Of a stretch of DNA of 64,000 nt, positions 1 to 64,000 are shown piece after piece. The notes under the pieces were generated by a model. The model saw nothing but the letters and a program-made list of their open reading frames with translations. It did no database searches and was not told the DNA's origin. This DNA comes from a bacterium (GTDB taxonomy: Bacteria > Patescibacteriota > Minisyncoccia > Portnoybacterales > GWB1-42-6): NCBI GenBank assembly GCA_043800535.1, contig JAZDMV010000002.1, forward strand, positions 11,378 through 75,377. The letters run 5' to 3'. A program made the position numbers and the translations under genes. Every line of letters begins with the position of its first letter. Position 1 is the first letter of the stretch.

Positions 1-409
1 CAGTGCATCCCATATAACCGGCAGGGTAAAGATAATAGCGATAAGCGTAGCTGCCGCCGCAAGTCGAGCCGCCGACCGGGTCCTGCGGGACTTTTGACAA
101 AAAGCTTCCATCCTGCAATGGCTCAATAAAAAACTTTCCGTCCCCGTCATTATCAACGGTTGAAGTATCCCAGCCGCCGCAACCCGCTTCCGCCTCGCCA
201 TAAGAAGAGGTCGAACCGGGGTAATGATTTTGGTTTACGTCATAATACATTTCCAGCGCAGTAACAATTGCTTTCACGTCGCTTAAGCGCTTGGTATCCC
301 GTGCTTTTTTGCGCGCGCTGTTCAGCGAAACCGTTACAACCGTAGCTAAAATACCAATAATGGCTATGACGACCAAAAGCTCTATGAGCGTAAATCCTTT
401 CTGCTTCAT
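1..409 (-). CDS. type IV pilin-like protein (prepilin N-terminal methylation motif), 3' end truncated by window edge
   Basis: Reverse-strand ATG at 409. Translation [35 protein letters not shown] is a class III signal/N-methylation motif. Not in the ORF track because it runs off the window. Confidence 0.6.
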   Translation of the reverse strand, partial: MKQKGFTLIELLVVIAIIGILATVVTVSLNSARKKARDTKRLSDVKAIVTALEMYYDVNQNHYPGSTSSYGEAEAGCGGWDTSTVDNDGDGKFFIEPLQDGSFLSKVPQDPVGGSTCGGSYAYRYYLYPAGYMGCT

Positions 410-446
410 ATTTTATCTGAGGAAACCAAATAGTTTATTTTTAATA

Positions 447-935
447 TTATTGATGATTCTTAACTTGCCCAAAATATATCCCGATATCATCATAACTTGA
501 ACTCGGGCTTGAACAGTTTGCGGTCTGGCTTATTACGTGTTCACAATTAACACTCTCGGCCCCGTTGCACATCGCTTTATTCGGTCCAGCGCTTAAAACC
601 ATGGTGCATTCATCAATACAACAACCCGGATTGTGCCATTGGTAATCAACTCCCCATGGATCTTGCGCGGGAAATTTCCCATAAGGAGTCAAAGCTGCGT
701 TCAAACATGCGCTCACTGCACCCTCGTTAAAACAAGGAAAAGTATTATTGGCATTATAATACATCTCTAAAGCCGTGTAGTATTGTCTTAGTTCTGATTT
801 TGATTTGGCGACCCGCGCCTTATCTCTAGCGCTATTTAAACTCACCAAAATAATGGAAGCTAAAATACCGATAATCGCAATCACTACCAAAAGTTCCATT
901 AGAGTGAACCCGCTGCGCTTGAAAATTCCTTTCAT
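447..935 (-). CDS. type IV pilin / pseudopilin (prepilin-type N-terminal cleavage/methylation domain)
   Basis: N-terminus [28 protein letters not shown]. Cys-rich C-terminal half. Confidence 0.8.
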
Positions 936-941
936 TATTTT

Positions 942-1823
942 TTATTGAGCTCTATTTTCCGAGCCGAACATCTTTATCTTCTCCGCCACCACTTTTTTCA
1001 TTATCTCAAACGGCGGAGTCAGGATTTTATATGGCGTTGTTTCCTGCGGCTTCTCTTTCAATTGTTTGTCCAAGGCCTCTTTGAAAGCGACCCGCAGCTC
1101 CGTGTTGATATTAACCTTGACGATGCCAAGCTCGATCGCCTCTTTTATGTCTTTATCGGGAATGCCTGAGCCGCCGTGCAAAACTAAAAACACTTTACCG
1201 CCTAACTCATTTTTAATATCGGCTAGCCGTTCAAGATTCAGCTTTTCCTCGCCCTTTAAAAAAATGCCGTGTGCGTTTCCAATAACAACGGCCAGCGAAT
1301 CCACTCCCGTTTTTTCAACAAATTCTTTTGCCTGCTCCGCGCCGGTCAAGTCCGTTTCTTTTATTTCAAGCGCCTCCTCGTGCAGGGATGAGGAGCCGCG
1401 TAAATAGCCCAATTCGCCCTCCACAATGATCTGGCTATCAAAAGTTTTTTCAACATTCCGGATGTAATCAACCAAAGATTTTGTCTGCCGGATATTTTCT
1501 ATATATTCGAGGCCCGAGCCGTCAAAATGTATGGCATTATATCCGGCGGCCACGGCTTTTTTTATTAAAGGCAGGTGCTTGCCGTGGTCAAGATTTAAAA
1601 TTATCGCCAATTTTGTGGCCGCCCGCCAGGCACCAACCAAAGCCGCGGCTTCGCGCATTCCGATAAAATCCGCTTCGCCTTCGGAAGTTGAAACAATTAT
1701 GGGCGAATTTAATTCTTTGGCCGCCAAAACAATCGCCTTCAAAATCTCGGCAGTTGAAAAATTAAACGACCCTATCGCGTATTTCCCTTCCTGGGCAGAT
1801 TTTAAAATCTCATTTGAACTCAT
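942..1823 (-). CDS. fba: class II fructose-bisphosphate (ketose-bisphosphate) aldolase
   Basis: 293 aa with family-typical segments LNLDHGK, HFDGS and VLHGGSG. Confidence 0.8.
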   Translation of the reverse strand: MSSNEILKSAQEGKYAIGSFNFSTAEILKAIVLAAKELNSPIIVSTSEGEADFIGMREAAALVGAWRAATKLAIILNLDHGKHLPLIKKAVAAGYNAIHFDGSGLEYIENIRQTKSLVDYIRNVEKTFDSQIIVEGELGYLRGSSSLHEEALEIKETDLTGAEQAKEFVEKTGVDSLAVVIGNAHGIFLKGEEKLNLERLADIKNELGGKVFLVLHGGSGIPDKDIKEAIELGIVKVNINTELRVAFKEALDKQLKEKPQETTPYKILTPPFEIMKKVVAEKIKMFGSENRAQ

Positions 1824-1881
1824 CTAATAAATCGCAATAGCGGAAAAATAGACAGAAAATCGAGATGAGCGAGGCGTTAAG

Positions 1882-2010
1882 AAATTGCCGAGCGACGAGA
1901 GAAACGAGGAGTTTACGAGGCAATTTTAGCTGAGCGAATCCGATTTTCTCTATTTTGAAGCGTGCGAGAGCTTTTTGGTTACTTTTTCTCGGCAGAAAAA
2001 GTAACTTTTG
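1882..2010 (+). repeat. intergenic repeat family D copy 1, ending in a perfect hairpin gttactttttctcggcagaaaaagtaac
   Basis: Shares ttgccgagcgacgag..gaaacgag.agtttacgaggcaatttt..agc.gagcgaatc.gatttt with 3352-3482. Shares the terminal hairpin ctacttttt-N-aaaaagtag with 3352-3482 and 15343-15425. Confidence 0.6.
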
Positions 2011-2032
2011 CGCCGCTTTAATAAAGCGGCAT

Positions 2033-3286
2033 TTATTTCAACTCAATATATCCTTTCTCTAAATTTTCCACCACCATTTCCTCCAATTTTTCTTCTCCCA
2101 TATATTCAATAAAGATCTTATTCCAAAGAGCTTCCTGCTGATGATAAAGATATTTGCCGAGCCCCCCGCGAGTCAAAGAGATAACATTGTCCAAGAGGTC
2201 AAAGCTGACAATATCTTCACCTTTTTTCCCCGCAGGCAATATCGTCCCGACAAAATCATCGACCCCCCGCCAGAAATCCATTTTTGCCCGCGGATTTTTC
2301 TCGGCCATCGCATCCATCTCTTTTTCTGCTTTGAGCCAGTGGATGGTTTCAGGATTAACGTGCGGCTCAAACAGGCGCGGATCGTTTTCGTCAATCTTTG
2401 CCAGATACCGCACGACTATCCGCCACAAAATTTTTCCGTCCTCTTCGGGCATGGAATCAGTTATCGCGCCAGACAGAAGCTTTACGAGATTCTGCCCAAA
2501 ATTCGGCGCGGCCGAATATTTCTTAAAAAGCTTTGAATAAAAATCAATCTCATGAAGATAATGGAGCACCAAGCTGAATGTTTCCAGAGATTGGCCGGCA
2601 AACTGTTCTTTTTTCAAAGGCAGAATAAAAATAAAGCCAAGTTCCTTTAGGTGGCTGATATTGTGAAGTTTTTTGCCGACAAATTTTTCGCCGATTTGGG
2701 TCCATTTTGGCGAAAGCACAGCAATTCTCAATTCTCTTTCCTCGAAATTGTCACCGCGCAAATCGTTGTAGGGATGGAAAAAAACGTGATTGAGCCATTT
2801 TTCGTCTTCAACAAAACGCAAGGCGGCAAAAATCTCATAAAGGTCCTCTTTTTCCACCATCTCCTTTATGTTGTTATACCCCAGTGCCTTTAAAATATTC
2901 TTTGGCGGGTTCAAAAATAAAAAGTCCCGCAGCTTTTCTTTTTTGACAAAAAATCCCTTTGTGATATTGGCCGCATTCTTTAAAACATCGATCATCAGAT
3001 TGCAGCATTCTTGTTTGGCAAAATCCGGCCTGCCCAGAAATTCAAAAAAAGCCTCGTCCGCCTCTTTGGTTTTTTTCAAAAGCTCGCGCTCAACATATTG
3101 CGCGTCGGCTTTTTCTTCCGCAATGCCAAGTTCCGCGAGCTTACGTTTAATTACCGCCCGGTTCTCCTCAAAAATTTTATCCGCAACGCCTTTTTTGCCA
3201 GTCAATTTATCCATGCGGCTAAACAAATCGGCCAGAACATTTTCCGGCGTCCGTAAAAGTTTTGCGATATACTGAATTGAGTTCAT
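2033..3286 (-). CDS. hypothetical protein (417 aa, no family recognised)
   Basis: Long intact ORF in an operon-like context. No motif I can assign. Confidence 0.5.
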   Translation of the reverse strand: MNSIQYIAKLLRTPENVLADLFSRMDKLTGKKGVADKIFEENRAVIKRKLAELGIAEEKADAQYVERELLKKTKEADEAFFEFLGRPDFAKQECCNLMIDVLKNAANITKGFFVKKEKLRDFLFLNPPKNILKALGYNNIKEMVEKEDLYEIFAALRFVEDEKWLNHVFFHPYNDLRGDNFEERELRIAVLSPKWTQIGEKFVGKKLHNISHLKELGFIFILPLKKEQFAGQSLETFSLVLHYLHEIDFYSKLFKKYSAAPNFGQNLVKLLSGAITDSMPEEDGKILWRIVVRYLAKIDENDPRLFEPHVNPETIHWLKAEKEMDAMAEKNPRAKMDFWRGVDDFVGTILPAGKKGEDIVSFDLLDNVISLTRGGLGKYLYHQQEALWNKIFIEYMGEEKLEEMVVENLEKGYIELK

Positions 3287-3351
3287 AAATGATGGATCCT
3301 CTGTCGCGCATCGAAAAATTTTGTCATAAAATCGCGATGGGCTAGACGTAT

Positions 3352-3482
3352 GAAAAATTGCCGAGCGACGAGTGAAACGAGAAGTTTACGAGGCAATTTT
3401 TAGTCGAGCGAATCTGATTTTATCAAAATTTTATCGCTGCGCGTGGTCTTTTGCTACTTTTCTGCCACCAGAAAAGTAGATA
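3352..3482 (+). repeat. intergenic repeat family D copy 2 with terminal hairpin gctacttttctgccaccagaaaagtag
   Basis: Near-identical core to 1882-2010. Confidence 0.6.
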
Positions 3483-3487
3483 AAAAT

Positions 3488-4495
3488 TTATATTTTATAA
3501 CTCTTCACCTCCACCCTCTCCCACGGTCCCCATTCCCCTTTTTTTAAAAGGCCGGTTTTGGCGCCAAGATTCTGGACGGTTCCGGTCGCGTTGGCTGTAC
3601 CTAGCTGCACAGCGTATTCAATTGCTGAAGAATCTTTTTTCCAGTCGCCTCTCTGCAAAAGTCCGCTCAAAAATCCCGAGCCAAAAGCGTCGCCAGAACC
3701 AGTTCTGTCAACCAGGCCCGATCTTGGTATGCCGGCAGTATAAATATTACGGCCATCAGACACCATTACCCCTTCATGTCCCTTGCTCATAACCGCCACA
3801 CCCTTTATCCAAACGTCCAGGCGCTTAAAAATTTCTTTTTCCGAGTTGTATGGCAAACAGGTTAATTTCGCCGCTTCTTCTTTGTTTAGAATAAAAACGT
3901 CTATTTTATTTAATAGCGGCTCAAGCCGGTCAATGCCAAGATTCAACTGCGCCTCTCCAGGATTAACCGCGATTTTTATTCCATTTTCATAAGCAAAATT
4001 AATTAACGGTTCAAAAAGCTCTGCTGATTTTCCAGAAAGGCCTGAGATATAGAACCATTTAGTTTTTTTGAGTTCGGCCCACGAAATTTCTTCTTTTGTT
4101 AAATTATGGCAAGCTCCTTGATACACCAAGATCGTTCGTTCACCCCCCGGCACCGAAAGCACAATTGAATAAGCAGTTTTTGATCTTTTGTCTTTTGTTA
4201 CAAACCCGCTGTTCACGCCAAATTTTTTAAGCTCCTCCAGAATTGCGTTTCCGCCAGTGTCATCCCCGACTTTTCCGACATAAGCGGTCTTTAGGCCCTG
4301 CAAAACGAAAGTGACGGCGGCATTTGTTCCTCCGCCGCCCGTCTCAAAAACTACGTCTTCAACATAAATTTTTGAGCCGGAAGGCGCGCAGACCCCTTTG
4401 CCAGTCGCAAAATCATCAGACCTTATTGTCTTAAAATTTTTGCTTATGACGAACATGTCCCGCGTGGCGGAGCCGAATGTGATGATGTCGAACAT
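3488..4495 (-). CDS. PfkB-family carbohydrate kinase (ribokinase-like)
   Basis: 335 aa. GG dipeptide region (ETGGGGTNAAV) and C-terminal DRTGSGDAFGSGF anion-hole motif typical of ribokinase/PfkB. Confidence 0.75.
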   Translation of the reverse strand: MFDIITFGSATRDMFVISKNFKTIRSDDFATGKGVCAPSGSKIYVEDVVFETGGGGTNAAVTFVLQGLKTAYVGKVGDDTGGNAILEELKKFGVNSGFVTKDKRSKTAYSIVLSVPGGERTILVYQGACHNLTKEEISWAELKKTKWFYISGLSGKSAELFEPLINFAYENGIKIAVNPGEAQLNLGIDRLEPLLNKIDVFILNKEEAAKLTCLPYNSEKEIFKRLDVWIKGVAVMSKGHEGVMVSDGRNIYTAGIPRSGLVDRTGSGDAFGSGFLSGLLQRGDWKKDSSAIEYAVQLGTANATGTVQNLGAKTGLLKKGEWGPWERVEVKSYKI

Positions 4496-4498
4496 AAT

Positions 4499-4942
4499 TT
4501 ACCTAATTATTTTTAAAATATATTTATCAACAATTTCTCCGCTGCAAGCATAAAAGAAAACAATGTCTACAACCCCTTCCTTTTTCGGTGTAATAATAGT
4601 GTAATTATTTTTATGGCATATACTCGATCTTTTATCTACAAAACTAATATCATAATAATCGCTTGTTTTGGCACCAACAGGACACCCCCCGGGTGCACCA
4701 TCTTCTGGAACACAAATATCTTCTTCGTCAGTTCTTACAATAATACTCTCGCCAATTTTAACTGTCATATTATTTTCAATCCTCTGAAGCTTTATATCGG
4801 TTAATCTAAAATAAATTTTCAAACCAAAAAAACCAATAATTAAAGCTATAATTATTACAAATAATGCTTTAAGTTTTTTACTTCTCCAAAAGCTTGTTTT
4901 TTGTGGATTATTTGGTTGGGGCGTTTCCATGGTTTTTGTCAT
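4499..4942 (-). CDS. hypothetical membrane-anchored protein
   Basis: Single N-terminal TM helix (LKALFVIIIALIIGFFGLKIYF). The ORF-track start at 4990 reads through a repeat element, so I place the start at MTKTMETPQ (4942). Confidence 0.45.
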   Translation of the reverse strand: MTKTMETPQPNNPQKTSFWRSKKLKALFVIIIALIIGFFGLKIYFRLTDIKLQRIENNMTVKIGESIIVRTDEEDICVPEDGAPGGCPVGAKTSDYYDISFVDKRSSICHKNNYTIITPKKEGVVDIVFFYACSGEIVDKYILKIIR

Positions 4943-5037
4943 TCCTGCCCGCGCTACGCCGAAAGGCTTCGGCGAGGCGAACAAAAGCAAAAATTCAGAT
5001 TGTTTTTCTTCTGGATTCCGGCTTTCGCCGGAATGAT
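4938..5037. repeat. palindromic repeat family B copy (gtcattcc...ccggaatga termini)
   Basis: Termini gtcattcctgcc ... ggattccggctttcgccggaatga resemble copies at 19321, 22861, 26531 and 13294. Confidence 0.5.
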
Positions 5038-5046
5038 ACCAAAAAG

Positions 5047-7350
5047 CTACAAAGCGCCTAGTATTTTCTTCTTCAATCCTTCCACATCAAATTCAGCGAA
5101 TTTATATACTTCATCCACCGCGCCGGATTTAAGGAAGCGGTCGATCCCGATAACCCGTTTCTGATAATCGCCGGGCAGAATGAAAGGGTTCAAAAACGCC
5201 GGCCAGCCATTGTGCAGAGTTATGACATACTGACGCTCTTCGTCTGGCAAAATTGAATCGGCTTTGGCCGGATCGTTCTTTTTCAGCTCTTCAAAAAGCT
5301 CGGGTGAAGTGACCGCGATAATTTTTATATCCGCATTCTGCTCCAATTCAGGCAAACTTGCCAAAACATTAGCCATCACTTGCCCGCCGCAGATGGCAAA
5401 AATAACTTTTTTCTTGCCGTTTTCCGCGAATGGCTTGTAAACATAAGCGCCATTTATTGCCTCTTTAGCAGGAGGCACTCCGTTTTCGCGTTTTAAAACC
5501 GGCGTTCCCGGCCGCATGATAGATAACGCGATCGGCTCCTGTTTTTCCATCGCATAAAACAGCATCTCAATTGTTTCATTGGCATCCATGGGTTTATAAA
5601 CTTTTATTCCCGGATAAGCGTTAAACAGCGACATCCAGAATAGCCCATGATGCGTTTCGCCGTCCTCGCCCGTTTCCGGGCCGTCGTGAGCCGCCAGCAT
5701 AATAAAAAATCCTTTACGCTTTGGGTTGACGTAATTATTGATCAACGCCATGCGCACCGAATTGGCCATAATTGAGGTAAACACGCCATATGACGCAAAG
5801 ACGCTCATTGCCTGATATCCGCCCGGCAGAATATCCTGGGTCAAACTGCTTCCCATCATAGCCATATTCTGCTCGGCAATGCCGTAGCGGAAACCGCGGC
5901 CCAAAGGATTGCTCGGACTGATAATCCCATAAACATTCTCCGCATTTTTGGTCAAAATAGAACCAGCCAGATCGCCGGAACCAACGTAGAAAAACGCTGA
6001 CTGCTTCATCATCCATTCAAAAAATGCTTCAGTCGCTTTTCTTGTGGCGATTGCTTCGCCTTCCTTGAAAACCAGTTCCGGCGGCAAAACATCCGGCCGC
6101 TTAATAGATTTATAATCAGCCATCGGCCGGTCTTTTAACACTTCCGCCATTTTTCCAGATAGCTCTTTTTCCGGCCTAATCCTTTCTTTATCAACGTTCA
6201 GGCGGTCAAATATATATTCAACATCCTCTTGAGTCAATTGAGAGATCACAACATCAATGTCTTTTTGCGTATCGCCCTCAATTCCGGGAATATCAAAGCC
6301 GATCGCTTTCATTATTTCAACGTAATCCGGATGTGCGACAGGCGCGCCGTGCGAGCCGGCCGTGCCGGCCAGCTTGCCGTAAAACTTCCCTTTGATAGTA
6401 TGGCAAATAATAACTGTGGCTTTTTTATTTCCAAACCCCTGATAGGCCTTATGATAAGCATAAGCGATCTCAAGAGGGTTATGGCCGTCAATTTCAATAA
6501 TGTTCCAGCCCGGGCCAAACCAATAATTATCAATGGGCAAGCTTATGACTTCGCCAATCGGCCCGTCTATGCCAAAATTATTATTATCAAGAGTAACGAT
6601 AATATTATCGGCGCCCATTGAAATAATGGAATTGCGCGCCTCATAACTTATTCCCTCTTCGGTTTCCGCGTCGCCCGCGATAACGTGCACTTTTGCGTCC
6701 AGCCCGTTTGATTTTTGCAAAATTGCCAAGCCAAGCCCGACAGAAAAACCATGCCCCGAAGAACCGGTTGAAGCGTCAGCCAAAGCATAACTTGATTCAA
6801 CATGGCCACTCGGGCCGTCGCAATGCCTGAAACGAGTCAGGCAAGAAGGCGTTGAATAGCCAAGCGCGTCTTTATCCAGCTTCACGCCTTTGCGCGACAT
6901 TACCTCCCAAATGAGCGCAAGCAAAGAATGTTGCAATGGCGTGCAATGCCCGGCGGACCAGACAATGCGGTCCCGGCCGGGATTTTTTGGGTCCTGCGGG
7001 TCAAAGGCAAAAATGCCGGAAAACAGCAAGCTTAATAAGATCTCAGTCTTTGAAGAAGATCCTCCCGGATGGCCAGATTTAATTCCATCCATCGCGGCAA
7101 AACTTAAACCGCGCACAACTCGCGCGATGTTTTCTATTCTAACGATATCAACTCCATCAATAGGTGCCAATTCAAGTCCTTTTAGATTTAAATAAACCCC
7201 CACACCTTCTTCTGCTTGATTATTTTTTTGGCTAGTTTCGGAACTCGCTAAGGTGTGGGGGTAAAAACCGCCTTCGGCCTGATACTGAAAGCGCTGCGGC
7301 TCCTTCTCCTTAAGCATGCCTAATTCCTTCTCATCGAGAATATTGTACAT
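5047..7350 (-). CDS. tkt: transketolase (full length, with about 80-aa N-terminal extension)
   Basis: Contains GHPGGSSS and EGISYEA segments, which I recall as transketolase TPP-binding signatures. The N-terminal extension includes an in-frame palindrome (7197-7261). Confidence 0.8.
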   Translation of the reverse strand: MYNILDEKELGMLKEKEPQRFQYQAEGGFYPHTLASSETSQKNNQAEEGVGVYLNLKGLELAPIDGVDIVRIENIARVVRGLSFAAMDGIKSGHPGGSSSKTEILLSLLFSGIFAFDPQDPKNPGRDRIVWSAGHCTPLQHSLLALIWEVMSRKGVKLDKDALGYSTPSCLTRFRHCDGPSGHVESSYALADASTGSSGHGFSVGLGLAILQKSNGLDAKVHVIAGDAETEEGISYEARNSIISMGADNIIVTLDNNNFGIDGPIGEVISLPIDNYWFGPGWNIIEIDGHNPLEIAYAYHKAYQGFGNKKATVIICHTIKGKFYGKLAGTAGSHGAPVAHPDYVEIMKAIGFDIPGIEGDTQKDIDVVISQLTQEDVEYIFDRLNVDKERIRPEKELSGKMAEVLKDRPMADYKSIKRPDVLPPELVFKEGEAIATRKATEAFFEWMMKQSAFFYVGSGDLAGSILTKNAENVYGIISPSNPLGRGFRYGIAEQNMAMMGSSLTQDILPGGYQAMSVFASYGVFTSIMANSVRMALINNYVNPKRKGFFIMLAAHDGPETGEDGETHHGLFWMSLFNAYPGIKVYKPMDANETIEMLFYAMEKQEPIALSIMRPGTPVLKRENGVPPAKEAINGAYVYKPFAENGKKKVIFAICGGQVMANVLASLPELEQNADIKIIAVTSPELFEELKKNDPAKADSILPDEERQYVITLHNGWPAFLNPFILPGDYQKRVIGIDRFLKSGAVDEVYKFAEFDVEGLKKKILGAL
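7197..7261. repeat. palindrome cccccacacctt...aaggtgtggggg lying in-frame in the tkt N-terminal extension
   Basis: 12-nt perfect inverted termini. The same cccccacac motif recurs at 50693-50760. Confidence 0.5.
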
Positions 7351-7378
7351 AAATTTAATTAATTAAAATCTTATTTTT

Positions 7379-7897
7379 TTACCAAGTGCTTCTGGCCGCT
7401 GCTGTTGAAACTTGCCAAGCCCCAGTTGGTCTAACGGGGTCATAAAAAGGATCTGTGGCTAAATACCCTGTCTCTGGCGTGCAATGAGCCAAAACTTTGT
7501 AGTCGACACCATTTGAATAATAAAGATAGCAGCAACCAGCGCCGTTGGCATTATGACCTTTTGGGTCAAGCGGCAGTTGCGCCATATACGCGGGCGCCAA
7601 ATTCGGAACATAGCCGTCGCTACCCGAAAGAGCGTGGCTTCCAAAACTATCGCATTCGCCCCACCACCCCGGCACAACCGGGTAGACGCCGCTAAAATCA
7701 TAATACATTTCCAAAGCCAGCTGAATTTGACTTAAATCCGTTTTACGCTTAGCGTCCCTCGCTTTTGCTCTGGCACTGCTAAGAGAAACCAACACAACGC
7801 CGGAAAGTAATCCTATAATCGCAATCACAACCAAAAGTTCCATCAAAGTGAACCCTTTTGTGCGGTTTTTAATTTTGATTCCAAGCCATCTTGACAT
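7379..7897 (-). CDS. type IV pilin-like protein
   Basis: [20 protein letters not shown] prepilin motif after a 15-aa leader. Confidence 0.75.
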   Translation of the reverse strand: MSRWLGIKIKNRTKGFTLMELLVVIAIIGLLSGVVLVSLSSARAKARDAKRKTDLSQIQLALEMYYDFSGVYPVVPGWWGECDSFGSHALSGSDGYVPNLAPAYMAQLPLDPKGHNANGAGCCYLYYSNGVDYKVLAHCTPETGYLATDPFYDPVRPTGAWQVSTAAARSTW

Positions 7898-7918
7898 CTT
7901 TAAATTACCGCTCAGCTC

Positions 7919-8320
7919 TTACTTTACAATAAGTTTCTGAACCTGCACTGTGCCGTTGCTCAGGCGACCGTCCACTGTCACGCGATTCCCCACGCCTAAT
8001 TTTGAAACGTTGCACACAGATTCTTTGCCCGCAATTGTGCATAAACTGCCGCCCGAAAAAACTAGTTTTGCGGTCAACGCCGCCTGGCCAGGATTTTCAT
8101 ACAATAAATACCACATTCCCCTCTCCATGCCTGGATTGTTTTTGACAAGATTTCCGGTGTGCGAAAACCCAATACTCTCTAAATTATTTGCGTTTATCGT
8201 TTCCACAAGCGGCTCTTCTGTCTGTAACCACCAGACAGCCAAAGCTGCCGCCACTGACAATATCACTATTATCACAATAGCCAGACTTATCCTTTCTTTA
8301 GCCAGGTTTCTTTTTGTCAT
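7919..8320 (-). CDS. hypothetical membrane-anchored protein
   Basis: N-terminal TM helix, then soluble domain. Lies next to pilin genes. Confidence 0.45.
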   Translation of the reverse strand: MTKRNLAKERISLAIVIIVILSVAAALAVWWLQTEEPLVETINANNLESIGFSHTGNLVKNNPGMERGMWYLLYENPGQAALTAKLVFSGGSLCTIAGKESVCNVSKLGVGNRVTVDGRLSNGTVQVQKLIVK

Positions 8321-8436
8321 TATTATTGTTATTCCTGCGGAAGCAGGAATCCAGGTTCTCCTATCTGCCTCCTGATGCTAATCTGGATTCTCGCTCCAAG
8401 CATGTCCTGCGTTTGATACAGGACTGAAATAACAAA

Positions 8437-9087
8437 TTATATTATTATATTTTTTAATTTTTCAATTGAACCTTTTATATCAGCACTTCCAAATATGGCA
8501 GAGCCGGCAACTAAAATATCGGCCCCGGAAGCAGCCGCCTTTTTTCCCGTTTCTGCATTTATCCCGCCATCCACCGCAATTTTTATATCGCTGTATTTTG
8601 AGCGCAGATCAAAGATCTTTGGCAGAACGCGTTCCGAAAAAGGATGGCCGTAATAGCCGATTTCCTGAATGCCCATCAGCTGAATAACCTGAAAATTGGG
8701 GAATTGAGAAATTGGGAAATTTTCCAAAACATTAATGGGGGTCTGAAGATTTAAAACAAGCCCCATTTCCATTCCGGCCGCTTTTAATTTTTCCGAAATT
8801 TCAGTCAGCTTTTCCGTTGACTCGTAATGAATTAAAATTCTTTTAACGCCAGAAACAATCCATCTGTCAATCTCTTTTTCGGGCTCAGAAATCATTAAAT
8901 GAACTTCAAAATTAAGCTTGGTCTCTATCTTTTTCAAATCTTCCGGATTGTCCCAGGTTTTTGTCGCTGTAAATTTGCCGTCACCAATGTCTAATTGCAC
9001 CCAATCTACATATGGTTCAACCAGCTTTATCTTTTTTTTCAGGTCATCAAAGTCCTTGGCAAGAATGGCGGGAATTATTTCAGGCAT
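8437..9087 (-). CDS. rpe: ribulose-phosphate 3-epimerase
   Basis: IPAILAKDF, HLMI and VDGGIN segments. Start placed at MPEIIPAIL. Confidence 0.75.
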   Translation of the reverse strand: MPEIIPAILAKDFDDLKKKIKLVEPYVDWVQLDIGDGKFTATKTWDNPEDLKKIETKLNFEVHLMISEPEKEIDRWIVSGVKRILIHYESTEKLTEISEKLKAAGMEMGLVLNLQTPINVLENFPISQFPNFQVIQLMGIQEIGYYGHPFSERVLPKIFDLRSKYSDIKIAVDGGINAETGKKAAASGADILVAGSAIFGSADIKGSIEKLKNIII

Positions 9088-9227
9088 AAAAATAAAAGAT
9101 TCAAATTTCAAAATCCAAATTTCAACTTCTCGACAAGCTCGAAGAATAAATTATTATTCGAGCGAAGGAGTCCCTTTAACGGGACGACTGAGTCGAGAAT
9201 TTGACATTTGAGCTTTGGATTTTTGAC

Positions 9228-9671
9228 TTAGTTTCTTTCTATGTTCTCTATCTTCTCAATCCTCCTTAAATGCCTTCCTTCCGCGACGAACTCCGTGTCC
9301 AGCCACATTTTCACCAATTTTTTGGCAATATCATCGTCCAGCACTCTGCCGCCAAGACAAATGATATTTGCATTCAAATGTTCAGCCGCGCTTCTGGCTG
9401 TAAATTCGTCATAAACCAAAGCGGCGCGGATGCCGTCAACCTTATTTGCCGTGATGCAAACGCCTTGTCCCGTGCCGCAGATCAAAATGCCTTTTGAATC
9501 TTCATTTTCAACCACATTTTGCGCCAAGCGATATGCAAAATCAGGATAATCGTCAGACGGATCAAGCTGTTCATTCCCCAGGTCCTGGACGTCAAAACCA
9601 AGCTCAACCAAATATGGCCTCAACGCTTCTTTTAACGGATATCCCGCGTGGTCCGCGGCGATGAATAGCAT
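9228..9671 (-). CDS. rpiB: ribose-5-phosphate isomerase B
   Basis: ICGTGQG motif, 150-aa LacAB/RpiB size. Start placed at MLFIAADHAGY. Confidence 0.75.
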   Translation of the reverse strand: MLFIAADHAGYPLKEALRPYLVELGFDVQDLGNEQLDPSDDYPDFAYRLAQNVVENEDSKGILICGTGQGVCITANKVDGIRAALVYDEFTARSAAEHLNANIICLGGRVLDDDIAKKLVKMWLDTEFVAEGRHLRRIEKIENIERN

Positions 9672-9716
9672 GCTAGCGATTAGCAAATAGCGACTGGCGA
9701 CTAGTCATACTAGTGG

Positions 9717-10463
9717 CTAGTTGCTAGTGGCTGACTTTTTAACTCTCCACTCTTTAATCTTCTTATGGTCTCCCGACAAAAGAACCTCCGGCACTTTCCA
9801 TCCCTTAAATTTTTCCGGCCTTGTGTACTGCGGGTATTCTAAATAGGTGACAACCGTCGACCGCTTACCGTCGACCGCCCTTGAATTTTTTTCTGACGGT
9901 TGTCGTTCGTCGGTAGTCGGTAGTCGGTTCGAGAAGCTTTCTTCATCTAACGACTCCTTTTTCCCCAAAACGCCCGGAATCAATCGGGACACCGCATCTA
10001 CCATTATCATAGCAGGGATTTCGCCGCCGGTTAAGACAAAGTTACCCACAGACACCTCTTCGTCGGCTATATACTCGGCCACCCGCTCATCCACCCCCTC
10101 ATACCGGCCGCATATCAATATCAGCTGGTCATATTTGGCCAGTCTCCGCGCGTCCGCCTGCGTGAATTGTTTGCCTTTGGCACTGAATAAAATTATCCGC
10201 CTCTTAATTTTTAATTTTTCATCTTTAACTTTTAACTTTTTTAAAGTCGCAACCGCTCTCCAAAGCGGTTCGACTTTAAAAATCATCCCCGGCCCACCCC
10301 CATACGGGCTGTCGTCAACGGTTTTGTGTTTATCGTCCGTCCATTGCCTGAGATCGTGCACGCTAATCTCCAGATGACGGGCTTCCTGCGCCCGCATCAA
10401 AATACTCTCCTTAAAATATGAGTCAAAAATTCTTGGGAAGATTGTAATAATGTCGAATTTCAT
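9717..10463 (-). CDS. trmD: tRNA (guanine37-N1)-methyltransferase, carrying an in-frame insertion of about 26 aa
   Basis: MKFDIITIFP N-terminus, GGGPGM region, and C-terminal YPQYTRP..LLSGDHKKI. The insertion RLPTTDERQPSEKNSRAVDGKRSTVV is encoded by a palindromic/direct-repeat DNA segment (9843-9925). Confidence 0.8.
   Translation of the reverse strand: MKFDIITIFPRIFDSYFKESILMRAQEARHLEISVHDLRQWTDDKHKTVDDSPYGGGPGMIFKVEPLWRAVATLKKLKVKDEKLKIKRRIILFSAKGKQFTQADARRLAKYDQLILICGRYEGVDERVAEYIADEEVSVGNFVLTGGEIPAMIMVDAVSRLIPGVLGKKESLDEESFSNRLPTTDERQPSEKNSRAVDGKRSTVVTYLEYPQYTRPEKFKGWKVPEVLLSGDHKKIKEWRVKKSATSN
9843..9925. repeat. palindromic plus direct-repeat insert inside trmD (tgacaaccgtcg...cgacggttgtc; tcggtagtcggtagtcggt)
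   Basis: Inverted 10-bp arms and tandem tcggtag units. The insert is in-frame. Confidence 0.5.
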
Positions 10464-10525
10464 TGAAATAAACAAAAACTGCGCCATCTTTATGATAGCA
10501 CAGCTTTTGTGTAATTGCGAAAATT

Positions 10526-10855
10526 TTACAGTTGAAGTTCGTCAACCACCTGGTCAACGTTTCTGGGACCCTCGCTGGGAGTTTCCTGTCGCGGAACGCG
10601 CCCGCCTTCCGGCTCTTCAATCTTGAAGTTCACGCGGGCATTGTGTTTTGCACCAATCACCCGGAGTAAAGTTCTGATTGCGCGGGCCGTCGAACCCTGT
10701 CGGCCAATCACCTGACCCATATCCTCGGGGTTGACTTTGAGCGTCAAAAGAACGCCCATTTCATCAATCTTTCGGTCGGTTTTCGCTTCGTCAGGATGGT
10801 CAACAATGCTCTTGATGATATATTCCACGAACTCTTGGTCTATATTTTTAGCCAT
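10526..10855 (-). CDS. KH-domain RNA-binding protein (YlqC/KhpA-like)
   Basis: 109 aa with a GRQG motif (VIGRQGSTARAIRTLL). Conserved position between rpsP and trmD. Confidence 0.7.
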   Translation of the reverse strand: MAKNIDQEFVEYIIKSIVDHPDEAKTDRKIDEMGVLLTLKVNPEDMGQVIGRQGSTARAIRTLLRVIGAKHNARVNFKIEEPEGGRVPRQETPSEGPRNVDQVVDELQL

Positions 10856-11172
10856 ATCTTTCTTAAAATCAATGAGGCATTACTGATATTCGTAGTTCGA
10901 CCTTCAAAGCATACCTGCTTGAGTGCTACTACGTTATTCACTATTATCCGCCGTTGGAATAGATAAGTCAACCCCGTTAGAGATTTTCAACGTTTTGCCA
11001 TTTTTCACCGAACTAAGCCGAAGGCGAGTTCGCTTGATGAGAATTGAACTACCAGGCAACTTTATTGAATCTCTAACGGGGTCAAGATTTTTTGTAAACT
11101 AAAAGCCCCGACCGTTTTCGCGACAGGGCTCGTTTCTTATCAAGCTTTATAAAATTATTTCTGGGTCGGCTC

Positions 11173-11637
11173 TTACTCTTTTTGTTCCGGTTCAACCGAC
11201 TCTTCATTCTCCTCAATCGATTCTTCCTTTTTCTCTTCCTGCGCTGGCTCGACTGCAGGCTCGTTATTTTCCGCGACTGCGGCTGGCTCTGCTTCTGGCG
11301 CTTTTTCCGCCTTCGCTAAAGCTTCGGCGGACACGTCCGCTTTTGGTGTTCCGGCGGCGACACCTTCTCTCTTTTTTGGCCGCCAGGCCTTAACCTTCTC
11401 GCCCTTGATCACATCCGAACTAATCAACAAATTATTCACTGTCGGCGAGCATTTTGCGCCTTTGCTCATCCAATATAAAATCCGCTCTTGTTTAAAAGAT
11501 TTGCTTTTGAGCTTTGGATTATAAAACCCCAATTCCTCAAGGAATTTACCCTTAACGGGATTTGAGCTTTCTGTAACCACCAGCCGAAAGCTGGGATCAT
11601 TCCTCCTGCCGCGTCTTGTTAATCTTATTACTAACAT
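11173..11637 (-). CDS. rpsP: 30S ribosomal protein S16 with acidic C-terminal extension
   Basis: MLVIRLTRRGRRNDPSFRLVVT N-terminus. Confidence 0.85.
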   Translation of the reverse strand: MLVIRLTRRGRRNDPSFRLVVTESSNPVKGKFLEELGFYNPKLKSKSFKQERILYWMSKGAKCSPTVNNLLISSDVIKGEKVKAWRPKKREGVAAGTPKADVSAEALAKAEKAPEAEPAAVAENNEPAVEPAQEEKKEESIEENEESVEPEQKE

Positions 11638-11664
11638 TGTTTTTTATTGTTATCTGTTATCTAC

Positions 11665-12378
11665 CTATTGTCCATTCCATCCCTTCTTCTTCAGCCCATT
11701 TTCCGCCGCTTTTTGCTGGGCCTCCTGCTTGGAAGGCCCTTCGCCTTCGGCCACCAATTCTTCGTCCAGAAACACACCGACTTTAAAATGCTTGGAGTGG
11801 TCCGGTCCCCATTCGGCCATAACTTCATAACTTGGCGTCACGCCTACCCTTTCCTGCGACTCTTCCTGAAACTTGCTTTTGGCGTCTCGGTAGCTTCCCT
11901 GCTCCAATATCGTAGGCAGAAGGACTAAAACATTTTTATTCACAAACTCTGTTGCCTTATCCATCCCCTGGTCGTAATAAATCGCGCCGATCAACGCTTC
12001 AAGTGCGTTGGCCAAAATATAATTTCTGGCGCGTCCGTTATCTTTGGCCTCTCCGCGGCTAAGCATCACATGGCTGTTTAAGTCAAGCTCAAGAGCAATT
12101 TCGGCCAAGGTTTTTGCGTTAACCAGCGCCGCCCGCCAATTGGTCAGCTCGCCTTCAGGGTTTGGGTAATTGCGGTAAAGATATTCCGTCACCGCCAACT
12201 CCAGCACCGCGTCACCCAAAAATTCCAGCCGTTCATTTTGGCCGACGGCAAAATCTGGATTCTCGTTCAAGTATGAACGGTGCACTAAGGCCTGCTGAAG
12301 CAACTTCTCGTCGTTAAACTTGATACCGATCTTTTTCTCAAAACTTGCTAAGTCACTCATCTCTAAGTCAAAAATCAA
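11665..12378 (-). CDS. rnc: ribonuclease III
   Basis: ERLEFLGDAVLEL catalytic signature, C-terminal dsRBD. Confidence 0.85.
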   Translation of the reverse strand: MIFDLEMSDLASFEKKIGIKFNDEKLLQQALVHRSYLNENPDFAVGQNERLEFLGDAVLELAVTEYLYRNYPNPEGELTNWRAALVNAKTLAEIALELDLNSHVMLSRGEAKDNGRARNYILANALEALIGAIYYDQGMDKATEFVNKNVLVLLPTILEQGSYRDAKSKFQEESQERVGVTPSYEVMAEWGPDHSKHFKVGVFLDEELVAEGEGPSKQEAQQKAAENGLKKKGWNGQ

Positions 12379-12476
12379 AAGTCAAAAGTCAAAATTGCAG
12401 GTCAAAATTAAAAAGTATTTGAACTTTAAAACTTTTAGCTTGAACTTTTGGCTTTTGAGTTTTGAATTTTTAAAGA
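12379..12476. promoter_or_regulatory. about 100-bp AT-rich imperfect hairpin immediately upstream of rnc
   Basis: tcaaaagtcaaaagtcaaaa... mirrored by ...ttttgacttttgagttttga. Candidate RNase III autoregulatory or processing stem. Confidence 0.4.
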
Positions 12477-12914
12477 TTACTCGTCTTTCTGCGGCTCGCC
12501 GATCTCCCGATAAATCGTCCCTAAGACTCCGTTGATAAATTTGCCGCTTGACTCTCCGCCAAAACTTTTAGCCAGCTCAATGGATTCATTAATGGCGACT
12601 TTAGGCGGCACTTCTTTTCTGTCGCCAAAAAGCAGTTCATATAGCCCAAGCCGCAGGATATTTCTATCAACTATGGTTATTTGTTCAATCGGCCATTCGG
12701 GAGCAGATTTTGAAATTATTTTGTCCAATTTTACCAGATTTTCTACTACGCCTTTAACAAGCCGCTCAATAAATTCAACCGAATCCAAACCAGGGCCGAA
12801 CTCCTTGATGTTGCGGCTGATTATTTCCTTTAACTGCGAATTGTCTTTGCCGGCAAAATCCCATTCATAAAGGGACTGCATGGCAATGGAACGGGAAAGA
12901 TGTCTGTTAGCCAA
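12477..12914 (-). CDS. nusB: transcription antitermination factor NusB
   Basis: [13 protein letters not shown] NusB signature. Confidence 0.8.
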
Positions 12915-12972
12915 TTTATCAATTTCCTGATTTCCAGATTGCCTAATGTCGGAAGCCAGGACATTATGATAT

Positions 12973-13251
12973 TTATTTTACGCTAAGACTTTCCATGCTC
13001 GTTTCTTTTTTCGTTTCTTTCTCCTGCTCTGCCATCTCCTTTTCCTTGTCGCGCCGCTCTTTTTTGGTCAGTTTCTTCAACACATCAATAACTTCTTTTC
13101 CTTTAAAAGTTCCACAATTTAGGCAAGTCCGGTGCGGCAGAACGCTCTTCCCACACTTCGGGCACACGCCCAAGATCTGCGCTTTTAGAGCGTGGTGCGA
13201 ACGCCTTCTGTTCCTCCGCGATTTTGTATGTCTCTGTTTCGGTACCGGCAT
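12973..13251 (-). CDS. rpmF: 50S ribosomal protein L32 with Lys/Glu-rich C-terminal tail
   Basis: [23 protein letters not shown] plus CPKCG..C zinc ribbon. Confidence 0.8.
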
Positions 13252-13293
13252 ATTCTGAATTTTTGCGGTCAAATTAAAAATGACACCACAATT

Positions 13294-13376
13294 GTGTCAT
13301 CCCGAGCCCCGTAACTGGACGAGGCAACCTTATTTCAGAATCTCGCTTCGGGACTCTAAAATAAGACTAGAATGAC
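13294..13376. repeat. palindromic repeat family B copy (gtcatcccgagc...ctagaatgac)
   Basis: Terminal inverted motifs resemble the family. Intergenic position. Confidence 0.4.
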
Positions 13377-13477
13377 TTTACTTCGCAGTATAGCAGACAA
13401 TTTTACTCCTGACAAGAGATGACAAAGCCCGCATAACCAAAAAGGCCAACGGGCTATTTTTTCTTACTGTCTTTTTG

Positions 13478-13789
13478 CTATCTGTTAAACCAGATCCACT
13501 TCATTCCAATAAACTCTTCGTAGTCGGGTAAAAAATCGTCATAATTCAAGTCAAGCCCCAGGCGGATGTTTTCATCTGCCAACGTAAAAATCACATCATA
13601 GCATCCGGAGCTCTTGTCAAAACGATGCCGTAATCTGGTTATTTTACCTGATATCTGATAACCATATAACTCATTTATTAGGCAATTGGGCGTAGCCGTG
13701 CAAAAATATTCTTCTTCAACCATCTTCCAAAATTCGTCTTTGGTTATCATAGGCCCTCCTTTTTGAATTAAAGAACTTCGGTGCGTCAA
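13478..13789 (-). CDS. hypothetical protein
   Basis: Intact ORF. No recognised motif. Confidence 0.4.
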   Translation of the reverse strand: MTHRSSLIQKGGPMITKDEFWKMVEEEYFCTATPNCLINELYGYQISGKITRLRHRFDKSSGCYDVIFTLADENIRLGLDLNYDDFLPDYEEFIGMKWIWFNR

Positions 13790-13814
13790 GATATAACAAA
13801 TTTTATTCCTAAAA

Positions 13815-14435
13815 TCAACCCTTGCCTGTTTTTAAATTTTTAACAGGCCTGAAACTTCGGCGGTGAATTTTACACGGTCCGTGTTTTTTTATGGCTTCAA
13901 TATGCGATTTAGTTCCATAGCCCTTGTGCTTTTCAAATCCGTATTGCGGGTATTTTTTGGCGTAACGGCACATTATGCGGTCTCGCGTCACTTTGGCAAT
14001 AATTGAGGCGGCGGCGCAGGAAAAAATTTTTTCGTCGCCCCTGATAACTGCCTTCTGGCCGAAGGCCAGGCCGCGAATTGTAAAATTCCCGTCTAAAAGC
14101 AAATAGTCCGGTTCTGTTTTCAAACAAACTATCGCTTTTTTCATAGCCAGCTTCGTCGCCTCAAATATGTTGATCTGGTCAATTATTCTGTGCGAAACAA
14201 TGCCTACTCCCCATTTAATATCGGGATGCCTCGTCAAAATTTTATACCATTCTTCCCGCTGCCTCGCCGTCAATTTCTTTGAGTCGCGTATTGTATGAAA
14301 TAACTCCCCCTCGCCCCCTCTTAATTTAAGAGGGGGGTGGGGGGCGTTATAATTATTTACCGTGACAGACACCGCCCCTGCCACGACCGGCCCGGCCAAG
14401 GGCCCCCTCCCAGCCTCGTCCAAACCGACAACCAT
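13815..14435 (-). CDS. rnhB: ribonuclease HII with in-frame palindromic insert
   Basis: MVVGLDEAGRGPLAGPVV N-terminus. Insert NNYNAPHPPLKLRGGEGELF is encoded by palindrome cccctcttaatttaagagggg (about 14315-14336). Confidence 0.75.
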   Translation of the reverse strand: MVVGLDEAGRGPLAGPVVAGAVSVTVNNYNAPHPPLKLRGGEGELFHTIRDSKKLTARQREEWYKILTRHPDIKWGVGIVSHRIIDQINIFEATKLAMKKAIVCLKTEPDYLLLDGNFTIRGLAFGQKAVIRGDEKIFSCAAASIIAKVTRDRIMCRYAKKYPQYGFEKHKGYGTKSHIEAIKKHGPCKIHRRSFRPVKNLKTGKG

Positions 14436-14570
14436 CTTCGCTCCTTTTCGCCACAACTGCCTCTCTTCATTAAAATTCGGAAAATTTTTAATCCTTGATC
14501 TTCGTTTTTTATTTTTCATCTTTTTATCCTGAGTTTATCGAAGGACTATCTTTTATTTTACCACGCGGGC

Positions 14571-15218
14571 TTGTTTATCGCCACTAAATTTTCTATAATA
14601 GACTATATGCAAGAAACCACCCAGAGAATAAATCTAAACTGGTCCGCCGTTGAAAAGGCCCTTGCTGAAGGAACTTTTTCTGGCTATAAAATCGGCATTC
14701 TGGAAACCGAAAAGGTATTTGACGGGTTTCTGGCCGCCAAAAAAATTCCCGGCCTCACAATTGACGCAAAAATTAAATATGTGGCTGATTTTTTAAGCCG
14801 GGCCGAACAGCTAAGATACGCCCGCCAGATGTATAAAAAAATTCTGGAACAGCCGCATTTTGAAATTTCGCGCGAGGAAACCAAACAGGTTGTTTCGGCC
14901 TATTGGCAGGCAATGCTGGATCTGGAAGAAGCGCTTCAAACACTGTCCGCCTGGCAAAAAATGAATCTGCGGCTGCGCTATTTTTACGCCCAGGTCATCC
15001 GCAAAATAAAGATCATCGGAGCGGCTCTGGCCGGCTTTATACTCTTTATTTTATTCTTTAACGACACGATCCTAGGCAAAAAAATAATCATCAACATCGG
15101 CAAAAGCGTTCATTTTCTTGCTTTCACGGCCGGCCCATGGATTTTGGGAACGGTTGCCGCCGCCGTGCTTTTGTGGCTGGGCATGAAAGTGCTTGGGAAA
15201 AAAAGACCGGAATTTTGA
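14571..15218 (+). CDS. hypothetical membrane protein
   Basis: Two C-terminal TM helices. No family recognised. Confidence 0.45.
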   Translation: MFIATKFSIIDYMQETTQRINLNWSAVEKALAEGTFSGYKIGILETEKVFDGFLAAKKIPGLTIDAKIKYVADFLSRAEQLRYARQMYKKILEQPHFEISREETKQVVSAYWQAMLDLEEALQTLSAWQKMNLRLRYFYAQVIRKIKIIGAALAGFILFILFFNDTILGKKIIINIGKSVHFLAFTAGPWILGTVAAAVLLWLGMKVLGKKRPEF

Positions 15219-15342
15219 TTTAAAATTTAGTTTCGAGAAAATCGCCATCCAAAAATTTTGTTTTAAATTCAGGCCGAGGCGAGCGTAAAATTTGCGTGTT
15301 TATGCCTTTGGGCCCCGCAGCAGCGGGGTGCATAGCAAATTT

Positions 15343-15425
15343 AGTGAGACGAGGCCTAGAATTTATCAAAATTTTATGGCTGGCGAGAGCTTTTTGGCTA
15401 CTTTTTGTCGACACAAAAAGTAGCT
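15343..15425 (+). repeat. repeat family D copy 3 (partial) with hairpin gctactttttgtcgacacaaaaagtagc
   Basis: Matches the tail of copies 1 and 2. Confidence 0.55.
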
Positions 15426-15448
15426 TAATAAATAATGAAATTTACTCA

Positions 15449-15541
15449 CTTACACCCCGTAAATCCCGCTACGCGGGACACGGCGTAAAGCCGCGAGGCG
15501 GCCACGCCGCTTTTCGCGGGGCAGGCGTCCACTATATAATA
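15449..15541 (+). mobile_element. about 95-bp GC-rich element inserted at the dnaE start codon; the 18-nt start segment is directly repeated on both sides
   Basis: atgaaatttactcacttacac at 15427 and atgcctaaatttactcacttacac at 15542 flank the insert. The first copy encodes MKFTHLH then hits a stop. The element shares cccgtaaatcc and gcgtaa.gc.cga blocks with 40196-40300. Confidence 0.5.
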
Positions 15542-18500
15542 ATGCCTAAATTTACTCACTTACACGTTCATAGTCATTACAGTCTTCTTGACGGTCTGCC
15601 AAAGATCGACGAGCTTATTGACCATGCGCTGGCGCAGGGAATGGATTCACTTGCCTTAACAGACCACGGCTCGCTTTACGGCGCAGTTGAATTTTACAAA
15701 AAAGCCAAAGCCAAAGGGCTAAAACCGATTATCGGCTCAGAAATGTATATTGCGCCGGGCGGCATGCTTAACAAGCGATCTAGAATTGACGACAAACGCC
15801 ATCATCTTGTCGTTCTGGTTAAAGACAAAACCGGTTATGAAAATCTCGTTAAACTTACAACCAAGGCATGGCTTGAGGGATTTTATTATAAACCGCGCAT
15901 AGACAAAGAGCTCCTGCGCCGGCATTCAGGGGGTCTGGCCGCCCTTTCTGCCTGCATAGTCGGCGAAATACCTTCGGCTATCAGAAATGGTGACCCCAAA
16001 AAAGCGGAGGCGCTGGCCGAAGAATACCAGGATATTTTTGGCAAAGGAAATTTTTTCCTGGAAATAGAACATCATCCTGGAATTAAAGAACAGGAACAGG
16101 TCAATCAGGAAATCATAAAAATCGGCAAAAAATTAAAAATTCCTATTGTCGCTACCAACGACGTACATTATTTAAAGCCCGAAGACGCCGAAGCCCAGGA
16201 TATCTTGATGGCGGTCAACACCAACGCCGCGCTTGATGCGGGCGAACGCCTCTCCATGCGTTCGGACGACTTTTCACTTAAATCGCCCCAGGAAATGGCT
16301 GATTGGTTTCCGGCCACACCCGAAGCGATTGAAAACACCCAAAAAGTAACTGGTCTGTGCAATTTTGATTTTACGCTCGGCAAAATCCAGCTGCCTGAAT
16401 TTAAAGTGCCATCCGGCAAGTCCGATTTTGAATTTTTAAAAGAACTTGCCTATTCCGGCATCAGCCGGCGCTACAAACAAACTTCCAAAGAAATCCTTGA
16501 TCGTCTGGAATATGAACTTGGCGTCATCAAGCAGACCGGTTTTGCTTCTTATTTTTTGATCGTCCAGGATTTCGTCAACTGGGCAAAGGAGAATGGTATT
16601 GTTGTCGGGCCAGGCCGCGGCTCAGCTGCGGGGTCACTGGTCGCCTATCTTTTAAACGTCACCGACATTGATCCCTTAAAATACGACCTCCTGTTTGAGC
16701 GGTTTTTGAATCCCGAAAGAATTTCTATGCCTGATATTGATATGGATTTTTCCGATATCAGGCGAGGCGAAGTGATAGATTACGTACGAAAGAAATATGG
16801 AGACGACCATGTGGCGCAGATCATTACTTTTGGGACAATGGCTGCCCGCGCCGCTATCCGGGATTCGGGCCGCGCCATGGGTTATTCCTACAACTTGTGT
16901 GACCAGGTGGCAAAAACCGTGCCCTTTGTTGTCGGCCAAACGCTCGAGCGCGCGCTGCATGAATCAATTGAGCTACACCAATTATATGATTCCGACGAAC
17001 AGGTTAAAAAATTAGTTGATACGGCCATGAAGCTTGAGGGCGTGGCGCGCCATGCTTCAACCCACGCCGCCGGCGTCGTCATCACAAAGGAGCCGCTTGA
17101 AAAAACCGTGGCACTCCAGCATCCAACGCAGGACGACGCCACAATTGTTTCTCAATTTGAAATGCACGCAATTGAGGATTTGGGCCTTTTGAAAATGGAC
17201 TTTTTGGGGTTGAAAACCCTGACGCAGATCGAAAACGCCATTAATATCGTCAAAAAAACCAAAGGAGAAACAATTGATTTGCCCAACCTGCCGCTAGATG
17301 ACAAAGAAACATTTAAGCTCCTGCAGGAAGGCAAGGCCACGGGAGTTTTCCAGCTGGAATCAGGCGGAATGAAAAGAGTTCTGCGCGAACTTAAGCCGAC
17401 CGAATTTGAAGACATAATTGCTATAGTTGCGCTCTATCGCCCTGGTCCAATGGACCTTATCCCGGAATTTATTGCCCGCAAACACGGCCTTAAAAAAATT
17501 GAATACCTGCATCCTTTACTTGAAAAAATCCTCAAAAAAACCTACGGTATCTGTGTATATCAGGAACAATTGATGGAAATTGCAAAAGAACTGGCCGGTT
17601 TTTCACTCGGCGAGGCGGATGTTTTAAGAAAAGCTGTCGGCAAAAAAATCAAAAAACTGCTGGATGAACAGCGCGAAAAAATGATCCAGGGAATGACGCG
17701 CGGCGGCATTGACACAAAAACCGCCGAAAAGATCTGGGAATGGATTGAACCATTCGCCCGCTACGGCTTTAATAAATCGCATGCCACCTGCTATGCATTA
17801 ATCGGCTATCAAACCGCCTATTTGAAGGCTCGTTATCCGACAGAATTCATGGTTGCCATCATGAATTCTGACGAAGACGACATTGAACGCATCGCCTTTT
17901 TGGTCAATGAATGCAATGCAATGAAAATAGAGGTCCTGCCACCCGATATTAATGAAAGTTTGGAAAGTTTTACTGTTGTCAAAGACGGAATAATCCGTTT
18001 CGGGCTGGCTGCGATAAAAAACGTCGGGCAAAATGTCGTTGAGGCGATCGTGCGAGAACGCAAGGCCAATGACCCCTATGCTTCAATCTCGGACTTTGTC
18101 GAAAGAGTGCGAGACAAAGATCTGAATAAAAAATCCCTGGAAAGCTTGGTTAAATGCGGGGCCATGGATAAACTCGGCGAACGCGGCCAGCTGCTTTTCA
18201 ATATGGAACATATCCTCGATTTTTCACGCGAAATTTCCAAATCAAAAATCAACGGACAAAGCGGTTTATTTGACGCACTGGCGGCCGATTCAAAAATCAA
18301 CGGCCTGCCACCGCTAAAACTGCAACCCGCGCCTGAGGCCGGCAAAAAAGAAAAGTTATCATGGGAGAAAGAACTACTTGGTCTTTATGTTTCAGAACAT
18401 CCCGTCAAAGAGTATCAGGCCTATATAGATAAAACAGCGCTCACCTGCTCGAAAGTTTCTTCGCAATTTGTCGGCAAGAAATTGGCCGTTGGCGGAATTA

Positions 18501-18745
18501 TTTCTAAAATACATAAAATAATCACTAAAACTGGCAAGCCGATGCTTTTTGTCACGCTTGAAGACACAAAAGCAAAAATTGAAGTTTTGGTTTTTCCGCG
18601 AACTCTTGAACAAACCGCCACTGTCTGGCAGGAAGACAAACCAATCATCGTGACCGGCCGGATTGACGATAAGGAAGGAAATATAAAGCTGCTGTGCGAG
18701 GAAGTGCGGGAATTAAACCAAAATCATCTAAAAAACCAATACTGA
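15542..18745 (+). CDS. dnaE: DNA polymerase III alpha subunit
   Basis: MPKFTHLHVHSHYSLLDG PHP domain, then polymerase core and OB fold. The ORF-track start at 15296 is a read-through of the inserted element. Confidence 0.9.
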   Translation: MPKFTHLHVHSHYSLLDGLPKIDELIDHALAQGMDSLALTDHGSLYGAVEFYKKAKAKGLKPIIGSEMYIAPGGMLNKRSRIDDKRHHLVVLVKDKTGYENLVKLTTKAWLEGFYYKPRIDKELLRRHSGGLAALSACIVGEIPSAIRNGDPKKAEALAEEYQDIFGKGNFFLEIEHHPGIKEQEQVNQEIIKIGKKLKIPIVATNDVHYLKPEDAEAQDILMAVNTNAALDAGERLSMRSDDFSLKSPQEMADWFPATPEAIENTQKVTGLCNFDFTLGKIQLPEFKVPSGKSDFEFLKELAYSGISRRYKQTSKEILDRLEYELGVIKQTGFASYFLIVQDFVNWAKENGIVVGPGRGSAAGSLVAYLLNVTDIDPLKYDLLFERFLNPERISMPDIDMDFSDIRRGEVIDYVRKKYGDDHVAQIITFGTMAARAAIRDSGRAMGYSYNLCDQVAKTVPFVVGQTLERALHESIELHQLYDSDEQVKKLVDTAMKLEGVARHASTHAAGVVITKEPLEKTVALQHPTQDDATIVSQFEMHAIEDLGLLKMDFLGLKTLTQIENAINIVKKTKGETIDLPNLPLDDKETFKLLQEGKATGVFQLESGGMKRVLRELKPTEFEDIIAIVALYRPGPMDLIPEFIARKHGLKKIEYLHPLLEKILKKTYGICVYQEQLMEIAKELAGFSLGEADVLRKAVGKKIKKLLDEQREKMIQGMTRGGIDTKTAEKIWEWIEPFARYGFNKSHATCYALIGYQTAYLKARYPTEFMVAIMNSDEDDIERIAFLVNECNAMKIEVLPPDINESLESFTVVKDGIIRFGLAAIKNVGQNVVEAIVRERKANDPYASISDFVERVRDKDLNKKSLESLVKCGAMDKLGERGQLLFNMEHILDFSREISKSKINGQSGLFDALAADSKINGLPPLKLQPAPEAGKKEKLSWEKELLGLYVSEHPVKEYQAYIDKTALTCSKVSSQFVGKKLAVGGIISKIHKIITKTGKPMLFVTLEDTKAKIEVLVFPRTLEQTATVWQEDKPIIVTGRIDDKEGNIKLLCEEVRELNQNHLKNQY

Positions 18746-18940
18746 AACTCATTATTGACAACTGCCCGGGAAACCGATATTCTTATATTACAAGAGCAAT
18801 GACACGGCCTCACCAACCCTTCGACAGGCTCAGGGCAAGCCGCCCAAAAGCATGTCAGACATTGTTCTCGCAGGATACCGGCGAAATAGGCGCCAAAAGT
18901 GGTCCCGCGTAGCGGGGCAACTTGGGTGGAACCACGGGTA

Positions 18941-19000
18941 AAAAAATAACCCCGTCCCAAGAACTTGCTGTTTTAGCGAATTCTTGAGACGGGGTTTTTG
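18941..19000. terminator. bidirectional intrinsic terminator
   Basis: ccccgtcccaagaa...ttcttgagacgggg stem flanked by A-run and T-run. Serves dnaE (+) and the convergent Zn-ribbon gene (-). Confidence 0.6.
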
Positions 19001-19005
19001 TTGGT

Positions 19006-19230
19006 TTATGCCGAGAAAATAAAGTCGGCGCAAAAGTTACCATCGAGTGTTATCGCGCTCTGAAAGAGAATCCTGCTGCCGCATTTTTCACAACCAGAAA
19101 CCTTGCTCGGCTTAACAAGAAACGTGAACATTCTCGACCTTTCGCCAAATGGCACTTCTTCCATTTGACCCTCAATCTTGATATCCCCTCCGCAATTTAT
19201 ACAAGGAACTTTAATATAGTTTTCCATCAT
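19006..19230 (-). CDS. small zinc-ribbon protein
   Basis: CINCGG ... CEKCGS pairs. Confidence 0.5.
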   Translation of the reverse strand: MMENYIKVPCINCGGDIKIEGQMEEVPFGERSRMFTFLVKPSKVSGCEKCGSRILFQSAITLDGNFCADFIFSA

Positions 19231-19320
19231 CGCTCTCCCTTCAAACTGAATTTTATTAAAAACTTAACATTAAAATAACAATAAGTCAATTAATTTTTGG
19301 GTATTTTTTTACACCCGTTT

Positions 19321-19388
19321 TGTCATTCCGGCCTTGAGCCGGAATCCAGATCCTAATTTTCTGGATTCCCGCTTTCGCGTGAATGACA
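19321..19388. repeat. palindromic repeat family B copy in thrS 5' region
   Basis: tgtcattccggccttgagccggaatcc ... ctggattcccgctttcgcgtgaatgaca. Confidence 0.55.
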
Positions 19389-19399
19389 GAAAAAATAAA

Positions 19400-21139
19400 A
19401 TGGATAAACAATCTAAACTTGATATATTAAGGCACTCAACTGCGCACATACTCGCCGCCGCGGTTTTAGATATGTTCCCCGAAGCAAAATTTGCCATCGG
19501 TCCGACAATTGAGGATGGCTTTTATTATGATTTTGATCTGCCGCGAACTTTAATTCCCGAAGACCTTCCGCTACTTGAAGAAAAAATGCGTGAGATTATC
19601 AAGCAAAACTCTCCATTTGAGCGCTCGGAAATTTCCGTCAAAAAAGCCCAGGAACTTTTTAAAAAAGCCAAACAGCCATATAAAGTTGAACTGATAAAAG
19701 ACCTAGTCAAAAATGAAAAAGCGAAAAATGTTTCGGTTTATAGAACCGGAAGTTTTGTGGATTTATGCCGCGGCCCTCACATTGATTCAGCCGGCGAAAT
19801 AAAATTTGATGCTTTTAAATTATTAAAAATCGCCGGCGCTTATTGGCGCGGCTCGGAAAAAAATAAAATGCTTCAGCGCATCTACGGCACGGCTTGGGAG
19901 AGTAACGCTGATCTTGAAACATACCTCCGAAAACTTGAAGAAGCCGAAAAGCGCGACCACAGAAAACTCGGCCAGCGCCTCGGATTATTTTTCTTTGATG
20001 AAACCGCGCCTGGCATGCCCTATTGGCTGCCAAAAGGCCTGCATATAATAAATTCCTTGATTGATTTTTGGCAGAAAGAACATCAAAAACGCGGCTATGT
20101 TGAAATTTCTACACCGCTTTTGAACAAAAAACAGCTCTATGAAACTTCGGGCCACTGGGAGCATTACCGAAAAGAAATGTTCCTTTTCCAAACCGAAGAG
20201 AAAGAAACCTACGCCCTAAAACCCATGAACTGCCCGAATGCCATGATCGTTTACAAACACGAGCCGCGCAGCTACAAAGAATTGCCCTTGCGACTTGGCG
20301 ACACAGATATTTTACACAGAAACGAATTAAGCGGAACTTTAAGCGGGCTTTTTCGTGTCCGCGCCCTCCGCCAGGACGACGCCCATATTTTTATCACCGA
20401 GGAGCAAATCAAGAGCGAACATGAAAACATTTTTGAAATTGCCGATCTCTTTTACTCGCTTTTTGACATTGACTACTATTTTCGCTTAAGCACGCGGCCG
20501 GATGAATTTATGGGTGATAAAAAGTTGTGGGAAAAAGCAGAAAAAGCGCTAGAAGACATTTTGAAAGCCAGCGGGAAAAAATATATTATCGGCGAAAAAG
20601 AAGGCGCGTTCTACGGCCCGAAAATTGATATCTTGATGAAAGATTCGCTCGGCCGCGAATGGCAGACAGGCACTATCCAGCTTGATTTTCAGCTGCCGCT
20701 TCGCTTCAACTTGACTTACACCGACCAGAACGGCAAAGATAAAACTCCGGTGGTAATACATCGTGTGATCTACGGGTCGCTGGAAAGATTTATCGGGATT
20801 TTGATTGAACATACTGCCGGCGCTTTCCCGGTTTGGCTGGCTCCGGAACAGGTCTGGATTCTGCCCATCGGCTCGCGCCACGAAGAATACGCTGTTAAAG
20901 TCGCTGAGGCATTAAAGACGCAAAATATCCGCATCACCGTCAAAAACGAGAATGAAACCATCGGCAAAAAAATCCGCGAAGGCGAAATGCAAAAAATCCC
21001 CTATTTATTAATCGTCGGCGACAAAGAAGTTGCCGCCGACTCCGTGGCTGTCCGCGAACGAGGCAAAGGTGACTTAGGACCGATGAAATTGGATGAATTT
21101 GAAAAAAAGGTCATAGACGAGATAAAAAATAAAAAATAA
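19400..21139 (+). CDS. thrS: threonyl-tRNA synthetase lacking the N-terminal TGS domain
   Basis: Starts near the HSTAHIL editing/SAD motif, then class II core and anticodon-binding domain. The upstream extension in the ORF track is a repeat read-through. Confidence 0.8.
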   Translation: MDKQSKLDILRHSTAHILAAAVLDMFPEAKFAIGPTIEDGFYYDFDLPRTLIPEDLPLLEEKMREIIKQNSPFERSEISVKKAQELFKKAKQPYKVELIKDLVKNEKAKNVSVYRTGSFVDLCRGPHIDSAGEIKFDAFKLLKIAGAYWRGSEKNKMLQRIYGTAWESNADLETYLRKLEEAEKRDHRKLGQRLGLFFFDETAPGMPYWLPKGLHIINSLIDFWQKEHQKRGYVEISTPLLNKKQLYETSGHWEHYRKEMFLFQTEEKETYALKPMNCPNAMIVYKHEPRSYKELPLRLGDTDILHRNELSGTLSGLFRVRALRQDDAHIFITEEQIKSEHENIFEIADLFYSLFDIDYYFRLSTRPDEFMGDKKLWEKAEKALEDILKASGKKYIIGEKEGAFYGPKIDILMKDSLGREWQTGTIQLDFQLPLRFNLTYTDQNGKDKTPVVIHRVIYGSLERFIGILIEHTAGAFPVWLAPEQVWILPIGSRHEEYAVKVAEALKTQNIRITVKNENETIGKKIREGEMQKIPYLLIVGDKEVAADSVAVRERGKGDLGPMKLDEFEKKVIDEIKNKK

Positions 21140-21162
21140 TTTTAAATTTTAGAAATTTTAGA

Positions 21163-21198
21163 TATGAAAAAGGAGAGCTCTTTTGGCTCTCCTTTTTT
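21163..21198. terminator. bidirectional intrinsic terminator
   Basis: aaaaaggagagctcttttggctctcctttttt. Confidence 0.7.
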
Positions 21199-21223
21199 AC
21201 TTAACAGACTAAATAGCAAATGT

Positions 21224-21595
21224 TTAAGGAACATGCGAAAGCAATAAGCGACGGAATGGACACCTTTCCCTGTGCTGACAAGGTTCTTTGCATTCGTTTA
21301 CGTCGCTGACCAAGCAAAACTTCAAAGAAAAATCTGGTTTTTGAGCTGTACACCGAAACTCCTCCAAAATTATACGTTTAACTACACCCTCATAATTCTC
21401 TTCGTAGTTCTCGATAATGGACGCAACAACAAATATTTTGCCCGGTTTTGGCCCGCAAATATCGTAATCTCCGACCACATCAAGCACCAGATCCCCTTCC
21501 CTCAAAAGATCCTCGCCCTTTTCTTTCTCGGAAAATTGAAAAGCCCTGTGCTGTCCATCTAAATAATGCGCTTCCATTACAAAGTACTTAGCCAT
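21224..21595 (-). CDS. hypothetical protein
   Basis: 123-aa intact ORF. Cys-rich C-terminus. Confidence 0.4.
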   Translation of the reverse strand: MAKYFVMEAHYLDGQHRAFQFSEKEKGEDLLREGDLVLDVVGDYDICGPKPGKIFVVASIIENYEENYEGVVKRIILEEFRCTAQKPDFSLKFCLVSDVNECKEPCQHRERCPFRRLLLSHVP

Positions 21596-21671
21596 AACGC
21601 ACCTCCTCTGTCTTGATAGAATGTTGAATTTCTAATATTCTAAGAAATATTGTGTATTAAGAGCTAATTGA

Positions 21672-22850
21672 ATGAAATATTACATAATTACATATGGCTG
21701 TCAAATGAATGAAAGCGATTCTGAAAAGATCGTTGTTTTATTGCAGCGCCAGGGCCACAGACCCGCAAAATCAGAAGCTGACGCCAATTTGATCGTTCTT
21801 AACGCCTGTTCTGTGCGTCAGGCCGCCATGCATCGCGTCTACAGTAAAATAAATCAATATTCGGGTAAAAAGAAGGTAATTCTAGCCGGCTGCGTTTTGC
21901 AAAAAGACAAAAACGCGTTAAAGGAAAAAGTCAGCGAAATTTGGCATCCGGACAGCTATTTTGAATGCCCCTCAGTGTCATTGCGAAGCGCGCCGCCAGC
22001 TGGCGGCGCGCTGAAGCAATCCCGCACTAATACCTCCGTCCACGGGATTGCCACGCTCCCTCCGGTCGCTCGCAATGACGCGACGCCCGCCTATGTGCCC
22101 ATAATGACCGGCTGCAACAATTTTTGTTCTTATTGCGCCGTGCCTTACACGAGAGGACGGGAAAGATCACGGCCGGCGGACGAAATTATTGCCGAAGTAA
22201 AGGCGCTGGTAAAAAAAGGCCATAAAGAAATAATGCTGTTGGGACAAAACGTGAATTCGTATAAATCAAACAGCGTGTCATTGCGAGGAGCCACGTCTCC
22301 TGCGGGGCGACGCGGCGATCCCGACCGTTTACCGCCGTCCACGGGATTGCTTCGCTCCGCTCGCAATGACGTTAATTTTGCAGTTTTACTCAAAATCATC
22401 AACTCCCTCCCCGGCAATTTCCGTCTATCCTTTATGACCTCCCACCCCAAAGACATGTCGGACAAGCTTATTGCAACGATGGCCAAATGTGAAAAATTGG
22501 CAAAAAATCTGCACCTGCCAATTCAATCCGGCGACAATACAATTTTGCGCAAGATGAACCGACATTACACCACAAATCATTATCTGATACTGCTCAAAAA
22601 AATCCGCAAAGCGATTCCTGATATAAAAATTTCAACCGACATAATCGTCGGCTTCCCGGGCGAAACAAAAAAACAATTCCAAAGCACTGTCGCGCTGGCC
22701 AAAAAAGCCAAGTTTTCGGGCGCGTTTGTTGCCAAATATTCCCCGCGCCCCGGCACCGCCGCCGCCAAACTGAAAGACAATGTACCAGTTGAAGAAAAAA
22801 AACGACGTTGGCGGATTTTAGACACGTTGATTAATAAATTCGAGCATTAA
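21672..22850 (+). CDS. miaB: MiaB/RimO-family radical-SAM methylthiotransferase with two in-frame repeat-derived insertions
   Basis: MKYYIITYGCQMNESDSEKI MTTase N-domain, CNNFCSYCAVPYTRG radical-SAM cluster, TRAM end. Inserts SVSLRSAPPAGG... and SVSLRGATSPAGRRGD... are encoded by elements at 21975-22080 and 22275-22370. Confidence 0.8.
   Translation: MKYYIITYGCQMNESDSEKIVVLLQRQGHRPAKSEADANLIVLNACSVRQAAMHRVYSKINQYSGKKKVILAGCVLQKDKNALKEKVSEIWHPDSYFECPSVSLRSAPPAGGALKQSRTNTSVHGIATLPPVARNDATPAYVPIMTGCNNFCSYCAVPYTRGRERSRPADEIIAEVKALVKKGHKEIMLLGQNVNSYKSNSVSLRGATSPAGRRGDPDRLPPSTGLLRSARNDVNFAVLLKIINSLPGNFRLSFMTSHPKDMSDKLIATMAKCEKLAKNLHLPIQSGDNTILRKMNRHYTTNHYLILLKKIRKAIPDIKISTDIIVGFPGETKKQFQSTVALAKKAKFSGAFVAKYSPRPGTAAAKLKDNVPVEEKKRRWRILDTLINKFEH
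21975..22080. repeat. palindromic element family A copy 1, in-frame inside miaB (gtgtcattgcga...ctcgcaatgacg)
   Basis: Terminal inverted repeats. Shares ccgtccacgggattgc with copy 2. Confidence 0.7.
22275..22370. repeat. palindromic element family A copy 2, in-frame inside miaB
   Basis: gtgtcattgcgaggag ... gctcgcaatgacg. Confidence 0.7.
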
Positions 22851-22860
22851 CTAAAGTTTC

Positions 22861-22956
22861 TGTCATTCCGAGCGTGCGAGGAATCTCCCGCGTATGCGGG
22901 ACCCCGTTGCCGACATTCATCGGAAATCCTTCGGCGTAACGCGCCTCAGGATGACG
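22861..22956. repeat. palindromic repeat family B copy downstream of miaB
   Basis: tgtcattccgagcgtgcgaggaatctcccgcgtatgcggg ... caggatgacg. Confidence 0.55.
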
Positions 22957-22975
22957 CTTTATGGAAAATAAAAAA

Positions 22976-22993
22976 GGACCGATTTCTCGGTCC
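22976..22993 (-). terminator. hairpin ggaccgatttctcggtcc after the 23025-23309 gene
   Basis: Perfect 6-bp stem with U-run on the minus strand. Confidence 0.4.
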
Positions 22994-23024
22994 CGAAAAG
23001 GTGAAAGAAAAGAGTACAATGATT

Positions 23025-23309
23025 TTACCCTTTGTCGGCGCGGGTATGAAACGTCAATACCATGGCGGTTTCAATGTCGTACCCAAGTGGTTTAATGACT
23101 TTAACCACGTTCATTATTTCCGGCACAAAATTGCTGATAACCCGCAGAAAAGGCATCTCTTCGCCCTTGAGGTTTTTTGCCTCGTCGTGATAAACGGTGA
23201 CGACGATGTCTTCAAGGCACTTTAACCCCGATGATAAAAGGCAATCTGCGACGATCTTTTTGACAACCTCCGAACCCTCCCCATATCCATGAAGCTCAAT
23301 ATTAGGCAT
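23025..23309 (-). CDS. hypothetical protein
   Basis: 94-aa ORF. Confidence 0.4.
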   Translation of the reverse strand: MPNIELHGYGEGSEVVKKIVADCLLSSGLKCLEDIVVTVYHDEAKNLKGEEMPFLRVISNFVPEIMNVVKVIKPLGYDIETAMVLTFHTRADKG

Positions 23310-23353
23310 TTTGCTCCTCCTTTTGTTAAAGAATTTTGATATAAAATCATATC

Positions 23354-24337
23354 ATGCTAGATAATAATTGTCAAGATAAAGATGCTCCAAAGCTAATCGT
23401 CGTTCTCGGCCCGACTGCTTCCGGCAAGTCGGATTTAGCTGTGGAAATCGCCCACAAATTCAATGGCGAGATTATTTCCGCTGATTCGCGGCAGGTTTAT
23501 CGCGGAATGGATATTGGGACCGGCAAAATTACAAAAAAAGAGATGCAAGGTGTTCCTCATTATCTGCTGGATGTCGCTGACCCAAAACGCCGCTTTACTG
23601 TCGCCCAATACAAAAAATTAGCGCTGGCCGCAATAAAAAAGATACAACGCAAAAATAAAATCCCGATTATCTGCGGCGGGACGGGGTTTTATATTCAGGC
23701 GCTAGTTGATAATATTTCTATCCCAGAAGTCAAGCCGGATTTGAAACTTCGCACGCGCCTGGAAAAAAAATCTGTCGGAGAACTATTCTCCGAGCTGAAG
23801 TGGCTTGACCCAAAACGCGCCAAAACAATAGACCCCAAAAATCCCCGCCGACTCATCCGCGCGCTTGAAATTATTTATAAAACCGGCAAACCTGTGCCGC
23901 CGTTAAATCCTCCCCGCCCCTCCCTAAAGGGAGGGAGTCCCCCTCCTTTAGGAGGGGCTAGGGGAGATTTTTCTACCCTCTTCATCGGCGTCAAAAAATC
24001 GCCGCATCAACTACGGCGATTGATTTATAAACGCCTGCTCAAACGATTGCGGCAAGGCATGATAGAAGAAGTCAAAAACTTGCGTAAATCTGGCATCTCC
24101 TGGAAACGGCTGGAAGACTTTGGCCTGGAATATCGATACACCGCTAAATATTTACAGAAAAAAACCCTTCGACAAGCTCAGGGTAAATTATACTATCAAG
24201 AAATGGTTTCGCGTCTCCAAAAAGAAATTGAGCATTACGCCAAAAGGCAGATGACGTGGTTCAAAAAAAATCCAAGAATAAAATGGATAGAAAGCGAAAC
24301 TCAAGCGCAAAAATTAGTAAAAAAATTCATAGAATAA
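23354..24337 (+). CDS. miaA: tRNA dimethylallyltransferase with in-frame palindromic insert
   Basis: IVVLGPTASGKSDLAVEIA P-loop; SADSRQVYRGMDIGTGK. Insert PPRPSLKGGSPPPLGGARGD is encoded by cccctccctaaagggaggg/ccccctcctttaggagggg (about 23910-23975). Confidence 0.8.
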   Translation: MLDNNCQDKDAPKLIVVLGPTASGKSDLAVEIAHKFNGEIISADSRQVYRGMDIGTGKITKKEMQGVPHYLLDVADPKRRFTVAQYKKLALAAIKKIQRKNKIPIICGGTGFYIQALVDNISIPEVKPDLKLRTRLEKKSVGELFSELKWLDPKRAKTIDPKNPRRLIRALEIIYKTGKPVPPLNPPRPSLKGGSPPPLGGARGDFSTLFIGVKKSPHQLRRLIYKRLLKRLRQGMIEEVKNLRKSGISWKRLEDFGLEYRYTAKYLQKKTLRQAQGKLYYQEMVSRLQKEIEHYAKRQMTWFKKNPRIKWIESETQAQKLVKKFIE

Positions 24338-24345
24338 AAAAGAAT

Positions 24346-24378
24346 GAGGGCTGACTGTGATTTCACAGTCAGCCCTCG
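24346..24378. terminator. bidirectional terminator gagggctgactgtgatttcacagtcagccctc
   Basis: Perfect 13-bp stem between convergent genes. Confidence 0.65.
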
Positions 24379-24384
24379 CGTTGT

Positions 24385-25071
24385 TTAACGTTTGAGCGAG
24401 ATCTTCCCGCTCATGAACTCCATTGGCTCGCCCCAGGGATTCTCTGGCGTGCTCTGCCAGGTATCACTGTTGCAAAGCCCCTTCATCTTATTGCCGCCGT
24501 AGAACATGCGGCAATAAATGCTGCCCTGTCCCGGGTCTGCGCCGTCCACATTGATCGTAATCCCGACGGCCTTATTCCCGGTCCAGTTCAATTCAATCCT
24601 TCCCGACCCAAATCTTTTGGACAGTTTTTTGTCCAAAAAAATCTGCATGTCAGCCCAAGTTTCCGTGTACGGCTGACAATCGGGGTACTCTGGTGGACAA
24701 GGATACGTCACTTTCTGCGTATCGCCCGCCAAGAAAAAAACGTTGAACGAGTCAGACGTTTCGTTCAGCTGGACGTCAACCGAGTTCAGCTCCATTCGTC
24801 CATTCCAGAAGCCCTCAACATAGGGCTCGGTACCACCACAATAGCCGATGCACTCGAACCCCGGGACCTCTCCACCCGCCTTGGCCGTAGGTAAAAAGAA
24901 CAGGCCAACCATCACCATCCCGAAGAACAACCACCCCATAAGCCACATTCCTCTTGCTCTTCCTTCCATAACCGCACCTCCTGTTTTTTGGGATTTTGAA
25001 GCTATTTTTGAATATCTATTATTATAGCACCTTATAACTTTCTTGTCAATACTTGACAGTAAATAGTGCAT
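24385..25071 (-). CDS. hypothetical secreted/anchored Cys-rich protein
   Basis: Probable start at MEGRARGMWLMGWLFFGMVMVGLFF (24969), a signal-anchor. Confidence 0.45.
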   Translation of the reverse strand: MHYLLSSIDKKVIRCYNNRYSKIASKSQKTGGAVMEGRARGMWLMGWLFFGMVMVGLFFLPTAKAGGEVPGFECIGYCGGTEPYVEGFWNGRMELNSVDVQLNETSDSFNVFFLAGDTQKVTYPCPPEYPDCQPYTETWADMQIFLDKKLSKRFGSGRIELNWTGNKAVGITINVDGADPGQGSIYCRMFYGGNKMKGLCNSDTWQSTPENPWGEPMEFMSGKISLKR

Positions 25072-25127
25072 ATGCTATATTAGAATATTCGTACCTAACA
25101 CAAAAAATATCCTAAGGAGGTGGGTAT

Positions 25128-25601
25128 ATGAAGCCAGTGGGGCATGTTGTAGCAGGCGGCATTTTAGGAGGAATCGGCCTAGTTTTTGTGGGCTGGACCG
25201 TGGCGATTGGCGCCTTCCTGGGTTCTCTTCTGCCAGATTTTGACCATATTCCCTCTCACTGGCGGATAGACCCAAAAAGCGTCTTCAGTTTTTCTAAATC
25301 TCTGCGCATTGCCGAAATGCTTTATCGACAACACGCGCAGAAACCTTGGTTAGAGTTGGCCTTCCTACACACTATTGAGTTCTTCTTTTTTATTTTTTTA
25401 CTGGCACTTATCTTTCATTCTGCGTTCTTTTGGGCGATACTGGGGGCAATGCTTCTACACGCTTTCCTTGATTATCTAAGTATTGCTACACGCCTGGAAC
25501 CTCTTAGCCTCCGATGCTGGTCAGTTATCCAGTACTTCGTCCGAAAGCACCGGGGTGAAAAAACGTATTTTAATCTTTGGCCACGCGGTGGCGGTCCGTA
25601 G
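25128..25601 (+). CDS. hypothetical integral membrane protein
   Basis: Strong RBS aaggaggtgggtatATG. 4-5 TM helices. Confidence 0.55.
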   Translation: MKPVGHVVAGGILGGIGLVFVGWTVAIGAFLGSLLPDFDHIPSHWRIDPKSVFSFSKSLRIAEMLYRQHAQKPWLELAFLHTIEFFFFIFLLALIFHSAFFWAILGAMLLHAFLDYLSIATRLEPLSLRCWSVIQYFVRKHRGEKTYFNLWPRGGGP

Positions 25602-25616
25602 CGTCAAAAAGTAATC

Positions 25617-25649
25617 AAAAAAAGACCGTTTGCGAGAATTCTCGCAAAC
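25617..25649. terminator. bidirectional terminator aagaccgtttgcgagaattctcgcaaacggtctt
   Basis: Perfect palindrome between convergent genes. Confidence 0.65.
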
Positions 25650-25676
25650 GGTCTTTAAAATTTTACATAATATTTT

Positions 25677-27224
25677 CTATTTCAACCGCTTCTTCAAGAT
25701 TTCCTCAACCATCTGCGGATTGGCGCGGCCTTTGGTCGCCGCCATCACTTTGCCGATCAAAAACATCAGCGCTTTTTCTTTGCCGCCTTTAAACTCGGCC
25801 GCGGGCCCCGGGTTTTGAGAAATAGTTTCAGCCACCGCTTTTTCAAGTTCTTCCTCATCACTCACCTGCGCTATCCCCTTTTCTTCTATGACGTGCGACG
25901 GGTCAACACCTGTTTTAAACATTTCGGCTAAGACCGTCTGCGCGCCGCTTGAAGAAACAACGCCCTGCGCGGTCAGCTTTATAAATTCCGCAAAATTCTC
26001 GGCCGTAATTTTTAAATTTTCAAACGGCTGGCCTGATTGGGCAAGCAATTTCTGCAATTCCGTTATCAGATAATTTGCCGCCAGTTTCAGCGCTTTGACG
26101 CAGTCAATTTTTGGCTCGGCCGAGCATGCCCATTCTTTCAGTTCACTCGCCACCCGCTCAAAATAATCGCCCAGCGCTTTATTAACAACGAAAATTTCAA
26201 CGTCGCCATCTGGCAAATTATATTCTTCAACAAATCTTTTTTTACGACTAGCCGGCATTTCGGGCAAAGATGATAGTTCGGCAACAATCTCCGCAGTTTT
26301 TAATGGCGGCAAATCCGGCTCAGGAAAATAGCGATAATCATGCGCTTCTTCTTTGACTCGCTGGGAAACTGTCATCTGTTTTTCGTCAACCCATCCGCGC
26401 GTCTCCTGAATAATTTTTTCACCGGCTTCCAGGGCTTCGGCCTGCCGTTTTATTTCATAATCAATGCCCCGCTCAACCGCCCGGAAAGAATTCAAATTTT
26501 TTATTTCCACTTTAGTCCCTAAAGGCGCTCCGTCATTCTGAGGCAAAACCGAAGAATCTCCCAGCTTGTTTGGGATGAATCCCGCATTCGCGGGTGATTC
26601 CTCGCTACGCTCGGAATGACTTGTGGACGGTCGTAGACTAATATTCACCTCACACCTCATCTGGCCCTTTTCCATATCAGCGTCAGAAACCCCAAGATAC
26701 CTTAAAATAAGCTGAAGTTCCTGGCAGAATTTTTTGGCCTCTATGCCCGAACGTATATCCGGCTCTGTCACCAATTCCATCAGCGGCACGCCTGCGCGGT
26801 TCAAGTCAACCAAAGAATAATCAGTCCCTGCCGGATGCAACAATTTGCCCGTATCTTCTTCCAGATGTATTCTGCGAATTTTTATTTTACAGCCGTCAAT
26901 TTCCAGCCACCCGTTCTGCGAAAGCGGCTTGTCATACTGGCTTATCTGATAGCCCTTGGGCAAGTCTGGATAAAAATAGTTTTTGCGGTCAAATTTGGAA
27001 AATTCCGGAATTTCGCAGTTGAGCGCCCGCGCGGTCTGCAAGACCATTTTCACCGCTTCTTTGTTTGTCACGGGCAAACTGCCCGGCTGGCCTGTGCAGA
27101 CGGGGCAAATGTGGATATTGGGTTCGCCTTCCAAACCAAAACCATTCTCACATCCACAAAACATTTTTGTTTTGGTCTTAAGCTCAACATGAACCTCCAT
27201 TCCGATAACCGCTTCATATTTCAT
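25677..27224 (-). CDS. gatB: Asp/Glu-tRNA amidotransferase subunit B with in-frame repeat insert
   Basis: MKYEAVIGMEVHVELKT N-terminus. Insert RPSTSHSERSEESPANAGFIPNKLGDSSVLPQNDGAPL is encoded by the family B element at 26531-26630. Confidence 0.85.
   Translation of the reverse strand: MKYEAVIGMEVHVELKTKTKMFCGCENGFGLEGEPNIHICPVCTGQPGSLPVTNKEAVKMVLQTARALNCEIPEFSKFDRKNYFYPDLPKGYQISQYDKPLSQNGWLEIDGCKIKIRRIHLEEDTGKLLHPAGTDYSLVDLNRAGVPLMELVTEPDIRSGIEAKKFCQELQLILRYLGVSDADMEKGQMRCEVNISLRPSTSHSERSEESPANAGFIPNKLGDSSVLPQNDGAPLGTKVEIKNLNSFRAVERGIDYEIKRQAEALEAGEKIIQETRGWVDEKQMTVSQRVKEEAHDYRYFPEPDLPPLKTAEIVAELSSLPEMPASRKKRFVEEYNLPDGDVEIFVVNKALGDYFERVASELKEWACSAEPKIDCVKALKLAANYLITELQKLLAQSGQPFENLKITAENFAEFIKLTAQGVVSSSGAQTVLAEMFKTGVDPSHVIEEKGIAQVSDEEELEKAVAETISQNPGPAAEFKGGKEKALMFLIGKVMAATKGRANPQMVEEILKKRLK
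26531..26630. repeat. palindromic repeat family B copy, in-frame inside gatB (gtcattctgagg...ctcggaatgac)
   Basis: Terminal inverted repeats. Internal gaatcccgcattcgcgggtgattc hairpin. Confidence 0.65.
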
Positions 27225-27286
27225 AAAATCATAATAACACAATAATTCAACAGAAAAAAGAACCATCCATTGGATGGCTCTTTATA

Positions 27287-27892
27287 TTAGAAATTTAATG
27301 ACCCAACTATTTCCCGGTGGATTTCCTGTAAATTTCTTTCCCCATTCACCACCAAAACATCCGGAAACATTCTGCATATTTTTCGATAATTCTCCAAAAC
27401 CTTCTCTAGTTTATCTCTTTTTTCAAAAAACTTGATTCCTTCTCCTCTTTTTTTAATCCGCCGCAAGCATTCTTGGGCACTTACGTCCAAAAAAATTATC
27501 TTGTCTGGATAAAGAAAATCATCATTTAGGGCAACCAGTTTTCCAATCGGCACCGCCAAACCGCCAAAAGCCAATGTTGAAAAAAAATAACGGTCAGAAA
27601 TTACAGTTTTTCCTTCTTTTAGGGCTGGCACAATTTCTTTTTCCAGATGTTCGGCCCGATCCTCGACATACATTTTTTGAAACTTTAAAGGATCACCTGT
27701 CTCCGTCTTTCCATCAAGCGCATCATTAATCTTCTTGCCCGCCTCTGTCCATTTTGTCGGCTCCTTCGTAAAAAAAACAGCCTTGCCTTGTGTCATTAAA
27801 TAACGAGATAGCAAATTTGCTTGTGTGCTCTGCCCCGAACCATCCAATCCTTCAAAAACAATAAATTTGCCGCCGTAAATATTCTTTTGCAT
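27287..27892 (-). CDS. tmk: thymidylate kinase
   Basis: GKFIVFEGLDGSGQSTQ P-loop. Start placed at MQKNIYGG. Confidence 0.8.
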   Translation of the reverse strand: MQKNIYGGKFIVFEGLDGSGQSTQANLLSRYLMTQGKAVFFTKEPTKWTEAGKKINDALDGKTETGDPLKFQKMYVEDRAEHLEKEIVPALKEGKTVISDRYFFSTLAFGGLAVPIGKLVALNDDFLYPDKIIFLDVSAQECLRRIKKRGEGIKFFEKRDKLEKVLENYRKICRMFPDVLVVNGERNLQEIHREIVGSLNF

Positions 27893-27973
27893 AATTGCCT
27901 CCCTGTTCAAAAATAAAGGGGGCTCGCTGGTTATTTTAACCCAACAACCCCCATAAAGTCCACAATTCAATAT

Positions 27974-28741
27974 CTATTCCATCTCCTTGTTCTGCAGATA
28001 AACTCTTAATTGGGCGATTGCCCAGGCATATTTATAAATATGCAATCCTTTGCTGTAAGCAATCGTCTCGCCCGGCTCAACGCCAATCTCTTTTGCCATA
28101 TATTCTTTCAGAAGCTGTAAAGCGCCAAGATTTACGGGGAAACCGTTCCAGAGGTCCCAAGACCTGAAATAGACAAAAAAATGGAGCTTCCCGTAGCGAA
28201 GGCGCGTATCCACCATTCTTAAGCAAGGCGGATCGCCCAAAAGCACGTCTTCTGGTCTGCCGACTTCCATTGTCGTTTGATTGGTGTGAGGCCCGAATTT
28301 TTTGTAAATTTCTATCACTTTTTCGATCTGGTTCGGCCCGACAATTACAGGATCTTCATAGTCATCCTCTCCGGTCTTTTTGTTCCGGTGCCGCTTAATA
28401 AGTATCCCGCTGAGGCGTTCGCCATAAACATAATACTCATTGTCATCCTTAACCCCCGTAAAAATCTTCTGCTCATAGTAGGTCTGCAAATATCCCGGTT
28501 CAACTGGGCATGGAATGTTCAGGCCAGGCGGAATATCTGGCTCCATCGGCCTAACATGCGGATGGGTTATAGTTATCTTAAAATCGTCAAATTCTGACCT
28601 TGATTCCTCACCCGCATAGCTTCCGTGCGCAACAAAATACCGATAGCTATCTTTGACATTATTCCGCACACACTGGAACCAAGCGTCAGGAATATCCCTG
28701 GCCACAAGCACAGTTGCTTTTAACCAATTTTTTCCATTCAT
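27974..28741 (-). CDS. divergent thymidylate synthase (ThyA-family) / dUMP-modifying enzyme
   Basis: DPPCLRM..GKLHFFVYFRSWDLWNGFPVNLGAL lines up with ThyA LPPCH..[27 protein letters not shown]. Flanked by dCMP deaminase and tmk. Confidence 0.6.
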   Translation of the reverse strand: MNGKNWLKATVLVARDIPDAWFQCVRNNVKDSYRYFVAHGSYAGEESRSEFDDFKITITHPHVRPMEPDIPPGLNIPCPVEPGYLQTYYEQKIFTGVKDDNEYYVYGERLSGILIKRHRNKKTGEDDYEDPVIVGPNQIEKVIEIYKKFGPHTNQTTMEVGRPEDVLLGDPPCLRMVDTRLRYGKLHFFVYFRSWDLWNGFPVNLGALQLLKEYMAKEIGVEPGETIAYSKGLHIYKYAWAIAQLRVYLQNKEME

Positions 28742-28759
28742 GCATCCTGCCTCCTCTCG

Positions 28760-29260
28760 TTATTTTTTTGCGGCTATTTCAATACTACCATCAGCTAACC
28801 AATCTTCTACATAATACCGTTTGATATCGCTCGCTTTATTTCCTGTGATCACTATTTTAATCCCTGCGTTTACAATCATCCGCTTGCATAGTCGACACGC
28901 CTCAAATTGAAAATACTCCTCTTCTTTTTCTAAATTCTCGCCGTACACATAAAGAGTTCCGCCGATTGCGTCGCGTCTTGGAACAGAAATAATAACATTT
29001 TGTTCTGCGTGGACACCGTTACATTCATCATATCTTTCCCCAGCAGGAATACCCGCTTTTTGCCGCGGACAAAATCCTTCGTCAACACAATTCTTAGATC
29101 CGCGAGGAGATCCCACATAACCAGTTCCTCTGATTTCGTCTTCATTTACCAAAACCGCGCCATATCGTCTTCTTATACAGGTGCCTCTTTTTGAAACGGC
29201 TTTCGCGATTCCCAAATAATAATTGTCTTTTGACGGCCTTTCCATAGTCGTTACCTCCAT
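28760..29260 (-). CDS. dCMP deaminase (CMP/dCMP deaminase zinc-binding family)
   Basis: HAEQNVI and CRLCKRMI zinc-ligand motifs. Confidence 0.75.
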   Translation of the reverse strand: MEVTTMERPSKDNYYLGIAKAVSKRGTCIRRRYGAVLVNEDEIRGTGYVGSPRGSKNCVDEGFCPRQKAGIPAGERYDECNGVHAEQNVIISVPRRDAIGGTLYVYGENLEKEEEYFQFEACRLCKRMIVNAGIKIVITGNKASDIKRYYVEDWLADGSIEIAAKK

Positions 29261-29320
29261 ATTAGATTTAAAAAGGACTAATCCTCCTTTTTTGTTATCT
29301 TAACCTATCACGCACAAAAA

Positions 29321-29352
29321 CAAAAAGCAAGGCGGCTCACCTTGCTTTTTTA
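29321..29352. terminator. terminator gcaaggcggctcaccttgc with flanking A/T runs
   Basis: Downstream of rplK on the minus strand. Confidence 0.5.
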
Positions 29353-29498
29353 ACAATACGATAATAGATTCTATTACTCCACTTTTATACCCATGCTCCT
29401 GGCTGTTCCCTTCCCGATTTTGTTCAAATCTATGATTTGATAACAAAATCGAGGATCCGCGTCCGCGATCCTTTGGATCGGGACGGGACAATAATTTT

Positions 29499-29921
29499 CT
29501 ATTCAACCTTAATCCCCATAGAACGTGCAGTGCCTTCTATGATCCGCTCCGCCGCGTCAATGTCTTCGGCATTCAGATCTTCCATCTTTTTGGTCGCAAT
29601 CTCGCGAATTTGCGCTTTGGTAACTTTACCGACTTTATCTTTTAACGGATTAGCCGCGCCTTTTTCCACGCCTGCCGCTTTGCGAAGCAGATCGGAAGTC
29701 GGCGGAGTTTTTAATTTAAACTCAAAAGTCCTGTCCTGATAAATAGTTAATTCCACCGGAATGATATCGCCTACTTTATCCTTTGTCGCGTCATTAAAAC
29801 GCGCGCAGAATTCGGCGATATTTATGCCGTGCTGGCCGAGCGCCGGCCCGATCGGCGGGGCGGGATTGGCGGCCCCGGCGGGCACTTGCAGTTTAACTAA
29901 TGCTTTTATAGGTTTTGCCAT
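29499..29921 (-). CDS. rplK: 50S ribosomal protein L11
   Basis: [32 protein letters not shown]. Confidence 0.9.
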
Positions 29922-29925
29922 TGTT

Positions 29926-30468
29926 TTATATTTTCTTTATCTGTAAAAAATCTAATTCAACGGGCGTCTCGCGGCCAAACATAGAAACCAGCACCTTGAC
30001 CCTGCCGCGTTCTTCGTCAATTTCAGAAATCTTGCCGTCCGTGTCCTTGAACGGCCCATCCGTTATTTTTACCGGGTCGCCAACCGCCACGTCTATCTTG
30101 AACTTCGGCTCCTCAACACCCATGCGTTTCTGCAGATCGGCGATCTCTTCGGCAGATAGAGGAGTCGGGATGGTGCCTGAACCGATAAAGCCGGTCACGC
30201 GAGGCGTGTTGCGCACAACATACCAGGAGTCGTCCGTCACTATCATTTCAACCAGAACATAGCCGGGGTAAATTTTTTCTTCCACGACTTTGCGCTTGCC
30301 CGCTTTTATTTTAATTTTTTTCTCAACCGGCACAAGAACATTGAAGATCTTATCTTCCATGCCCATTGATTCTATACGCTGTTTCAGGTTTCTGGCGACT
30401 GCCTCTTCATATCCTGAATATGTATGCAGCGCATACCAATTTCTGCCGCGAGATATCTGCTTTGGCAT
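29926..30468 (-). CDS. nusG: transcription termination/antitermination factor NusG
   Basis: [14 protein letters not shown] domain and C-terminal KOW. Confidence 0.85.
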
Positions 30469-30565
30469 GCCAATGTGATTAAAATTTACGAGCACTCAAT
30501 GCGAAGTGTAAGCTTATGCTTGCATCCAGCCCATAAATTTATGGGCTGGATGGTTGCGCAAGGCA

Positions 30566-30724
30566 ACCATTTTACTATCACATTGAGCACCCCGCCCTCT
30601 ATGCCATTTGATAGATTACGGATATTTTTTTGATAATTACCTTATTTGAGATTTTTAAAACTATCCAACAGCTTAGAGGGCGGGGTAAAGGTTTTGTTAT
30701 CCCGCTTAGCGGGAACAAAGCCCT
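30566..30724. repeat. repeat family C copy 1 (attgagcaccccgccctcta ... tagagggcggggtaaaggttt ... cccgcttagcgggaa)
   Basis: Terminal inverted repeats. Second copy at 36139-36300. Confidence 0.55.
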
Positions 30725-30910
30725 TTACAATACAAATCTACTCAATAACAACTGAAATATATAATCTAATCCGCCCAAAAAAATCGCCACACCCGCCGAG
30801 ACACCAATAACCAATAAAGTGTATTTTATTGTTTCTTGCCGTGTGGGCCAGGTGACCTTTTTTAATTCAACTTTAACTTCTTTTAAGAAGTTAGCGATTT
30901 TTGCAAACAT
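30725..30910 (-). CDS. secE: preprotein translocase subunit SecE
   Basis: 61 aa with single TM. Conserved position before nusG. Confidence 0.75.
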   Translation of the reverse strand: MFAKIANFLKEVKVELKKVTWPTRQETIKYTLLVIGVSAGVAIFLGGLDYIFQLLLSRFVL

Positions 30911-31004
30911 ATCTAATCAGTTTCCCAGTTTCGGTTGCTTCGCAACCTTTCAGTTTTTCAGTTAAACTGACAAACTGTTAAACTGACAAACTGACCCATC
31001 TATC

Positions 31005-31025
31005 TAAAAAGCCCCGCAGGGCTTA
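31005..31025 (-). terminator. intrinsic terminator agccctgcggggct+UUUUU on the minus strand after the RT gene
   Basis: Hairpin and T-run read on the minus strand. Confidence 0.55.
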
Positions 31026-31068
31026 ATTAAACCCATTATAGCACTTCCTGTTTTGCCGTCAAGGGACG

Positions 31069-32172
31069 TTAAGATTCAGTCAAAATTTTATCAATTCTCG
31101 CCTTAATTTTATGCCCCTGACAATGTTTCAATATCCCAAAATATGACTGCAAGGTTTGACCAAAAGACGCTTCAGAGATCAGACCCGTCCGCAAACCTTG
31201 CCGCCTATTTATCATCTTCTTCAGTATTCTCTTTTTAGTTTTTGTCCGCAAAACCCGATAATACGGCAAAACTACATAGCCAAGAAAGTCAATCCCCTGA
31301 CGATACTTTCTGATTATTATTTTATCAGGATGTAAAGTTAATTTCAATCTTTCTTCAAGAAAATCGCTGATCAGCGGAATCAATCCGTTTAAATATTCTT
31401 CGTTTTCGCCCAAAATCACAAAATCATCGCAATAACGCAAATAGTATTTTTCTCTTAATCCGTGCTTAACAAATTGGTCAAGCTCGTTCAAATAGATATT
31501 GGCAAATAGCTGGCTGGTGACATTGCCAAGAGGCAAACCCTTGTTAGGCGATTTTTCAAAGCTTTTGATTATTGCTTCAATCAGCCATAAAATATTTTTC
31601 TCTTTGACTTTCTGCCTGACTAATTCCAACAAAATTTCATGATCAACTGAATCAAAAAACTTTCTAATATCGCATTTTAAAGCAAAAAGATCTTTTGTGT
31701 TATTTTGGCTTAATTTTCCGGCGAATTTTTCCAGTCGGCTGACTGCCCGATGTGTGCCCTTGCCCAAACGGCAAGAATATGAATCAAAGATAAAACTTTT
31801 ATCAAAAATTGGATACAAAACTCTAAATACGGCGTGGTGCAAAACTCTGTCGCGTACGCAAGCTTTGTGAATCCGCCTTGGCTTTGGGTCACATATTGAA
31901 AACGCGGTATAATGGGAGTGACAATAAGCTTTCGCTTTTAATTCATGATGGAGCTTGAATAAATTATCCTCTAAATTAAATTCAAATTCCTGAACGTCCG
32001 GTTTATTGCCTTTGCCTCGCTTAAATTCCCGCCAGGCCAAAAACAAATTTTCCAGCGAAATTATTTGCTCAAAAACTTTCCATCCTTCGGATGGTCGCCC
32101 GAAGGGCAATAACTTTTCACTTTTAACTTTAAACTCATGACTTATAACGCCCCCCCCCAGCGGGTTCAACAA
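31069..32172 (-). CDS. diversity-generating retroelement reverse transcriptase
   Basis: RT motifs: SICDPKPRRIHKACVRDRVLHHAV (motifs 1-2), LPLGNVTSQLFANIYLNELD (an SQ-type motif 4 that I recall as typical of DGR RTs), RYCDDFVILG (YxDD). Cognate TR/VR lie adjacent. The start may instead be a TTG about 60 nt downstream; a G9 tract lies at codons 6-8. Confidence 0.85.
   Translation of the reverse strand: MLNPLGGGVISHEFKVKSEKLLPFGRPSEGWKVFEQIISLENLFLAWREFKRGKGNKPDVQEFEFNLEDNLFKLHHELKAKAYCHSHYTAFSICDPKPRRIHKACVRDRVLHHAVFRVLYPIFDKSFIFDSYSCRLGKGTHRAVSRLEKFAGKLSQNNTKDLFALKCDIRKFFDSVDHEILLELVRQKVKEKNILWLIEAIIKSFEKSPNKGLPLGNVTSQLFANIYLNELDQFVKHGLREKYYLRYCDDFVILGENEEYLNGLIPLISDFLEERLKLTLHPDKIIIRKYRQGIDFLGYVVLPYYRVLRTKTKKRILKKMINRRQGLRTGLISEASFGQTLQSYFGILKHCQGHKIKARIDKILTES
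32150..32158. repeat. C9/G9 homopolymer at the RT 5' end / avd-RT divergent promoter
   Basis: acgc ccccccccc agcgg. The only run of this length I noticed in the window. Confidence 0.8.
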
Positions 32173-32188
32173 GTTTGAAGTCCCTGTT

Positions 32189-32506
32189 TTGCATAGAATT
32201 TTTGAGCTGTATAAATTATTTCACAAATGCCTGATATTATTCCCAAAACAAGAAAAATATACGCTGGGACAAAAAATAGAAAATACGATTTTGGAAACAC
32301 TTGAGCTAACCCTATCGGCAAGCTATTCTAATATCTACAAAAAGGAAATTCTAACAAAAGCAAATAATAAAGTTGACCTTTTGAAATATCTAATCCGGCT
32401 TTCCCACGAGACAGATTCTGTCAAAATCAAAAGTTGTCTGACGCTGGAAGAAATAATCATTGAAATCGGAAAAATGATTGGCGGCTGGCGGCGTTCTCTC
32501 AAATAA
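32189..32506 (+). CDS. avd: Avd-like accessory protein (four-helix-bundle family)
   Basis: 105 aa. LYKLFHKCLILFPKQEKYTLGQKIE and C-terminal EIGKMIGGWRRSLK resemble the FPK.EKY ... EIGKML.GLIKSLK pattern of PF05635/Avd proteins. Divergent from the RT, which is unusual. Confidence 0.65.
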   Translation: MHRIFELYKLFHKCLILFPKQEKYTLGQKIENTILETLELTLSASYSNIYKKEILTKANNKVDLLKYLIRLSHETDSVKIKSCLTLEEIIIEIGKMIGGWRRSLK

Positions 32507-32523
32507 AATTGGCTTTAACTTTG

Positions 32524-32554
32524 AAAAGAAGCCCCGTGTCTTACGGGGCTTCTT
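32524..32554. terminator. perfect hairpin gaagccccgtgtcttacggggcttc between avd and TR
   Basis: 9-bp stem. Terminator for avd. Confidence 0.5.
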
Positions 32555-32571
32555 TGACTATACTTAGCACT

Positions 32572-32691
32572 ACCGACAAACAAAAGACCGGAAGAATAGT
32601 TGTCGTTCGCGTTGCCCAGATTGCCCCTGTTGTCAAAGTTGAGCCTGTCATCATTGGCCTTGAAGTTAAGCGAATAGTCCGACGACTGTCA
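32572..32691 (-). repeat. DGR template repeat (TR), sense strand = minus
   Basis: 120 bp nearly identical to 32943-33062. Sense strand is Asn-codon rich: QSSDYSLNFKANDDRLNFDNRGNLGNANDNYSSGLLFVGS. Every mismatch to VR is at a TR adenine. Confidence 0.85.
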
Positions 32692-32886
32692 ATAATTTGT
32701 TCTTTCCCGCCCCAAGCCACCAGAAGAGCATAAACTGCGCTTCTTGTATTTTATTCGGTCCCGGCTGGACCATAGAAAAGGACAAGGAGTGCTATAAATA
32801 TATTCGGCGACCTTGATTTGTTAAAAACCAAGATACATTAGCCTACGAATTTATTATACCAAAAAAATAAAAAGGGCGTAACGTGA

Positions 32887-32916
32887 TACTCATCGTTACG
32901 CCCTTGCAAAGATTCA
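32887..32916. other. 10-bp-stem hairpin gggcgtaacg-N10-cgttacgccc about 25 bp downstream of VR
   Basis: Position matches the DGR hairpin/cruciform reported to promote mutagenic homing. Also serves as the target-gene terminator. Confidence 0.5.
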
Positions 32917-32935
32917 AAGATCAAGGGACAAAGAA

Positions 32936-33898
32936 TCAACTCCCGACAAACAAAAGACCGGAAGAATAGCTGCCGCTCGCGCCGCCCAGATTGCCCCTGC
33001 TGCCAAAGTAGAGCCCGCCATCATCGGCCACGAAGCAAAGCGAATAGTCCGACGACTGCCAACTTAAAGCCGATAAATCCAATCCTGGCGTGTACCAATC
33101 TCTGGCAAGGACATCTGGATACATCGCCAGTGCGATGGCCGTGTCAAAGCCGCCAGCCATCAGTAAAGATTCCGGAAGATGGAATAATTGTTCCCGGCTT
33201 GCCAGAACAGAAAACCCTTGCAAGGGGTTAGGGAAATAAATCGCGACTACATAGCTCTTTATCATATTAAAAACGAGTTTCTCATGCCGCGTTCCTTCCA
33301 CGATACCCACCTTGCCCTCCAGCTCGTTTTCCCGGTAACTATAAAACTTCCTGCCGGGAAATTGTTTCTCGAAAGAAAATTTAACGGCCGGCAGAAAAAT
33401 CCGTTCCAGGGCCCGACCATAGTCCTCAATGCTTTCCAGCTTCGGCAGGATAATCGGCAGATAAACGCCATTGAGTAAATTGACAATCTTTTTGTTGTCT
33501 TTAATTTGGCCAATCAGCTCGTTGGCTCTGCCTTCGAATTCAGCAACTGACATAAATAGGCCGGGCTTGAAAGCTTCCTGAAAATAGACAAGCCGATTTG
33601 CATAACCATCAATGGTATTCAAGCTCGGCTGGACAAGATAAAATTTCTTGTCCGGATCGCAAACCGCGTTTTTCAAGCCCTTTGCCGGAATTACGCGGCC
33701 GTTTTTGTCCGCGAGCTTCGAAACTCTTTCAATGAGTTTAACTTCAAGCTCGTCCCTCAAAAGTGCATCAAGCTTCTCTTCGTCGCCACCGCAAACCTTG
33801 CTTAAAATAGCGACAATCTGGCCCCCGGTTCGTCCTCTCAAAATTTCTAAAGAGCTTCCCATATCACACCTCCTGGTTTTGAGCTTTTTATTGCCCAA
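32936..33898 (-). CDS. DGR target protein (320 aa) with C-terminal variable region
   Basis: C-terminus ...WQSSDYSLCFVADDGGLYFGSRGNLGGASGSYSSGLLFVGS overlaps VR. No signal peptide seen. Fold unassigned. Confidence 0.7.
   Translation of the reverse strand: MGNKKLKTRRCDMGSSLEILRGRTGGQIVAILSKVCGGDEEKLDALLRDELEVKLIERVSKLADKNGRVIPAKGLKNAVCDPDKKFYLVQPSLNTIDGYANRLVYFQEAFKPGLFMSVAEFEGRANELIGQIKDNKKIVNLLNGVYLPIILPKLESIEDYGRALERIFLPAVKFSFEKQFPGRKFYSYRENELEGKVGIVEGTRHEKLVFNMIKSYVVAIYFPNPLQGFSVLASREQLFHLPESLLMAGGFDTAIALAMYPDVLARDWYTPGLDLSALSWQSSDYSLCFVADDGGLYFGSRGNLGGASGSYSSGLLFVGS
32943..33062 (-). repeat. DGR variable repeat (VR) encoding the last 40 codons of the target gene
   Basis: 16 mismatches to TR counted by eye, all at TR sense-strand A positions (A->G about 13, A->T about 3). 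The 3'-terminal about 27 nt are identical (IMH-like). Confidence 0.85.
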
Positions 33899-33963
33899 AA
33901 CATTGGCCTCTTCCCTTGGCCGTTGGGGCTTTTTAAAGCAAAATTAGCATATCACATAAAATA

Positions 33964-36108
<2,145 letters not shown>

Positions 36109-36138
36109 TTAAAATTTATGAGCGGAGCTCAAGCGTAG

Positions 36139-36300
36139 CGAATAAATTTTTAGCTACAACATTGAGCACCCCGCCATCTAAGCTGTCGGATAATTTATTA
36201 AGAATTTGAGTTTCTAATTCTTCTATAGACCCCCGTCGGTTTATTAGACAGCATAGAAGACGGGGTAAAGGTTTTCTTGCTAAATTTTCGGCTCCCGCTT
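36139..36300. repeat. repeat family C copy 2
   Basis: attgagcaccccgccatctaag ... gaagacggggtaaaggttttcttgc ... ggctcccgcttcgcgggatt. Parallels 30566-30724. Confidence 0.55.
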
Positions 36301-36329
36301 CGCGGGATTGAAAATTCAGAGAAAGCCCT

Positions 36330-38459
36330 TTATCTTCTAATTCCCCACCCTTTCTCTTCCACTGCCTTAATAATACCCGTCATTAATTCGTTAACTTCTT
36401 TATCTGTTAAGTTCCGCTCGTCGGACTGAAATGTCAGACGGAAAGCAAAACTTTTTTTATTGTCAGCCACGCCTTCGTAAATATCAAAAAGGTCGGTATC
36501 TTGCAGAAGCTGCCCGCCGGCTGTTTCTATGACGTTCAGCACGCTTTCGGTCTTTGTGTCGTTATCTACCAGAACGGCCAGATCGCGCATGATGGCGGGA
36601 TATTTTGAAGGCGGCATATACATTCTTTCCTCCGAGGCGAGCCGCATTACTTTTGCAAAATCAAGCTCAAACGCAGCCACTTTTTCTTTTATTTCGCAGG
36701 ATGACAAAATATCTTGTTTAATTTCTCCGATCCAGCCGACTAATTCATCACCCGATTTAATTTCCGCCACGCGCGACTGATGCAAAAATTCCAGCCACCA
36801 CTGTTTTTGCGCGATGGCGTCATCAAACCATATATCGCCGATTCCCAATTTTGAAAATAAAATTTCGAGCCCGCCTTTGAGCTCCAGCAAGTTTTCTGTT
36901 GGCTTTGCGTTTTTATGACAGACAACCGCCCCGATCTTATTTTCCTCAAAACGCTCCCCTGCTTCTCTCCTGAAAACGTGGCCAATTTCAAAAAGCCGTA
37001 TATTATCAAAAAATTTAATATTTTCTCTTACGTTCTTCAAAAGATTCACAATTAAAGTCGGCCTCAAATATTTCTGGTCCTGTGAAAAAGGGTTTTTTAT
37101 TTCAATGTGGTTTGAAAAGTCAAATATTTTGCGGTCGCTTTCGGAAATAAACGAATAATTATAAACTTCATTCCAGCCGGCGCCAACCAAAATATCTTTT
37201 ATTTTATCTTCATAAATAAGTGACTCTTCGCGCAGGGCCGGGATTAAAATACCTCTTGGGGTATCAATCGGAATTTTGTCATAGCCGACGAGCCGTACCA
37301 CCTCTTCGGCTAGATCTTCCTGAGCCTGCAAGTCAAGCCGGCTTGTCGGGATTGAGGCTTCAATAAAGAGCTTACCGTCTTTTTTAATGATTTTGGATAA
37401 AATACCGAGTTCTTTTAATACTTCTGTCATCTTTTCGTCTTTAATATCTACACCCAGCAGCCCCTGCGCCCAGGCCACATCCATTAATACTTTTCGCAGT
37501 TTAGTTTTTTTCTCACACACATCAATCACTCCACTTGCGACTTTTCCCCCGGCAAATTCAACCATAAGAGACAAAGCACGCTCCAGCGCCTCAATTGTCA
37601 ATTCCGGATCAAGCCCGTTTTCAAAGCGCGTGGAAGCGTCTGTTTTTAAATTAAATGCTTTTCTTGTGCGGCGGATATTTGTCGGCTCAAAATTAGCGGA
37701 TTCAATTGCCACAATCTTTGTCTTTTCATCAATTTCCGGGCCTTCTCCTCCTTTTATGCCGGCGATGCCGATGGCGACTTTTTCATCCGCGATCACTAAA
37801 TTTTGCGGACTCAAATTGTATGATTTGCCTTCAAGCGTCGTAATTTTTTCGCCTTCATTTGCTCTGCGCACAATTATCTTTCCAACCGTGTCATTGCGAG
37901 GAGTCTGCGACGAAGTCTCCCTTTGGGAGATCTCCCGAAGGGAGACAATCCCGAGAACGGCTATGGCGCGAGGCGCCACCTTATCAACGTCAAAGGCATG
38001 CAGCGGCTGGCCGGTTTCCAGCATCACATAATTTGTGATATCAACAATATTTGAGATCGGCCGCAGACCGCATGCTTGCAGCCGCTCCTGGAACCACTTT
38101 GGCGACGGAGCAACCTTTATATCCGTTAAAACACGCATGCTGTAGCGCGGGCACAGGTCCGGCACCTGAACTTCAACCGAAATAAAATCTTTGGCTTTGA
38201 ATTTTTTGTCCTCGGACAGCTTCACTTTTGGGCCTATAAATCCGACACCTGAAATCGCGGCTAACTCCCTGGCAATTCCGATATGCGACATGCAATCATG
38301 CGCGCGGTTTGATAAAATCTTTATGTCCAGCACTGAATCCTGCCCGAATTTTTCGCAGCTTTCCACCTCAAACGCATGCATGGTCAAAAGCTCGACCATT
38401 TTTTCAGGCGCCAGAGATTTTTTTAGATATTCATTTAGCCAGTTGGCGGAAAATTTCAT
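36330..38459 (-). CDS. pheT: phenylalanine--tRNA ligase beta subunit with in-frame repeat insert
   Basis: 709 aa with B3/4, B5 and anticodon-binding regions. Insert VSLREISQRETSSQTPRNDT is encoded by the element at 37888-37975. Confidence 0.8.
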   Translation of the reverse strand: MKFSANWLNEYLKKSLAPEKMVELLTMHAFEVESCEKFGQDSVLDIKILSNRAHDCMSHIGIARELAAISGVGFIGPKVKLSEDKKFKAKDFISVEVQVPDLCPRYSMRVLTDIKVAPSPKWFQERLQACGLRPISNIVDITNYVMLETGQPLHAFDVDKVAPRAIAVLGIVSLREISQRETSSQTPRNDTVGKIIVRRANEGEKITTLEGKSYNLSPQNLVIADEKVAIGIAGIKGGEGPEIDEKTKIVAIESANFEPTNIRRTRKAFNLKTDASTRFENGLDPELTIEALERALSLMVEFAGGKVASGVIDVCEKKTKLRKVLMDVAWAQGLLGVDIKDEKMTEVLKELGILSKIIKKDGKLFIEASIPTSRLDLQAQEDLAEEVVRLVGYDKIPIDTPRGILIPALREESLIYEDKIKDILVGAGWNEVYNYSFISESDRKIFDFSNHIEIKNPFSQDQKYLRPTLIVNLLKNVRENIKFFDNIRLFEIGHVFRREAGERFEENKIGAVVCHKNAKPTENLLELKGGLEILFSKLGIGDIWFDDAIAQKQWWLEFLHQSRVAEIKSGDELVGWIGEIKQDILSSCEIKEKVAAFELDFAKVMRLASEERMYMPPSKYPAIMRDLAVLVDNDTKTESVLNVIETAGGQLLQDTDLFDIYEGVADNKKSFAFRLTFQSDERNLTDKEVNELMTGIIKAVEEKGWGIRR
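37888..37975. repeat. palindromic element family A copy 3 (partial), in-frame inside pheT
   Basis: gtgtcattgcgaggagtctgcgacgaagtctccctttgggagatctcccgaagggagacaatcc. Confidence 0.6.
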
Positions 38460-38460
38460 A

Positions 38461-39465
38461 TTAAAACTGTTTTAAGAAGCGCATGTCGCCAAAATTCAAC
38501 AGCCGGATATCGTTGATCTTATATTTCATCATGACGAGCCGGTCCAGGCCCAAACCAAAAGCAAATCCCTGCCATTCATAAGGGCTGTAGCCGGCGGATC
38601 TAAAAACGAAAGGATGCACCATGCCCGCCCCCGCCATTTCAAGCCAGCCAGTCTGGCCGCAGACACGGCACCCTTTGCCTCCGCAAACAGCGCACGACAT
38701 ATCAACCTCAAAGCTTGGCTCCGTGAATGGGAAATAGCTTGGCCGCAAACGAATTTTGACTTCCTGTCCGTAAAGACGTTTGAAAAATTCAAGCATCACT
38801 GCCTTAAAATTTGCCACGGATATATGTTTGTCAACCATCAGGCCTTCCACCTGATAAAACTGCCAATCGTGAGAAGCGTCGGTTGCGTCGCGCCGGAACA
38901 CGCGACCCGGCACTATTATGCGCAAAGGCGGGTTGTGTTTTTCCATGTAACGCACCTGCATAGGAGAAGTGTGTGCGCGCAGAAGCATTTCATCGCCTAT
39001 CTCAAAAGTGTCCTGCATGTCGCGCGCCGGATGATCTTTGGGAAAATTGAGCGCCTGAAAATTGTAATAATCAGTCTCCATCTCCCGACTATCAATAACC
39101 GAAAATCCCAGCGACTGGAAAATTTCTTCAACCTGCCGCATAACTTGAGTCCTTGGATGTAAGTGCCCCGCCGGCAATTTTTTGCCCGGCGCCGTTATAT
39201 CTATCCACTCCTTAGCCGCCTCAAGCGACTTGCCGAGCTCCTTTCTTTTTTTCTCAATCATTCCGTCAAGCTCGTGTTTCAGCTGATTGGCAAACTTGCC
39301 GACTTTTTGCCGTTCTGCCTCGGCCATATCTTTTAAGCCACGCAAAATTTCCGTAAGTTCGCCCTTACGGCCAAGATACTTTATTTCCAGCTTCTCCAAT
39401 TCCTCTAGGTTTTTGACGCCAAGCACTTCTTTAAGCGCCGCGTCTCTTAGCTCTTTTAAATTCAT
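38461..39465 (-). CDS. pheS: phenylalanine--tRNA ligase alpha subunit
   Basis: Class II core (motif 2/3). Start placed at MNLKELRDAAL. The ORF-track N-terminal 47 aa is a read-through of repeat element A4. Confidence 0.85.
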   Translation of the reverse strand: MNLKELRDAALKEVLGVKNLEELEKLEIKYLGRKGELTEILRGLKDMAEAERQKVGKFANQLKHELDGMIEKKRKELGKSLEAAKEWIDITAPGKKLPAGHLHPRTQVMRQVEEIFQSLGFSVIDSREMETDYYNFQALNFPKDHPARDMQDTFEIGDEMLLRAHTSPMQVRYMEKHNPPLRIIVPGRVFRRDATDASHDWQFYQVEGLMVDKHISVANFKAVMLEFFKRLYGQEVKIRLRPSYFPFTEPSFEVDMSCAVCGGKGCRVCGQTGWLEMAGAGMVHPFVFRSAGYSPYEWQGFAFGLGLDRLVMMKYKINDIRLLNFGDMRFLKQF

Positions 39466-39477
39466 GCCAGATACTTT

Positions 39478-39603
39478 ATCATTGCGAGCAAAGCGAAACA
39501 ATCCCGTAGTTTTTGCTACATGCCACGGAATTGTCTCCCTTCGGGGGATCTCTCGAAGGGAGACCGCGTCGCCCCGATTAAGTCGGGACTCCTCGCAATG
39601 ACG
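39478..39603. repeat. palindromic element family A copy 4 (tcattgcgagcaaagcg...ctcctcgcaatgacg) upstream of pheS
   Basis: Complete terminal inverted repeats. Internal ggagaccgcg/gtctccc hairpin shared with copy 3. Confidence 0.65.
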
Positions 39604-39728
39604 CAAAAAGCTTTAAATTCTTACCTTCATTTTAACCTGTTTTAACGCAAATTGCAACCCCAAAAAGTGGATAAAAACAAATAAAAATACGGCTAGAAAA
39701 CCGTAATCCGTACCCTCCTTAAAAACGG

Positions 39729-40103
39729 CTATTCTGACTTCCGCAGAGCGAAAAATTCAGCCGCTAAAACCAGCACCAGCAAAACCAAGCTGCTTTCCCA
39801 CCAAAAAATACGGTATGTGCGCAAAAAAAGCGAACCGGCCAGAAGCAACGAAAGAAGCGTCCCTTGCCTGAAAGAAATACCCAAAAATCCCGAATGGCTA
39901 TGACTTCTGTACTTTTTTACGCGGGCCAAAAATCCAAATAAGCTAAAAAAACCGGCCAGGCCGATAAACAAACTGAAAAACAAAAGGCCAAGCACAAAAG
40001 CATCGGCGGCTTCGGGCGAAAAAAATCCTACTATTAGAAAAAAAGACGCCAGTGCCAGAACCGTAGTGAAAATGATGCCGGCAAGATAAAGTTTAAGGGT
40101 CAT
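39729..40103 (-). CDS. hypothetical integral membrane protein (4 TM)
   Basis: Highly hydrophobic 124-aa ORF. Confidence 0.5.
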   Translation of the reverse strand: MTLKLYLAGIIFTTVLALASFFLIVGFFSPEAADAFVLGLLFFSLFIGLAGFFSLFGFLARVKKYRSHSHSGFLGISFRQGTLLSLLLAGSLFLRTYRIFWWESSLVLLVLVLAAEFFALRKSE

Positions 40104-40169
40104 ATGTATATTTTACAAAATAACTGACATATTTACAACCAGACTACGCAAACAAGAGCTTGCTTAATC

Positions 40170-40199
40170 ACGACTTTTAATGTAGAATACAGGAGTATT
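40170..40199 (+). promoter_or_regulatory. sigma70-like promoter TTGCTT-17-TAGAAT for the tRNA cluster
   Basis: ttgcttaatcacgacttttaatgtagaat. Predicted transcript start is near the start of the 40196-40300 element. Confidence 0.45.
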
Positions 40200-40300
40200 T
40201 ATCGCGGGGTAGATCCCGTAAATCCGCCAGGCGAATCATGGGATTTATTACCAAAGCGTAATGCGCGACTTATGTCGCGTGATGAGCGTAGCGAATTATA
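40196..40300 (+). ncRNA. GC-rich leader element related to the dnaE-start insert; possible small RNA or precursor leader
   Basis: cgcggggtagatcccgtaaatccgcc...gcgtaatgcgcgacttatgtcgcg hairpins. Its 5' end mimics the tRNA acceptor 5' strand gcggggtag. Confidence 0.3.
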
Positions 40301-40306
40301 CGCGAC

Positions 40307-40378
40307 GCGGGGTAGAGAAGAAGTATCTCGGGGGTCTCATAAGCCCCAGACCCCGGTGCAATTCCGGGCCCCGCAACA
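40307..40378 (+). tRNA. tRNA-like sequence, anticodon CAT, atypical (3-bp D stem, no GG, T-loop tgcaatt); possible pseudo-tRNA or unusual tRNA-Met
   Basis: Acceptor gcgggg/ccccgc. Anticodon stem ggggt/gcccc with loop ctCATaa. T stem cccgg/ccggg. Confidence 0.4.
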
Positions 40379-40451
40379 CTTTTGATCTGAAAAAACGCCG
40401 ATGGTTAAATGGTGACAGTGTTTAATTTTGGCGTTATATTTATTTTAGCGA

Positions 40452-40524
40452 GGCGGGGTAGCTCAACTGGTAGAGCGTGGGACTCATAAGCCCAAGGTCG
40501 TGGGTTCAACCCCCACCCCCGCTA
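40452..40524 (+). tRNA. tRNA-Met (CAT; could be Ile2/lysidine type)
   Basis: Clover-leaf: ggcgggg/ccccgct acceptor; gctc-aactggta-gagc D arm; loop ctCATaa; T arm gtggg-ttcaacc-cccac. CCA not encoded. Confidence 0.75.
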
Positions 40525-40539
40525 CAATAAGTCATTTAT

Positions 40540-40615
40540 GGACCGTTAGTGTATCCTTGTCTAACACGTCTCCGTGTCACGTAGAAGAGCGCGGGTTCAA
40601 TTCCCGCACGGTCCG
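40540..40615 (+). tRNA. tRNA-Asp (GTC), one anticodon-stem mismatch
   Basis: ggaccgt/acggtcc acceptor; T arm gcggg-ttcaatt-cccgc; anticodon loop gtGTCac. Confidence 0.6.
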
Positions 40616-40626
40616 CAATAGTTTGG

Positions 40627-41370
40627 ATGCAAAAAAATTCCAATAAAGTAATCTTTTTTGATTTATACCAAACTCTTCTTGACGTTGAACTAAGTATCAA
40701 TAATCCAAACCACGAAATCGAGGGGTGGAATATTTTTGCAAAAACTTTACTCAAATATGGTAAGGAAATTAACGGCTTGGACTTTCAAAAACTATACATC
40801 AAGACACGAGATGATTTTTATTCCAAAAAAAGTAAGAAAATTTATCACCACAATTTATTTGAGATAACGTCTAAAGTTTTGGAAGAAGATTTGGGACTAG
40901 AGCTTTCGAAAGAAGAAATAACGGAGCTGATTTATATTCATCGCAAAGCGAGCCGCGGCCATCTTCGTTTGTACCCTGGTGTTTTTGATACGCTCTCTCG
41001 TCTTTCGGAAGGATACATATTATCAACAGCCAGCCATACGCAAGGTTCATTTACGCAGCTTGAGCTACGCGAATTAAATATTGAACAATTCTTCTCTTAC
41101 TTTGTGTACAGTTCAGATATTGGATTTCGCAAAGAATCTACAGAGTTTTATAAGCGCGCCCTGGAGATTGTTGGGAAGAAAGCGGTTGATTGTGTGATGG
41201 TAGGAGACAACTACGACGTGGATGTGCTTGTGCCGCAACAATTGGGTATTCGCACAATCTGGATAAAAAATCCCAATACCGCTGATAGATATCTAATAAA
41301 AAAAGAACCTCCGAACACTCTCAGTCTTGATAGTTTCGAAGATCTATCGAAGTTGATTGAAAGAATTTAG
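40627..41370 (+). CDS. HAD-superfamily hydrolase
   Basis: VIFFDLYQTLLDV motif I and MVGDNYDVDV motif IV. Noticeably AT-richer than its neighbours. Confidence 0.65.
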   Translation: MQKNSNKVIFFDLYQTLLDVELSINNPNHEIEGWNIFAKTLLKYGKEINGLDFQKLYIKTRDDFYSKKSKKIYHHNLFEITSKVLEEDLGLELSKEEITELIYIHRKASRGHLRLYPGVFDTLSRLSEGYILSTASHTQGSFTQLELRELNIEQFFSYFVYSSDIGFRKESTEFYKRALEIVGKKAVDCVMVGDNYDVDVLVPQQLGIRTIWIKNPNTADRYLIKKEPPNTLSLDSFEDLSKLIERI

Positions 41371-41606
41371 ATGTGACCGTAGCCGCCCTTTCTATTTTTT
41401 GCAAGGCTGGCTATTCATTAAAAAATAATCTAATCTTTGAATATCAGCTCCGAAACCATTAATAACGGCTTGCCAATCCATAGTTCTAAAGTCATTGCGC
41501 AAGCCCCGCCAAATTTGAAACACCCCGCATAGGGTGTTTTTAGTCAATTGTGCAAAAGTTAGCTTCACGCTTTCTCGCCTATCTGTTAGAATAGAGCCAG
41601 GAGAAT

Positions 41607-44063
41607 ATGTTTATCATTGACTATTTTTTGTGGCACTATCTGCAGGCGCCCAAGAGAATCTTACAGATCTGGGGCAATTTTTTGCGTTTTTTTATTTTCT
41701 ATTTTATTCCCGTTCCCCAGCTTCTGCGCACCCTCCTCTCTCCCTGGAAACGCGATGTCACCGGCTACGGTAAGGGATTTGATTTCAAAAAATTCTTTGA
41801 GACCTTCGCCTTTAACCTAGTCAGTCGATTTCTTGGCGCTGTTGTCAGAACAATAGTGATAGCGCTGGCGCTGGTTTTGGAAATTTTCGCCGTTGCCGGC
41901 GGTTTTTTATTTCTGCTCTTCTGGCTTTTCTGGCCGTTTTTCCTTGTGGGGTCGCTTGTCTATACTATATATCTTCTTTTCCAGCCCGGCATGGCAAAAA
42001 TTGCCAGCATCGGGCTGGTTGGCTTTGACATCGCGACTATTTTTGTCTTTTTGCTTTTTTACCGCATCGCCAAACAAAGAGCGCCAAGCGAGCTTTCTTT
42101 AAAAGAAATTTTTGAACAACCCTGGGCAGATATCGTCTGCGAGCGGCTCGGCCTGCAAAAGCAGCAGATACCCCAGAATGTTCTGCAGGAGCCGGAAAAG
42201 TTTTTGGACGAATTTTTGAAACAAATTTCTCTTCCAAAAAAAGATTTTTCAACGTTTCTTGAATGGCAGATAATGACCCAAGACGAAATTCAGCGCAAAA
42301 AAAGATTCTGGGAAAAAGAAAATCTTTTTAATTCAGGCGGCATCGGCCGCTCCTGGATATACGGCTGGACAAATACGCTTGACCAATTCTCACATCCACT
42401 GCAGGAATTTCGCGGCTCTCTGCATCTCGTCGGCCGGCAAAATGAATTAAAAGCAATGGAAAGGATTTTATGCAAGCAGCAGCAGAGCAACGTTTTAATT
42501 GTCGGCGAGCCTGGTGTCGGCAAAATGACGTTCGTGCGCCAATTCGCAAAACTTATCAGCGAAGGCAAAATTGCTTCTCCTCTGGCTTTTCGACGCGTTA
42601 TTGAAGTTGACCTGAACAGCGCCCTGTCCGGCCTGACTAGCGCCGGACAAATTGAAGAGCGGTTAATCCGCCTTTTTAACGAGGCAGCCGCGGCCGGCAA
42701 TGTAATTTTAATCGTTAATGATTTTCATAATTTCGTCTCTGAAGAACGCAATATCTCCCCCATTCTGACTCCGTTCATTGAGGGCTCGTATTTTCAGCTC
42801 ATTGCCCTGACCACCTATCAAAATCTGCATGAGGAAATAGAAAAAAATCCCGGCCTGCTCAAATTTTTTGAAAAAATAGAAATAAAGGAACCCGGCTTAG
42901 ACGAAACATTTTTAATAATGCTGGATAATATGATTGACCTTGAAAAAAGAGCCGGCCGGAGAATAACCCTGCAGGCGTTAAAGGAAGTTATAAAAACCTC
43001 AGACCAATATATTTCCGACGTGCCGATGCCAGAAAAAGCCATGGACCTGCTTGAGGAAACAACGCTTTATGTGGCCGGCAGCACCAAAGAATATTTTGTT
43101 TCACCCGCTCATGTTGATCTGGTTATTTCGCAAAAAACAGAGATCCCTGTCGGCCAGTTGCAGGCCGCAGAAAAGGAAAAACTGCTTAATCTGGAAGAAT
43201 TTATCCACGCGCGAGTGGTCGGGCAGGATATCGCTGTCAAAGAAATTGCCTCGGCCATGCGGCGCGCCCGGCTTGAAGTTGCTTCCAAAAACAGGCCAAT
43301 GGGCAGTTTCTTATTTCTTGGTCCCACGGGAGTCGGCAAAACCGAAACCGCCAAAGCACTGGCCGAAGCGTATTTTGGTTCAGACACCCGCATGCTGCGC
43401 TTTGATATGTCAGAATACCAGGGCGCTGCGGCCACTGAGCGGATACTCGGCTCGGCCTTAACAGAGGCGCCGGGCATTTTGACAACCGCCGTGCGCGAAA
43501 ATCCTTTTTCGCTCCTTCTGCTGGACGAAATAGAAAAAGCAGACACAAATGTGCTCAATTTATTTTTGCAGGTTCTTGATGAGGGCTGGCTGACCGATGC
43601 TTTCGGCCGCAAGGTTAATTTCCGCAATTTAATTATTATCGCCACCTCCAACGCCGCCACCGAGCTTATCCGCGAAACCGTCCAGCAGGGCAGCGACCCG
43701 AATTCCAGCAAACAAAAAATCCTTGACTACATACAGCAGCAAGGAATTTTCAAACCGGAGTTTTTGAATCGTTTTGACGGAGTCGTGCTGTTCCATCCGC
43801 TTTCACAGGAAGATATTTTAAAAATCGCCCGGCTGCAGCTGGATGCCTTAGCCAAGCGTCTGGCAACCCAGGAAATTATTTTTAATTCCGGCGAAGCGCT
43901 TGCTGAAAAAATTGCCCGGCTGGGATACGACCCGAATTTTGGCGCCCGCGCCATGAAAAGAGTTATCCAGGATAAAATCGAAGACCTTATCGCCAAAAAA
44001 ATGCTTAAAGGGGAAATACAGAAACAAGTGCCGTTTGAGATAAAATCTGAAGAAATAGATTAG
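41607..44063 (+). CDS. Clp/Hsp100-family AAA+ protein with N-terminal transmembrane domain and degenerate first ATPase module
   Basis: N-terminal about 170 aa has 4 TM helices. NBD1 Walker A is GEPGVGKMT and Walker B is LIVNDFH (DE lost). NBD2 is canonical (GPTGVGKTETAKALA, LLLLDEIEKA, sensor GARAMKR). Confidence 0.75.
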   Translation: MFIIDYFLWHYLQAPKRILQIWGNFLRFFIFYFIPVPQLLRTLLSPWKRDVTGYGKGFDFKKFFETFAFNLVSRFLGAVVRTIVIALALVLEIFAVAGGFLFLLFWLFWPFFLVGSLVYTIYLLFQPGMAKIASIGLVGFDIATIFVFLLFYRIAKQRAPSELSLKEIFEQPWADIVCERLGLQKQQIPQNVLQEPEKFLDEFLKQISLPKKDFSTFLEWQIMTQDEIQRKKRFWEKENLFNSGGIGRSWIYGWTNTLDQFSHPLQEFRGSLHLVGRQNELKAMERILCKQQQSNVLIVGEPGVGKMTFVRQFAKLISEGKIASPLAFRRVIEVDLNSALSGLTSAGQIEERLIRLFNEAAAAGNVILIVNDFHNFVSEERNISPILTPFIEGSYFQLIALTTYQNLHEEIEKNPGLLKFFEKIEIKEPGLDETFLIMLDNMIDLEKRAGRRITLQALKEVIKTSDQYISDVPMPEKAMDLLEETTLYVAGSTKEYFVSPAHVDLVISQKTEIPVGQLQAAEKEKLLNLEEFIHARVVGQDIAVKEIASAMRRARLEVASKNRPMGSFLFLGPTGVGKTETAKALAEAYFGSDTRMLRFDMSEYQGAAATERILGSALTEAPGILTTAVRENPFSLLLLDEIEKADTNVLNLFLQVLDEGWLTDAFGRKVNFRNLIIIATSNAATELIRETVQQGSDPNSSKQKILDYIQQQGIFKPEFLNRFDGVVLFHPLSQEDILKIARLQLDALAKRLATQEIIFNSGEALAEKIARLGYDPNFGARAMKRVIQDKIEDLIAKKMLKGEIQKQVPFEIKSEEID

Positions 44064-44138
44064 AATAACCAATAACCAAGACACAATAATCAAACAGATT
44101 CCATTGGTTATTGTTTTTTGATTATTGGAGCTTTAAAA

Positions 44139-44161
44139 AAATCCGCTTTCGCGGATTTTTT
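44139..44161. terminator. bidirectional terminator atccgctttcgcggat with A/T runs
   Basis: Lies between convergent genes. Confidence 0.6.
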
Positions 44162-44682
44162 TAAATCATTTCCAGTTCCTTCAACGCCGCTTCGTAGGCC
44201 CTAACCGCGCTTTCAACCTGATATTTAATCACAATCGCATTTGATTGGTGGACTATCAAATCCCGCAGGCGGTGCGCGTCCTGCACGTCATCAAGTGCGT
44301 GCAGCTGTTGGGTGGTTAGCTTTTCCAGACGCTCGCCCAAATCTCTACCCTCAATGCCCATTCTTTTTAAAACATCTTCCAGCAAATTATCCGCCTCAAT
44401 CACGGCCAGCTTTAAATTCGCCTCGTCTTCCTTTTCCATGCGGTCCTTTATCCTCTGCCAGTCATGTTCCATGCGCTGGGGCAAATTTGGCTTGCGAAAC
44501 GAGTCAATTCCTTCCGATAGCCACCAGGTCGCCCGCGAGCGGGAAAGCAAAACAACTATAGACACCAAAAGGACGGTGCAGACAATTGATGAAGCCACTT
44601 TTATCCAAAGAATCGTATTCGCAAATCCTGTGGACTGAAAATAAGAGACCAAATTGTCATAAATATCCAAAAGATAATTCAT
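44161..44682 (-). CDS. hypothetical membrane-anchored protein
   Basis: One TM helix, then a coiled-coil-like charged region. Confidence 0.45.
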   Translation of the reverse strand: MNYLLDIYDNLVSYFQSTGFANTILWIKVASSIVCTVLLVSIVVLLSRSRATWWLSEGIDSFRKPNLPQRMEHDWQRIKDRMEKEDEANLKLAVIEADNLLEDVLKRMGIEGRDLGERLEKLTTQQLHALDDVQDAHRLRDLIVHQSNAIVIKYQVESAVRAYEAALKELEMI

Positions 44683-44706
44683 TATAGGGATATCTGACTT
44701 TAATTA

Positions 44707-46161
44707 CTAATTATGAGAACGCTCGTAGGCCAGCGCCGCCTCAAAAATTATTGGTTCGCCCGCATGCGGGCCGATAATCTGCAGGCCAACCGGCAAATTC
44801 CCGATCTTGCCGCAATTCATTGAAAGGGCCGGAACGCCTGCCAGATTTATTGATACCGTATAAATATCGGACAGATACATTTTTACCGGGTCGGCAATTT
44901 TTTCTCCAAATTTAAACGCGGGAGTGGGAGAAACCGGCGTCATAATAACATCCACATCTTTAAACGCGCTTTTAAAATCATTTTTTATCAATGTCCGCAC
45001 TTTCTGCGCTGCCAGATAATAAGCGTCATAATACCCGGCTGATAAGCTGTAAGTCCCGAGCATTATCCGACGCCTGACTTCATCGCCAAAACCGCGCTGC
45101 CGGCTTTTCAAATAAACACCCATCAGGTCGCTGGCAACTCCATCAACTTCGTTCATTGTTGAATATCCGTATTTTATGCCGTCAAACCGCGCCAGGTTCG
45201 CCGAAACCTCCGAAGCCATAATTATATAATAACATGCGAGAGCCAAATCCGAATGCGGCAAGCTTACTTCTTTTACTTTTGCGCCCATTTCCTGGAACCT
45301 GAAAATTGCCTGTTTGACCAGCCCTTCAACTTCTTCGTCAATACCTTGGGCAAAATATTCTTTGGGCATGCCGATCCTTAAGTCCTGAATCTTGAAACCT
45401 GCCCCTCGACTTCGCTCGGGGTAAAAATTAAAATCAACGCTTGTTGAGTCCAAGCTGTCTTTTCCTTTTATCGCGTCAAAAACCATCCTACAGTCTTCAA
45501 CCGTCTTGCCCAACGGCCCTATCTGGTCAAGCGACGAAGCCATCGCCATCAGGCCAAAACGAGAAACTGCGCCATAGGTCGGCTTGAGCCCAGCCACCCC
45601 GCAGAACGAAGCCGGATGACGGATCGAGCCGCCAGTGTCAGACCCAAGAGCATAAATTGTTTCTTCGGCCGCCACCGCCGCGGCCGAGCCGCCCGAAGAC
45701 CCCCCCGGGACGCGCGTCAAGTCGCAGGGATTTTTTGTCGGCCCGAAAGCGGAATTTTCGGTTGAAGAACCCATGGCAAACTCATCCATGTTTGTTTTTC
45801 CGACAAAAACCGCCCCTACTTCTTTCAGTTTTTTTATTACCGTCGCGTCATACGGCGCCACAAAATTCTCCAGAATCTTTGAAGCTGAAGTGCATTTAAG
45901 GCCTTTTGCCAACATGTTGTCTTTCACAGCCACGGGGATACCGGCCAGGTCATTCAAATCCTTGCCTTTACTTCTTGCTTCATCAATTTCTTTGGCCCGC
46001 GCCAGCGCCCCCTCTTCATCCAATGAGAGAAAAGCGTGGATATCCGCGTCTTTTTTCCTTATCTGCGCAAAAACCGCCTCGGTCAGCTCAGCGGAGGAAA
46101 ATTCTTTTTTCTTGAGACCTTCTGCGGCCTGCTTAATTGTCAGCTCGTTCAAGCTCAACAC
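44707..46161 (-). CDS. gatA: Glu-tRNA(Gln)/Asp-tRNA(Asn) amidotransferase subunit A
   Basis: Amidase signature GGSSGGSAAAVAA and catalytic region. Confidence 0.9.
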   Translation of the reverse strand: MLSLNELTIKQAAEGLKKKEFSSAELTEAVFAQIRKKDADIHAFLSLDEEGALARAKEIDEARSKGKDLNDLAGIPVAVKDNMLAKGLKCTSASKILENFVAPYDATVIKKLKEVGAVFVGKTNMDEFAMGSSTENSAFGPTKNPCDLTRVPGGSSGGSAAAVAAEETIYALGSDTGGSIRHPASFCGVAGLKPTYGAVSRFGLMAMASSLDQIGPLGKTVEDCRMVFDAIKGKDSLDSTSVDFNFYPERSRGAGFKIQDLRIGMPKEYFAQGIDEEVEGLVKQAIFRFQEMGAKVKEVSLPHSDLALACYYIIMASEVSANLARFDGIKYGYSTMNEVDGVASDLMGVYLKSRQRGFGDEVRRRIMLGTYSLSAGYYDAYYLAAQKVRTLIKNDFKSAFKDVDVIMTPVSPTPAFKFGEKIADPVKMYLSDIYTVSINLAGVPALSMNCGKIGNLPVGLQIIGPHAGEPIIFEAALAYERSHN

Positions 46162-46235
46162 TAAAGATTTAAGAATATAGATTTAAGATTTAAGAATAAA
46201 TTCATAATTCCTAAATCGTAAATCTTAAATCTAAA
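46162..46235. promoter_or_regulatory. AT-rich about 75-bp palindrome between gatC and gatA
   Basis: agatttaagatttaagaa ... ttcttaaatcttaaatct. Confidence 0.4.
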
Positions 46236-46523
46236 TTATTCCAGCACCCTCTTCACCTTTATATATCCTTTCTCCTTTGCCGGTGCGTTTTCCAAAATTT
46301 GTTTTCTTGCCTGTTCACCCTGACCTTCCATATTTATTTCGTCTTGCCGAAAAATATTAAAAACACCGGTCACCTGGGCCGTCGGCTCAACATTTTTTGT
46401 ATCTGCCTCTTTGAGCTTGGTCACAAAATCCAGAATGGAAGAAAGATCTTTGGCAAATTTTTTTTCCTCCTCTCCTGTTAAGCCCAGGCGCGCAAGCTTT
46501 GCGATATGTTTGACGTCGATCAT
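46236..46523 (-). CDS. gatC: amidotransferase subunit C
   Basis: MIDVKHIAKLARLGLTGEE. Confidence 0.8.
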   Translation of the reverse strand: MIDVKHIAKLARLGLTGEEEKKFAKDLSSILDFVTKLKEADTKNVEPTAQVTGVFNIFRQDEINMEGQGEQARKQILENAPAKEKGYIKVKRVLE

Positions 46524-46529
46524 TTTAGC

Positions 46530-46593
46530 GACGAGCGAATAGCGAATAGCGACTAGTAAAATTTTAAAATTACTAGTGGCTAGCCGTTAGTTG

Positions 46594-46595
<2 letters not shown>
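46530..46595. repeat. palindromic repeat family F (tagcgaatagcgactagt ... actagtggctag)
   Basis: Second copy at 9688-9730. Confidence 0.45.
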
Positions 46596-48720
<2,125 letters not shown>

Positions 48721-48926
48721 TTAGAGGACGGAACCCCGCACCGAATGCTTTGCACGAACTTTTCATCAACGGCTCGTGCCAGCAAAATTCTGATGCCTGG
48801 GTTAAAATTTACTCCGGTTTTACGAATTTTAATCTCAAATTCAAAAAGGCAGTGTGCGGACAACTGCCTTCATTATATGAGGTTCTTTGCACAAAATCAA
48901 TTTCTCCTGATGATATCGCCCCTGTT

Positions 48927-50114
48927 CTAATAATTAATAATTATCTGGCCATTGCCGGTTTGATAGCCGGAAGTATAAGTCGGATTTGAGCCAGAAATAG
49001 CCCAGCCTGAACCGCCGCCTCCGCCTCCTCCTCCTCCGCGGCCGCCGCCGCCTCCTCCGCCATAGTAACCCGCGCCTCCTCCTCCGCCGCCGCTGACATT
49101 ACTGACTGATACCATGCCCGGTCCGCCTGTGCCAAGAGAACCACCCGGTGACATACACACACCATAGTAATAGTTGCATCCCCCGGCTCCGCCGCTTGAT
49201 GCTGTGCCAGAACCGCCACCTGTAGCCAGCCAAGAATATGTTGGGTAAGTATTGCCATATTGATCATAAGCGCCAGCTCCGACGGTTCCGGAAGTTCCGC
49301 CACCGGCTCCGCCGTTGCCGCCGTTGTAATAATATAACTCGCCGGGACTATAAAGGCTACCGCCGCCTCCTCCTCCGCCAGCCGCCACTGCTACCCGATT
49401 TGTCAGCGCCGTTCCTCCTCGTCTAATATCGCTTGCACCTCCGCCGCCGCCGCCATAGGCACCATAAACATCGTTGCCTCCGCTTCCTCCATTATTGTAA
49501 CCGCCTGTATATCCGCTAGCGACCCCGCCGACATAAATATACAGAGTTTCCCCTGGTGTCGTGGAAATTGTTGCTTGAGTACGGCCGCCTCTTGCGCCTG
49601 TGCCGGGGGTAGCGCCAGCATAAGGAGAGTTAGCGTCATGGCCATTTGCGCCCTGCGCGCCTTTTACATCAACTGTAATAGAATTGACGTCAGCCGGCAC
49701 GATCCAGGTCTGCTGGCTGCCATTATAGTTAAAAGTAACAGTGCCAGTAGGAGGTGGAGATGGAAAATTTACTTCTATTTTCCGCCTGCTATTGGAGTAT
49801 GCACCCAAAGAATTAATGAAATTGCTTCCCCAGCTCACCTGATAGCTCGCTTTACTGTATGGCAAAAAAAACGAACCGCTTCCGCTGATAACCCCAACTT
49901 TATATTTCTGATAAAGCGAGTATTCAGCGCCCGCGTCAGCCGCGTAAAAAGCCGGGCCTGACTGCCTGACCGAATCAGAAATTTTAAGCTCGTTAAAAAA
50001 CACGCCCGAAAGGCCGACACCGATCAAAAGCGTAATGCTTAAAATCAGGAGCGTCAGTAAAATAGCAACCGCACCTTTCTGTCTCCCTGACTTTTTAAAA
50101 TCAGAAATGTTCAT
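48927..50114 (-). CDS. Gly-rich membrane-anchored protein of the pilus locus
   Basis: Start placed at MNISDF..., then one TM. C-terminal half is runs of GGxGG, with GGGGGGRGGGGGGGGGSG. Stop/start juxtaposed with the upstream pilin gene. Confidence 0.6.
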   Translation of the reverse strand: MNISDFKKSGRQKGAVAILLTLLILSITLLIGVGLSGVFFNELKISDSVRQSGPAFYAADAGAEYSLYQKYKVGVISGSGSFFLPYSKASYQVSWGSNFINSLGAYSNSRRKIEVNFPSPPPTGTVTFNYNGSQQTWIVPADVNSITVDVKGAQGANGHDANSPYAGATPGTGARGGRTQATISTTPGETLYIYVGGVASGYTGGYNNGGSGGNDVYGAYGGGGGGASDIRRGGTALTNRVAVAAGGGGGGGSLYSPGELYYYNGGNGGAGGGTSGTVGAGAYDQYGNTYPTYSWLATGGGSGTASSGGAGGCNYYYGVCMSPGGSLGTGGPGMVSVSNVSGGGGGGAGYYGGGGGGGRGGGGGGGGGSGWAISGSNPTYTSGYQTGNGQIIINY

Positions 50115-50115
50115 A

Positions 50116-50637
50116 TTATTGGTATATCCGATTAGTAATCGTGTCTTCAATCCACATTTCCGGCTGGGCCGTTGTTGAGGGATAAATATGCAGAACAACA
50201 GTCACCCGCGGCTGCTCACCCGCGCTGTTTCGAACATAAAACCTGCCATCAACTCTTATCTGGCTTGAGTTCAGCCGCGCGCTTGCCTGAACACTGCAGC
50301 TTGTTCCGATCTGACGGGTAATGGCTAGCCGTCCGTCCACCGTTGTAAAACAATAAACCACATCAACGTTATTTTGATTTTTTATTGATAAAACCGAGCT
50401 ATTGGCGCTGGTCGCGGTATAAATCTTGCTCATTCTTACTTCTTTGGCAATAACCTCCATGATGTAACGGGCGTCGTCTTGGAGATTCTGCGATAAAAAT
50501 CCCTGCCTCTGGTTTTTAAGCGCGGTTAGAAAAATAGACACTGCCATGGTCATCACGGTCAAAAATATAGCCAGCGCCACCAGCAGCTCAAGGAGGGTAA
50601 ACCCCCACACCATTGACTTGTGCCCGTGTCTTTGCAT
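50116..50637 (-). CDS. minor pilin / pseudopilin (prepilin-type)
   Basis: MQRHGHKSMVWGFTLLELLVALAIF. The ORF-track N-terminal 80 aa is a read-through of intergenic repeats. Confidence 0.7.
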   Translation of the reverse strand: MQRHGHKSMVWGFTLLELLVALAIFLTVMTMAVSIFLTALKNQRQGFLSQNLQDDARYIMEVIAKEVRMSKIYTATSANSSVLSIKNQNNVDVVYCFTTVDGRLAITRQIGTSCSVQASARLNSSQIRVDGRFYVRNSAGEQPRVTVVLHIYPSTTAQPEMWIEDTITNRIYQ

Positions 50638-50861
50638 AATACCCTTTGGGTTCCTACACCATTCATTTATTCGCTGACGCCTGTATGATTCTGGTGTGGG
50701 GGTAAATCCTTTTTTGTTTATAAAACCCAGTTTCATTTTTGAATTTACCCCCACACTTATTCCAGTGATATAGCTTGATGTTCTATCAGAGGGCGGCCAA
50801 GCCCTCTTCGCTCTCCGACAATGAAATTTAGATTGTGTCTCGTCGGAATAAGTGTGGAGGT
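50638..50861. promoter_or_regulatory. structured intergenic region with inverted repeat ggtgtgggggtaaat...atttacccccacac and palindrome agagggcggccaagccctct
   Basis: 16-nt arms separated by about 35 nt, upstream of the pseudopilin gene. Shares cccccacac with the tkt palindrome. Confidence 0.4.
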
Positions 50862-51332
50862 TTACGGCATCCAATTGTATAAATTATCTTCAACCACCGC
50901 CGAAAACTGGCCCAAAGTATCGGTCCATTTTACCTCCGAAACGACATCTATGCTGTCGCTTCCCGCATAAATATAAATAGTCCGGTAAAATTTTGTATCC
51001 GTGCCGGTGTTGTAATTATAAAACCCGTTGCTGTCTATTTTAAGCGGCAGGTTTGCGTATGCAAAGAGTGATGCGCTGTTGTATTGCGTAAGGTAAGTCC
51101 CGCCGGCCAATCCATAGTTCCAGGTCCGGCCCGCAACCCAGTTTGAATCCCTCATGCCGCGCACCATCTCTATCCCTTCTTGAGCCAGATGATTGGCCAT
51201 AAATTTTTCGTTGCTTAAACGGCCGGCCACAACAACATAACGCAGCAGCGACAGCATCGCGACCAGACCAACCATCGTTATGCCCACGGCAAAAATAACA
51301 TCAAGCAAGCTGAAGCCGGTTTTTTTATTCAT
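50862..51332 (-). CDS. minor pilin-like protein (prepilin N-terminus KTGFSLLDVIFAVGI)
   Basis: Start at MNKKTGFSLL abuts the upstream gene stop. Confidence 0.65.
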   Translation of the reverse strand: MNKKTGFSLLDVIFAVGITMVGLVAMLSLLRYVVVAGRLSNEKFMANHLAQEGIEMVRGMRDSNWVAGRTWNYGLAGGTYLTQYNSASLFAYANLPLKIDSNGFYNYNTGTDTKFYRTIYIYAGSDSIDVVSEVKWTDTLGQFSAVVEDNLYNWMP

Positions 51333-51333
51333 T

Positions 51334-51834
51334 TTACTGAATTTCAATGCTGCCATTTTTTATTACTTTTACTGTTTTTGTATTGCCGCCCTGCGTCAGA
51401 GTAAAATAAATTTCCTGCAACGCGGACGTATTGTTAAAACACGAACGCGGCTCGGGCGGCGCGAAAAAAGCAGACGTGCCCGCTGTAGCCATTGTCACGC
51501 CGGCCGGCAGAGCGATTGTCTTTACTGACAAGCGTTCTGATGTCGCCGGGCAGCCATTAACATCAGCCGCAGTGGTATTTAAAAAAAGGAGATAATTCGC
51601 GCTGTCCTGGATATAGATGCCATAACCGCCCAATGGCTGGCCCGAAGTAGTGGTCCCGGTCACTGCCATGCCCTGCGCCTGGCGCAGATCAACGGCCAGC
51701 TTCTGCGCCGCCTGCAGCAGCGAATAATTTTTTTGTCCCTGCCGGTAATTAGCCAGCGCTAAAGAAGTGATGACTATTATTATTGCCAGCACCACCAGCA
51801 TTTCAAAAATTGTAAACCCTCTGTTTCTTTTCAT
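51334..51834 (-). CDS. minor pilin-like protein (GspH/FimT-like; RGFTIFEMLVVLAIIIVIT)
   Basis: Prepilin motif. Start placed at MKRNRGFTIFE. Confidence 0.7.
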   Translation of the reverse strand: MKRNRGFTIFEMLVVLAIIIVITSLALANYRQGQKNYSLLQAAQKLAVDLRQAQGMAVTGTTTSGQPLGGYGIYIQDSANYLLFLNTTAADVNGCPATSERLSVKTIALPAGVTMATAGTSAFFAPPEPRSCFNNTSALQEIYFTLTQGGNTKTVKVIKNGSIEIQ

Positions 51835-51870
51835 TTTATGACTGCTAATACCCAAATTATCGTTTTGCCT

Positions 51871-54800
51871 TTACGGCGCTACTTCCTTCCAATTAACGGG
51901 CGCGGTAAATCTGGCAGTGACGGTTTTGGACGCATCCATTGTTACGATGCAGGAACCTGTGCCCGAACAGCCAGCGCCAGACCAGCCGGCAAAGGTAGAA
52001 CCTGAAGCAGGCGCGGCATTTAAGGTTGTCGTATTGCCGAAATTATAAACCTCGCTGCAGTCGCCACCGCAGTTAATCTTTGTGTCGACGCTGGTCACTG
52101 TGCCTGTGCCGGTGCCGGTTTTTAAAACGGTTAGCGTGGAGGTAAGAGGATTAAAAACCGAGACCCATGCCATGGCCTGAACAGGAGAGGCGCTGCCTCG
52201 CTCAACCACTACTTTGGGAGTATAGCCACCGCCTGCCGCATAAGAAATGTTTGAGGAATATGAAGTTTCTGGCCGACCGTCATATTTTGCGTCGTAGCTT
52301 CCGCAGGCCGTGGTGCAGGATTGAACGGTACTGCACGCTGAACTGCAGTTCTTCCAGAATGTATAGTTAATAGTGCCAAAAGCCGTGCCTCCCACTGTTG
52401 CGGTTAAAGTGGAACTTAAAGGAGCAGTGCCAAAAGTAGGAATAGCTGTCAAAGAAACCGAGAGCGTGCAGGCCTGGGTGTTGCAGGCTTGCGAATAAAT
52501 GCTACAGTCAGCGGCCGTACAGCTTTGCGTCCCGCCGCCGCAGGCAACCGAGCAGCTGCCGCAACCAACAGTGCAAGCCACGCAATTTTGCAGCATGATA
52601 GGATTGGTTCCCGCCACTTTATAGGCCGTCCCGGAAACAGACACTGCCGAAGGGCCGGCCGAGCCAAAATTCGCGTTAGCAATCCCAGTGCCCTGCCAAC
52701 TAGACCAAGACCAAGGACTCTGGTAGGCGCTTTTATAGATATATCCGTCAAGCCCCTGAACGTAAGCCCAGACAACTCCTCCAATATTAACTAACTTGGG
52801 CCTGGCTCCTGTGTTGCCATTTATATAATACCATCCTGTCGGAGAACCCCCCTGCCATTCGTTTGCGTATATGGCATTAGCAGCGCCAGGAACCACCATA
52901 ATCAATCTGCCCGCGCTAGTCACTCCTATTACCGCCTCAAAAAGTCCGACTCCGCCGAGTGACTGATAATTTGTGAATACCTGGCCTACGGGGCAAGAAG
53001 CATCAGCCGGAGGAGCAGGAATGGCTCCCGCACTTACCGTGACCGGCGTTGTTGCTTCGCATGTGCTGTTTCCAGTGCAGTAAACACGCGGCTCATAATT
53101 TCCAGCGTTGGCGTAGGTTGAGTTACATACGCCGGCCGGCGGACTGAAATTAACACACGTGCCGTAACCAATAGGACAGGTTTTATAACTGGATGTATAA
53201 ACAATGTTGCTTAAATTTTTGTCGCAGTACAGATAGCATACCGGCAAACCCCCGGTTGAAGCAATATTCGTTACGCTAAAAGTTACGCCTGATAAAGGCG
53301 CTGTGCCGCTTGAGGGAGTAGCAGAAAAACCGACAATCGTGCAACTGGGCGTTACGCACGCTCCGCAATCGCCCGGACAGCTTGAGCAACTTTCAGTGCC
53401 GTTGCAAGTGCCATCGCCGCAGTAGGGAGAAGGGCCACCGCTAACACTAAACGAGCAAGTAGAACAATTATTGCTTTCATTTGATTCGTTTGTAACATGA
53501 TTCCAGGCGTCAGCGCAAACAGTGGCGGTGTGACTGCCAGTAATTGCAGTCCAGGAACCGGAAACACCCTCTGAAACACCAGGACCAATGGCATTAGTCC
53601 ATCCGTCACCAAGAGAGCCGCTCGTGCTGCCAGCCATGCAATTTGTATTATCTATGCAGATGCGAGGGTTGGAAGCAGAATTCGCCGCGGCGTTTCCGCT
53701 GTTTGTTATCGTTCCTGAAAAACCCACCGAACTGCCGGCTGCCGGATTGCTCGGACAGCTCATGCTGGCTGTCATATCGGATTTAGGAACCAAACACCCA
53801 GTGCCGCAAGCGTTAGTGGGAAATGAGCCAGAACCGTCTCCATTATCACTTATACAAGAAGTCCCGCTGCATTTATATTTAATAACTTTATTAAACGTCG
53901 CGGTCACGTTTACAGGAGTGACGTAGGTCAAAGCCAAATTACACACACCGGTGCCAGAACAGCCAGCGCCAGACCAGCCGGCAAACACGCAGCCGGCGCT
54001 TGGCGTCGCAGTCAATGTAACATTGATATCGGCTGTAAAATCCTCCTTGCAGTCACTGCCGCAACTGATGCCTGTGCCGCTTACTGTTCCTGTGCAGTTC
54101 CCTGCCTTTAAAACATTCAGGGTAGAACAATTAATATACACTAAATCGCCTCCCACGTGTTCATTCGTTGTTCCGTCACTAAATATTCTTTTGCCTGTTA
54201 TTTGAATACTGACTACATTCGTAGTCACCCCATAAGTGCAGAGAGGAGAACCGATTATACTCCCTGACCCCCCCACATGCGCGGTATCAGAACTGTACGC
54301 GGCGACACCGATTTCGTCCCAAAGCAGAATATGGCCCCCTCCTGCGCCTGAATTATGCTGGGCATTGATTCTAAGCCAAAGAGGGCCGCTCCAGGATGTG
54401 GAATTACTTGTATAAGAATCAGTGGTCCACATTATCATCTCGTTTAAATCAAAGGATGTTTTGGTAAGATTCGCCGTAAAATAAGTCATCATTGAACCTC
54501 CTACATAGCCGGTGTAGGCTTCTGCCGCTCCGGCAGAAAAGAAAAACATGCCGCCTGCCACAATTAAAAACAGAATTACTGGCGCCGCCGCATTAACCGA
54601 TTTTTTCCTGAAAAAGAAAAATGCGGCCAGGCCAAGAACGCACAATGCAACAAGAATTAAAACCGCTGACGAGGAATCCAATTTTAATGAACCCGGCTTT
54701 GCTTGCGGCGGGTTTTTGCTCGTTATCGCAAAATTCCACGCGTCCAGAATTTTGCCGCTGGCGTCTTTAAGCGAAACAGCTAATTGCGGATTTAAACATT

Positions 54801-55896
54801 CGCTGGTTATCGATAAATTAAATTTCGCGGAGGTCTTGTCTGTTTTGCTTTCGGCGCTTATCGGATCAACGCAATTTCTCCCATTTTCGTTTTTAATTGA
54901 TACGTCAAATAAAACATTTCCGGGGGGAGCAGCCCCGTTTTCTGCGTTTGAATTTACCTGTATTGAAAATGAATTCCAGAAAACAGATATTTCGGCATTC
55001 TCGCCTGGTGAATAGTAATCCTTATCCGCCAACACGTTCATAATAGTTCCCGCTGTTCCTTCCAGGCCGTGAAAAAAGGAAACCGCGTTGGAAATTTGCG
55101 TTTCGTTTTTAACCAGTGTAATTTTTGACTGATAAATTTGAGAAGCGTTGCCCTGCGGTACATAAAAACTGATAATTTTCTGTTCCTGCGGCTTTATGGA
55201 AATTCCGCTGCCTGAGGTTTTTCCGTTCTCAATCAGTTCTTTTGAATTTCCGGCGTAAGTTTCAACCTGCGGCACAAAATTTATTTCTTCTTTAAAATAA
55301 CTGACCGCTTTGCAGTTGCCGATAATCTTCTGCCCGTTCTGGACAATCAAGCCGCCTTCGCTAAATAAGTGATGCTCTGCTTCCTGGCCTTCAATTGCCA
55401 GATAGCAGGAATCAGCTAGAATTTCAACAAACTGGCTGTCTCCTGACAAAGAAACACTGCCTGCCGTGTTTATACCCAGAGGCAGGCCGCGCGAGTTTGC
55501 TGAAACAACCCATATTTCAAAACTTCCCTTAAGATAAGCCGGCGCGCTGTATTCCACTTCTTTTTTGACAAGCTCCTCTTTTCCCAGGGTCAAGGCTTCG
55601 GCATAATTTTTTTCATCAATTATCTTATTATCTTTCGTCAGACGAATGCCATATCTTATATCCGGCTGGATTTTTTCGCGGTTATATATTTCAAATCCGA
55701 TTCTAAAATTATTTCCCGTTTGACTAATAATCCTTGCGTTATATATGTTGACCGTGGCGATAAGCGTGATTTGGCCACCGCTGGTATCCTGCACAGATAA
55801 TGCGTCATTTTGGGCGAAAACCGTTTTAGTGCAAAAAAAAGCCGCCGCAAAGGCCGCAAACATAAAAAGCACCAAAAATATCGTTCTATTTTTCAT
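51871..55896 (-). CDS. giant secreted surface protein (1341 aa): signal peptide, N-domain, internal TM hairpin, Cys-rich region with TSP1-like repeat, C-terminal beta-sandwich module
   Basis: N-terminal signal MKNRTIFLVLFMFAAFAAAFFCTKTVFAQ. Internal LILVALCVLGLAAFFFFRKKSVNAAAPVILFLIVAGGMFFFSAGAAEA. CSVACGGGTQSCTAADCS..CNTQAC. C-terminal FAGWSGAGCSGTGSCIVTMDASKTVTARF. Confidence 0.8.
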   Translation of the reverse strand: MKNRTIFLVLFMFAAFAAAFFCTKTVFAQNDALSVQDTSGGQITLIATVNIYNARIISQTGNNFRIGFEIYNREKIQPDIRYGIRLTKDNKIIDEKNYAEALTLGKEELVKKEVEYSAPAYLKGSFEIWVVSANSRGLPLGINTAGSVSLSGDSQFVEILADSCYLAIEGQEAEHHLFSEGGLIVQNGQKIIGNCKAVSYFKEEINFVPQVETYAGNSKELIENGKTSGSGISIKPQEQKIISFYVPQGNASQIYQSKITLVKNETQISNAVSFFHGLEGTAGTIMNVLADKDYYSPGENAEISVFWNSFSIQVNSNAENGAAPPGNVLFDVSIKNENGRNCVDPISAESKTDKTSAKFNLSITSECLNPQLAVSLKDASGKILDAWNFAITSKNPPQAKPGSLKLDSSSAVLILVALCVLGLAAFFFFRKKSVNAAAPVILFLIVAGGMFFFSAGAAEAYTGYVGGSMMTYFTANLTKTSFDLNEMIMWTTDSYTSNSTSWSGPLWLRINAQHNSGAGGGHILLWDEIGVAAYSSDTAHVGGSGSIIGSPLCTYGVTTNVVSIQITGKRIFSDGTTNEHVGGDLVYINCSTLNVLKAGNCTGTVSGTGISCGSDCKEDFTADINVTLTATPSAGCVFAGWSGAGCSGTGVCNLALTYVTPVNVTATFNKVIKYKCSGTSCISDNGDGSGSFPTNACGTGCLVPKSDMTASMSCPSNPAAGSSVGFSGTITNSGNAAANSASNPRICIDNTNCMAGSTSGSLGDGWTNAIGPGVSEGVSGSWTAITGSHTATVCADAWNHVTNESNESNNCSTCSFSVSGGPSPYCGDGTCNGTESCSSCPGDCGACVTPSCTIVGFSATPSSGTAPLSGVTFSVTNIASTGGLPVCYLYCDKNLSNIVYTSSYKTCPIGYGTCVNFSPPAGVCNSTYANAGNYEPRVYCTGNSTCEATTPVTVSAGAIPAPPADASCPVGQVFTNYQSLGGVGLFEAVIGVTSAGRLIMVVPGAANAIYANEWQGGSPTGWYYINGNTGARPKLVNIGGVVWAYVQGLDGYIYKSAYQSPWSWSSWQGTGIANANFGSAGPSAVSVSGTAYKVAGTNPIMLQNCVACTVGCGSCSVACGGGTQSCTAADCSIYSQACNTQACTLSVSLTAIPTFGTAPLSSTLTATVGGTAFGTINYTFWKNCSSACSTVQSCTTACGSYDAKYDGRPETSYSSNISYAAGGGYTPKVVVERGSASPVQAMAWVSVFNPLTSTLTVLKTGTGTGTVTSVDTKINCGGDCSEVYNFGNTTTLNAAPASGSTFAGWSGAGCSGTGSCIVTMDASKTVTARFTAPVNWKEVAP

Positions 55897-56029
55897 AGAA
55901 TTTAGACAGATTTAAAAATATCCTCCACTTAAATTATACCTTATTAGCGCCACAAACCTAAAAAAGTTTTCCACAGCCGGCAGCGGATAATTTTTTATAC
56001 TGCTACCCGCATATTATTATTTTCCCTAT

Positions 56030-59000
56030 TTATGGCGTGATCTCCTTCCAATCAACAGGCGCGCTAAATCTGGCAGTGACGGTTTTGGATGAGTCCGTTG
56101 TCACGATGCAAGAACCTGTGCCAGAGCAGCCAGCGCCAGACCAGCCGACAAAGGTGGAGCCCAAAGCGGCAGCTGCATTTAAGGTCGTCGTGTTGCCGGA
56201 ATTGTAAACTTCGCTGCAGTCCCCACCACAGTTGATCTTTGTGTCAAGGCTAGTCACTGTGCCTGTGCCTGTGCCTGTTTTTAAGACGGTTAAGGTGTAT
56301 GTAACTGGGTTGGTGACCGTGACGGCTGTCCGTGCCTGGGCAGGCGCGGCGCTGCCTCGCTCAACCACCACTTTTGGAGTATAGCTGCCGCCTGAAGCAT
56401 AAGAAACGGTTGAGGAATATGAAGTTTCCGGCCGGCCGTCATATTTTGCGTCGTAGTTTCCGCAGGCAGTGGTGCAGGATTGCACGGTACTACACGTTGA
56501 ATTGCAGTTCTTCCAGAACGTATAGTTAGTCGTGCCAAAAGCTGTGCCAGAGACCGTCGCAGTTAAGTTAGAGCTTAAAGGAGCAAGGCCAGAAGCCGGA
56601 TTGGCTGTTAAAGAAGCCGAGAGGGTGCAGGCCTGGGTGTTGCAGACTTGCGTCTCCGGATAGGTTGAGCAATCAGTGCGCGTGCAGGTTCTTGATTGCG
56701 TTCCGCCGCCGCAGGCCGCGGAACAAGAACCCCAGCTGCCGCAACTGGCGGTGCAGCCGACTGGGGTGACGACCACCGGGAAATTGGCCACGCCTTCTGC
56801 ATAGCCGCCCCAATAGCCCGCAGTGACCAAACGAACCTGGGCCAGATAATTGCCAGGAACGCTGTATTTGGCATCGCAAACGCCAATAGGCAAGGCAACC
56901 GCCCTTCTGACAAACGACGTCTCATAGTCATACGCATATGAAGCGCTCCAGTCCGACGGCTGATACGGATTGCTTATATTGCGATTGCACCAGAAATAGT
57001 AAGTCCAGCCAGAGCCCCAGTCCAAATTGGATACGCCCAAGGCCATAAAATCAATCTGCAAAGGAACGGTGCCGGAGTTAATGTCCTGCCAGCCGCCCCA
57101 GTAGCAACCATAATAATTACAGGGCCAGGACTGATTTCTTGTTTTTGTTCTAAGATATGCCTGGGCAAAATATTCCGGAGGAGGCGGAGGAGCATTGCAG
57201 GCGGCCTGACATTCGACTAAAGTTTTTTTGTAGCCAAGAAAGGAGCAGGCGACGTCACCGCCTGTACAATTGACCGCCTCGCACGTATAAGAACTGTTAC
57301 AGCGATACCAGCTGCTTACCAAAGGAACACAGGTATTGTTGCAGTTGGAGTCGGTGAAGGTGCCGTTGACATCATCCCTGGCGCAGGAAGAACCGCTACA
57401 TTTGTATTTGGGAACAACAACGCAAGCGTTGGCACAGGTGGGATCGTCTGTATAATATGTCGCTCCGCCAACGCTTTTTGCGTCATCCTGCACGCAAGTA
57501 GCGTTGCTGCATCTATAATAGCTATGAATTGGACTTTCAACATAGATATTTATGTTGGCTGAAGCTGGCCCGCAACGGCTATTGCAGGTGACTGTATAAG
57601 TATAAGTGCCGCTGCTTAAAGCACCTGTTGACTGGCTGCCTGAAGTGCCGGTCCAGCCGGCCGGCGCGACAGAACAACTTGTCGCGCCTGTTGAATTCCA
57701 GGCGATAGTCGCCGCAGTGCCGGCTGCAACTAAAATTGAACCTGCCTGGCCATTGGCAGTGATGGATGCTGTAGGCGGAGACAAAACTGTATAGCGCAAA
57801 TATTGACTGCCAAGCAAGCTCCACGTCTTATTATTTAAAGAAACCTGGCCCTTAAAATCAGCGTTGTATGTCCCGGGCGTTGATTCGGCAGTGAAAGAGG
57901 TATTTCCGTAAGCACATTTGTCTAACGACACATCCTGCCCGTTTAAAATTTCCTGATATTGAGTGGCTGTCCCGGCTCTTACCTGCAAATACGCATTGGC
58001 AACCGTATTCTCGCACGCATAATTTCCGCAAGCCGAAGCAGTCATATTGATTGCCTCGCTCGGACAATAAGACAAGTTGTCCAGGCCTATAGTAAAAGTC
58101 GCCTCTTCTATCTCAAAAGCGGCAGATTGCGAAAAGGCCTGGGCAGTTTTAACAGAAGCCAAAAAAACAACGCCGGATATCAGTAAAAATAATAAAATTA
58201 TCGCTGCCGGCGCGCTGGCTGCCTTGCCTTTTTTTCTCAAAATCATAAGCGCTATAAAACCGATTAAAACAGCCAGCCCAGGAATTATATATTTATATAT
58301 CTCCTTCAAAAAAAATTTTGTTTTTTCCGGCCCGGGAACGTTCTGGCTTTTGGCCGTGAAAGTTTTTTTGTCAAGCACGTTGCCGCTGGTCGCCTGCTTA
58401 AGCGTTACGGTCACTGCCGGGTCTTTGCAGTTTTGAATAACCGGCATAGTAAATGTCAAAGAGTCCTGGCCGGTCATTTGTCTTTCTGCCGCCTCAACGC
58501 AGGGCTCTCCAGAACTGTTCTGAATTGATATATCCAGAATAACCGGCCCGATATCGCTGCCTTCTCCTGCCCGGGAGCCAAAAAACGAATCAGCCGAAGG
58601 AGTCCAGAAAAAAGATATCTGGGCATTCTGGCCTTTTAAATAATAATCTTTATCAAGATGCAAATTCTGGATAGTGGCGCTGGCGCCTCTTAGAACATAA
58701 TGAAAAGCAATAGAATTGGAAACCGGCCTGTTTTGAAAAACAAAGCTCAATCTTGCGTCATAGGCCTGGGGCGCCAAGGCTTTTGGCAAAATTAAACTGA
58801 TTGTTTTTGTTTCCCCTTTTTTAATAGATACCTCTTGCTGGAGTTCTTTGTTATCCTCAACCGCATTGCCAAACGAAGTCCTATAATACGTCTTAAACTC
58901 GGGCGTCACGACAATATCCTTGTCAAAATGATTAATAATTTCGCAGGTGCCGATCAGCTTTTCTTCATTTGATATATCAACGCCCTGGAAGCGAGTGTAT

Positions 59001-59530
59001 TTTTTCTGCGGAGTTTCATTTTGAACGGTTAAATAGCAGGAACGATTATCTATTTCAACATATTGGCCCGTGCCCTCAAGCCCCACATCTGACAACTTTG
59101 CCACTGACAGCGTCAGGCCAGCGGAATTTCGCGCCAGAAGCCAAAGCTGATATACTCCCTTTAAAAATGGCGGCGGCGTGTATTCGATCTGCTTGGTCAC
59201 GGTCTCGTTTTCGTTCAGGTCAACTGATCCGTCATAAACCTGCTCGTCGATCAGAATGCGGGTCGTTGAGCTGACGCGGGAAAATAGCTGAACCGCATAT
59301 TTAATTCCTGACTGCGTTCCCTGGCCGTTCCCCAGCACAAACGAGATCTTAAAAGCAGGCGCGCCCGGATTTGAAATGATCTTGGCCTGATAAATGCCGA
59401 CCGTGGCCAGAAGAGTGGCGCTGCTGGTGGCGTTGGGCGGTTCCTGGGCAGAAACCGGCTTCAGGAAAATGGCAAATATCAGAAAAAACGATAAGCAAGC
59501 CAAGGAAGATAATACTGTTCTGTTTTTCAT
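56030..59530 (-). CDS. giant secreted surface protein paralog (1166 aa) with the same architecture
   Basis: N-domain about 35% identical to the 51871 gene. SWGSCSAACGGGTQSRTCTRTDC TSP1-like. C-terminal about 250 aa nearly identical to its neighbour, and the DNA is also near-identical. Confidence 0.8.
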   Translation of the reverse strand: MKNRTVLSSLACLSFFLIFAIFLKPVSAQEPPNATSSATLLATVGIYQAKIISNPGAPAFKISFVLGNGQGTQSGIKYAVQLFSRVSSTTRILIDEQVYDGSVDLNENETVTKQIEYTPPPFLKGVYQLWLLARNSAGLTLSVAKLSDVGLEGTGQYVEIDNRSCYLTVQNETPQKKYTRFQGVDISNEEKLIGTCEIINHFDKDIVVTPEFKTYYRTSFGNAVEDNKELQQEVSIKKGETKTISLILPKALAPQAYDARLSFVFQNRPVSNSIAFHYVLRGASATIQNLHLDKDYYLKGQNAQISFFWTPSADSFFGSRAGEGSDIGPVILDISIQNSSGEPCVEAAERQMTGQDSLTFTMPVIQNCKDPAVTVTLKQATSGNVLDKKTFTAKSQNVPGPEKTKFFLKEIYKYIIPGLAVLIGFIALMILRKKGKAASAPAAIILLFLLISGVVFLASVKTAQAFSQSAAFEIEEATFTIGLDNLSYCPSEAINMTASACGNYACENTVANAYLQVRAGTATQYQEILNGQDVSLDKCAYGNTSFTAESTPGTYNADFKGQVSLNNKTWSLLGSQYLRYTVLSPPTASITANGQAGSILVAAGTAATIAWNSTGATSCSVAPAGWTGTSGSQSTGALSSGTYTYTVTCNSRCGPASANINIYVESPIHSYYRCSNATCVQDDAKSVGGATYYTDDPTCANACVVVPKYKCSGSSCARDDVNGTFTDSNCNNTCVPLVSSWYRCNSSYTCEAVNCTGGDVACSFLGYKKTLVECQAACNAPPPPPEYFAQAYLRTKTRNQSWPCNYYGCYWGGWQDINSGTVPLQIDFMALGVSNLDWGSGWTYYFWCNRNISNPYQPSDWSASYAYDYETSFVRRAVALPIGVCDAKYSVPGNYLAQVRLVTAGYWGGYAEGVANFPVVVTPVGCTASCGSWGSCSAACGGGTQSRTCTRTDCSTYPETQVCNTQACTLSASLTANPASGLAPLSSNLTATVSGTAFGTTNYTFWKNCNSTCSTVQSCTTACGNYDAKYDGRPETSYSSTVSYASGGSYTPKVVVERGSAAPAQARTAVTVTNPVTYTLTVLKTGTGTGTVTSLDTKINCGGDCSEVYNSGNTTTLNAAAALGSTFVGWSGAGCSGTGSCIVTTDSSKTVTARFSAPVDWKEITP

Positions 59531-59747
59531 AAATTTAGGAATTTAAAACAGCTAAAAGAACTTTTTTTATCAAGAAAGTTCTCCCGCTTATTTTGTCATT
59601 ATCCATTGCCTTAATTATACCAGGAGACGCCACTTAAAAGAATGGACTTATCCACAAGAAAGAAGCCACCCCCAGCTGACGGAGCGGGGCGGTTTATCAG
59701 GTAAGAAAAAACGGCAGATGAATTTTCATCTGCCGCCACAAAGCAAA

Positions 59748-62024
59748 TCATTCCTTCGGTTTGCCTGTTATTTCGAACACCTGCTGCCAAGTTAAATAAG
59801 TTTCTTTGGCCACTGTCACAATTAATTTGCCCGTGCCGCCAAATGGCTTAAAATTGGCCGATCCTTTTTTGTTAGTGCCCAGCTTCTGGTTTGTTATTCC
59901 GCTTAACGCCACCTGCGCTCCTGGCAGAAATCCGCTGGTTTCAGCGTCCCTGACAACAACTTTAACGGTTTTTTTCTGTTTTCCAGTAATTGAAACCGTT
60001 ACGTCAAGCCTGTACGCTTCGATCGCTACCGCCAAAACAGCTGACCAATCAGACATAACTTGGTTATGAACAAAGCACCGCGCCCGGACTTTAATATCAT
60101 AGATACTCTCCATGCTCCATTTTTTTGAAGCCTTCAGTGCGCCAGCCGGCAGCCAACCCGAATCTGTACCGTCACCCCAATCAAAAAGATACTGCACGCC
60201 ATGGCCTAATGAACAGATGGAACCGGGGCTGTTGACAGAAAAAACATAATTCTTTCCGACATAACCGCTGGCCGGGCCAGCAATTGAAGCCGGAGAAGAA
60301 ACCGACTCGTTCCAGATATGCCAAACACGGCTTCTTGTCAGATGGCCGCCTTCCATTGAAGGATGGACGAACGGCGTTCTGTCTTTAACCTGCAATTCAA
60401 CTTTTCTGTCTGTGCCGCTGGCCACCGTAACAAAAAAAGAATCAGAGCTGACACCCGCTATTGGCACGCCGTCCACAATCCAGACAATTTCAAGCGGCAG
60501 ATTGCTGATCGGTTCCAATAAATGAACTTTAAAATCTATTGTCTGCGTTTGCGTTCCGGGAATAAAAATGTCTCCTGGCAACGGCTCTTCGCTTCCCGGT
60601 TCTATCAAGTCAATCCCGTTTTCCGGAATGCCGCCCCAGCCAGAAAAAAGCGTCAAAATAAGTTCCTGCCGGCATACGGGACAAAATCCTTGACCATCCC
60701 GCATCATGCAGTGGTTGTACGGCCTGAACATCTTTTCCTTAACATGCCCTGCCCCCTCAAATAGCCCGACTTTGTCATTAAACTTTTCTTCGGGCGGAGT
60801 CGGAATTGGCGTATCGGGCAAGATCCAATAATTCCATTTTATTTTTGCCCTATCTGTTTCTGACGTAATATTTGGCCCGCAATTTCCCAGCTCTTCGCTG
60901 CACATAAAGCAGTTTTCAGTACAGTCATAGTCATATTCGTCCCGTAGCGCGGACTCCCCGGGCCTGGAAAATGAATGACCAAACACATGGGTAGTATTGG
61001 TAATCATTGGTGGAGCAGTTGACGTAACAACCATCATGCCGCCACTAACGCCAATAATGTCGTCGTTAACAATAACGACAATGGCGTCCCAGTCGGGCAC
61101 AGCCGCAGCCGCCGCGAAAACCTTATCAAAGTCAACCACTAATTCGCGGTGTGCACTGCCGCCACTGCAATAACGTGCGTTAAAAGCGGTGTCAACAAAT
61201 GTCCCGGCTTTTTTGTCATATTGAGCCTGGGGGTCGCTACAACAGAAAAGATCATCCGCCTGACAGTCAGGCCGAAAAACTGGATGATCCGCTCCTGACT
61301 GGTTTGACGGGATAAAGAGGCCGCCTGCGTTCATTGCCTGCTTATATTCTTTAAACGGACTTATGGCCAAAAAGCCATAGATGAGCTTTCCGGCATCGGC
61401 AAAAAATTTATCTTTTTCGGTCGCCTGATAGCCTTCCGAAATTACCAAAAGATCAAGTCTGTTGTTAGGATTGCCGTTTGCCAGAATCGGCCTGACAGCT
61501 GTTTCCTGGGATTCAGCCAAAATCAGCTGATTTTGCGCCAATTCCTGCAGATCAAAAACATATTCCCGGCTGCTCTCTGCATTTTCTCCGCCTGCCACAA
61601 GACACAGCTTTGTTCCTTCTATCACCGGCAATCGCACTACAAAATGAATCAGCTCCTGTTCAGCCAGGTACCCAGCGATCCCGCCATTTGCCGCCTGGGA
61701 TTCTGCGTGCAGCACTTTGGGAATCTCAACTATTTTACTGTGAACGATCTGGCCTCCTGCGTCCTTAAGCTGCGCAAAAAATTGCTGTCTAAAACCGTCT
61801 GATGGTTTTAATTCGTTCTTTTCCGGAGATCTGATTCCGGCGCCCGGTGGCACCGCCATTTGCACAAAATAATGCTTGAGCGGCCTGATTGTTCCGTCAG
61901 CCATCTCAAAAACGATATAATGACTCAATTGCTTTTCGGCCTCTTTGCCGAAACTCTGAACATTTAAACCGAGAATCGCCAATAAAACAATACCCGCCAA
62001 AATCATCAATTTTGCCGTTTTCAT
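59748..62024 (-). CDS. secreted M64 (IgA-peptidase)-like protein with variant active site plus PKD domain
   Basis: Signal peptide. THVFGHSFSRPGESALRDEYDYD resembles M64 HEFGH...DEY but with E->V. C-terminal YLFDWGDGTDSGW PKD-type motif. Confidence 0.55.
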   Translation of the reverse strand: MKTAKLMILAGIVLLAILGLNVQSFGKEAEKQLSHYIVFEMADGTIRPLKHYFVQMAVPPGAGIRSPEKNELKPSDGFRQQFFAQLKDAGGQIVHSKIVEIPKVLHAESQAANGGIAGYLAEQELIHFVVRLPVIEGTKLCLVAGGENAESSREYVFDLQELAQNQLILAESQETAVRPILANGNPNNRLDLLVISEGYQATEKDKFFADAGKLIYGFLAISPFKEYKQAMNAGGLFIPSNQSGADHPVFRPDCQADDLFCCSDPQAQYDKKAGTFVDTAFNARYCSGGSAHRELVVDFDKVFAAAAAVPDWDAIVVIVNDDIIGVSGGMMVVTSTAPPMITNTTHVFGHSFSRPGESALRDEYDYDCTENCFMCSEELGNCGPNITSETDRAKIKWNYWILPDTPIPTPPEEKFNDKVGLFEGAGHVKEKMFRPYNHCMMRDGQGFCPVCRQELILTLFSGWGGIPENGIDLIEPGSEEPLPGDIFIPGTQTQTIDFKVHLLEPISNLPLEIVWIVDGVPIAGVSSDSFFVTVASGTDRKVELQVKDRTPFVHPSMEGGHLTRSRVWHIWNESVSSPASIAGPASGYVGKNYVFSVNSPGSICSLGHGVQYLFDWGDGTDSGWLPAGALKASKKWSMESIYDIKVRARCFVHNQVMSDWSAVLAVAIEAYRLDVTVSITGKQKKTVKVVVRDAETSGFLPGAQVALSGITNQKLGTNKKGSANFKPFGGTGKLIVTVAKETYLTWQQVFEITGKPKE

Positions 62025-62384
62025 CTCTGTCTCTCCTTTCTGTCTTCTATATAAAAATGTTAAAGTGCCAGCTTTTTGCCCTAAAACGCCCTATCTGTGC
62101 CCTCCTCAAAATCTGATTAAGTTATATCACAAAAAGCCACTTTTAGCAATATCTTGTTATGGTTCAATAGTTTGATGCCGCCTCGAATAAAAAGTCCATT
62201 TTGGGCAGATATTTGGCTAACTTAAATTTTCTTTGCACGTCTGTATAGTCTCTCGAATGAATTAAAAAAGGCAAAGTCCATAATTTAAAACTGCTTCTTT
62301 AAGAAGTTTACTCTCGTTATATCACCACTTATTTTTTCCACCAAAAAACCCATCAACAGATGGGGTATAAGTAGTATTTTTCAG

Positions 62385-63250
62385 GGCATTCTTAACAAGT
62401 TGGAACAAGATACAGTGAATTCTTCAAGTATTCATGCGGATTTTCAAAGATTTCAGGGTGGTTAAAATATGCCTCAAATTCTGCCACCACATTTTCCAAC
62501 TTGGAACAGGTAACGTGATGGTATTTTCTTCTGATGAAGGTTCAAAGATTTCCGAAGATACCTTCTATCTCGGAAGTCAGCCCGAACTGCCACTTGGAAT
62601 GAATGTCTCTTTGGTGAGTGACCGGCCATGCGTTTTGGATGCCTGGGTAATAGCCGGCGCCGTCCGTGAACAGCCTTGAACCCGGCTCAACGTGCCTGAC
62701 GATGAACTGCGATACATTCTGTTTTTCAATATACTTTTTATGAACCACCCGCAGAGTTATTTTCTTAGTGATTGTGTCTTTGGCCGCGATGACTGCCTTG
62801 CTTCTAAAAAAGCCTCATCCATCTGAATTGTGTCCCTTAGCGGAGAAAGCCAGTCTGGATCAGGGATATTTAGCCTAAAATCTTCAAACCATTTTCTGAT
62901 TGTGACTTCGCTTAATTCTGTAATTTTAATTGATTGGGTAATCGGCAAGTGATTTAACCAACACCACAAAAGCGTGTAGAATTGCTGCCAGGGCAGCTTC
63001 ATGTTGGTCAGCCAGGTGTTGCTGGTTAAGGAAAAGGGCCGGCGGCAATTTTTACACAGGTACCGATTCTCTGATTTGTAGACTGCCCTTGATTTGCACC
63101 GCGGACAGTGCAGGTGAGTGCCGAATAATATCTTTCTGACTAGCTTTTTAATTTTTGCTTCTGATGAAATATCTTTTAATTTATACATAGGAACAGATTT
63201 TTTAAAGATTTTCATCTTTATTGTATCATTGAATCTGTTCCAACTTATTT
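62385..63250 (-). mobile_element. degraded IS1595-family insertion sequence
   Basis: Imperfect terminal inverted repeats aagttggaacaagatacagtgaat (62389-) and attgaatctgttccaactt (-63246). Internal frameshifted transposase. Confidence 0.5.
62542..63215 (-). pseudogene. IS1595/ISXO2-like transposase, frameshifted/truncated (two ORFs 62757-63215 and 62542-62748)
   Basis: N-terminal zinc ribbon CPRCKS..CKNCRRPF. C-terminal LFTDGAGYY ... TSEIEGIFGNL (DDE D2 and E motifs). The middle section is missing. Confidence 0.6.
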
Positions 63251-63369
63251 AGTATACCCTATTTTCAAAGATTGACAGAACAATATTGGCAATGTATGAT
63301 AAAAAATCAAAGAAAATAGAAATTTTCTTTGAGGAAGCACATTAAAAATTTGAAAGGAGGTACCAAGCT

Positions 63370-63657
63370 ATGGAGAGGTCGGTAGAAGAGGTCAAGGCAC
63401 GGTGCTCAGCGATCCTTAATGATGGAAGAGTCGTTTCTTTAGTAAAGGCGAGCAGTAGTCCAACAGCCGCGTATGAGATGGTTTTTGTAGAAACAAGAGA
63501 CGTAGTAAAGGCAAAGGCAGGCAGATGGCTTGCGGTGTTGCGTCGGGATTATCCCGTCGAGTATCGCAATCTCGTTTTAACCAAATCTAGCCACGTCAGT
63601 AATGACAAGGCACAGACAGAAAAGGAGGATAGTTATGAACAGCAATCGGGAAATTGA
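63370..63657 (+). CDS. hypothetical protein
   Basis: Strong RBS gaaaggaggtaccaagctATG. 95 aa. Confidence 0.5.
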   Translation: MERSVEEVKARCSAILNDGRVVSLVKASSSPTAAYEMVFVETRDVVKAKAGRWLAVLRRDYPVEYRNLVLTKSSHVSNDKAQTEKEDSYEQQSGN

Positions 63658-64000
63658 GAAACTGAATCTAATCTGTCACGAAGTTCGTCGACGTATGTTT
63701 TCCACCATTTTTCTAGCAGGAATAGGGCATATTGGTGGATGTTCTTCTTCGGTAGAGCTAATGGTTTGTCTCTACTTCGGGGGAATTTTGAGATTTGATC
63801 CAAAAGATCCTCGTCATCCAAACAGGGATAGGGTGCTGGTCAGAGGCCATCTTTCCCCTTTGCGCTACAGTATTTTTTCCCTTCTCGGATGGATAGACCA
63901 AGAAGAACTCACCACTTATCTATCACTAGGGTCCAGACTTCAGGGGCATGAATCAATGGAGCATTTGCCTGGAGTAGATATTACTCCAAGTGGCATGTTA
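63635..64000 (+). CDS. transketolase N-terminal subunit (split-type), 3' truncated by window edge
   Basis: RBS aaaggaggatagttATG. GHIGGCSSSVELMVCLYFGGILRFDPKDPRHPNRDRVLVRGHLSP matches the transketolase TPP-binding N-terminus. Confidence 0.7.
   Translation, partial: MNSNREIEKLNLICHEVRRRMFSTIFLAGIGHIGGCSSSVELMVCLYFGGILRFDPKDPRHPNRDRVLVRGHLSPLRYSIFSLLGWIDQEELTTYLSLGSRLQGHESMEHLPGVDITPSGML

Follow-up and report, generated by a model that had tools for sequence, protein, structure and literature searches.

CPR diversity-generating retroelements (DGRs) in which an inverted avd (accessory variability determinant) gene lies between the template repeat (TR) and the reverse transcriptase (RT) gene were reportedly first surveyed by Paul et al. 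2017. Such elements correspond to clade 2 of Roux et al. 2021 and to architecture B3, with "UVR"-type targets, of Wu et al. 2018, and the order TR-(avd)-RT is found in 90% of CPR DGRs (Wu 2018). They carry a single C-terminal variable repeat (VR), with occasional non-adenine substitutions, in targets that usually lack signal peptides, transmembrane segments or known domains, their activity is below average, and the control of their RT was left open (Roux 2021). The prototype of the DGRs is that of Bordetella phage BPP-1 (mtd-avd-TR-brt), whose target is a tail fibre. A further point of comparison is provided by the contingency loci of phase variation (Neisseria, Haemophilus, Campylobacter, Helicobacter), in which a poly-G or dinucleotide tract within an open reading frame (ORF), or at its 5′ end, sets the frame by its length, and in which this length differs between near-identical genomes. 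Most of the contingency genes known so far specify surface structures or enzymes of restriction-modification.

The element described here is chromosomal, and not phage-borne as in BPP-1. It comes from an ultra-small bacterium (CPR/Patescibacteria), lies in a 64-kb stretch of DNA that was analyzed as a whole (the window), and is probably an ordinary CPR DGR in which RT production is gated by slippage of a G tract, a reading to which we assign a probability of about 0.8. A sequence-only reading had proposed a complete DGR that combines RT, Avd and TR with a VR located 3′-terminally in a target gene, and since every defining component open to test was found, the core of this proposal is right. 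The word "complete" needs qualifying, in that the ATG start conserved in its clade is out of frame with the RT by +1, and the frame is open only from a TTG. The genes, the repeats and the tract are as follows:

31069..32194, minus strand: DGR RT gene (RVT_1, E 6.9e-24)
32150..32158, minus strand (C9 on the plus strand): G9 homopolymer tract, coding for Gly-Gly-Gly, at the RT gene's 5′ end
32189..32506, plus strand: avd, 105 aa, TTG start, between the TR and the RT gene and on the opposite strand to them
32569-32692, minus strand: TR, non-coding (TGA in the VR reading frame), with 30 adenines
32936..33862, minus strand: gene of the target (variable protein), 308 aa, coordinates with the stop codon, NCBI start ATG 33862
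32939-33062, minus strand: VR, forming the final 41 codons of the target gene

The order target-VR, TR, inverted avd, RT is that of Wu architecture B3, the single VR is C-terminal, the host group is the same, and the element is a CPR/Patescibacteria-type DGR (Roux clade 2, as judged by gene order, host group and target). All 16 loci of the target family that bear an RT have an identical architecture, with avd in the same position and orientation in all related cassettes, and the named homologues and loci come from Patescibacteria, Nealsonbacteria, Portnoybacteria, Moraniibacteria or Minisyncoccia MAGs, with the sole exception of one record labelled Gammaproteobacteria. Two traits that had been singled out as unusual, the divergent avd and the missing signal peptide of the target, are the rule among CPR DGRs, as surveyed in the papers cited above, and a third, the adjacency of gyrB, is not conserved, gyrB being absent from every related locus. 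The Avd-like ORF is present as proposed, and scores above the cutoff of 40 against PF22296 bAvd (E 6.7e-18, 65.6 bits), while narrowly missing the cutoff of 80 against NF033474 DivGenRetAVD (72.7 bits).

The TR and VR form a maximal ungapped match of 124 nt, at an offset of 370 and with 86% identity. The repeat pair recognized by eye is thus real, but longer than the 120 bp (40 codons) given for it, and its TR start was off by one (TR 32573 pairs with VR 32943). When the alignment is tabulated by TR base, as had been suggested as a check, 16 of the 17 mismatches fall on TR adenines (T on the plus strand, A on the coding minus strand), and the probability of placing at least 16 of 17 mismatches on 30 adenines among 124 nt is 4e-11 (hypergeometric). 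These comprise 13 A>G and 3 A>T changes, in agreement with the G or T that had been read at these positions. The strict adenine specificity that had been claimed thus holds for 16 mismatches but not for the seventeenth, which lies at 32572/32942, close (4 nt) to the 3′ end, and is a synonymous T>G (GGT/GGG) of the occasional non-adenine kind seen in other CPR DGRs. In related cassettes, we obtained 12 more independent TR/VR pairs, in which 197 of 214 mismatches are at TR adenines. We note separately that TR and VR differ at their extreme 3′ end in related cassettes too.

All but one of the 30 TR adenines occupy codon positions 1-2, and the TR includes 6 AAC and 2 AAT codons, in keeping with the AAC richness noted earlier; the in-frame translations of both repeats are exactly as they had been quoted. 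This placement, a criterion for DGRs and shared with the likewise adenine-specific BPP-1 element and its AAC codons, means that recoding avoids stop codons, which an adenine change can produce only from the AAG codon and the boundary TGA of the TR. The codon preceding the in-frame repeat is that TGA in the TR and TGG in the VR. The theoretical repertoire of the TR amounts to about 10^17 proteins. The 3′ block of 27 nt, CCGACAAACAAAAGACCGGAAGAATAG, is identical in both copies, as claimed, with no other copy in the window and 0 matches in 100 shuffles; it is followed by one TR/VR difference and then by divergence. This block is A/T-rich, in contrast to the GC-rich IMH of BPP-1, and hairpin/cruciform-type repeats after the IMH are present in only 34% of DGRs (Wu et al.). 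No additional VR was found in the 64 kb when searching with each TR adenine replaced by N.

The target ORF 32936-33898 exists as listed, running upstream to a TTG at 33898, and the VR ends at its last codon; its length of 320 aa becomes 308 aa with the ATG annotated by NCBI. The protein consists of an N-terminal domain of ~200 aa and a C-terminal C-type-lectin-like domain of ~110 aa. The C-terminus, which carries the VR and whose fold had been put forward for checking, is predicted to adopt a C-type-lectin fold, as does the VR-bearing domain in BPP-1, with the solved DGR variable proteins Treponema TvpA (2y3c), Thermus TaqVP (5vf4) and Mtd (1yu0) as C-type-lectin/FGE-fold comparators, and the Legionella Lcl C-terminal domain/DUF1566 as a further one. 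The hypervariable columns of the target-family alignment coincide with the adenine-containing codons of the TR. The target, whose 90% cluster has a single member, is not a tail fibre as in BPP-1 and is probably cytoplasmic; as in other CPR DGRs, no signal peptide, transmembrane segment or Pfam domain was found in it.

Around the TR, and downstream of the VR, we find a series of RNA structures and putative signals:

32525..32555, strand not assigned: strong hairpin (9-bp GC-rich stem with A-run/U-run arms), 13 nt after the TR
32565..32574, minus strand: TR 3′-end strand of a long-range helix, GGUAGUGCUA, partner of the leader strand
32693..32845, minus strand: structured TR leader, 153 nt, upstream of the TR, defined by covariation
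32786..32794, minus strand: leader strand of the long-range helix, UAGCACUCC, pairing with the TR 3′ end
32853..32861, minus strand: extended -10-like element TGgTATAAT, followed after 7-8 nt by the first conserved nucleotide of the leader
32874..32903, strand not assigned: hairpin with a 10-bp GC-rich stem and a T-run behind it, located 33 nt past the stop codon of the target gene

The leader is composed of a hairpin P1, the single-stranded segment that provides the leader strand of the long-range helix, and a helix P2 that closes a three-way junction with P3 and P4 and ends about 8 nt before the TR. Across 13 lineages, compensatory changes occur in 22 of its 38 pairs (RNAalifold), 96.1% of cells are paired compared to 38-57% with the partners slid, and 0 of 500 shuffles reach the observed value; with 20 sequences, 32 of the 38 pairs covary. 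A covariance model (R1), run over 349 kb, matches in each cassette 5′ of the TR and at no other place, with the window leader scoring as high as any relative (159.9 bits). No Rfam family corresponds to the leader, with only three chance matches below the gathering thresholds in 31000-34000, and a scan of the whole window returned tRNAs only. In the long-range helix, 83.9% of cells are paired compared to 18-50% with the partners slid, 5 of 10 pairs show compensatory changes, and the covariation score is attained by 0 of 500 shuffles, although most of this covariation stems from the divide between two clades. Directly 5′ of the TR strand of this helix, the template has a C, at 32575, which is predicted to be the first nucleotide copied, such that the non-adenine mismatch at 32572 falls within the helix, 3′ of the predicted initiation site. 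The -10-like element is a putative promoter of the TR RNA, judged by its motif, and a TATAAT, TATACT or TATTCT hexamer occupies the same alignment columns in 6 lineages.

Each of the 13 lineages has a hairpin at a distance of 5-17 nt behind the TR, and the sequences of these hairpins differ. The one at 32525..32555, between the TR and the convergent avd, is a candidate Avd-binding stem-loop, bidirectional terminator, or both. In 207 of 278 Avd-type DGRs, CPR included, a putative stem-loop for Avd binding has been described directly 3′ of the TR (Handa et al.). The hairpin at 32874..32903 is probably the terminator of the target gene; the 75 nt downstream of the VR that include it fold with -25.7 kcal/mol (RNAfold), and equivalents occur in L001, L002 and L036. 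BPP-1 likewise has a stem-loop just 3′ of its TR and a duplex involving the TR 3′ end. However, its structured RNA lies downstream of the TR and that of the present element upstream, so that the modules look permuted, the long spacer RNA between TR and RT of BPP-1 is absent here, and avd is inverted, unlike that of BPP-1.

In the mechanism that we propose, an RNA of ~320 nt would be made from its own promoter and would consist of the 153-nt leader, the 124-nt TR and the 3′ hairpin, where the structure comes from covariation and we infer the ends of the transcript. The leader would then pair with the last nucleotides of the TR, with helix P2 just 5′ of the TR, thereby positioning RT-Avd such that, by analogy with BPP-1, cDNA synthesis would start near C32575 and stop at the TR 5′ end. 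The RT would copy the TR faithfully except at adenines, and the cDNA would subsequently replace the VR, recoding up to about 20 codons on the C-terminal lectin-like face of the 308-aa protein; the outcome of this step is visible in the 16 adenine-specific differences, and the process itself is modeled on the established DGR mechanism. Finally, RT production would be gated by the G tract, a hypermutable stretch with which the RT gene begins at its 5′ end, which we infer as a reversible switch from the length variation and frame effect shown in relatives.

The RT ORF 31069-32172, with LGNVTSQ as motif 4 and YCDD as motif 5 (DGR-type patterns [I/L]GxxxSQ and YxDD), is present as proposed, and is intact apart from the tract, with 60-74% identity to >100 homologues. 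As assembled, it can be read from TTG 32172 or 32169, giving 367 or 366 aa, the latter being the annotation at NCBI. Judging from the N-termini of 120 homologues, the conserved start of the RT clade is ATG 32194-32192, which overlaps avd by 6 nt, and the start-to-start distance of 16 bp given earlier is thus right for the listed ORFs but not for this start. With the tract at G9, which places the RT frame at +1, reading from this ATG ends at a stop after 19 codons. With one G too many, the RT would be off in the window, or made at a low level from the alternative TTG.

The G9 tract is the sole G/C run of at least 8 in the window, as established by a census. In 19 of 19 related lineages, the RT gene carries one long simple-sequence repeat, G8-G14 or (AG)5-12, compared to almost none outside the RT gene in 264 kb, and these repeats sit at two different positions and are of two kinds, poly-G and poly-AG. 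The homologous G tract is G8, G9, G10, G11 or G14 in 12 lineages, with G9 the commonest. At the DNA level, the canonical ATG is in frame only with G8, G11 or G14, and out of frame with G9 and G10, where the four in-frame examples were picked because their proteins were in frame and are therefore subject to a selection effect; L043 has G11 yet is out of frame, with a different flank. The gene-call classes of the 120 closest RT clusters number roughly 30/39/37, as three frames predict. In clade B the repeat is mid-gene, and 5 of 7 lineages are frameshifted exactly there with both RT halves intact. Within the populations of relatives that this comparison covers, tract length is the sole difference between L002 (G10) and L011 (G9) over 11.2 kb, and L006 ((AG)11) and L027 ((AG)12) have one other difference, an SNP. 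On the strength of these sequence patterns, the G9 tract looks like a candidate slipped-strand on/off switch of the RT.

The location of the tract, the dependence of the frame on its length, and the length differences between near-identical genomes (here in relatives) are shared with contingency loci, but the gene under the putative switch encodes, in this case, the polymerase behind targeted hypermutation, and the host belongs to the CPR. The repeat and the structured leader are features of this element's family compared to the CPR DGRs of Roux and Wu, no mention of either was found in the CPR DGR literature examined, and both appear to be undescribed so far. We note that the set of Wu et al. 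2018 is limited to "putatively functional" DGRs, so that frameshifted RTs would be excluded from it. An on/off repeat in the RT gene could help explain the restraint on targeted mutators such as DGRs.

The alternative that fares best, though we consider it distinctly the less probable one, is an ordinary constitutive CPR DGR, with the RT made from TTG 32172/32169, the tract a tolerated Gly-Gly-Gly, and the length differences between assemblies a matter of neutral drift or assembly noise with no regulatory role. The RT may indeed be fully functional from this TTG, as the ORF is open with G9 and annotated on that basis, and a start codon in the RT frame lies within 5 codons of the tract in several cases (TTG in the window, L010/11 and L037; ATG in L042). 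Homopolymer lengths from short-read assemblies can be wrong. Since 4 of 7 G9 lineages have such a start just upstream of the tract, G9, the commonest length, might even be a second "on" state. However, a repeat maintained in every lineage at two positions and in two kinds is hard to call neutral, an alternative start is impossible for the frameshifted clade B lineages, L002 lacks a start codon entirely, and conservation is seen in the peptide that is encoded from the ATG up to the tract (MQNRDFKLVEPAGGG here, MHQRHFKLVEPVGGG in P0125).

It is improbable, in our view, that the element is instead a decaying, inactive DGR, with the RT a frameshifted pseudogene and the VR a frozen trace of past retrohoming. 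Such decay would account for the out-of-frame canonical start, and it does occur among relatives, where the RT of L037 has an internal deletion of about 77 aa, and where many target homologues have lost the cassette, L009 keeping a partial leader only. The VRs are moreover identical across repeated assemblies of two related populations, which fits an "off" state and equally fits simple inactivity. Against this, the rest of the RT ORF, Avd, TR, leader and hairpin are all intact, the leader at a score unsurpassed among relatives, and the frameshift coincides with a repeat, where it is reversible, instead of falling at some arbitrary position.

We consider similarly improbable a repair of the frameshift at the level of the RNA or ribosome, through programmed +1 frameshifting or transcriptional slippage that would fix the RT at a low dose. 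Homopolymers are established slippage sites for RNA polymerase, and all 5 of the 5 lineages reached through the target gene have G9, that is, +1 relative to the ATG frame. A programmed site should, however, keep one length and offset, whereas the observed lengths of 8, 9, 10, 11 and 14 give all three frame relations, about a quarter of RT clusters are in frame in the DNA, and clade B uses (AG)n besides poly-G, with a correction of +1 required in part of its lineages and of -1 in the rest of those affected. The length difference between assemblies of one population likewise resides in the DNA.

Finally, that this is not a DGR but a group II intron or retron-type RT beside a duplicated gene fragment has a negligible probability and is effectively refuted: the best NCBIfam match is a group II intron RT/maturase and some homologues are named "retron-type" or "LtrA" in databases, but that match is far below its cutoff (161.8 bits compared to 300), the 367 aa contain no maturase or endonuclease domain and the Rfam scan found no group II intron RNA, the best solved relative, in a DGR-type assignment made from E-values against solved structures and from motifs, is BPP-1 bRT (8ub7, residues 33-322, E 8e-44), whose E-value is better than that of group II intron RTs (2e-22) by 21 orders of magnitude, the mismatches are adenine-specific, Avd is present, and the same cassette recurs with independent adenine-specific VRs.

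The region holds a single long direct repeat, recovered both by reading and by a repeat search, with copies of 124 nt at 32569-32692 and 32939-33062 (offset 370), and there is very little doubt in our minds that the element built around it is a real and typical diversity-generating retroelement (DGR) of the CPR. Its parts, as used below, are as follows.

Features of the cassette (coordinates, strand, description)
31069-32172 (-): reverse transcriptase (RT) gene
32150-32158: G9 tract at the RT 5' end, the only G/C run of at least 8 in the 64 kb
32189-32506 (+): avd, 105 aa, inverted between TR and RT
32569-32692 (-): template repeat (TR), non-coding
32693-32845 (-): structured leader RNA 5' of TR
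32861-32853: conserved -10-like hexamer TGgTATAAT, a putative promoter element, 7-8 nt ahead of the first conserved leader base
32939-33062 (-): variable repeat (VR), final 41 codons of the minus-strand target ORF

All but one of the 17 TR/VR mismatches fall at T on the plus strand, that is, at A on the minus (coding) strand of TR (13 A>G and 3 A>T; hypergeometric P for at least 16 of 17 on A = 4e-11, given 30 As in 124 nt). The sequence-only reading had described this pair correctly, save that its TR start was one base off and that it lacked the seventeenth, non-adenine mismatch at 32572. A 27-nt block at the 3' end is the same in both repeats and unique in the window (0 in 100 shuffles); with N in place of every A as query, TR had no third copy there. 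The TR adenines lie at codon positions 1-2 in 29 of 30 cases, including 6 AAC and 2 AAT codons, for a theoretical repertoire of ~10^17 proteins, and TR carries TGA at a family-invariant Trp codon that is TGG in VR. This last site (32689 in TR, 33059 in VR) is also the 5'-most difference between the repeats, and relatives have TGG in both copies; as faithful copying of the TR base would truncate the target, homing either rarely reaches so far 5', or the survivors are A>G only. We note also that the A>G bias is strong in the TR/VR pairs of the window (13/16) and of two related loci fetched for comparison, L003 (16/20) and L006 (12/13), and that the spectrum is balanced in L001 (3 G, 3 C, 5 T) and L023 (5 G, 3 C, 8 T); such differences among cassettes may come from selection on VR or from differences between the RTs.

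In a profile search the RT matches RVT_1, and its match to the group II intron RT model is far below threshold. Among solved structures the best relative is 8ub7 (E 8e-44 over residues 33-322, compared with 2e-22 for group II intron RTs), which is 100% identical to brt of the Bordetella phage BPP-1, and the RT carries YCDD together with the DGR version of motif 4, LGNVTSQ, so that the earlier assignment to the DGR type is borne out. The same holds for the Avd-like gene, which scores above the Pfam bAvd cutoff and slightly below the NCBIfam DGR-Avd cutoff; comparison of Avd with PDB sequences gave nothing useful. The target has no match in Pfam, NCBIfam or PDB sequences, and a Foldseek search of its model against PDB and viral (BFVD) structures returned no significant match. 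Its 147 homologues, of ~300 aa, all come from Patescibacteria or metagenomes and are conserved throughout except for columns in the final ~40 residues, the variable columns coinciding with the TR adenine codons. One member, L005, lies on an 876-kb contig (CAYVOI010000001.1) of a record labelled "uncultured Gammaproteobacteria bacterium", the family being otherwise confined to Patescibacteria, and the record is probably that of a CPR genome under the wrong label.

Scanning genome and metagenome collections and looking up contigs yielded 40 target-family loci, and in 16 of the 16 that bear an RT the order is target-VR, TR, avd (opposite strand), RT. Twelve further independent TR/VR pairs have mismatches at TR adenines in 11/12, 14/17, 20/21, 13/13, 12/14, 18/20, 21/24, 9/11, 16/17, 14/14, 25/26 and 14/15 cases. 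No RT, Avd or TR was found near the targets of L004, L005, L007-L009, L013, L019, L032, L038 and L039 within the downstream sequence (at least 2.6 kb, usually 5-6 kb), and the C-termini of these cassette-less homologues still vary at the same columns; in L009, a weak partial match to the TR leader 137 nt past the target stop (5428-5498, 23.6 bits, E 0.004) suggests a decayed cassette. A blastn comparison of the cassette with phage genomes gave short RT-motif matches only, and no phage relatives. Of the points singled out earlier as unusual, avd divergent to the RT and a target with no obvious signal peptide prove to be the rule for CPR DGRs (Wu et al.; Roux et al. 2021), and the third, the gyrB neighbour, is not conserved among the related loci. 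CPR DGRs belong to clade 2 of Roux et al. 2021, and as a DGR the element is a further member of a well-populated kind, with a catalogue in the tens of thousands. Its interest lies instead in a repeat at the start of the RT gene and in a covarying leader RNA.

The repeat came to light as an RT match split over two reading frames in several related loci, the junction being in each case a simple-sequence repeat. In one group of relatives it sits in the middle of the gene, within an insertion immediately upstream of motif 4 (GLPIGNxTSQ); in the sub-clade of the window it is instead a G tract at the RT 5' end.

Repeats in the RT gene, by position and by frame with the conserved ATG (DNA)
Mid-gene poly-G: G9 or G10 in L020, L029 and L031
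Mid-gene (AG)n: (AG)8 in L003; (AG)11/12 in L006/26/27; (AG)7 in L021; (AG)5 in L023
5' G tract, in frame (loci picked by their protein N-termini): G8 in L041 and L048; G11 in L046; G14 in L047
5' G tract, out of frame: G9 in the window, L001, L010/11, L036, L037, L042 and L044/45; G10 in L002
5' G tract, out of frame, different flank: G11 in L043

By analytic estimate ~0.4 G/C runs of at least 9 are expected per 64 kb, so the tract in the window is notable for its conserved position, not for its existence. Exactly one such repeat is present in the RT gene in 19 of 19 independent lineages, including loci fetched later through RT homologues, and the first 264 kb of loci contain nothing else of the sort beyond one C7 and a handful of (CG)4 runs. 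Two pairs of assemblies differ at the repeat: L002 and L011, over 11.2 kb, solely by one G in the tract, and L006 and L027 by an AG unit and a single SNP in 6.6 kb, differences that are between assemblies only and, for homopolymers, open to error in short-read calls. In the mid-gene clade, the frame is lost precisely at the repeat in five of seven lineages, with both RT halves otherwise intact, and the in-frame lineages are the two with the shortest repeats.

The N-termini of the 120 closest RT clusters (60-74% identity) fall into three start classes: ~30 begin MHQR.../MNQR..., their ATG lying antisense to avd codon 2 and their frame running on through GGG into the RT, ~39 are called, like that of the window, from ad hoc RT-frame starts before the tract, and ~37 are called from within the conserved N-terminus, so that about three quarters are not called from the conserved start. 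The DNA of the loci listed above bears out the predicted rule that tract length sets the frame. The RT of the window is +1 out of frame with the conserved ATG (32194-32192) and open only from TTG 32172/32169; the peptide read from that ATG, MQNRDFKLVEPAGGG, is similar to MHQRHFKLVEPVGGG of P0125, an RT homologue, and L041 is near-identical to the window around the tract, minus one G. The +1 frame would leave the RT either off or weakly expressed with a shorter N-terminus, an alternative start codon being present in several G9 lineages.

Taken together, the variable lengths in all three frames, the two kinds of repeat at two positions and the DNA differences within populations point to slipped-strand phase variation, and judging from sequence we put the probability that the repeat at the RT start is a phase-variable switch at roughly 0.6. 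The same evidence argues against both a programmed frameshift and plain decay of the RT gene. A reading in which ATG 32194 is a by-product of avd codon 2 and G9 is the "on" state was rejected, as the 120 N-termini and the DNA of L041 and L046-L048 show that the frame of this ATG is conserved. A candidate promoter, TTGAAC-17-TATAAG, whose spacer would hold the G tract, was dropped, being neither conserved in L001, L002 and L036 nor present in the promoter scan.

Under phase variation, a slippage-prone repeat (5' poly-G, or poly-G/(AG)n before motif 4) would leave the mutator off in most cells and turn it on in the minority, and the DGR would be a contingency locus governing a diversity generator. 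A mutator gated in this way would account for the apparently low activity of DGRs in the CPR: Roux et al. 2021 found DGR activity in clade 2 to be below average and left control of the RT open, and Macadangdang et al. write that DGR regulatory mechanisms "await discovery". We found no earlier description of the RT-gene repeat in the DGR literature searched. Restraint of mutagenic retrohoming being an open question, a repeat-length switch in the RT would, if true, be a concrete and testable mechanism; in addition, annotation pipelines and DGR surveys that require an intact RT would miss or truncate many CPR DGRs. The broader proposal, that such repeats provide stochastic control of the mutator across a large CPR clade and that a previously undescribed leader RNA gives the priming and stop functions, we consider an even call.

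Conservation is higher in the ~150 nt upstream of TR than in TR itself. Across 13 lineages, RNAalifold predicts a hairpin (P1) and a helix (P2) closing a junction from which P3 and P4 branch; compensatory changes occur at 22 of 38 pairs. Of the cells, 96.1% are paired, compared with 38-57% for slid partners, and the observed values were matched in 0 of 500 shuffles. With 20 sequences, in an alignment fitted to the covariance model of the leader, covariation extends to 32 of 38 pairs. We hold this structure, as deduced from covariation, with high confidence. The covariance model matches directly upstream of TR in every cassette, including loci outside the model-building set, and found no leader elsewhere in 349 kb save for two matches, the weak partial one in L009 and one in L015 that is insignificant (E 0.5). 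The leader matches no Rfam family; the sole Rfam match over gathering threshold in the window is a three-tRNA cluster at 40306-40615. A promoter-like site from the scan falls within this conserved, structured leader, at 32824-32797, and is probably not a promoter.

Two further elements lie at the TR 3' end. A long-range helix joins UAGCACUCC in the leader (32794-32786) to GGUAGUGCUA at the TR 3' end (32574-32565), with 83.9% of cells paired compared with 18-50% when slid and compensatory changes at 5 of 10 pairs, and a strong hairpin follows TR in 13 of 13 lineages. In BPP-1, the RNA around TR supplies three elements: an Avd-binding stem-loop immediately 3' of TR, a duplex of template and primer at the TR 3' end, and, on the 5' side of TR, a "stop" duplex. 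Putative equivalents have been reported for 207 of 278 Avd-type DGRs, including those of CPR. By analogy, the hairpin after TR may bind Avd, act as a terminator or do both, the helix between the leader and the TR 3' end may be the priming duplex, and P2, which ends ~8 nt ahead of TR, may be the stop; we consider this assignment of functions about evenly balanced between right and wrong. With that helix as priming duplex, copying is predicted to start at C32575, and the non-adenine mismatch at 32572, like equivalent TR/VR differences in relatives, would persist because it lies 3' of the predicted start and is never copied. Whereas the priming and stop functions are placed downstream of TR in BPP-1, the RNA modules here appear upstream of it, which would fit with avd being inverted between TR and RT. 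If it holds, the leader suggests that the RNA modules surrounding the template are open to permutation, a point that bears on the engineering of DGRs into tools for programmable mutagenesis, and it defines a ~320-nt RNA for reconstituting a CPR DGR.

The leader model also matches cassettes with a different target family of ~245 aa and no Pfam domain (L042-L044 and L046). In L042 (955-1686), L043 (929-1657) and L044 (892-1644) the RTs are 70-74% identical to that of the window, with no change in the inverted avd, the G tract or the TR leader; target genes have therefore been swapped under a conserved RT/Avd/RNA module. In L037 the RT (5678-6502) has an in-frame internal deletion of ~77 aa (window residues ~113-185, fingers/motifs 1-2) and is probably inactive; the TR, leader, avd and G9 tract are intact. 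The orphan targets of L039 (4132-4141) and L040 (945-954) carry (AG)5 in the N-terminal part of the gene, at codon ~44, a short repeat with no length variation between the two contigs.

A PolX gene (family-X DNA polymerase, PHP domain) adjoins the cassette in three independent lineages (L036:3980-5722, where it overlaps the RT stop by 4 nt; L002 ~9300-9520; L042:1-762), and the window contains none. The proximity may be coincidental or may reflect a tie to cDNA integration or repair. Within the PolX-like gene, L002 (9401-9413) and L010, assemblies otherwise ~99.9% identical, differ by 3 G/A and 1 A/T within 13 nt; a second VR ~750 nt downstream of the RT was rejected for this four-substitution cluster, which has no similarity to TR.

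In the window, an in-frame insertion, KVKSEKLLPFGRPSEGW (32078-32110), separates the G tract from the conserved RT N-terminus and contains a hairpin, CCATCCGAAGGATGG, that the scan flagged as terminator-like. A different, longer, palindrome-rich insertion occupies the same site in L001 (5994-6090), with none in L002. Such inserts may have a regulatory role as hairpins, or may simply be small palindromic insertions. Finally, the intergenic stretch from a secE-like ORF to the RT 3' end contains a perfect 16-nt tandem duplication at 30961-30995 (GTTAAACTGACAAACT twice, or alternatively AAACTGAC four times), near a strong promoter-like site on the minus strand (31062-31035, 11/12 matches).

Follow-up and report, generated by a model that had tools for sequence, protein, structure and literature searches.

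In the poly-G/C contingency loci of Campylobacter jejuni, Neisseria, Helicobacter pylori and Bordetella pertussis, a G/C run of about 7-13 nt lies in the 5′ part of an ORF, a change of one nucleotide in either direction turns the gene ON or OFF, and the length of the run differs between otherwise identical genomes. In phasevarions (phase-variable Mod methyltransferases) and switchable mutators (repeat-controlled mutL/mutS), a repeat gates an enzyme that alters many phenotypes or the supply of mutations. The natural regulation of DGR activity is largely unknown, and CPR bacteria hold a large share of the known cellular DGRs. The activity of CPR DGRs (clade 2) in metagenomes is significantly below average (Roux et al. 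2021, PMC8144416). A search of the literature for homopolymers, slippage, frameshifts and phase-variable tracts in connection with DGRs found no report of such a feature for DGR reverse transcriptases (RTs).

Here we describe a run of nine G residues in the RT gene of a CPR-type DGR, located in a window of 64 kb (the whole stretch of DNA that was analysed, to which all positions refer). Comparative evidence suggests that this run is likely to be a slipped-strand contingency tract that gates translation of the RT; read-level or experimental proof is lacking.

A complete DGR with overlapping divergent genes

The window contains a complete DGR, consisting of an RT gene, a divergent avd gene and a TR/VR pair, with the following features:

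31069 to 32172, minus strand: RT body frame, a 367-aa mechanically called ORF from TTG 32172, with an RVT_1 domain and an LGNVTSQ motif
32135 to 32194, minus strand: conserved RT start (ATG 32194-32192) and N-terminal peptide frame, which with G9 reads MQNRDFKLVEPAGGGRYKS and ends at stop TGA 32137-32135
32150 to 32158, minus strand: G9 homopolymer, the candidate slipped-strand tract, within the coding region of the RT, after the conserved start and before the catalytic core
32189 to 32506, plus strand: avd accessory gene, 105 aa, divergent from the RT gene
32525 to 32555, no strand assigned: GC-rich hairpin of 13-14 bp
32569 to 32692, minus strand: template repeat (TR), 124 nt
32939 to 33062, minus strand: variable repeat (VR), at the 3′ end of the target gene
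32936 to 33898, minus strand: DGR target gene, 320 aa, without a Pfam domain

The RT is identified by its RVT_1 domain (Pfam, E=6.9e-24) and by the LGNVTSQ motif present in its translation, of the (I/L)GxxxSQ type, and its homologues are CPR DGR-type RTs. The avd product matches Pfam bAvd (PF22296, E=6.7e-18). TR and VR differ by 17 mismatches, 16 of which fall at TR adenines, such that 16 of the 30 adenines are changed. The hairpin is located between the stop of avd and the end of the TR; with energies of -23.8 and -26.1 kcal/mol (z = -5.7 and -6.3), it resembles a bidirectional terminator, a possibility inferred from sequence alone.

The two divergent genes overlap head to head: the TTG start of avd (32189-32191, plus strand) shares 6 nt (TTGCAT) with the RT ATG (32194-32192, minus strand), no start codon lies further upstream in the avd open frame, and the G9 tract is located 31 nt upstream of the avd start codon. 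A promoter and terminator scan of 31900-32950 gave no more hits than shuffled sequence and none on the avd strand, and a search of Rfam returned nothing meaningful. The earlier note, made before any comparison, had assumed a short divergent promoter region shared with avd in the event that the RT starts at the downstream TTG. This idea found no support: there is no intergenic region and the scan was without hits on the avd strand.

Start and reading frame of the RT gene

The run on the RT strand (CCCCCCCCC on the plus strand) is the only G/C homopolymer of at least 8 nt within 64 kb, in agreement with the earlier note, the next-longest G/C runs being two C7 at 45700 and 54268. By composition alone the run is unremarkable and not significant, with 0.15-0.5 runs of at least 9 nt expected per 64 kb (0.21 under an iid model, about 0.5 under a first-order Markov model and about 0.15 by extrapolation from the observed decay of run lengths). 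Its significance derives from comparison with relatives, not from composition.

In the mechanically called ORF the tract comprises the third base of codon 5 plus codons 6-8, in line with the codons 6-8 (LGGG) given in the earlier note. That note had also considered the RT to start either with this ORF, at TTG 32172, or at a downstream TTG, neither of which was borne out on comparison of N-termini with those of homologous RTs. The frame of ATG 32194 encodes MQNRDFKLVEPAGGG, which matches the N-termini of homologues that open with MHQRHFKLVEPVGGGV.. (e.g. P0005) or MHQWHIEPVGGGVIRHKFKVKNEK.., whereas the RT frame reads ..GGGVISHEFKVKSEK. The consensus of this N-terminal peptide across homologues is M[HNQRYD][QN][RGW][NH][IFV][KN], and in the tract-less relatives L056 (MNQRNIIRHNF..), L025, L046 and L058 the RT is in frame from the same ATG and peptide. 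It is inferred from these comparisons that the true RT start is most likely ATG 32194, and neither TTG 32172 nor the downstream TTG 32112. The heterogeneous N-termini that gene callers assign to this RT family (MGGGV.., MAWREF.., MENLF..) are in all likelihood artificial.

Conservation of the N-terminal peptide is partly nucleotide-like, since codon 4 has the form NGG (R/G/W), and the start of avd lies antisense to codons 1-3 and in the same phase. For these reasons the period-3 pattern of conservation, in which the second codon position is most conserved, was set aside as a proof of coding, and the in-frame tract-less relatives constitute better proof.

With G9, the N-terminal peptide and the RT are in different frames. 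Deletion of one G (G8) or addition of two (G11) joins both into a single ORF of 374/375 aa in silico, whereas G9 and G10 give products of 19 and 17 aa, respectively. Two criteria for a contingency locus are met here, in that a homopolymer of about 7 nt or more lies inside the regulated ORF, past the conserved ATG and ahead of the core of the RT, and in that a change of its length shifts the reading frame, the latter in silico and with the effect on expression inferred. The assembled G9 allele of the window thus probably represents an OFF state with one G in excess, as judged in silico, expression again being inferred.

A conserved pure poly-G tract in related CPR loci

A pure run of G7-G13 is found at the homologous position in 110 of 141 related CPR loci (87 flank sequence clusters), with a peak of the length distribution at G9-G10. 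Within 383 kb of these loci, G/C runs of at least 8 nt occur 84 times at this site and 4 times elsewhere. Since just 15% of the Gly codons in the window are GGG, and third codon positions neighbouring the tract are highly variable, the purity of the tract reflects a constraint at the nucleotide level. The base triplet following the tract features an unusual conservation of third positions (NTT-A[AG]N), corresponding on the avd strand to an AT-rich hexamer beside poly-C. Spacing is variable, with N-terminal peptides of 8-17 codons separating the tract from the ATG and avd start, and 8-125 nt between the tract and the core. In L038 and L039, a (GT)n repeat occupies the same place as the G tract, and for this reason the possibility exists that such a switch, if real, arose more than once.

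All three frame states are present. Among 89 distinct allele states, 19 keep the RT in frame; the frame would be restored by +1 nt in 28 and by -1 nt in 45 (the unclassifiable L042 being counted within the last group). The in-frame (ON) share amounts to 21% when derived from DNA (p = 0.009 against one third) and to 35% when derived from called proteins, and lineages are not independent in these statistics. The proposition that OFF alleles are enriched beyond chance was dropped, because the value from DNA was not reproduced on called proteins. In 36 of 65 OFF clusters there is no ATG, GTG or TTG in the RT frame upstream of the core, and the RT ORF is otherwise intact in 52 of 62 complete OFF representatives. 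Extra inactivating RT lesions are found in 10/62 OFF lineages versus 0/13 ON lineages. An alternative genetic code for the in-frame stops of some RTs was ruled out: these are true nonsense mutations, because the residues found opposite TGA and TAG in alignments are W, Q, R and L. In the RT-1 frame, a stop occurs at most 4 codons after the tract in 86% of clusters, not adjacent to the last GGG codon.

The earlier note had held that conservation of the tract as Gly codons in orthologous RTs would refute phase variation. GGG(G) is indeed conserved, so that this objection formally applies. It does not refute the idea, because what is conserved is an uninterrupted homopolymer, in a context where GGG is a minor Gly codon, and because its length ranges over G7-G13 with every one of the three frame states represented.

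Length polymorphism between near-identical strains

Comparison of tract lengths in related genomes, as the earlier note had proposed, revealed variation not only across the G7-G13 range but also within four strain-level groups of contigs. In these groups the 400-nt flanks are 100% identical (99.6% upstream in one group) and the tracts differ, with length sets G8/G9, G11/G12, G7/G8/G9 and G9/G10. In the first, L006 and L070 carry G9, L072 and L073 carry G8, and all other differences over 3,359 shared columns are confined to the VR; the VRs of L070, L072 and L073 differ at TR-adenine positions in contigs that are otherwise identical. In another group, L090 and L093 (G9) and L098 (G8) are distinguished over 3,483 columns by 28 VR differences, one SNP and the tract, and L074, whose 400-nt flanks are identical to theirs, carries G7. 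The remaining groups comprise L048, L111 and L112 (G11) versus L113 (G12), and L001 and L062 (G9) versus L063 (G10).

Diversification of the VR is thereby shown in lineages with tract length differences. The VR differences among L070, L072 and L073, together with the block of VR positions that differs among L090, L093 and L098, satisfy the criterion of ongoing VR diversification, in relatives only. L090 and L093 are both G9, i.e. OFF, and yet differ in their VRs; therefore, either switching is fast or the OFF state is leaky.

The third criterion for a contingency locus, polymorphism of repeat length among near-identical genomes, is likewise satisfied, as shown in relatives only. Look-ups of the exact proteins (Avd, the 367-aa RT and the RT as annotated by NCBI) yielded no further contigs, and in scans of metagenomes and genomes the RT identity of relatives did not exceed 74%. 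In the absence of a close relative, polymorphism of the window's own tract has not been shown. All length data come from consensus assemblies and not from reads, and homopolymer miscalls are not fully excluded.

A proposed contingency switch for targeted hypermutation

The tract, its place in a conserved ORF, its consequences for the reading frame, its family-wide purity and its length differences between otherwise identical contigs are observed directly. In the mechanism that we propose, slipped-strand mispairing during DNA replication would lead to the gain or loss of G's. Only lengths of the correct register (G8 or G11 in the window) would connect the start codon to the RT frame, and the other two registers would result in termination after a peptide of 17-19 aa. 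The population would consist of a shifting mix of RT-ON and RT-OFF cells, in which mutagenic retrohoming into the VR of the target gene would be switched on and off stochastically. Replication slippage as the source of the changes is inferred. The same holds for their reversibility and their frequency in a population, for the assumption that hardly any active RT, or none, comes from OFF alleles, and for selection in favour of switching as what maintains the tract. As a point against the switch in the window, the in-frame TTGs 32172 and 32169 just upstream of the tract could start a truncated RT at any tract length. The proposal of the earlier note that the RT is phase-variable through a slipped-strand tract is thus supported by comparative evidence, with corrections as to the RT start, the weight of Gly-codon conservation and the evidence for length polymorphism.

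The low activity of CPR clade-2 DGRs fits such a switch, because a frequently OFF RT would produce low activity. It is tempting to go further, and on balance we lean towards the bolder reading that a poly-G contingency tract which makes targeted hypermutation phase-variable arose in a large clade of CPR/Patescibacteria DGRs and is maintained there by selection, with most cells RT-OFF and rare ON cells diversifying the target. If so, this would account both for the apparently low activity of clade-2 DGRs and for the chaotic annotation of RT starts.

Alternative explanations

Programmed recoding would make the out-of-frame state the normal one, with RNA-polymerase slippage or ribosomal +1/-1 frameshifting of tRNA-Gly on the G run supplying a low dose of RT, and changes of DNA length being secondary. 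In favour of this explanation, out-of-frame alleles are in the majority (about 65-79%), a canonical start in the RT frame is absent from the 36 of 65 OFF clusters mentioned above, most complete OFF representatives (52/62) retain an otherwise intact RT ORF, the OFF-consensus contigs L090 and L093 still differ in VR, and the RT-1 frame is closed soon after the tract in 86% of clusters. G-strings give low-level net +1 frameshifting in thymidine kinase mutants of HSV, and runs of at least 9 support transcriptional slippage. However, recoding sites keep one fixed out-of-frame relation across homologues, a criterion not met here: all three relations occur, with 19/89 in frame, the frame state differs between identical strains, and whether +1 or -1 is required depends on the lineage. 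Codons following the tract are mostly not slip-prone (CGT TAA, TCT TAG, GAT TAG), no conserved stimulatory structure was found beside it (the hairpins of the window are about 40-70 nt downstream, at 32080-32110, in a lineage-specific insertion), and extra RT lesions are restricted to OFF lineages (10/62 versus 0/13 ON). Recoding is thus considered unlikely. A prfB-like +1 site, in which CTT TAA follows an SD-like run of G, fits L018, L021 and L028 and not most loci, and was rejected as a general mechanism. Also improbable in our opinion is that the homopolymer is conserved for another reason, be it as part of the promoter or 5′ UTR of avd, as a structured nucleic acid or as a flexible linker of Gly residues, frame changes being a tolerated side effect. 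With avd and RT overlapping head to head, the promoter or leader of avd must indeed be located in the region of the tract; NTT-A[AG]N is conserved after it, and ON alleles always translate GGG(G) as glycine. But a promoter spacer needs fixed geometry, and the distances from the tract to the ATG and avd start and to the core vary; no promoter hits on the avd strand and no Rfam match were obtained; a Gly linker has no need of GGG-only codons (15% usage); and RT and avd are retained in tract-less relatives.

For the window alone, the RT might be expressed from the in-frame TTG 32172/32169 or from TTG 32112, the tract merely encoding Gly-Gly-Gly without any gating in this strain. The ORF from TTG 32172 is indeed open and complete (367 aa), the NCBI annotation (MFH0852034.1) begins at the second TTG, 32169, and an AGGGA motif, read by eye and not by a tool, lies 8 nt upstream of the first TTG. 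On the other hand, TTG TTG arises when the codons CTT GTT GAA of the conserved peptide (KLVEP) are read out of frame, and looks incidental, most OFF relatives (36/65) have no such start, the conserved ATG and peptide would be unused in this strain alone, and the N-termini called in this family are heterogeneous and evidently artificial. We therefore regard this explanation, too, as unlikely. Least probable of all is that the length differences are errors of sequencing or assembly and that the true alleles are all in frame. Homopolymers are error-prone, and the data are consensus assemblies from many projects on platforms that are not known. Against this, the same site is affected in 87 independent clusters, with 84 tracts of at least 8 nt as opposed to 4 such runs elsewhere; equal lengths were reproduced in independent samples in 8 clusters; out-of-frame calls dominate; and random ±1 errors around an in-frame truth would not lead two assemblies of one strain to agree on G9 and two further ones on G8. 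By our own reasoning, runs of 7-13 nt are also shorter than typical assembler k-mers.

Significance and comparison with known systems

If the contingency switch is confirmed, diversification would be on in a subpopulation only, which would limit the cost of mutagenic retrohoming and keep its benefit, and a contingency locus would control a mutation generator. Existing metagenomic reads and time series would allow a test of per-read tract lengths against VR turnover. Most RT genes in this clade would be annotated with wrong or truncated N-termini, and pipelines that score whether an RT is intact or a DGR active should handle the tract explicitly. The tract could also serve as a tunable switch for engineered DGRs.

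The locus shares with canonical DGRs (avd-TR-brt of Bordetella phage BPP-1, and CPR "clade 2" of Roux et al. 2021) an RT of the (I/L)GxxxSQ type, Avd, an adenine-specific TR/VR pair and a VR at the C-terminus of the target, but differs in its divergent avd, in head-to-head overlap with the RT start. The bRT of Bordetella is not known to have the N-terminal extension (N-terminal peptide and poly-Gly) that carries the homopolymer here. Programmed slippage and frameshifting (A9 in Thermus dnaX, T9 in Shigella mxiE, IS elements, the G-string of HSV TK, and +1 in prfB) resemble this case in that a homopolymer joins two frames of one conserved protein, with an early stop in the unshifted frame. In contrast, in-frame, +1 and -1 alleles coexist here, even within strains, and no conserved stimulator was found. 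G runs are poor substrates for slippage of bacterial RNA polymerase compared to A/T runs. With phasevarions and switchable mutators the locus has in common a second-order control of variability, the effect here being site-directed diversification of the VR of one target protein and not genome-wide methylation or mutation. The contingency loci of Campylobacter, Neisseria, Helicobacter and Bordetella resemble the locus in the respects given at the outset, and the G9-G10 range typical of Campylobacter jejuni poly-G tracts is also modal here. Unlike in those loci, the gated gene encodes an RT for targeted hypermutation and not a surface antigen, glycosyltransferase or restriction-modification enzyme, and the tract, instead of being specific to a strain or species, is conserved at the orthologous position in a large clade of CPR/Patescibacteria DGRs.

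The G9 tract and its DGR locus

The run of nine C on the forward strand at window positions 32150-32158 reads as G9 on the RT-encoding strand. No other homopolymer of G or C in the 64 kb reaches length 8, and two C7 runs come closest. The earlier note had reported such a run and no other of this length, and this observation held. With 0.15-0.5 runs of 9 or more expected per window, depending on the model, the run is not significant by composition alone; its weight rests on context and comparison. The locus around it is a complete DGR, with RT, avd and TR/VR:

31069..32172 (-), RT ORF with RVT_1 domain and LGNVTSQ motif
32189..32506 (+), avd, encoding a bAvd protein
32525-32555 (both strands), GC-rich hairpin of 13-14 bp between avd stop and TR end, folding strongly (z -5.7 and -6.3)
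32692..32569 (-), TR, 124-nt repeat
33062..32939 (-), VR, 124-nt repeat at the 3' end of the target gene
33898..32936 (-), DGR target gene, carrying the VR at its 3' end

TR and VR differ by 17 mismatches, 16/17 of them at TR adenines. On its minus-strand side the hairpin is followed by UUUUCAAAG; it may be the terminator of the avd mRNA and also of a short TR RNA made separately, in which case the RT would have its own transcript. The top sigma-70-like match of the region (TTAACA-16-TATATT, 10/12; window 32797-32824, minus strand) sits in the stretch from the target-gene stop to the TR and is a candidate for a TR-RNA promoter, yet the total of promoter matches in the region is not above that of shuffles.

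Start of the RT gene and overlap with avd

Homologous RTs (60-74% identity) from CPR/Patescibacteria metagenomes open with a conserved peptide followed by glycines (MHQRHFKLVEPVGGGV.., MHQWHIEPVGGGVIRHKFKVKNEK..), and the same N-terminal peptide is encoded in the window from an ATG at 32194 (MQNRDFKLVEPAGGG). At a tract length of nine, this frame continues RYKS and then meets a stop, and the RT frame reads ..GGGVISHEFKVKSEK.. onward. One G less or two G's more would give a single ORF of 374/375 aa (MQNRDFKLVEPAGGGVISHEFKVKSEK..); ORFs from the same ATG are 19 aa long with G9 and 17 aa with G10. In silico, the G9 of the assembly is out of frame. In relatives lacking the tract, this ATG and peptide open the RT with no break in frame (MNQRNIIRHNFKDIISL in locus L056; also L025, L046 and L058), which identifies ATG 32194 as the true start of RT and places the tract within coding sequence. 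TTG 32172 and TTG 32169, the latter being the start of NCBI MFH0852034.1, arise from reading the conserved codons CTT GTT GAA out of frame.

The main correction to the earlier note is thus the RT start, which it had sought at a TTG. Its divergent promoter region shared with avd also failed. RT (-) and avd (+) share 6 nt (TTGCAT, window 32189-32194) in a head-to-head overlap, the RT ATG being antisense of avd codon 2 (His) and the avd start (TTG or GTG) antisense of RT codon 2 or 3, and the relatives inspected show the same arrangement (e.g. ATGCAC / GTGCAT). There is therefore no intergenic divergent promoter region, and the promoter of each gene must sit within the coding sequence of the other.

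Conservation of the tract in relatives

Relatives were encoded by 61 species-level genome loci and 80 metagenome loci. An uninterrupted G7-G13 run occupies the same site in 110 of these, representing 87 clusters (≥90% flank identity), 8-125 nt upstream of the conserved RT core F..IISLENLF. Distinct states comprised G7 (4), G8 (6), G9 (30), G10 (30), G11 (10), G12 (2) and G13 (1). Across 383 kb of relatives' loci, G/C runs of 8 or more were found 84 times at the tract site versus 4 times elsewhere. Since just 15% of the window's glycine codons are GGG and third codon positions near the tract are highly variable, a need for glycine cannot explain the purity of the homopolymer, which implies that each base of the run is constrained. 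The tract is absent from more distant relatives, among them DPANN archaea, Giovannonibacteria and Buchananbacteria.

Several loci depart from this pattern. In L038 and L039 (63% identity) a (GT)9 or (GT)8 repeat replaces poly-G, ~31 nt and ~14 nt upstream of the RT core, respectively; N-terminal peptide remnants persist without the ATG (..DRNIK.., ..EDWNIK..), with a new ATG right after the repeat in L039. A simple-sequence repeat may have arisen at this position a second time, independently. Locus L120 has an interrupted tract (GGGGGTGGGG) ~40 nt upstream of the core, and its GTG-started peptide (MSKRNIKSVGGGA*) and the RT are in different frames, which may make this a locked allele. L042 features two tracts, G13 and G11, 98 nt apart and separated by a run of N's; one peptide-coding sequence (..GGGGSFYGH..) follows both, possibly through a tandem duplication of the tract region or an assembly problem. 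From tract to core, the window RT itself includes an in-frame insertion of 30 nt (LPFGRPSEGW; 32080-32110, minus strand), which forms two mini-hairpins (GCCC-UUC-GGGC and CCAUCC-GAA-GGAUGG). Larger in-frame insertions at this site occur in loci L002, L011, L045 and L115 and homologous proteins P0030, P0032, P0034 and P0038, some translating to '..SAGLLRFARN..'. These resemble small palindromic mobile elements, and the site may be an insertion hot spot.

Length polymorphism between near-identical contigs

Tract length differs within four strain-level groups of relatives.

Table. Tract lengths and other differences within strain-level groups (ON, conserved peptide in frame with RT; OFF, out of frame)
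L006/L070 G9 (OFF), L072/L073 G8 (ON): otherwise only the TR-adenine-position block, i.e. the VR; 3,359 shared columns
L090/L093 G9, L098 G8 (ON): otherwise 28 differences in the VR-position block and 1 SNP; 3,483 columns
L074 G7, same group as L090/L093/L098: 400-nt flanks identical
L048/L111/L112 G11, L113 G12 (ON): otherwise one 52-bp deletion in L111
L001/L062 G9, L063 G10: otherwise 1 SNP

Eight other multi-member clusters have the same length across contigs, indicating that length calls are reproducible. Over the four groups together (~12 kb), 5 tract changes stand against 2 SNPs and one deletion outside the VRs; the tract thus changes far faster than ordinary sequence. VRs are diversifying in the same lineages that vary in tract length. 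L090 and L093, both G9, have different VRs, which might mean that switching is fast relative to sampling or that OFF is leaky.

The deletion in L111 lies just past the RT gene, ~1 kb downstream of the tract. For ~1.4 kb (target, TR, avd and RT 5' end) L074 matches L090/L093/L098 at 100%; identity then falls to 77% and 65% inside the RT gene, with poor alignment beyond, possibly through a recombination breakpoint inside RT or a chimeric assembly.

Frame states and integrity of the RT gene

In a DNA-based count, 19/89 distinct allele states place the ATG peptide and the RT in one frame; 28 out-of-frame states need one nucleotide more and 45 one fewer, the unclassifiable L042 being placed among the latter. 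In 36/65 out-of-frame clusters the RT frame offers no ATG, GTG or TTG from the last stop onward to the core. The first 60 called proteins from the homologue search include 21 with the in-frame peptide; the others have artificial starts (e.g. MGGGV.., MAWREF.., MENLF..). The ON fraction, ~21-35%, is near or somewhat under the one third expected for frame-random length, and we claim no excess of OFF over chance.

The RT ORF is otherwise intact in 52/62 complete OFF representatives. Extra lesions affect 10/62 (6 in-frame nonsense mutations, TGA/TAG at conserved W/Q/R/L; 3 frameshifts/deletions; 1 truncation) versus 0/13 ON representatives, which is not significant (Fisher p = 0.19). The lineages concerned are L001, L010 (and L101-L103), L088, L116, L123 and L125, as well as L045, L050, L051 and L041. 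Some OFF alleles may be decaying into pseudogenes.

A putative switch and its alternatives

The tract is likely a slipped-strand contingency switch: changes in its length would gate RT translation, one register in three connecting the start codon to the enzyme. Slippage, frequent and reversible switching within populations and the effect on RT expression are inferred. The same inference in the earlier note is supported by the comparison of relatives, with the start corrected. Fixed programmed recoding at the tract appears improbable, as its main criterion, a fixed frame relation, is not met: all three registers are seen, some alleles are in frame and register varies between identical strains, favouring DNA-level switching. 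Low-level transcriptional or ribosomal slippage on G9-G13 might still leave OFF leaky. A role of poly-C on the avd side, 31 nt upstream of the avd start, cannot be excluded but is doubtful, being unsupported by the variable spacing and the promoter scan.

The sequence after the tract allows several readings. The first RT-frame codon there is NTT, followed by A[AG]N (87 clusters; window 32141-32149), and the third position of NTT is the most conserved (entropy 0.57, versus 1.91 and 0.94 for first and second). This motif creates TAA/TAG in the RT-1 frame, used by alleles with one G too many; in 86% of clusters that frame stops no more than 4 codons past the tract. Selection for clean, fast OFF termination is conceivable; the stop could equally result from conserved residues after the tract, or the motif may instead be an AT-rich element on the avd strand. 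Returning to the switch, a frequently OFF RT would yield low DGR activity, and Roux et al. 2021 (PMC8144416) found the activity of CPR DGRs (clade 2) to be significantly below average.

Comparison with known contingency loci

The full-text literature searched holds no report of a homopolymer, slippage, frameshift or phase-variable tract in DGRs (subscription literature is not excluded), and the surveys of Wu et al. 2018 (PMC5758913) and Roux et al. 2021 (PMC8144416) describe no such tract. Poly-G/C contingency loci are well known in Campylobacter, Neisseria, Helicobacter and Bordetella. Like these, the DGR tract is a homopolymer within an ORF, gives frame-dependent ON/OFF states in silico and is polymorphic between identical genomes, here in relatives. 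Unlike them, the gene gated would be a DGR reverse transcriptase, and the tract is conserved at an orthologous site across a wide CPR clade; it is in these two respects that the system is probably new.

Follow-up and report, generated by a model that had tools for sequence, protein, structure and literature searches.

The locus encoding phenylalanine-tRNA ligase in this ultra-small groundwater bacterium of the Candidate Phyla Radiation (CPR) raises the question of how a palindromic repeat comes to lie inside one essential gene, pheT, and again directly before another, pheS. The window, which is the whole stretch of 64,000 nucleotides that was analysed, contains four copies of this repeat, hereafter the A family (Table 1). 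The 10-mer TCATTGCGAG occurs exactly six times in the window (0.17 expected; none of 100 shuffles reaches six), at 22069(-), 22278(+), 22360(-), 37891(+), 39479(+), and 39592(-), and these positions place both terminal repeats in A4 and one in A3. Rickettsia and other bacteria have already provided examples of such palindromic-repeat behaviour, to which a CPR bacterium is added here.

Table 1 Repeat copies, host genes, and neighbouring features in the window
Feature	Position	Strand	Description
Copy A1	21975-22080	plus	Two-arm, in frame, MiaB-like gene site 1, read as SVSLRSAPPAGGALKQSRTNTSVHGIATLPPVARNDA; fold z = -6.8
Copy A2	22275-22372	plus	Two-arm, in frame, MiaB-like gene site 2, read as SVSLRGATSPAGRRGDPDRLPPSTGLLRSARNDV; fold z = -4.3
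pheT, phenylalanine-tRNA ligase beta subunit, 709 aa	36330-38459	minus	Host of A3, within the B3/4 domain
Copy A3	37888-37975	minus	Truncated single-arm copy, in frame in pheT; from translation, orthologue alignment, HMMER, and alignment to A4
Sole terminal repeat of A3	37888-37901		TGTC tag, GTGTCATTGCGAGG; gene-strand reading PRNDT
32-nt palindrome nested in A3	37915-37946		Gene-strand reading VSLREISQRET
pheS, alpha subunit, 334 aa	38461-39465	minus	ATG start at 39465 (MNLKELRD); from orthologue N-termini and NCBI match
Spurious 47-codon extension of the longest pheS ORF	39466-39606	minus	Reads through A4
Copy A4	39478-39603		Complete two-arm copy in the pheS leader; both terminal 10-mers exact
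32-nt palindrome nested in A4	39533-39564		Internal junction identical to that of A3
Promoter-like site	39629-39657	minus	TTGCAA-17 nt-TAAAAT, upstream of A4; consensus match only
Terminator-like hairpin	39688-39705	minus	After the upstream 124-aa membrane-protein ORF; consensus match only

Copy A3 as a predicted loop of PheT

The pheT product matches an NCBI MAG protein at 100% and contains the Pfam domains B3_4, B5, tRNA_synthFbeta, and FDX-ACB. Its translation across A3 reads HAFDVDKVAPRAIAVLGIVSLREISQRETSSQTPRNDTVGKIIVRRA, with A3 contributing ~30 extra residues (about 161-192). The site is empty in 17 of the 29 aligned PheT orthologues, including the closest ones (67-74% identity), which read HAFDVDKVGG-KKIIVRRA with no insert. 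In addition, when PheT is aligned to Thermus PheRS-beta with HMMER, the match is interrupted at PheT residues 160/195, corresponding to chain residues 267/272. These two comparisons bear out the preliminary description, which had placed A3 in frame within pheT. In the AlphaFold model, residues 164-190 form a coil with pLDDT of 30-42 (<50), predicted to be a disordered loop, which is flanked by the well-predicted beta-strands 154-157 and 193-199. The loop is located in the B3/4 (editing) domain, six residues past the histidine of HAFD. The empty orthologue sites, the split of the Thermus alignment, and the low-pLDDT coil together support the view that A3 is an insertion into pheT and not native sequence.

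Copies A3 and A4 have an internal hairpin in common, as had been noticed before. Their palindromes, GTCTCCCTTyGGGrGATCTCyCGAAGGGAGAC, are 91% identical, and the wider match extends over 47 nt at 87%. When A4 is reverse-complemented, its first arm aligns directly with A3 all the way from the terminal repeat through the AATyCCG tail, barring one 13-nt deletion; past this tail the similarity disappears, and nothing in A4 matches APRAIAVLG, the opening third of the PheT insert. A3 had been taken for a member of the family, which holds, with the correction that it is a truncated, single-arm copy with one terminal repeat. Likewise, the peptide PRNDT does come from the terminal repeat, but VSLRE, which had been given the same origin, is encoded by the internal palindrome. 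In idealised form, this palindrome has a DNA fold of -16.2 kcal/mol (z = -6.3), and it is found alone in four groundwater metagenome contigs. Because the composite architecture of A3 and A4 matches, with the palindrome at the same junction and yet existing alone elsewhere, their common descent is supported. A3 is a decayed single arm, read in frame as a ~30-residue PheT loop that is predicted to be disordered.

Copy A4 and the start of pheS

Copy A4 stops 13 nt short of the pheS ATG, and its exact terminal 10-mers agree with its earlier description as a complete copy with both terminal repeats just upstream of pheS. The longest pheS ORF (38461-39606, TTG start, 381 aa) reads through this copy, and (M/L)RHCEESRLNRGDAVSLREIPRRETIPWHVAKTTGLFRFARNDKVSG precedes MNLKELRD in its product. 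The N-termini of four orthologous PheS proteins (333-337 aa) fall at the MNLKELRD position, one of them (L001) reading MDIKKLRDEALKELLGAKNLEELEKLEIKYLGRKG, and the extended N-terminus, which would have refuted the preliminary description had orthologues shared it, is present in none of the four. Moreover, the 334-aa form is identical to NCBI protein MFH0852039.1, and NCBI has no entry for one of 381 aa. These N-termini and the NCBI protein identify MNLKELRD at 39465, the start proposed in the preliminary description, as the probable true start, and the long ORF as a longest-ORF artefact. The alternative that the genuine PheS is the 381-aa product, bearing a repeat-encoded N-terminal extension specific to the lineage, is very improbable. 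The frame is open from the TTG at 39606, and some Rickettsia proteins are reportedly expressed with an N-terminal RPE-1 element; however, besides the orthologues and the NCBI annotation, the extension starts at a weak TTG within the terminal repeat and reads the repeat in a frame unlike that of every genic copy (HCEE...ARND).

A4 is an intact, non-coding copy between the promoter-like site and the pheS ATG, and the promoter-like site, if real, would put A4 within the pheS 5' UTR. The 124-aa membrane-protein ORF further upstream is syntenic with the relative L004. The A4 RNA has a fold of -60.7 kcal/mol (z = -5.9 versus shuffles). A4 might act in cis as a functional regulatory leader RNA of pheST (attenuator, T-box-like, or mRNA stabiliser), the genic copies being incidental, but we regard this as unlikely. 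Its position and very stable fold would suit such a role, as would a CGTC-type dimer at the equivalent position before thrS, 11 nt ahead of the ATG, and the proposal that 5'-proximal REPs may be post-transcriptional control elements (Di Nocera, De Gregorio and Rocco 2013, BMC Genomics 14:522, PMC3733652). Nevertheless, the leader has no Rfam match, T-box included (the Phe leader reaches 17.7 bits versus a gathering score of 55). Scanning the entire window at the gathering threshold, and both regions at permissive settings, returned only tRNAs and chance miRNA-like matches. Members of the repeat family are also found in coding sequence, and they face either way with respect to transcription: in pheT the arm with the palindrome is the 3' one, and in the pheS leader it is the 5' one. 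In relatives, the pheS 5' junction holds unrelated repeats, or none (L003). As a separate observation, a true MITE with a TATGC target duplication is located at the pheS ATG of a relative, where L002 and L003 form a filled/empty pair.

Genic copies, class, and spread of the A family

Both sites in the MiaB-like gene are empty in the shortest aligned MiaB-like orthologues (315-321 aa), and the alignment to Bacteroides MiaB breaks at 199/234 around A2. Copy A1 is common to three related proteins, P0241 (insert 83% identical), P0125, and P0244, whereas A2 is absent from these and is found only in the studied genome; from this distribution, A1 and A2 appear to differ in insertion age. Another protein, P0123, has the same repeat family at the other MiaB site. 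An exhaustive HMMER search with the A1 peptide gave only four matches, two of which are orthologous MiaB fragments useful for dating A1; the remaining matches, a tandem array of related repeats and a chance match in an SdrD-like protein, were set aside. The concatenated A1 and A2 peptides had no match in the word-indexed protein database, and a Pfam scan of the insert peptides gave none.

The genic copies are in frame, stop-free, and in loops. In-frame insertion is seen in PheT, twice in the MiaB-like protein, and, from a sister family, in gatB. Elsewhere, in-frame copies are found in YchF (Candidatus Daviesbacteria), a histidine-kinase ATPase domain, a radical-SAM protein, and an O-antigen ligase. 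The PheT and MiaB loops of other orthologues are occupied by unrelated repeat families. A hot spot of sequence-specific targeting was considered and rejected, since selection for permissive loops would account more simply for unrelated families at the same places. It is hardly credible that the inserts of PheT and MiaB behave as intron-like or intein-like intervening sequences that are lost before the protein functions. Although the inserts form very stable RNA structures, the relative L004 has a gyrB intein, and CPR genomes carry introns in rRNA genes, the inserts have 27-37 residues, far below intein size, and contain no splicing motifs. They match no ribozyme or intron family, and every genic copy is in frame and stop-free, which is expected only if the inserts are translated.

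A full copy spans 90-125 nt and is composed of two inverted arms that pair into one long branched hairpin, in which small extra hairpins such as the 32-nt palindrome of A3 and A4 may nest; A1, A2, and A4 all fold far more stably than shuffles. The order within each arm is an unpaired CGTC/TGTC tag at the outer end, then ATTGCGAG...GCAAT, then a CC(A)-type tail. The class statistics were taken from 193 unique copies of the window, IMG/VR, and GTDB genomes, gathered with a search pattern that required two inverted ends. Among them, 67% of outer tags are CGTC and 26% TGTC (left 130 and 50, right 126 and 51, respectively); in the window, A1 and A2 have TGTC/CGTC, A3 has TGTC, and A4 has CGTC and a degenerate ATC. 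The stem, ATTGC/GCAAT, starts with A-T, T-A as in CGTC REPs. Of 359 arms, 154 have CCA as the tail after GCAAT, 103 have CTC, and 34 have CCC (43%, 29%, and 9%), and the tails of the two arms co-vary, with at least three complementary bases in 102 of 147 copies versus ~43 expected. Every copy gathered with the two-inverted-ends pattern is an inverted dimer, with a spacer median of 33 nt (range 13-74); A3 occurs singly. A single A-type arm has a 5-bp stem and a 10-60-nt interior (commonest lengths 12 and 18-20) and is not stable alone (DNA fold -2.7 kcal/mol, z about 0), whereas the canonical CGTC unit at 19321-19348 of the window has an 8-bp stem, a 5-nt loop, and a fold of -8.7 kcal/mol (z = -5.4).

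The tags, the tails and their co-variation, and the lack of target duplication match the description of CGTC REPs (PMC3733652), and on these grounds the A family is classed as CGTC-tagged REP-dimer-like repeats, apparently a new member of the superfamily that includes Rickettsia RPE-4 and RPE-6. The preliminary description was right in seeing a repeat family, but the element is most likely not a classical MITE. An origin as a deletion derivative of an IS with GTCATTGCGAG ends, moved by a DDE transposase that acts on the terminal inverted repeats and duplicates the target, is rather improbable. The size of 90-125 nt and the 12-13-bp terminal inverted repeats would agree with it, and the TATGC-flanked MITE of the L002/L003 pair indicates that such elements are active in the lineage. 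Against this, direct repeats across the ends of 168 copies with flanks are no commoner or longer than in shuffled pairings, and the 'terminal repeat' begins with the REP-typical CGTC/TGTC tag. Moreover, none of the scanned window ORFs is a transposase, and the only ORF-sized loops between A-type arms (385-412 nt, three loci) enclose at most a small helix-turn-helix ORF, at one locus, and nothing transposase-like.

Searches for the mobilising gene were extended beyond the Pfam scan of the 40 window ORFs: none was found in the 1.5 kb flanking copies at 184 fetched loci, and neither the window nor the 1.5 Mb of fetched loci yielded an autonomous IS sharing these terminal repeats. A phmmer search with an approximate IS200 TnpA query against the 8,974 ORFs of all loci found no match and no IS200-like ORF near the copies, which is a weak test. 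When the ORFs lying within 1.5 kb of copies were clustered all against all, no recurrent enzyme emerged, only phage/GTA structural proteins and spurious high-GC ORFs. A cognate RAYT-like gene is not known for CGTC elements, and none was seen in this analysis. Filled/empty polymorphism of the A family was not seen among the relatives, the nearest of which is only ~70% identical in protein, and mobility is therefore deduced from comparison. The earlier claim that the family is mobile and tolerated in essential genes accordingly stands by comparison (empty and filled MiaB sites, the distribution of A1 and A2) and not by direct observation. The comparison supports the view that the A family copied itself into unrelated places of the studied genome at different times.

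Most probably, A1-A4 all belong to a single family of palindromic repeats that are non-autonomous. Spread would proceed through a single-strand, hairpin-recognising cut-and-paste or copy reaction with no target duplication, resembling the mobilisation of REPs/REPINs by IS200-type (HuH, tyrosine) transposases, with the enzyme acting in trans. Genic copies would persist only since selection purges every insertion that breaks frame or fold, which fits the occupation of the same PheT and MiaB loops by unrelated repeat families in other orthologues.

The family termini are present in more than 10 phyla, and a Rickettsiaceae genome, that of Candidatus Tisiphia, also has A-type termini (L104 and L136). 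The YGTCATTGCGAG terminus ranges over CPR bacteria, Bradyrhizobium, Chloroflexus, Bacteroidota, and phage-like contigs. As a tentative extension, possible rather than probable, the A family may be an undescribed pan-bacterial CGTC-tagged branch, whose conserved 12-nt YGTCATTGCGAG terminus would reflect one conserved mobilising enzyme or host factor and frequent horizontal transfer, and in CPR bacteria the A family, along with several other repeat families, would time and again reshape identical surface loops in essential enzymes (PheT, MiaB, GatB, YchF). If true, repeat insertion would be a systematic source of lineage-specific protein insertions in tiny CPR genomes. The same loops are hit repeatedly by different repeat families, and repeat-encoded loops inflate apparent protein novelty. 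In addition, longest-ORF calling in repeat-rich CPR genomes leads to false N-terminal extensions, as for pheS, thrS, and probably dnaE. The near-identical ends in more than 10 phyla offer a good handle for finding what moves CGTC-tagged repeats.

Comparison with known repeat systems

REPINs, which Bertels and Rainey in 2011 are said to have described as mobilised by RAYT transposases, are similar to the A family in that two inverted short repeats with a spacer form one long hairpin, and in being non-autonomous and free of target duplication. They differ in their GTAG tag, in place of CGTC, and in being tied to a RAYT gene that is present once and has these repeats on either side. Classical MITEs (ERIC, Correia/NEMIS, Chunjie; PMC10969869) are likewise small, with terminal inverted repeats, stable transcript hairpins, and occasional in-frame genic copies, but they have target-site duplications and an IS with the same ends, whereas the A family showed no such duplication in the 168 copies with flanks and no such IS in the fetched loci or the window. 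A 2024 NAR paper on conserved MITEs leaves the A family unmentioned. A literature search by sequence string returned unrelated primers only, and searches pairing CPR with repeat terms gave no description of the A family in CPR.

The closest parallel in behaviour is found in the Rickettsia RPEs (Ogata et al. 2000 and 2002, as summarised in PMC10969869 and PMC3733652), palindromic repeats of ~100-150 bp that lie in frame in unrelated housekeeping genes of a small-genome host. The peptides they add were judged fold-compatible, and RPE-4 and RPE-6 end in CGTC. The host phylum is different, and the sequence family seemingly differs from RPE-1 to RPE-10. With our analysis, the Candidate Phyla Radiation joins the groups whose essential genes carry palindromic repeats in frame, the classic RPE phenomenon.

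In structure, the A family is in line with CGTC REPs, which were surveyed in five phyla, mainly Alphaproteobacteria, and for which no dedicated transposase was reported (PMC3733652). Their units have 8-9-bp stems and 4-5-nt loops, with tag variants TGTC and CCTC, and occur mostly as inverted dimers with 20-100-bp spacers and often complementary ends. Both groups possess an unpaired CGTC/TGTC outer tag, a stem starting with A-T, T-A (ATTGC/GCAAT), a CCA-type tail, and inverted dimers with complementary ends, the A-family dimers, gathered by their two inverted ends, having spacers of 13-74 nt. Both lie within genes, tRNA synthetase genes included, or form apparent N-termini that are actually extragenic; no dedicated transposase is reported for CGTC REPs, and none was found for the A family in the window ORFs and loci searched. 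However, the A-family sequence (ATTGCGAG...GCAAT) is unrecognisable among the peptides listed for four families, such as VIPAKAGI/DSRLRGND, VIPGLDPGI/DGRVKPGHD, and VIPVLDTGI for CGTC-1, -3, and -4 (PMC3733652). Its SLRG and ARND peptides and its DNA motif are absent from the supplementary lists, which sets it apart from CGTC-1 to CGTC-4 as judged by the listed peptides. Furthermore, the A-type arm has a 5-bp stem, unstable alone, where the CGTC REP unit has one of 8-9 bp, and the A family resides in a CPR bacterium, with termini that reach across more than 10 phyla.

Start of pheS and the junction upstream of it

The gene pheS encodes the alpha subunit of phenylalanine-tRNA ligase, and its longest reading frame starts upstream of A4, one of four copies (A1–A4) of a palindromic repeat family, the A family. 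The preliminary description had moved the start to the ATG of MNLKELRD, and this placement holds. In four PheS orthologues encoded at syntenic loci (333–337 aa), the N-terminus falls at this position, and none of the four carries an extension; the closest orthologue begins with MDIKKLRDEALKELLGAKNLEELEKLEIKYLGRKG. In addition, NCBI record MFH0852039.1 is exactly the 334-aa form, and no NCBI record of the 381-aa form was found. A real N-terminal extension of PheS is thus contradicted by the orthologues. The two ligase genes are in the usual coupled layout, the pheS stop lying one base ahead of the ATG of pheT, the beta subunit gene.

A4 ends 13 nt ahead of the pheS ATG. Because a promoter-like site, itself downstream of a terminator-like hairpin, precedes A4, the element would lie in the 5' UTR of pheS, both sites being consensus matches only. 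A4 could accordingly be read as a dedicated leader RNA of pheS. This reading is disfavoured, since A4 has no Rfam match, A-family copies have no fixed orientation, and the elements of relatives at the same place are variable or missing. A generic effect of the A4 hairpin on mRNA stability or translation may nevertheless exist.

Among the relatives' loci syntenic with the pheST block (L001–L004), L001 and L002 have, at the pheS 5' junction, a MITE of 136 nt flanked by a TATGC target duplication, and L004 has a 'TACGAAA' palindrome there, whereas the junction of L003 is empty, the upstream gene stopping 4 nt before the ATG. L002 (2552–2692) and L003 (2549–2556) encode identical PheT with the MITE present and absent, respectively, forming a clean filled/empty pair for a MITE family other than the A family. 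The L002 element, with terminal repeats CAGGTAGTAGAAATTCGAC, sits exactly at the pheS start codon, where the TATGC duplication doubles the ATG; in L001, an end of the same MITE adjoins the pheS ATG. Moreover, L001 contains a small PDDEXK_3 (PD-(D/E)XK) gene between pheS and pheT (1126–1542) and a '23S rRNA IVP' four-helix-bundle gene between nusG and rplK (6839–7162), and L004 contains a gyrB with an intein (6298–9765). These genes and the intein add to the evidence that selfish elements have inserted around this conserved block of genes.

Copies inside PheT and the MiaB-like protein

The window PheT is 100% identical to an NCBI MAG protein encoded on an 84-kb contig, and its next relatives are from Portnoybacteria (64–72% identity). 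The host is a Candidate Phyla Radiation (CPR) bacterium related closely to Candidatus Portnoybacteria. PheT contains A3 as an insertion, in frame as the preliminary description stated. In an alignment of 30 PheT orthologues, HAFDVDKVGG-KKIIVRRA is uninterrupted in 17 of the 29 relatives, the closest included, whereas the window protein has ~30 residues between the two motifs. The HMMER alignment with Thermus thermophilus PheRS-beta splits at query 160/195, corresponding to chain residues 267/272, and aligns the HAFD histidine with chain residue 261, which we take to be the editing-site histidine; the insert (PheT residues 161–192) is located six residues past it. In the AlphaFold2 model (mean pLDDT 84), residues 164–190 have pLDDT 30–42 and no secondary structure, flanked by confident strands (154–157 and 193–199). 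The alternative that the inserts are spliced out has no support. Other PheT orthologues carry unrelated repeat-encoded peptides at the A3 position, such as ESAISNNQFSISKQIPNS, TRIATNDTN and SVIPSEARDP...RGRNDN, the last being the product of another CGTC-type family. The same few loops of CPR PheT and MiaB orthologues repeatedly carry unrelated repeat peptides (ISNFQFPISKQIPNS, TRIATNDTN, PPPTPSSSEEG/KGRRGV, TDYRLPTT), and the PheT alignment has at least eight variable sites with such peptides.

The window has six exact matches to the 10-mer TCATTGCGAG, where 0.17 would be expected, and none of 100 shuffles gave as many. A4 is complete with both terminal repeats, and A3 corresponds to the first arm of reverse-complemented A4, running from the terminal repeat through a palindrome to an AATyCCG tail, past which the similarity stops. 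The sole difference between A3 and this arm is a 13-nt deletion in A3, by which a small hairpin is lost. The internal hairpin proposed to be common to both is a 32-nt palindrome (91% identical), located within a 47-nt match at 87%. This palindrome is an independent small repeat, also found by itself, without an A-type arm, on four groundwater metagenome contigs. A3 and A4 derive from one composite copy, because the palindrome sits at the identical junction in both; the first ~9 extra PheT residues (APRAIAVLG) have no counterpart anywhere in A4. The complete copies form branched hairpins with the terminal repeats as the closing stem, far more stable than shuffled controls (z = -6.8, -4.3 and -5.9), and A3 shows a modest gain only (z = -2.5).

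The sites of A1 and A2 are both empty in the 315–321-aa MiaB-like orthologues of the alignment, reading WHPDxYFEC-TPF...AYVPIMTGC (site 1) and LLGQNVNSY-KDGKxNF (site 2). The alignment with the Bacteroides MiaB structure is also split by the A2 site, at 199/234. A1 is old and vertically inherited, because the orthologues P0241 (insert 83% identical) and P0125/P0244 have it at the same junction. A2 is younger, since it is missing from these proteins and its termini are perfect; in orthologue P0123, it is site 2 that holds an A-type insert. Every genic A copy has one end translated as SLR... and the opposite end as ...(A/P)RND. By direct reading of the sequence, the 5' terminal repeat has no stop codon in any frame, and the 3' one closes a single frame (TCG CAA TGA). 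In other genomes, 33 copies inside long ORFs use one of the two open frames at the 3' end, typically giving ...RND or ...LAMT.

Features of the window (window coordinates)
Feature	Position	Strand	Remarks
pheS, longest ORF	TTG 39606	minus	381 aa
pheS, ATG start	39465	minus	334 aa (MNLKELRD)
Terminator-like hairpin	39705-39688	gene strand (minus)	after upstream syntenic membrane-protein gene; consensus match only
Promoter-like site	39657-39629	gene strand (minus)	downstream of terminator-like hairpin; consensus match only
pheT	36330-38459	minus	709 aa
MiaB-like radical-SAM gene	21672-22850		392 aa; A1 and A2 in frame
A1	21975-22080		complete, two-armed; TCATTGCGAG site
A2	22275-22372		complete, two-armed; TCATTGCGAG sites
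A3	37888-37975		single arm; TCATTGCGAG site
A4	39478-39603		complete, two-armed; TCATTGCGAG sites
REP dimer, canonical CGTC-type (TGTCATTCCGGCCTTGAGCCGGAATCCA ... TGGATTCCCGCTTTCGCGTGAATGACA)	19321-19402 region		ends 11 nt before thrS ATG 19400
CGTC-type dimer, sister family (ATTCCGAG/ATTCTGAG arms)	26531-26621		inside gatB (25677-27266, minus)
CGTC/TGTC-tagged dimer	22861-22956		intergenic, directly after MiaB-like stop codon
CGTC/TGTC-tagged dimer	4937-5045		intergenic, just past transketolase stop, upstream of next ORF (4499-4990)
Separate repeat family (D9, D13, D15)	15296-15560, 1882-2007, 3355-3440		first at dnaE 5' end
Diversity-generating retroelement	31069-33898		reverse transcriptase, bAvd, repeat pair
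Reverse transcriptase (RVT_1)	31069-32172	minus	
bAvd accessory protein	32189-32506	plus	
124-nt repeat pair	32569-32692, 32939-33062		86% identical

Other repeats of the window

Tagged hairpin candidates number 20 in the window, against ~9 expected from shuffles. The longest thrS ORF starts at a TTG (19334) within a CGTC-type repeat, and the NCBI form has 579 aa (MFH0852020.1), the same arrangement as pheS with A4. The gatB dimer is translated in frame, adding STSHSERSEESPANAGFIPNKLGDSSVLPQNDG between ISLRP and LGTKVEIKNLNSF, and the Pfam GatB_N match is broken into two stretches. In the longest dnaE ORF, the D9/D13/D15 family overlaps codons 1–87, ahead of the PHP domain; this start is probably over-extended as well. 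P0242, a 211-aa 'protein' of a public collection, consists wholly of tandem related repeats (GGAPKQKRLNPGIVGIAILTSFEW...) and is probably a spurious ORF over a repeat cluster. In the retroelement, ORF 32936–33898 (minus), likely the variable target gene, has the second 124-nt copy at its 3' end.

Spread of the A family and its kinship with known repeats

The pattern TCATTGCGAG-N70-100-CTCGCAATGA was searched in IMG/VR and in species-representative genomes, giving at least 60 stretches and at least 120 matches, respectively. Hosts among the matches listed include Bradyrhizobium, Rhodopseudomonas, Desulfobacterales, Legionellales, Candidatus Tisiphia and Helicobacter canis; Chloroflexus and Anaerolineae, Mucilaginibacter and Pedobacter, Ignavibacteriota and Planctomycetota; and the CPR groups Parcubacteria, Daviesbacteria and Kuenenbacteria. 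In 193 unique copies, the outer tetranucleotide, which includes two bases ahead of TCATTGCGAG, is CGTC (67%) or TGTC (26%), and the inner GCAAT is followed by CCA (43%), CTC (29%) or CCC (9%). The tails of the two arms co-vary within a copy.

Several related copies lie in contexts that have nothing in common, the corresponding sites of orthologues are empty, the insertions differ in age, and the genic copies are in frame, free of stops and located in loops. By comparison, these findings support the proposal made from A3 and A4 that the A family is mobile and tolerated inside essential genes. No target duplication accompanies this spread, the flanking direct repeats of A copies being no longer than those of shuffled pairings, which disfavours a classical MITE. 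The copies may instead have moved by an IS200/RAYT-type reaction that acts on single strands and depends on hairpins, with the enzyme presumably supplied in trans, and the genic ones would survive through purifying selection. No mobilising enzyme was found in the 40 window ORFs, within long-loop A-type elements or near A copies in 184 loci. On a viral contig (L063, 6117–6501), an A-type element has a 385-nt loop encoding a small helix-turn-helix protein, ~97 aa long if counted from its first Met. ORFs resembling it occur close to copies in five loci; the loop ORF may be carried as cargo, or its presence may be coincidental.

For Rickettsia, palindromic repeats lying in frame within essential genes have been on record since 2000, and REPs within genes since 2013 (PMC10969869, PMC3733652). 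The phenomenon itself is therefore already known; the literature searched, which covered few subscription-journal papers, gave no description of the A sequence family or of in-frame repeats in CPR bacteria. CGTC-tagged REPs, described by Di Nocera et al. in 2013, have a CGTC/TGTC tag, a stem starting with AT and a CCA tail, and occur mainly as inverted dimers with structured spacers, with no dedicated transposase known (PMC3733652). Some lie within genes, tRNA synthetase genes included, and those at apparent N-termini are probably extragenic; CGTC-1 equals Rickettsia RPE-6 (a Rickettsia palindromic element) and CGTC-4 equals RPE-4 (PMC3733652). The A family resembles them in its tag, AT stem start, CCA-type tail and genic copies; the copies collected are inverted dimers, a layout that the search pattern itself required. 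In contrast, an A-type arm by itself has a stem of just 5 bp and forms no stable hairpin (-2.7 kcal/mol, z ~0), whereas a textbook CGTC unit of the window, TGTCATTCCGGCCTTGAGCCGGAATCCA (19321–19348), reaches -8.7 kcal/mol (z = -5.4). Moreover, A-family peptides are not in the peptide lists of the CGTC-tagged REP paper (PMC3733652). Given its arm structure and its peptides, we classify the A family as a family of CGTC-tagged, REPIN-like dimers, akin to the four families already published but identical to none of them.
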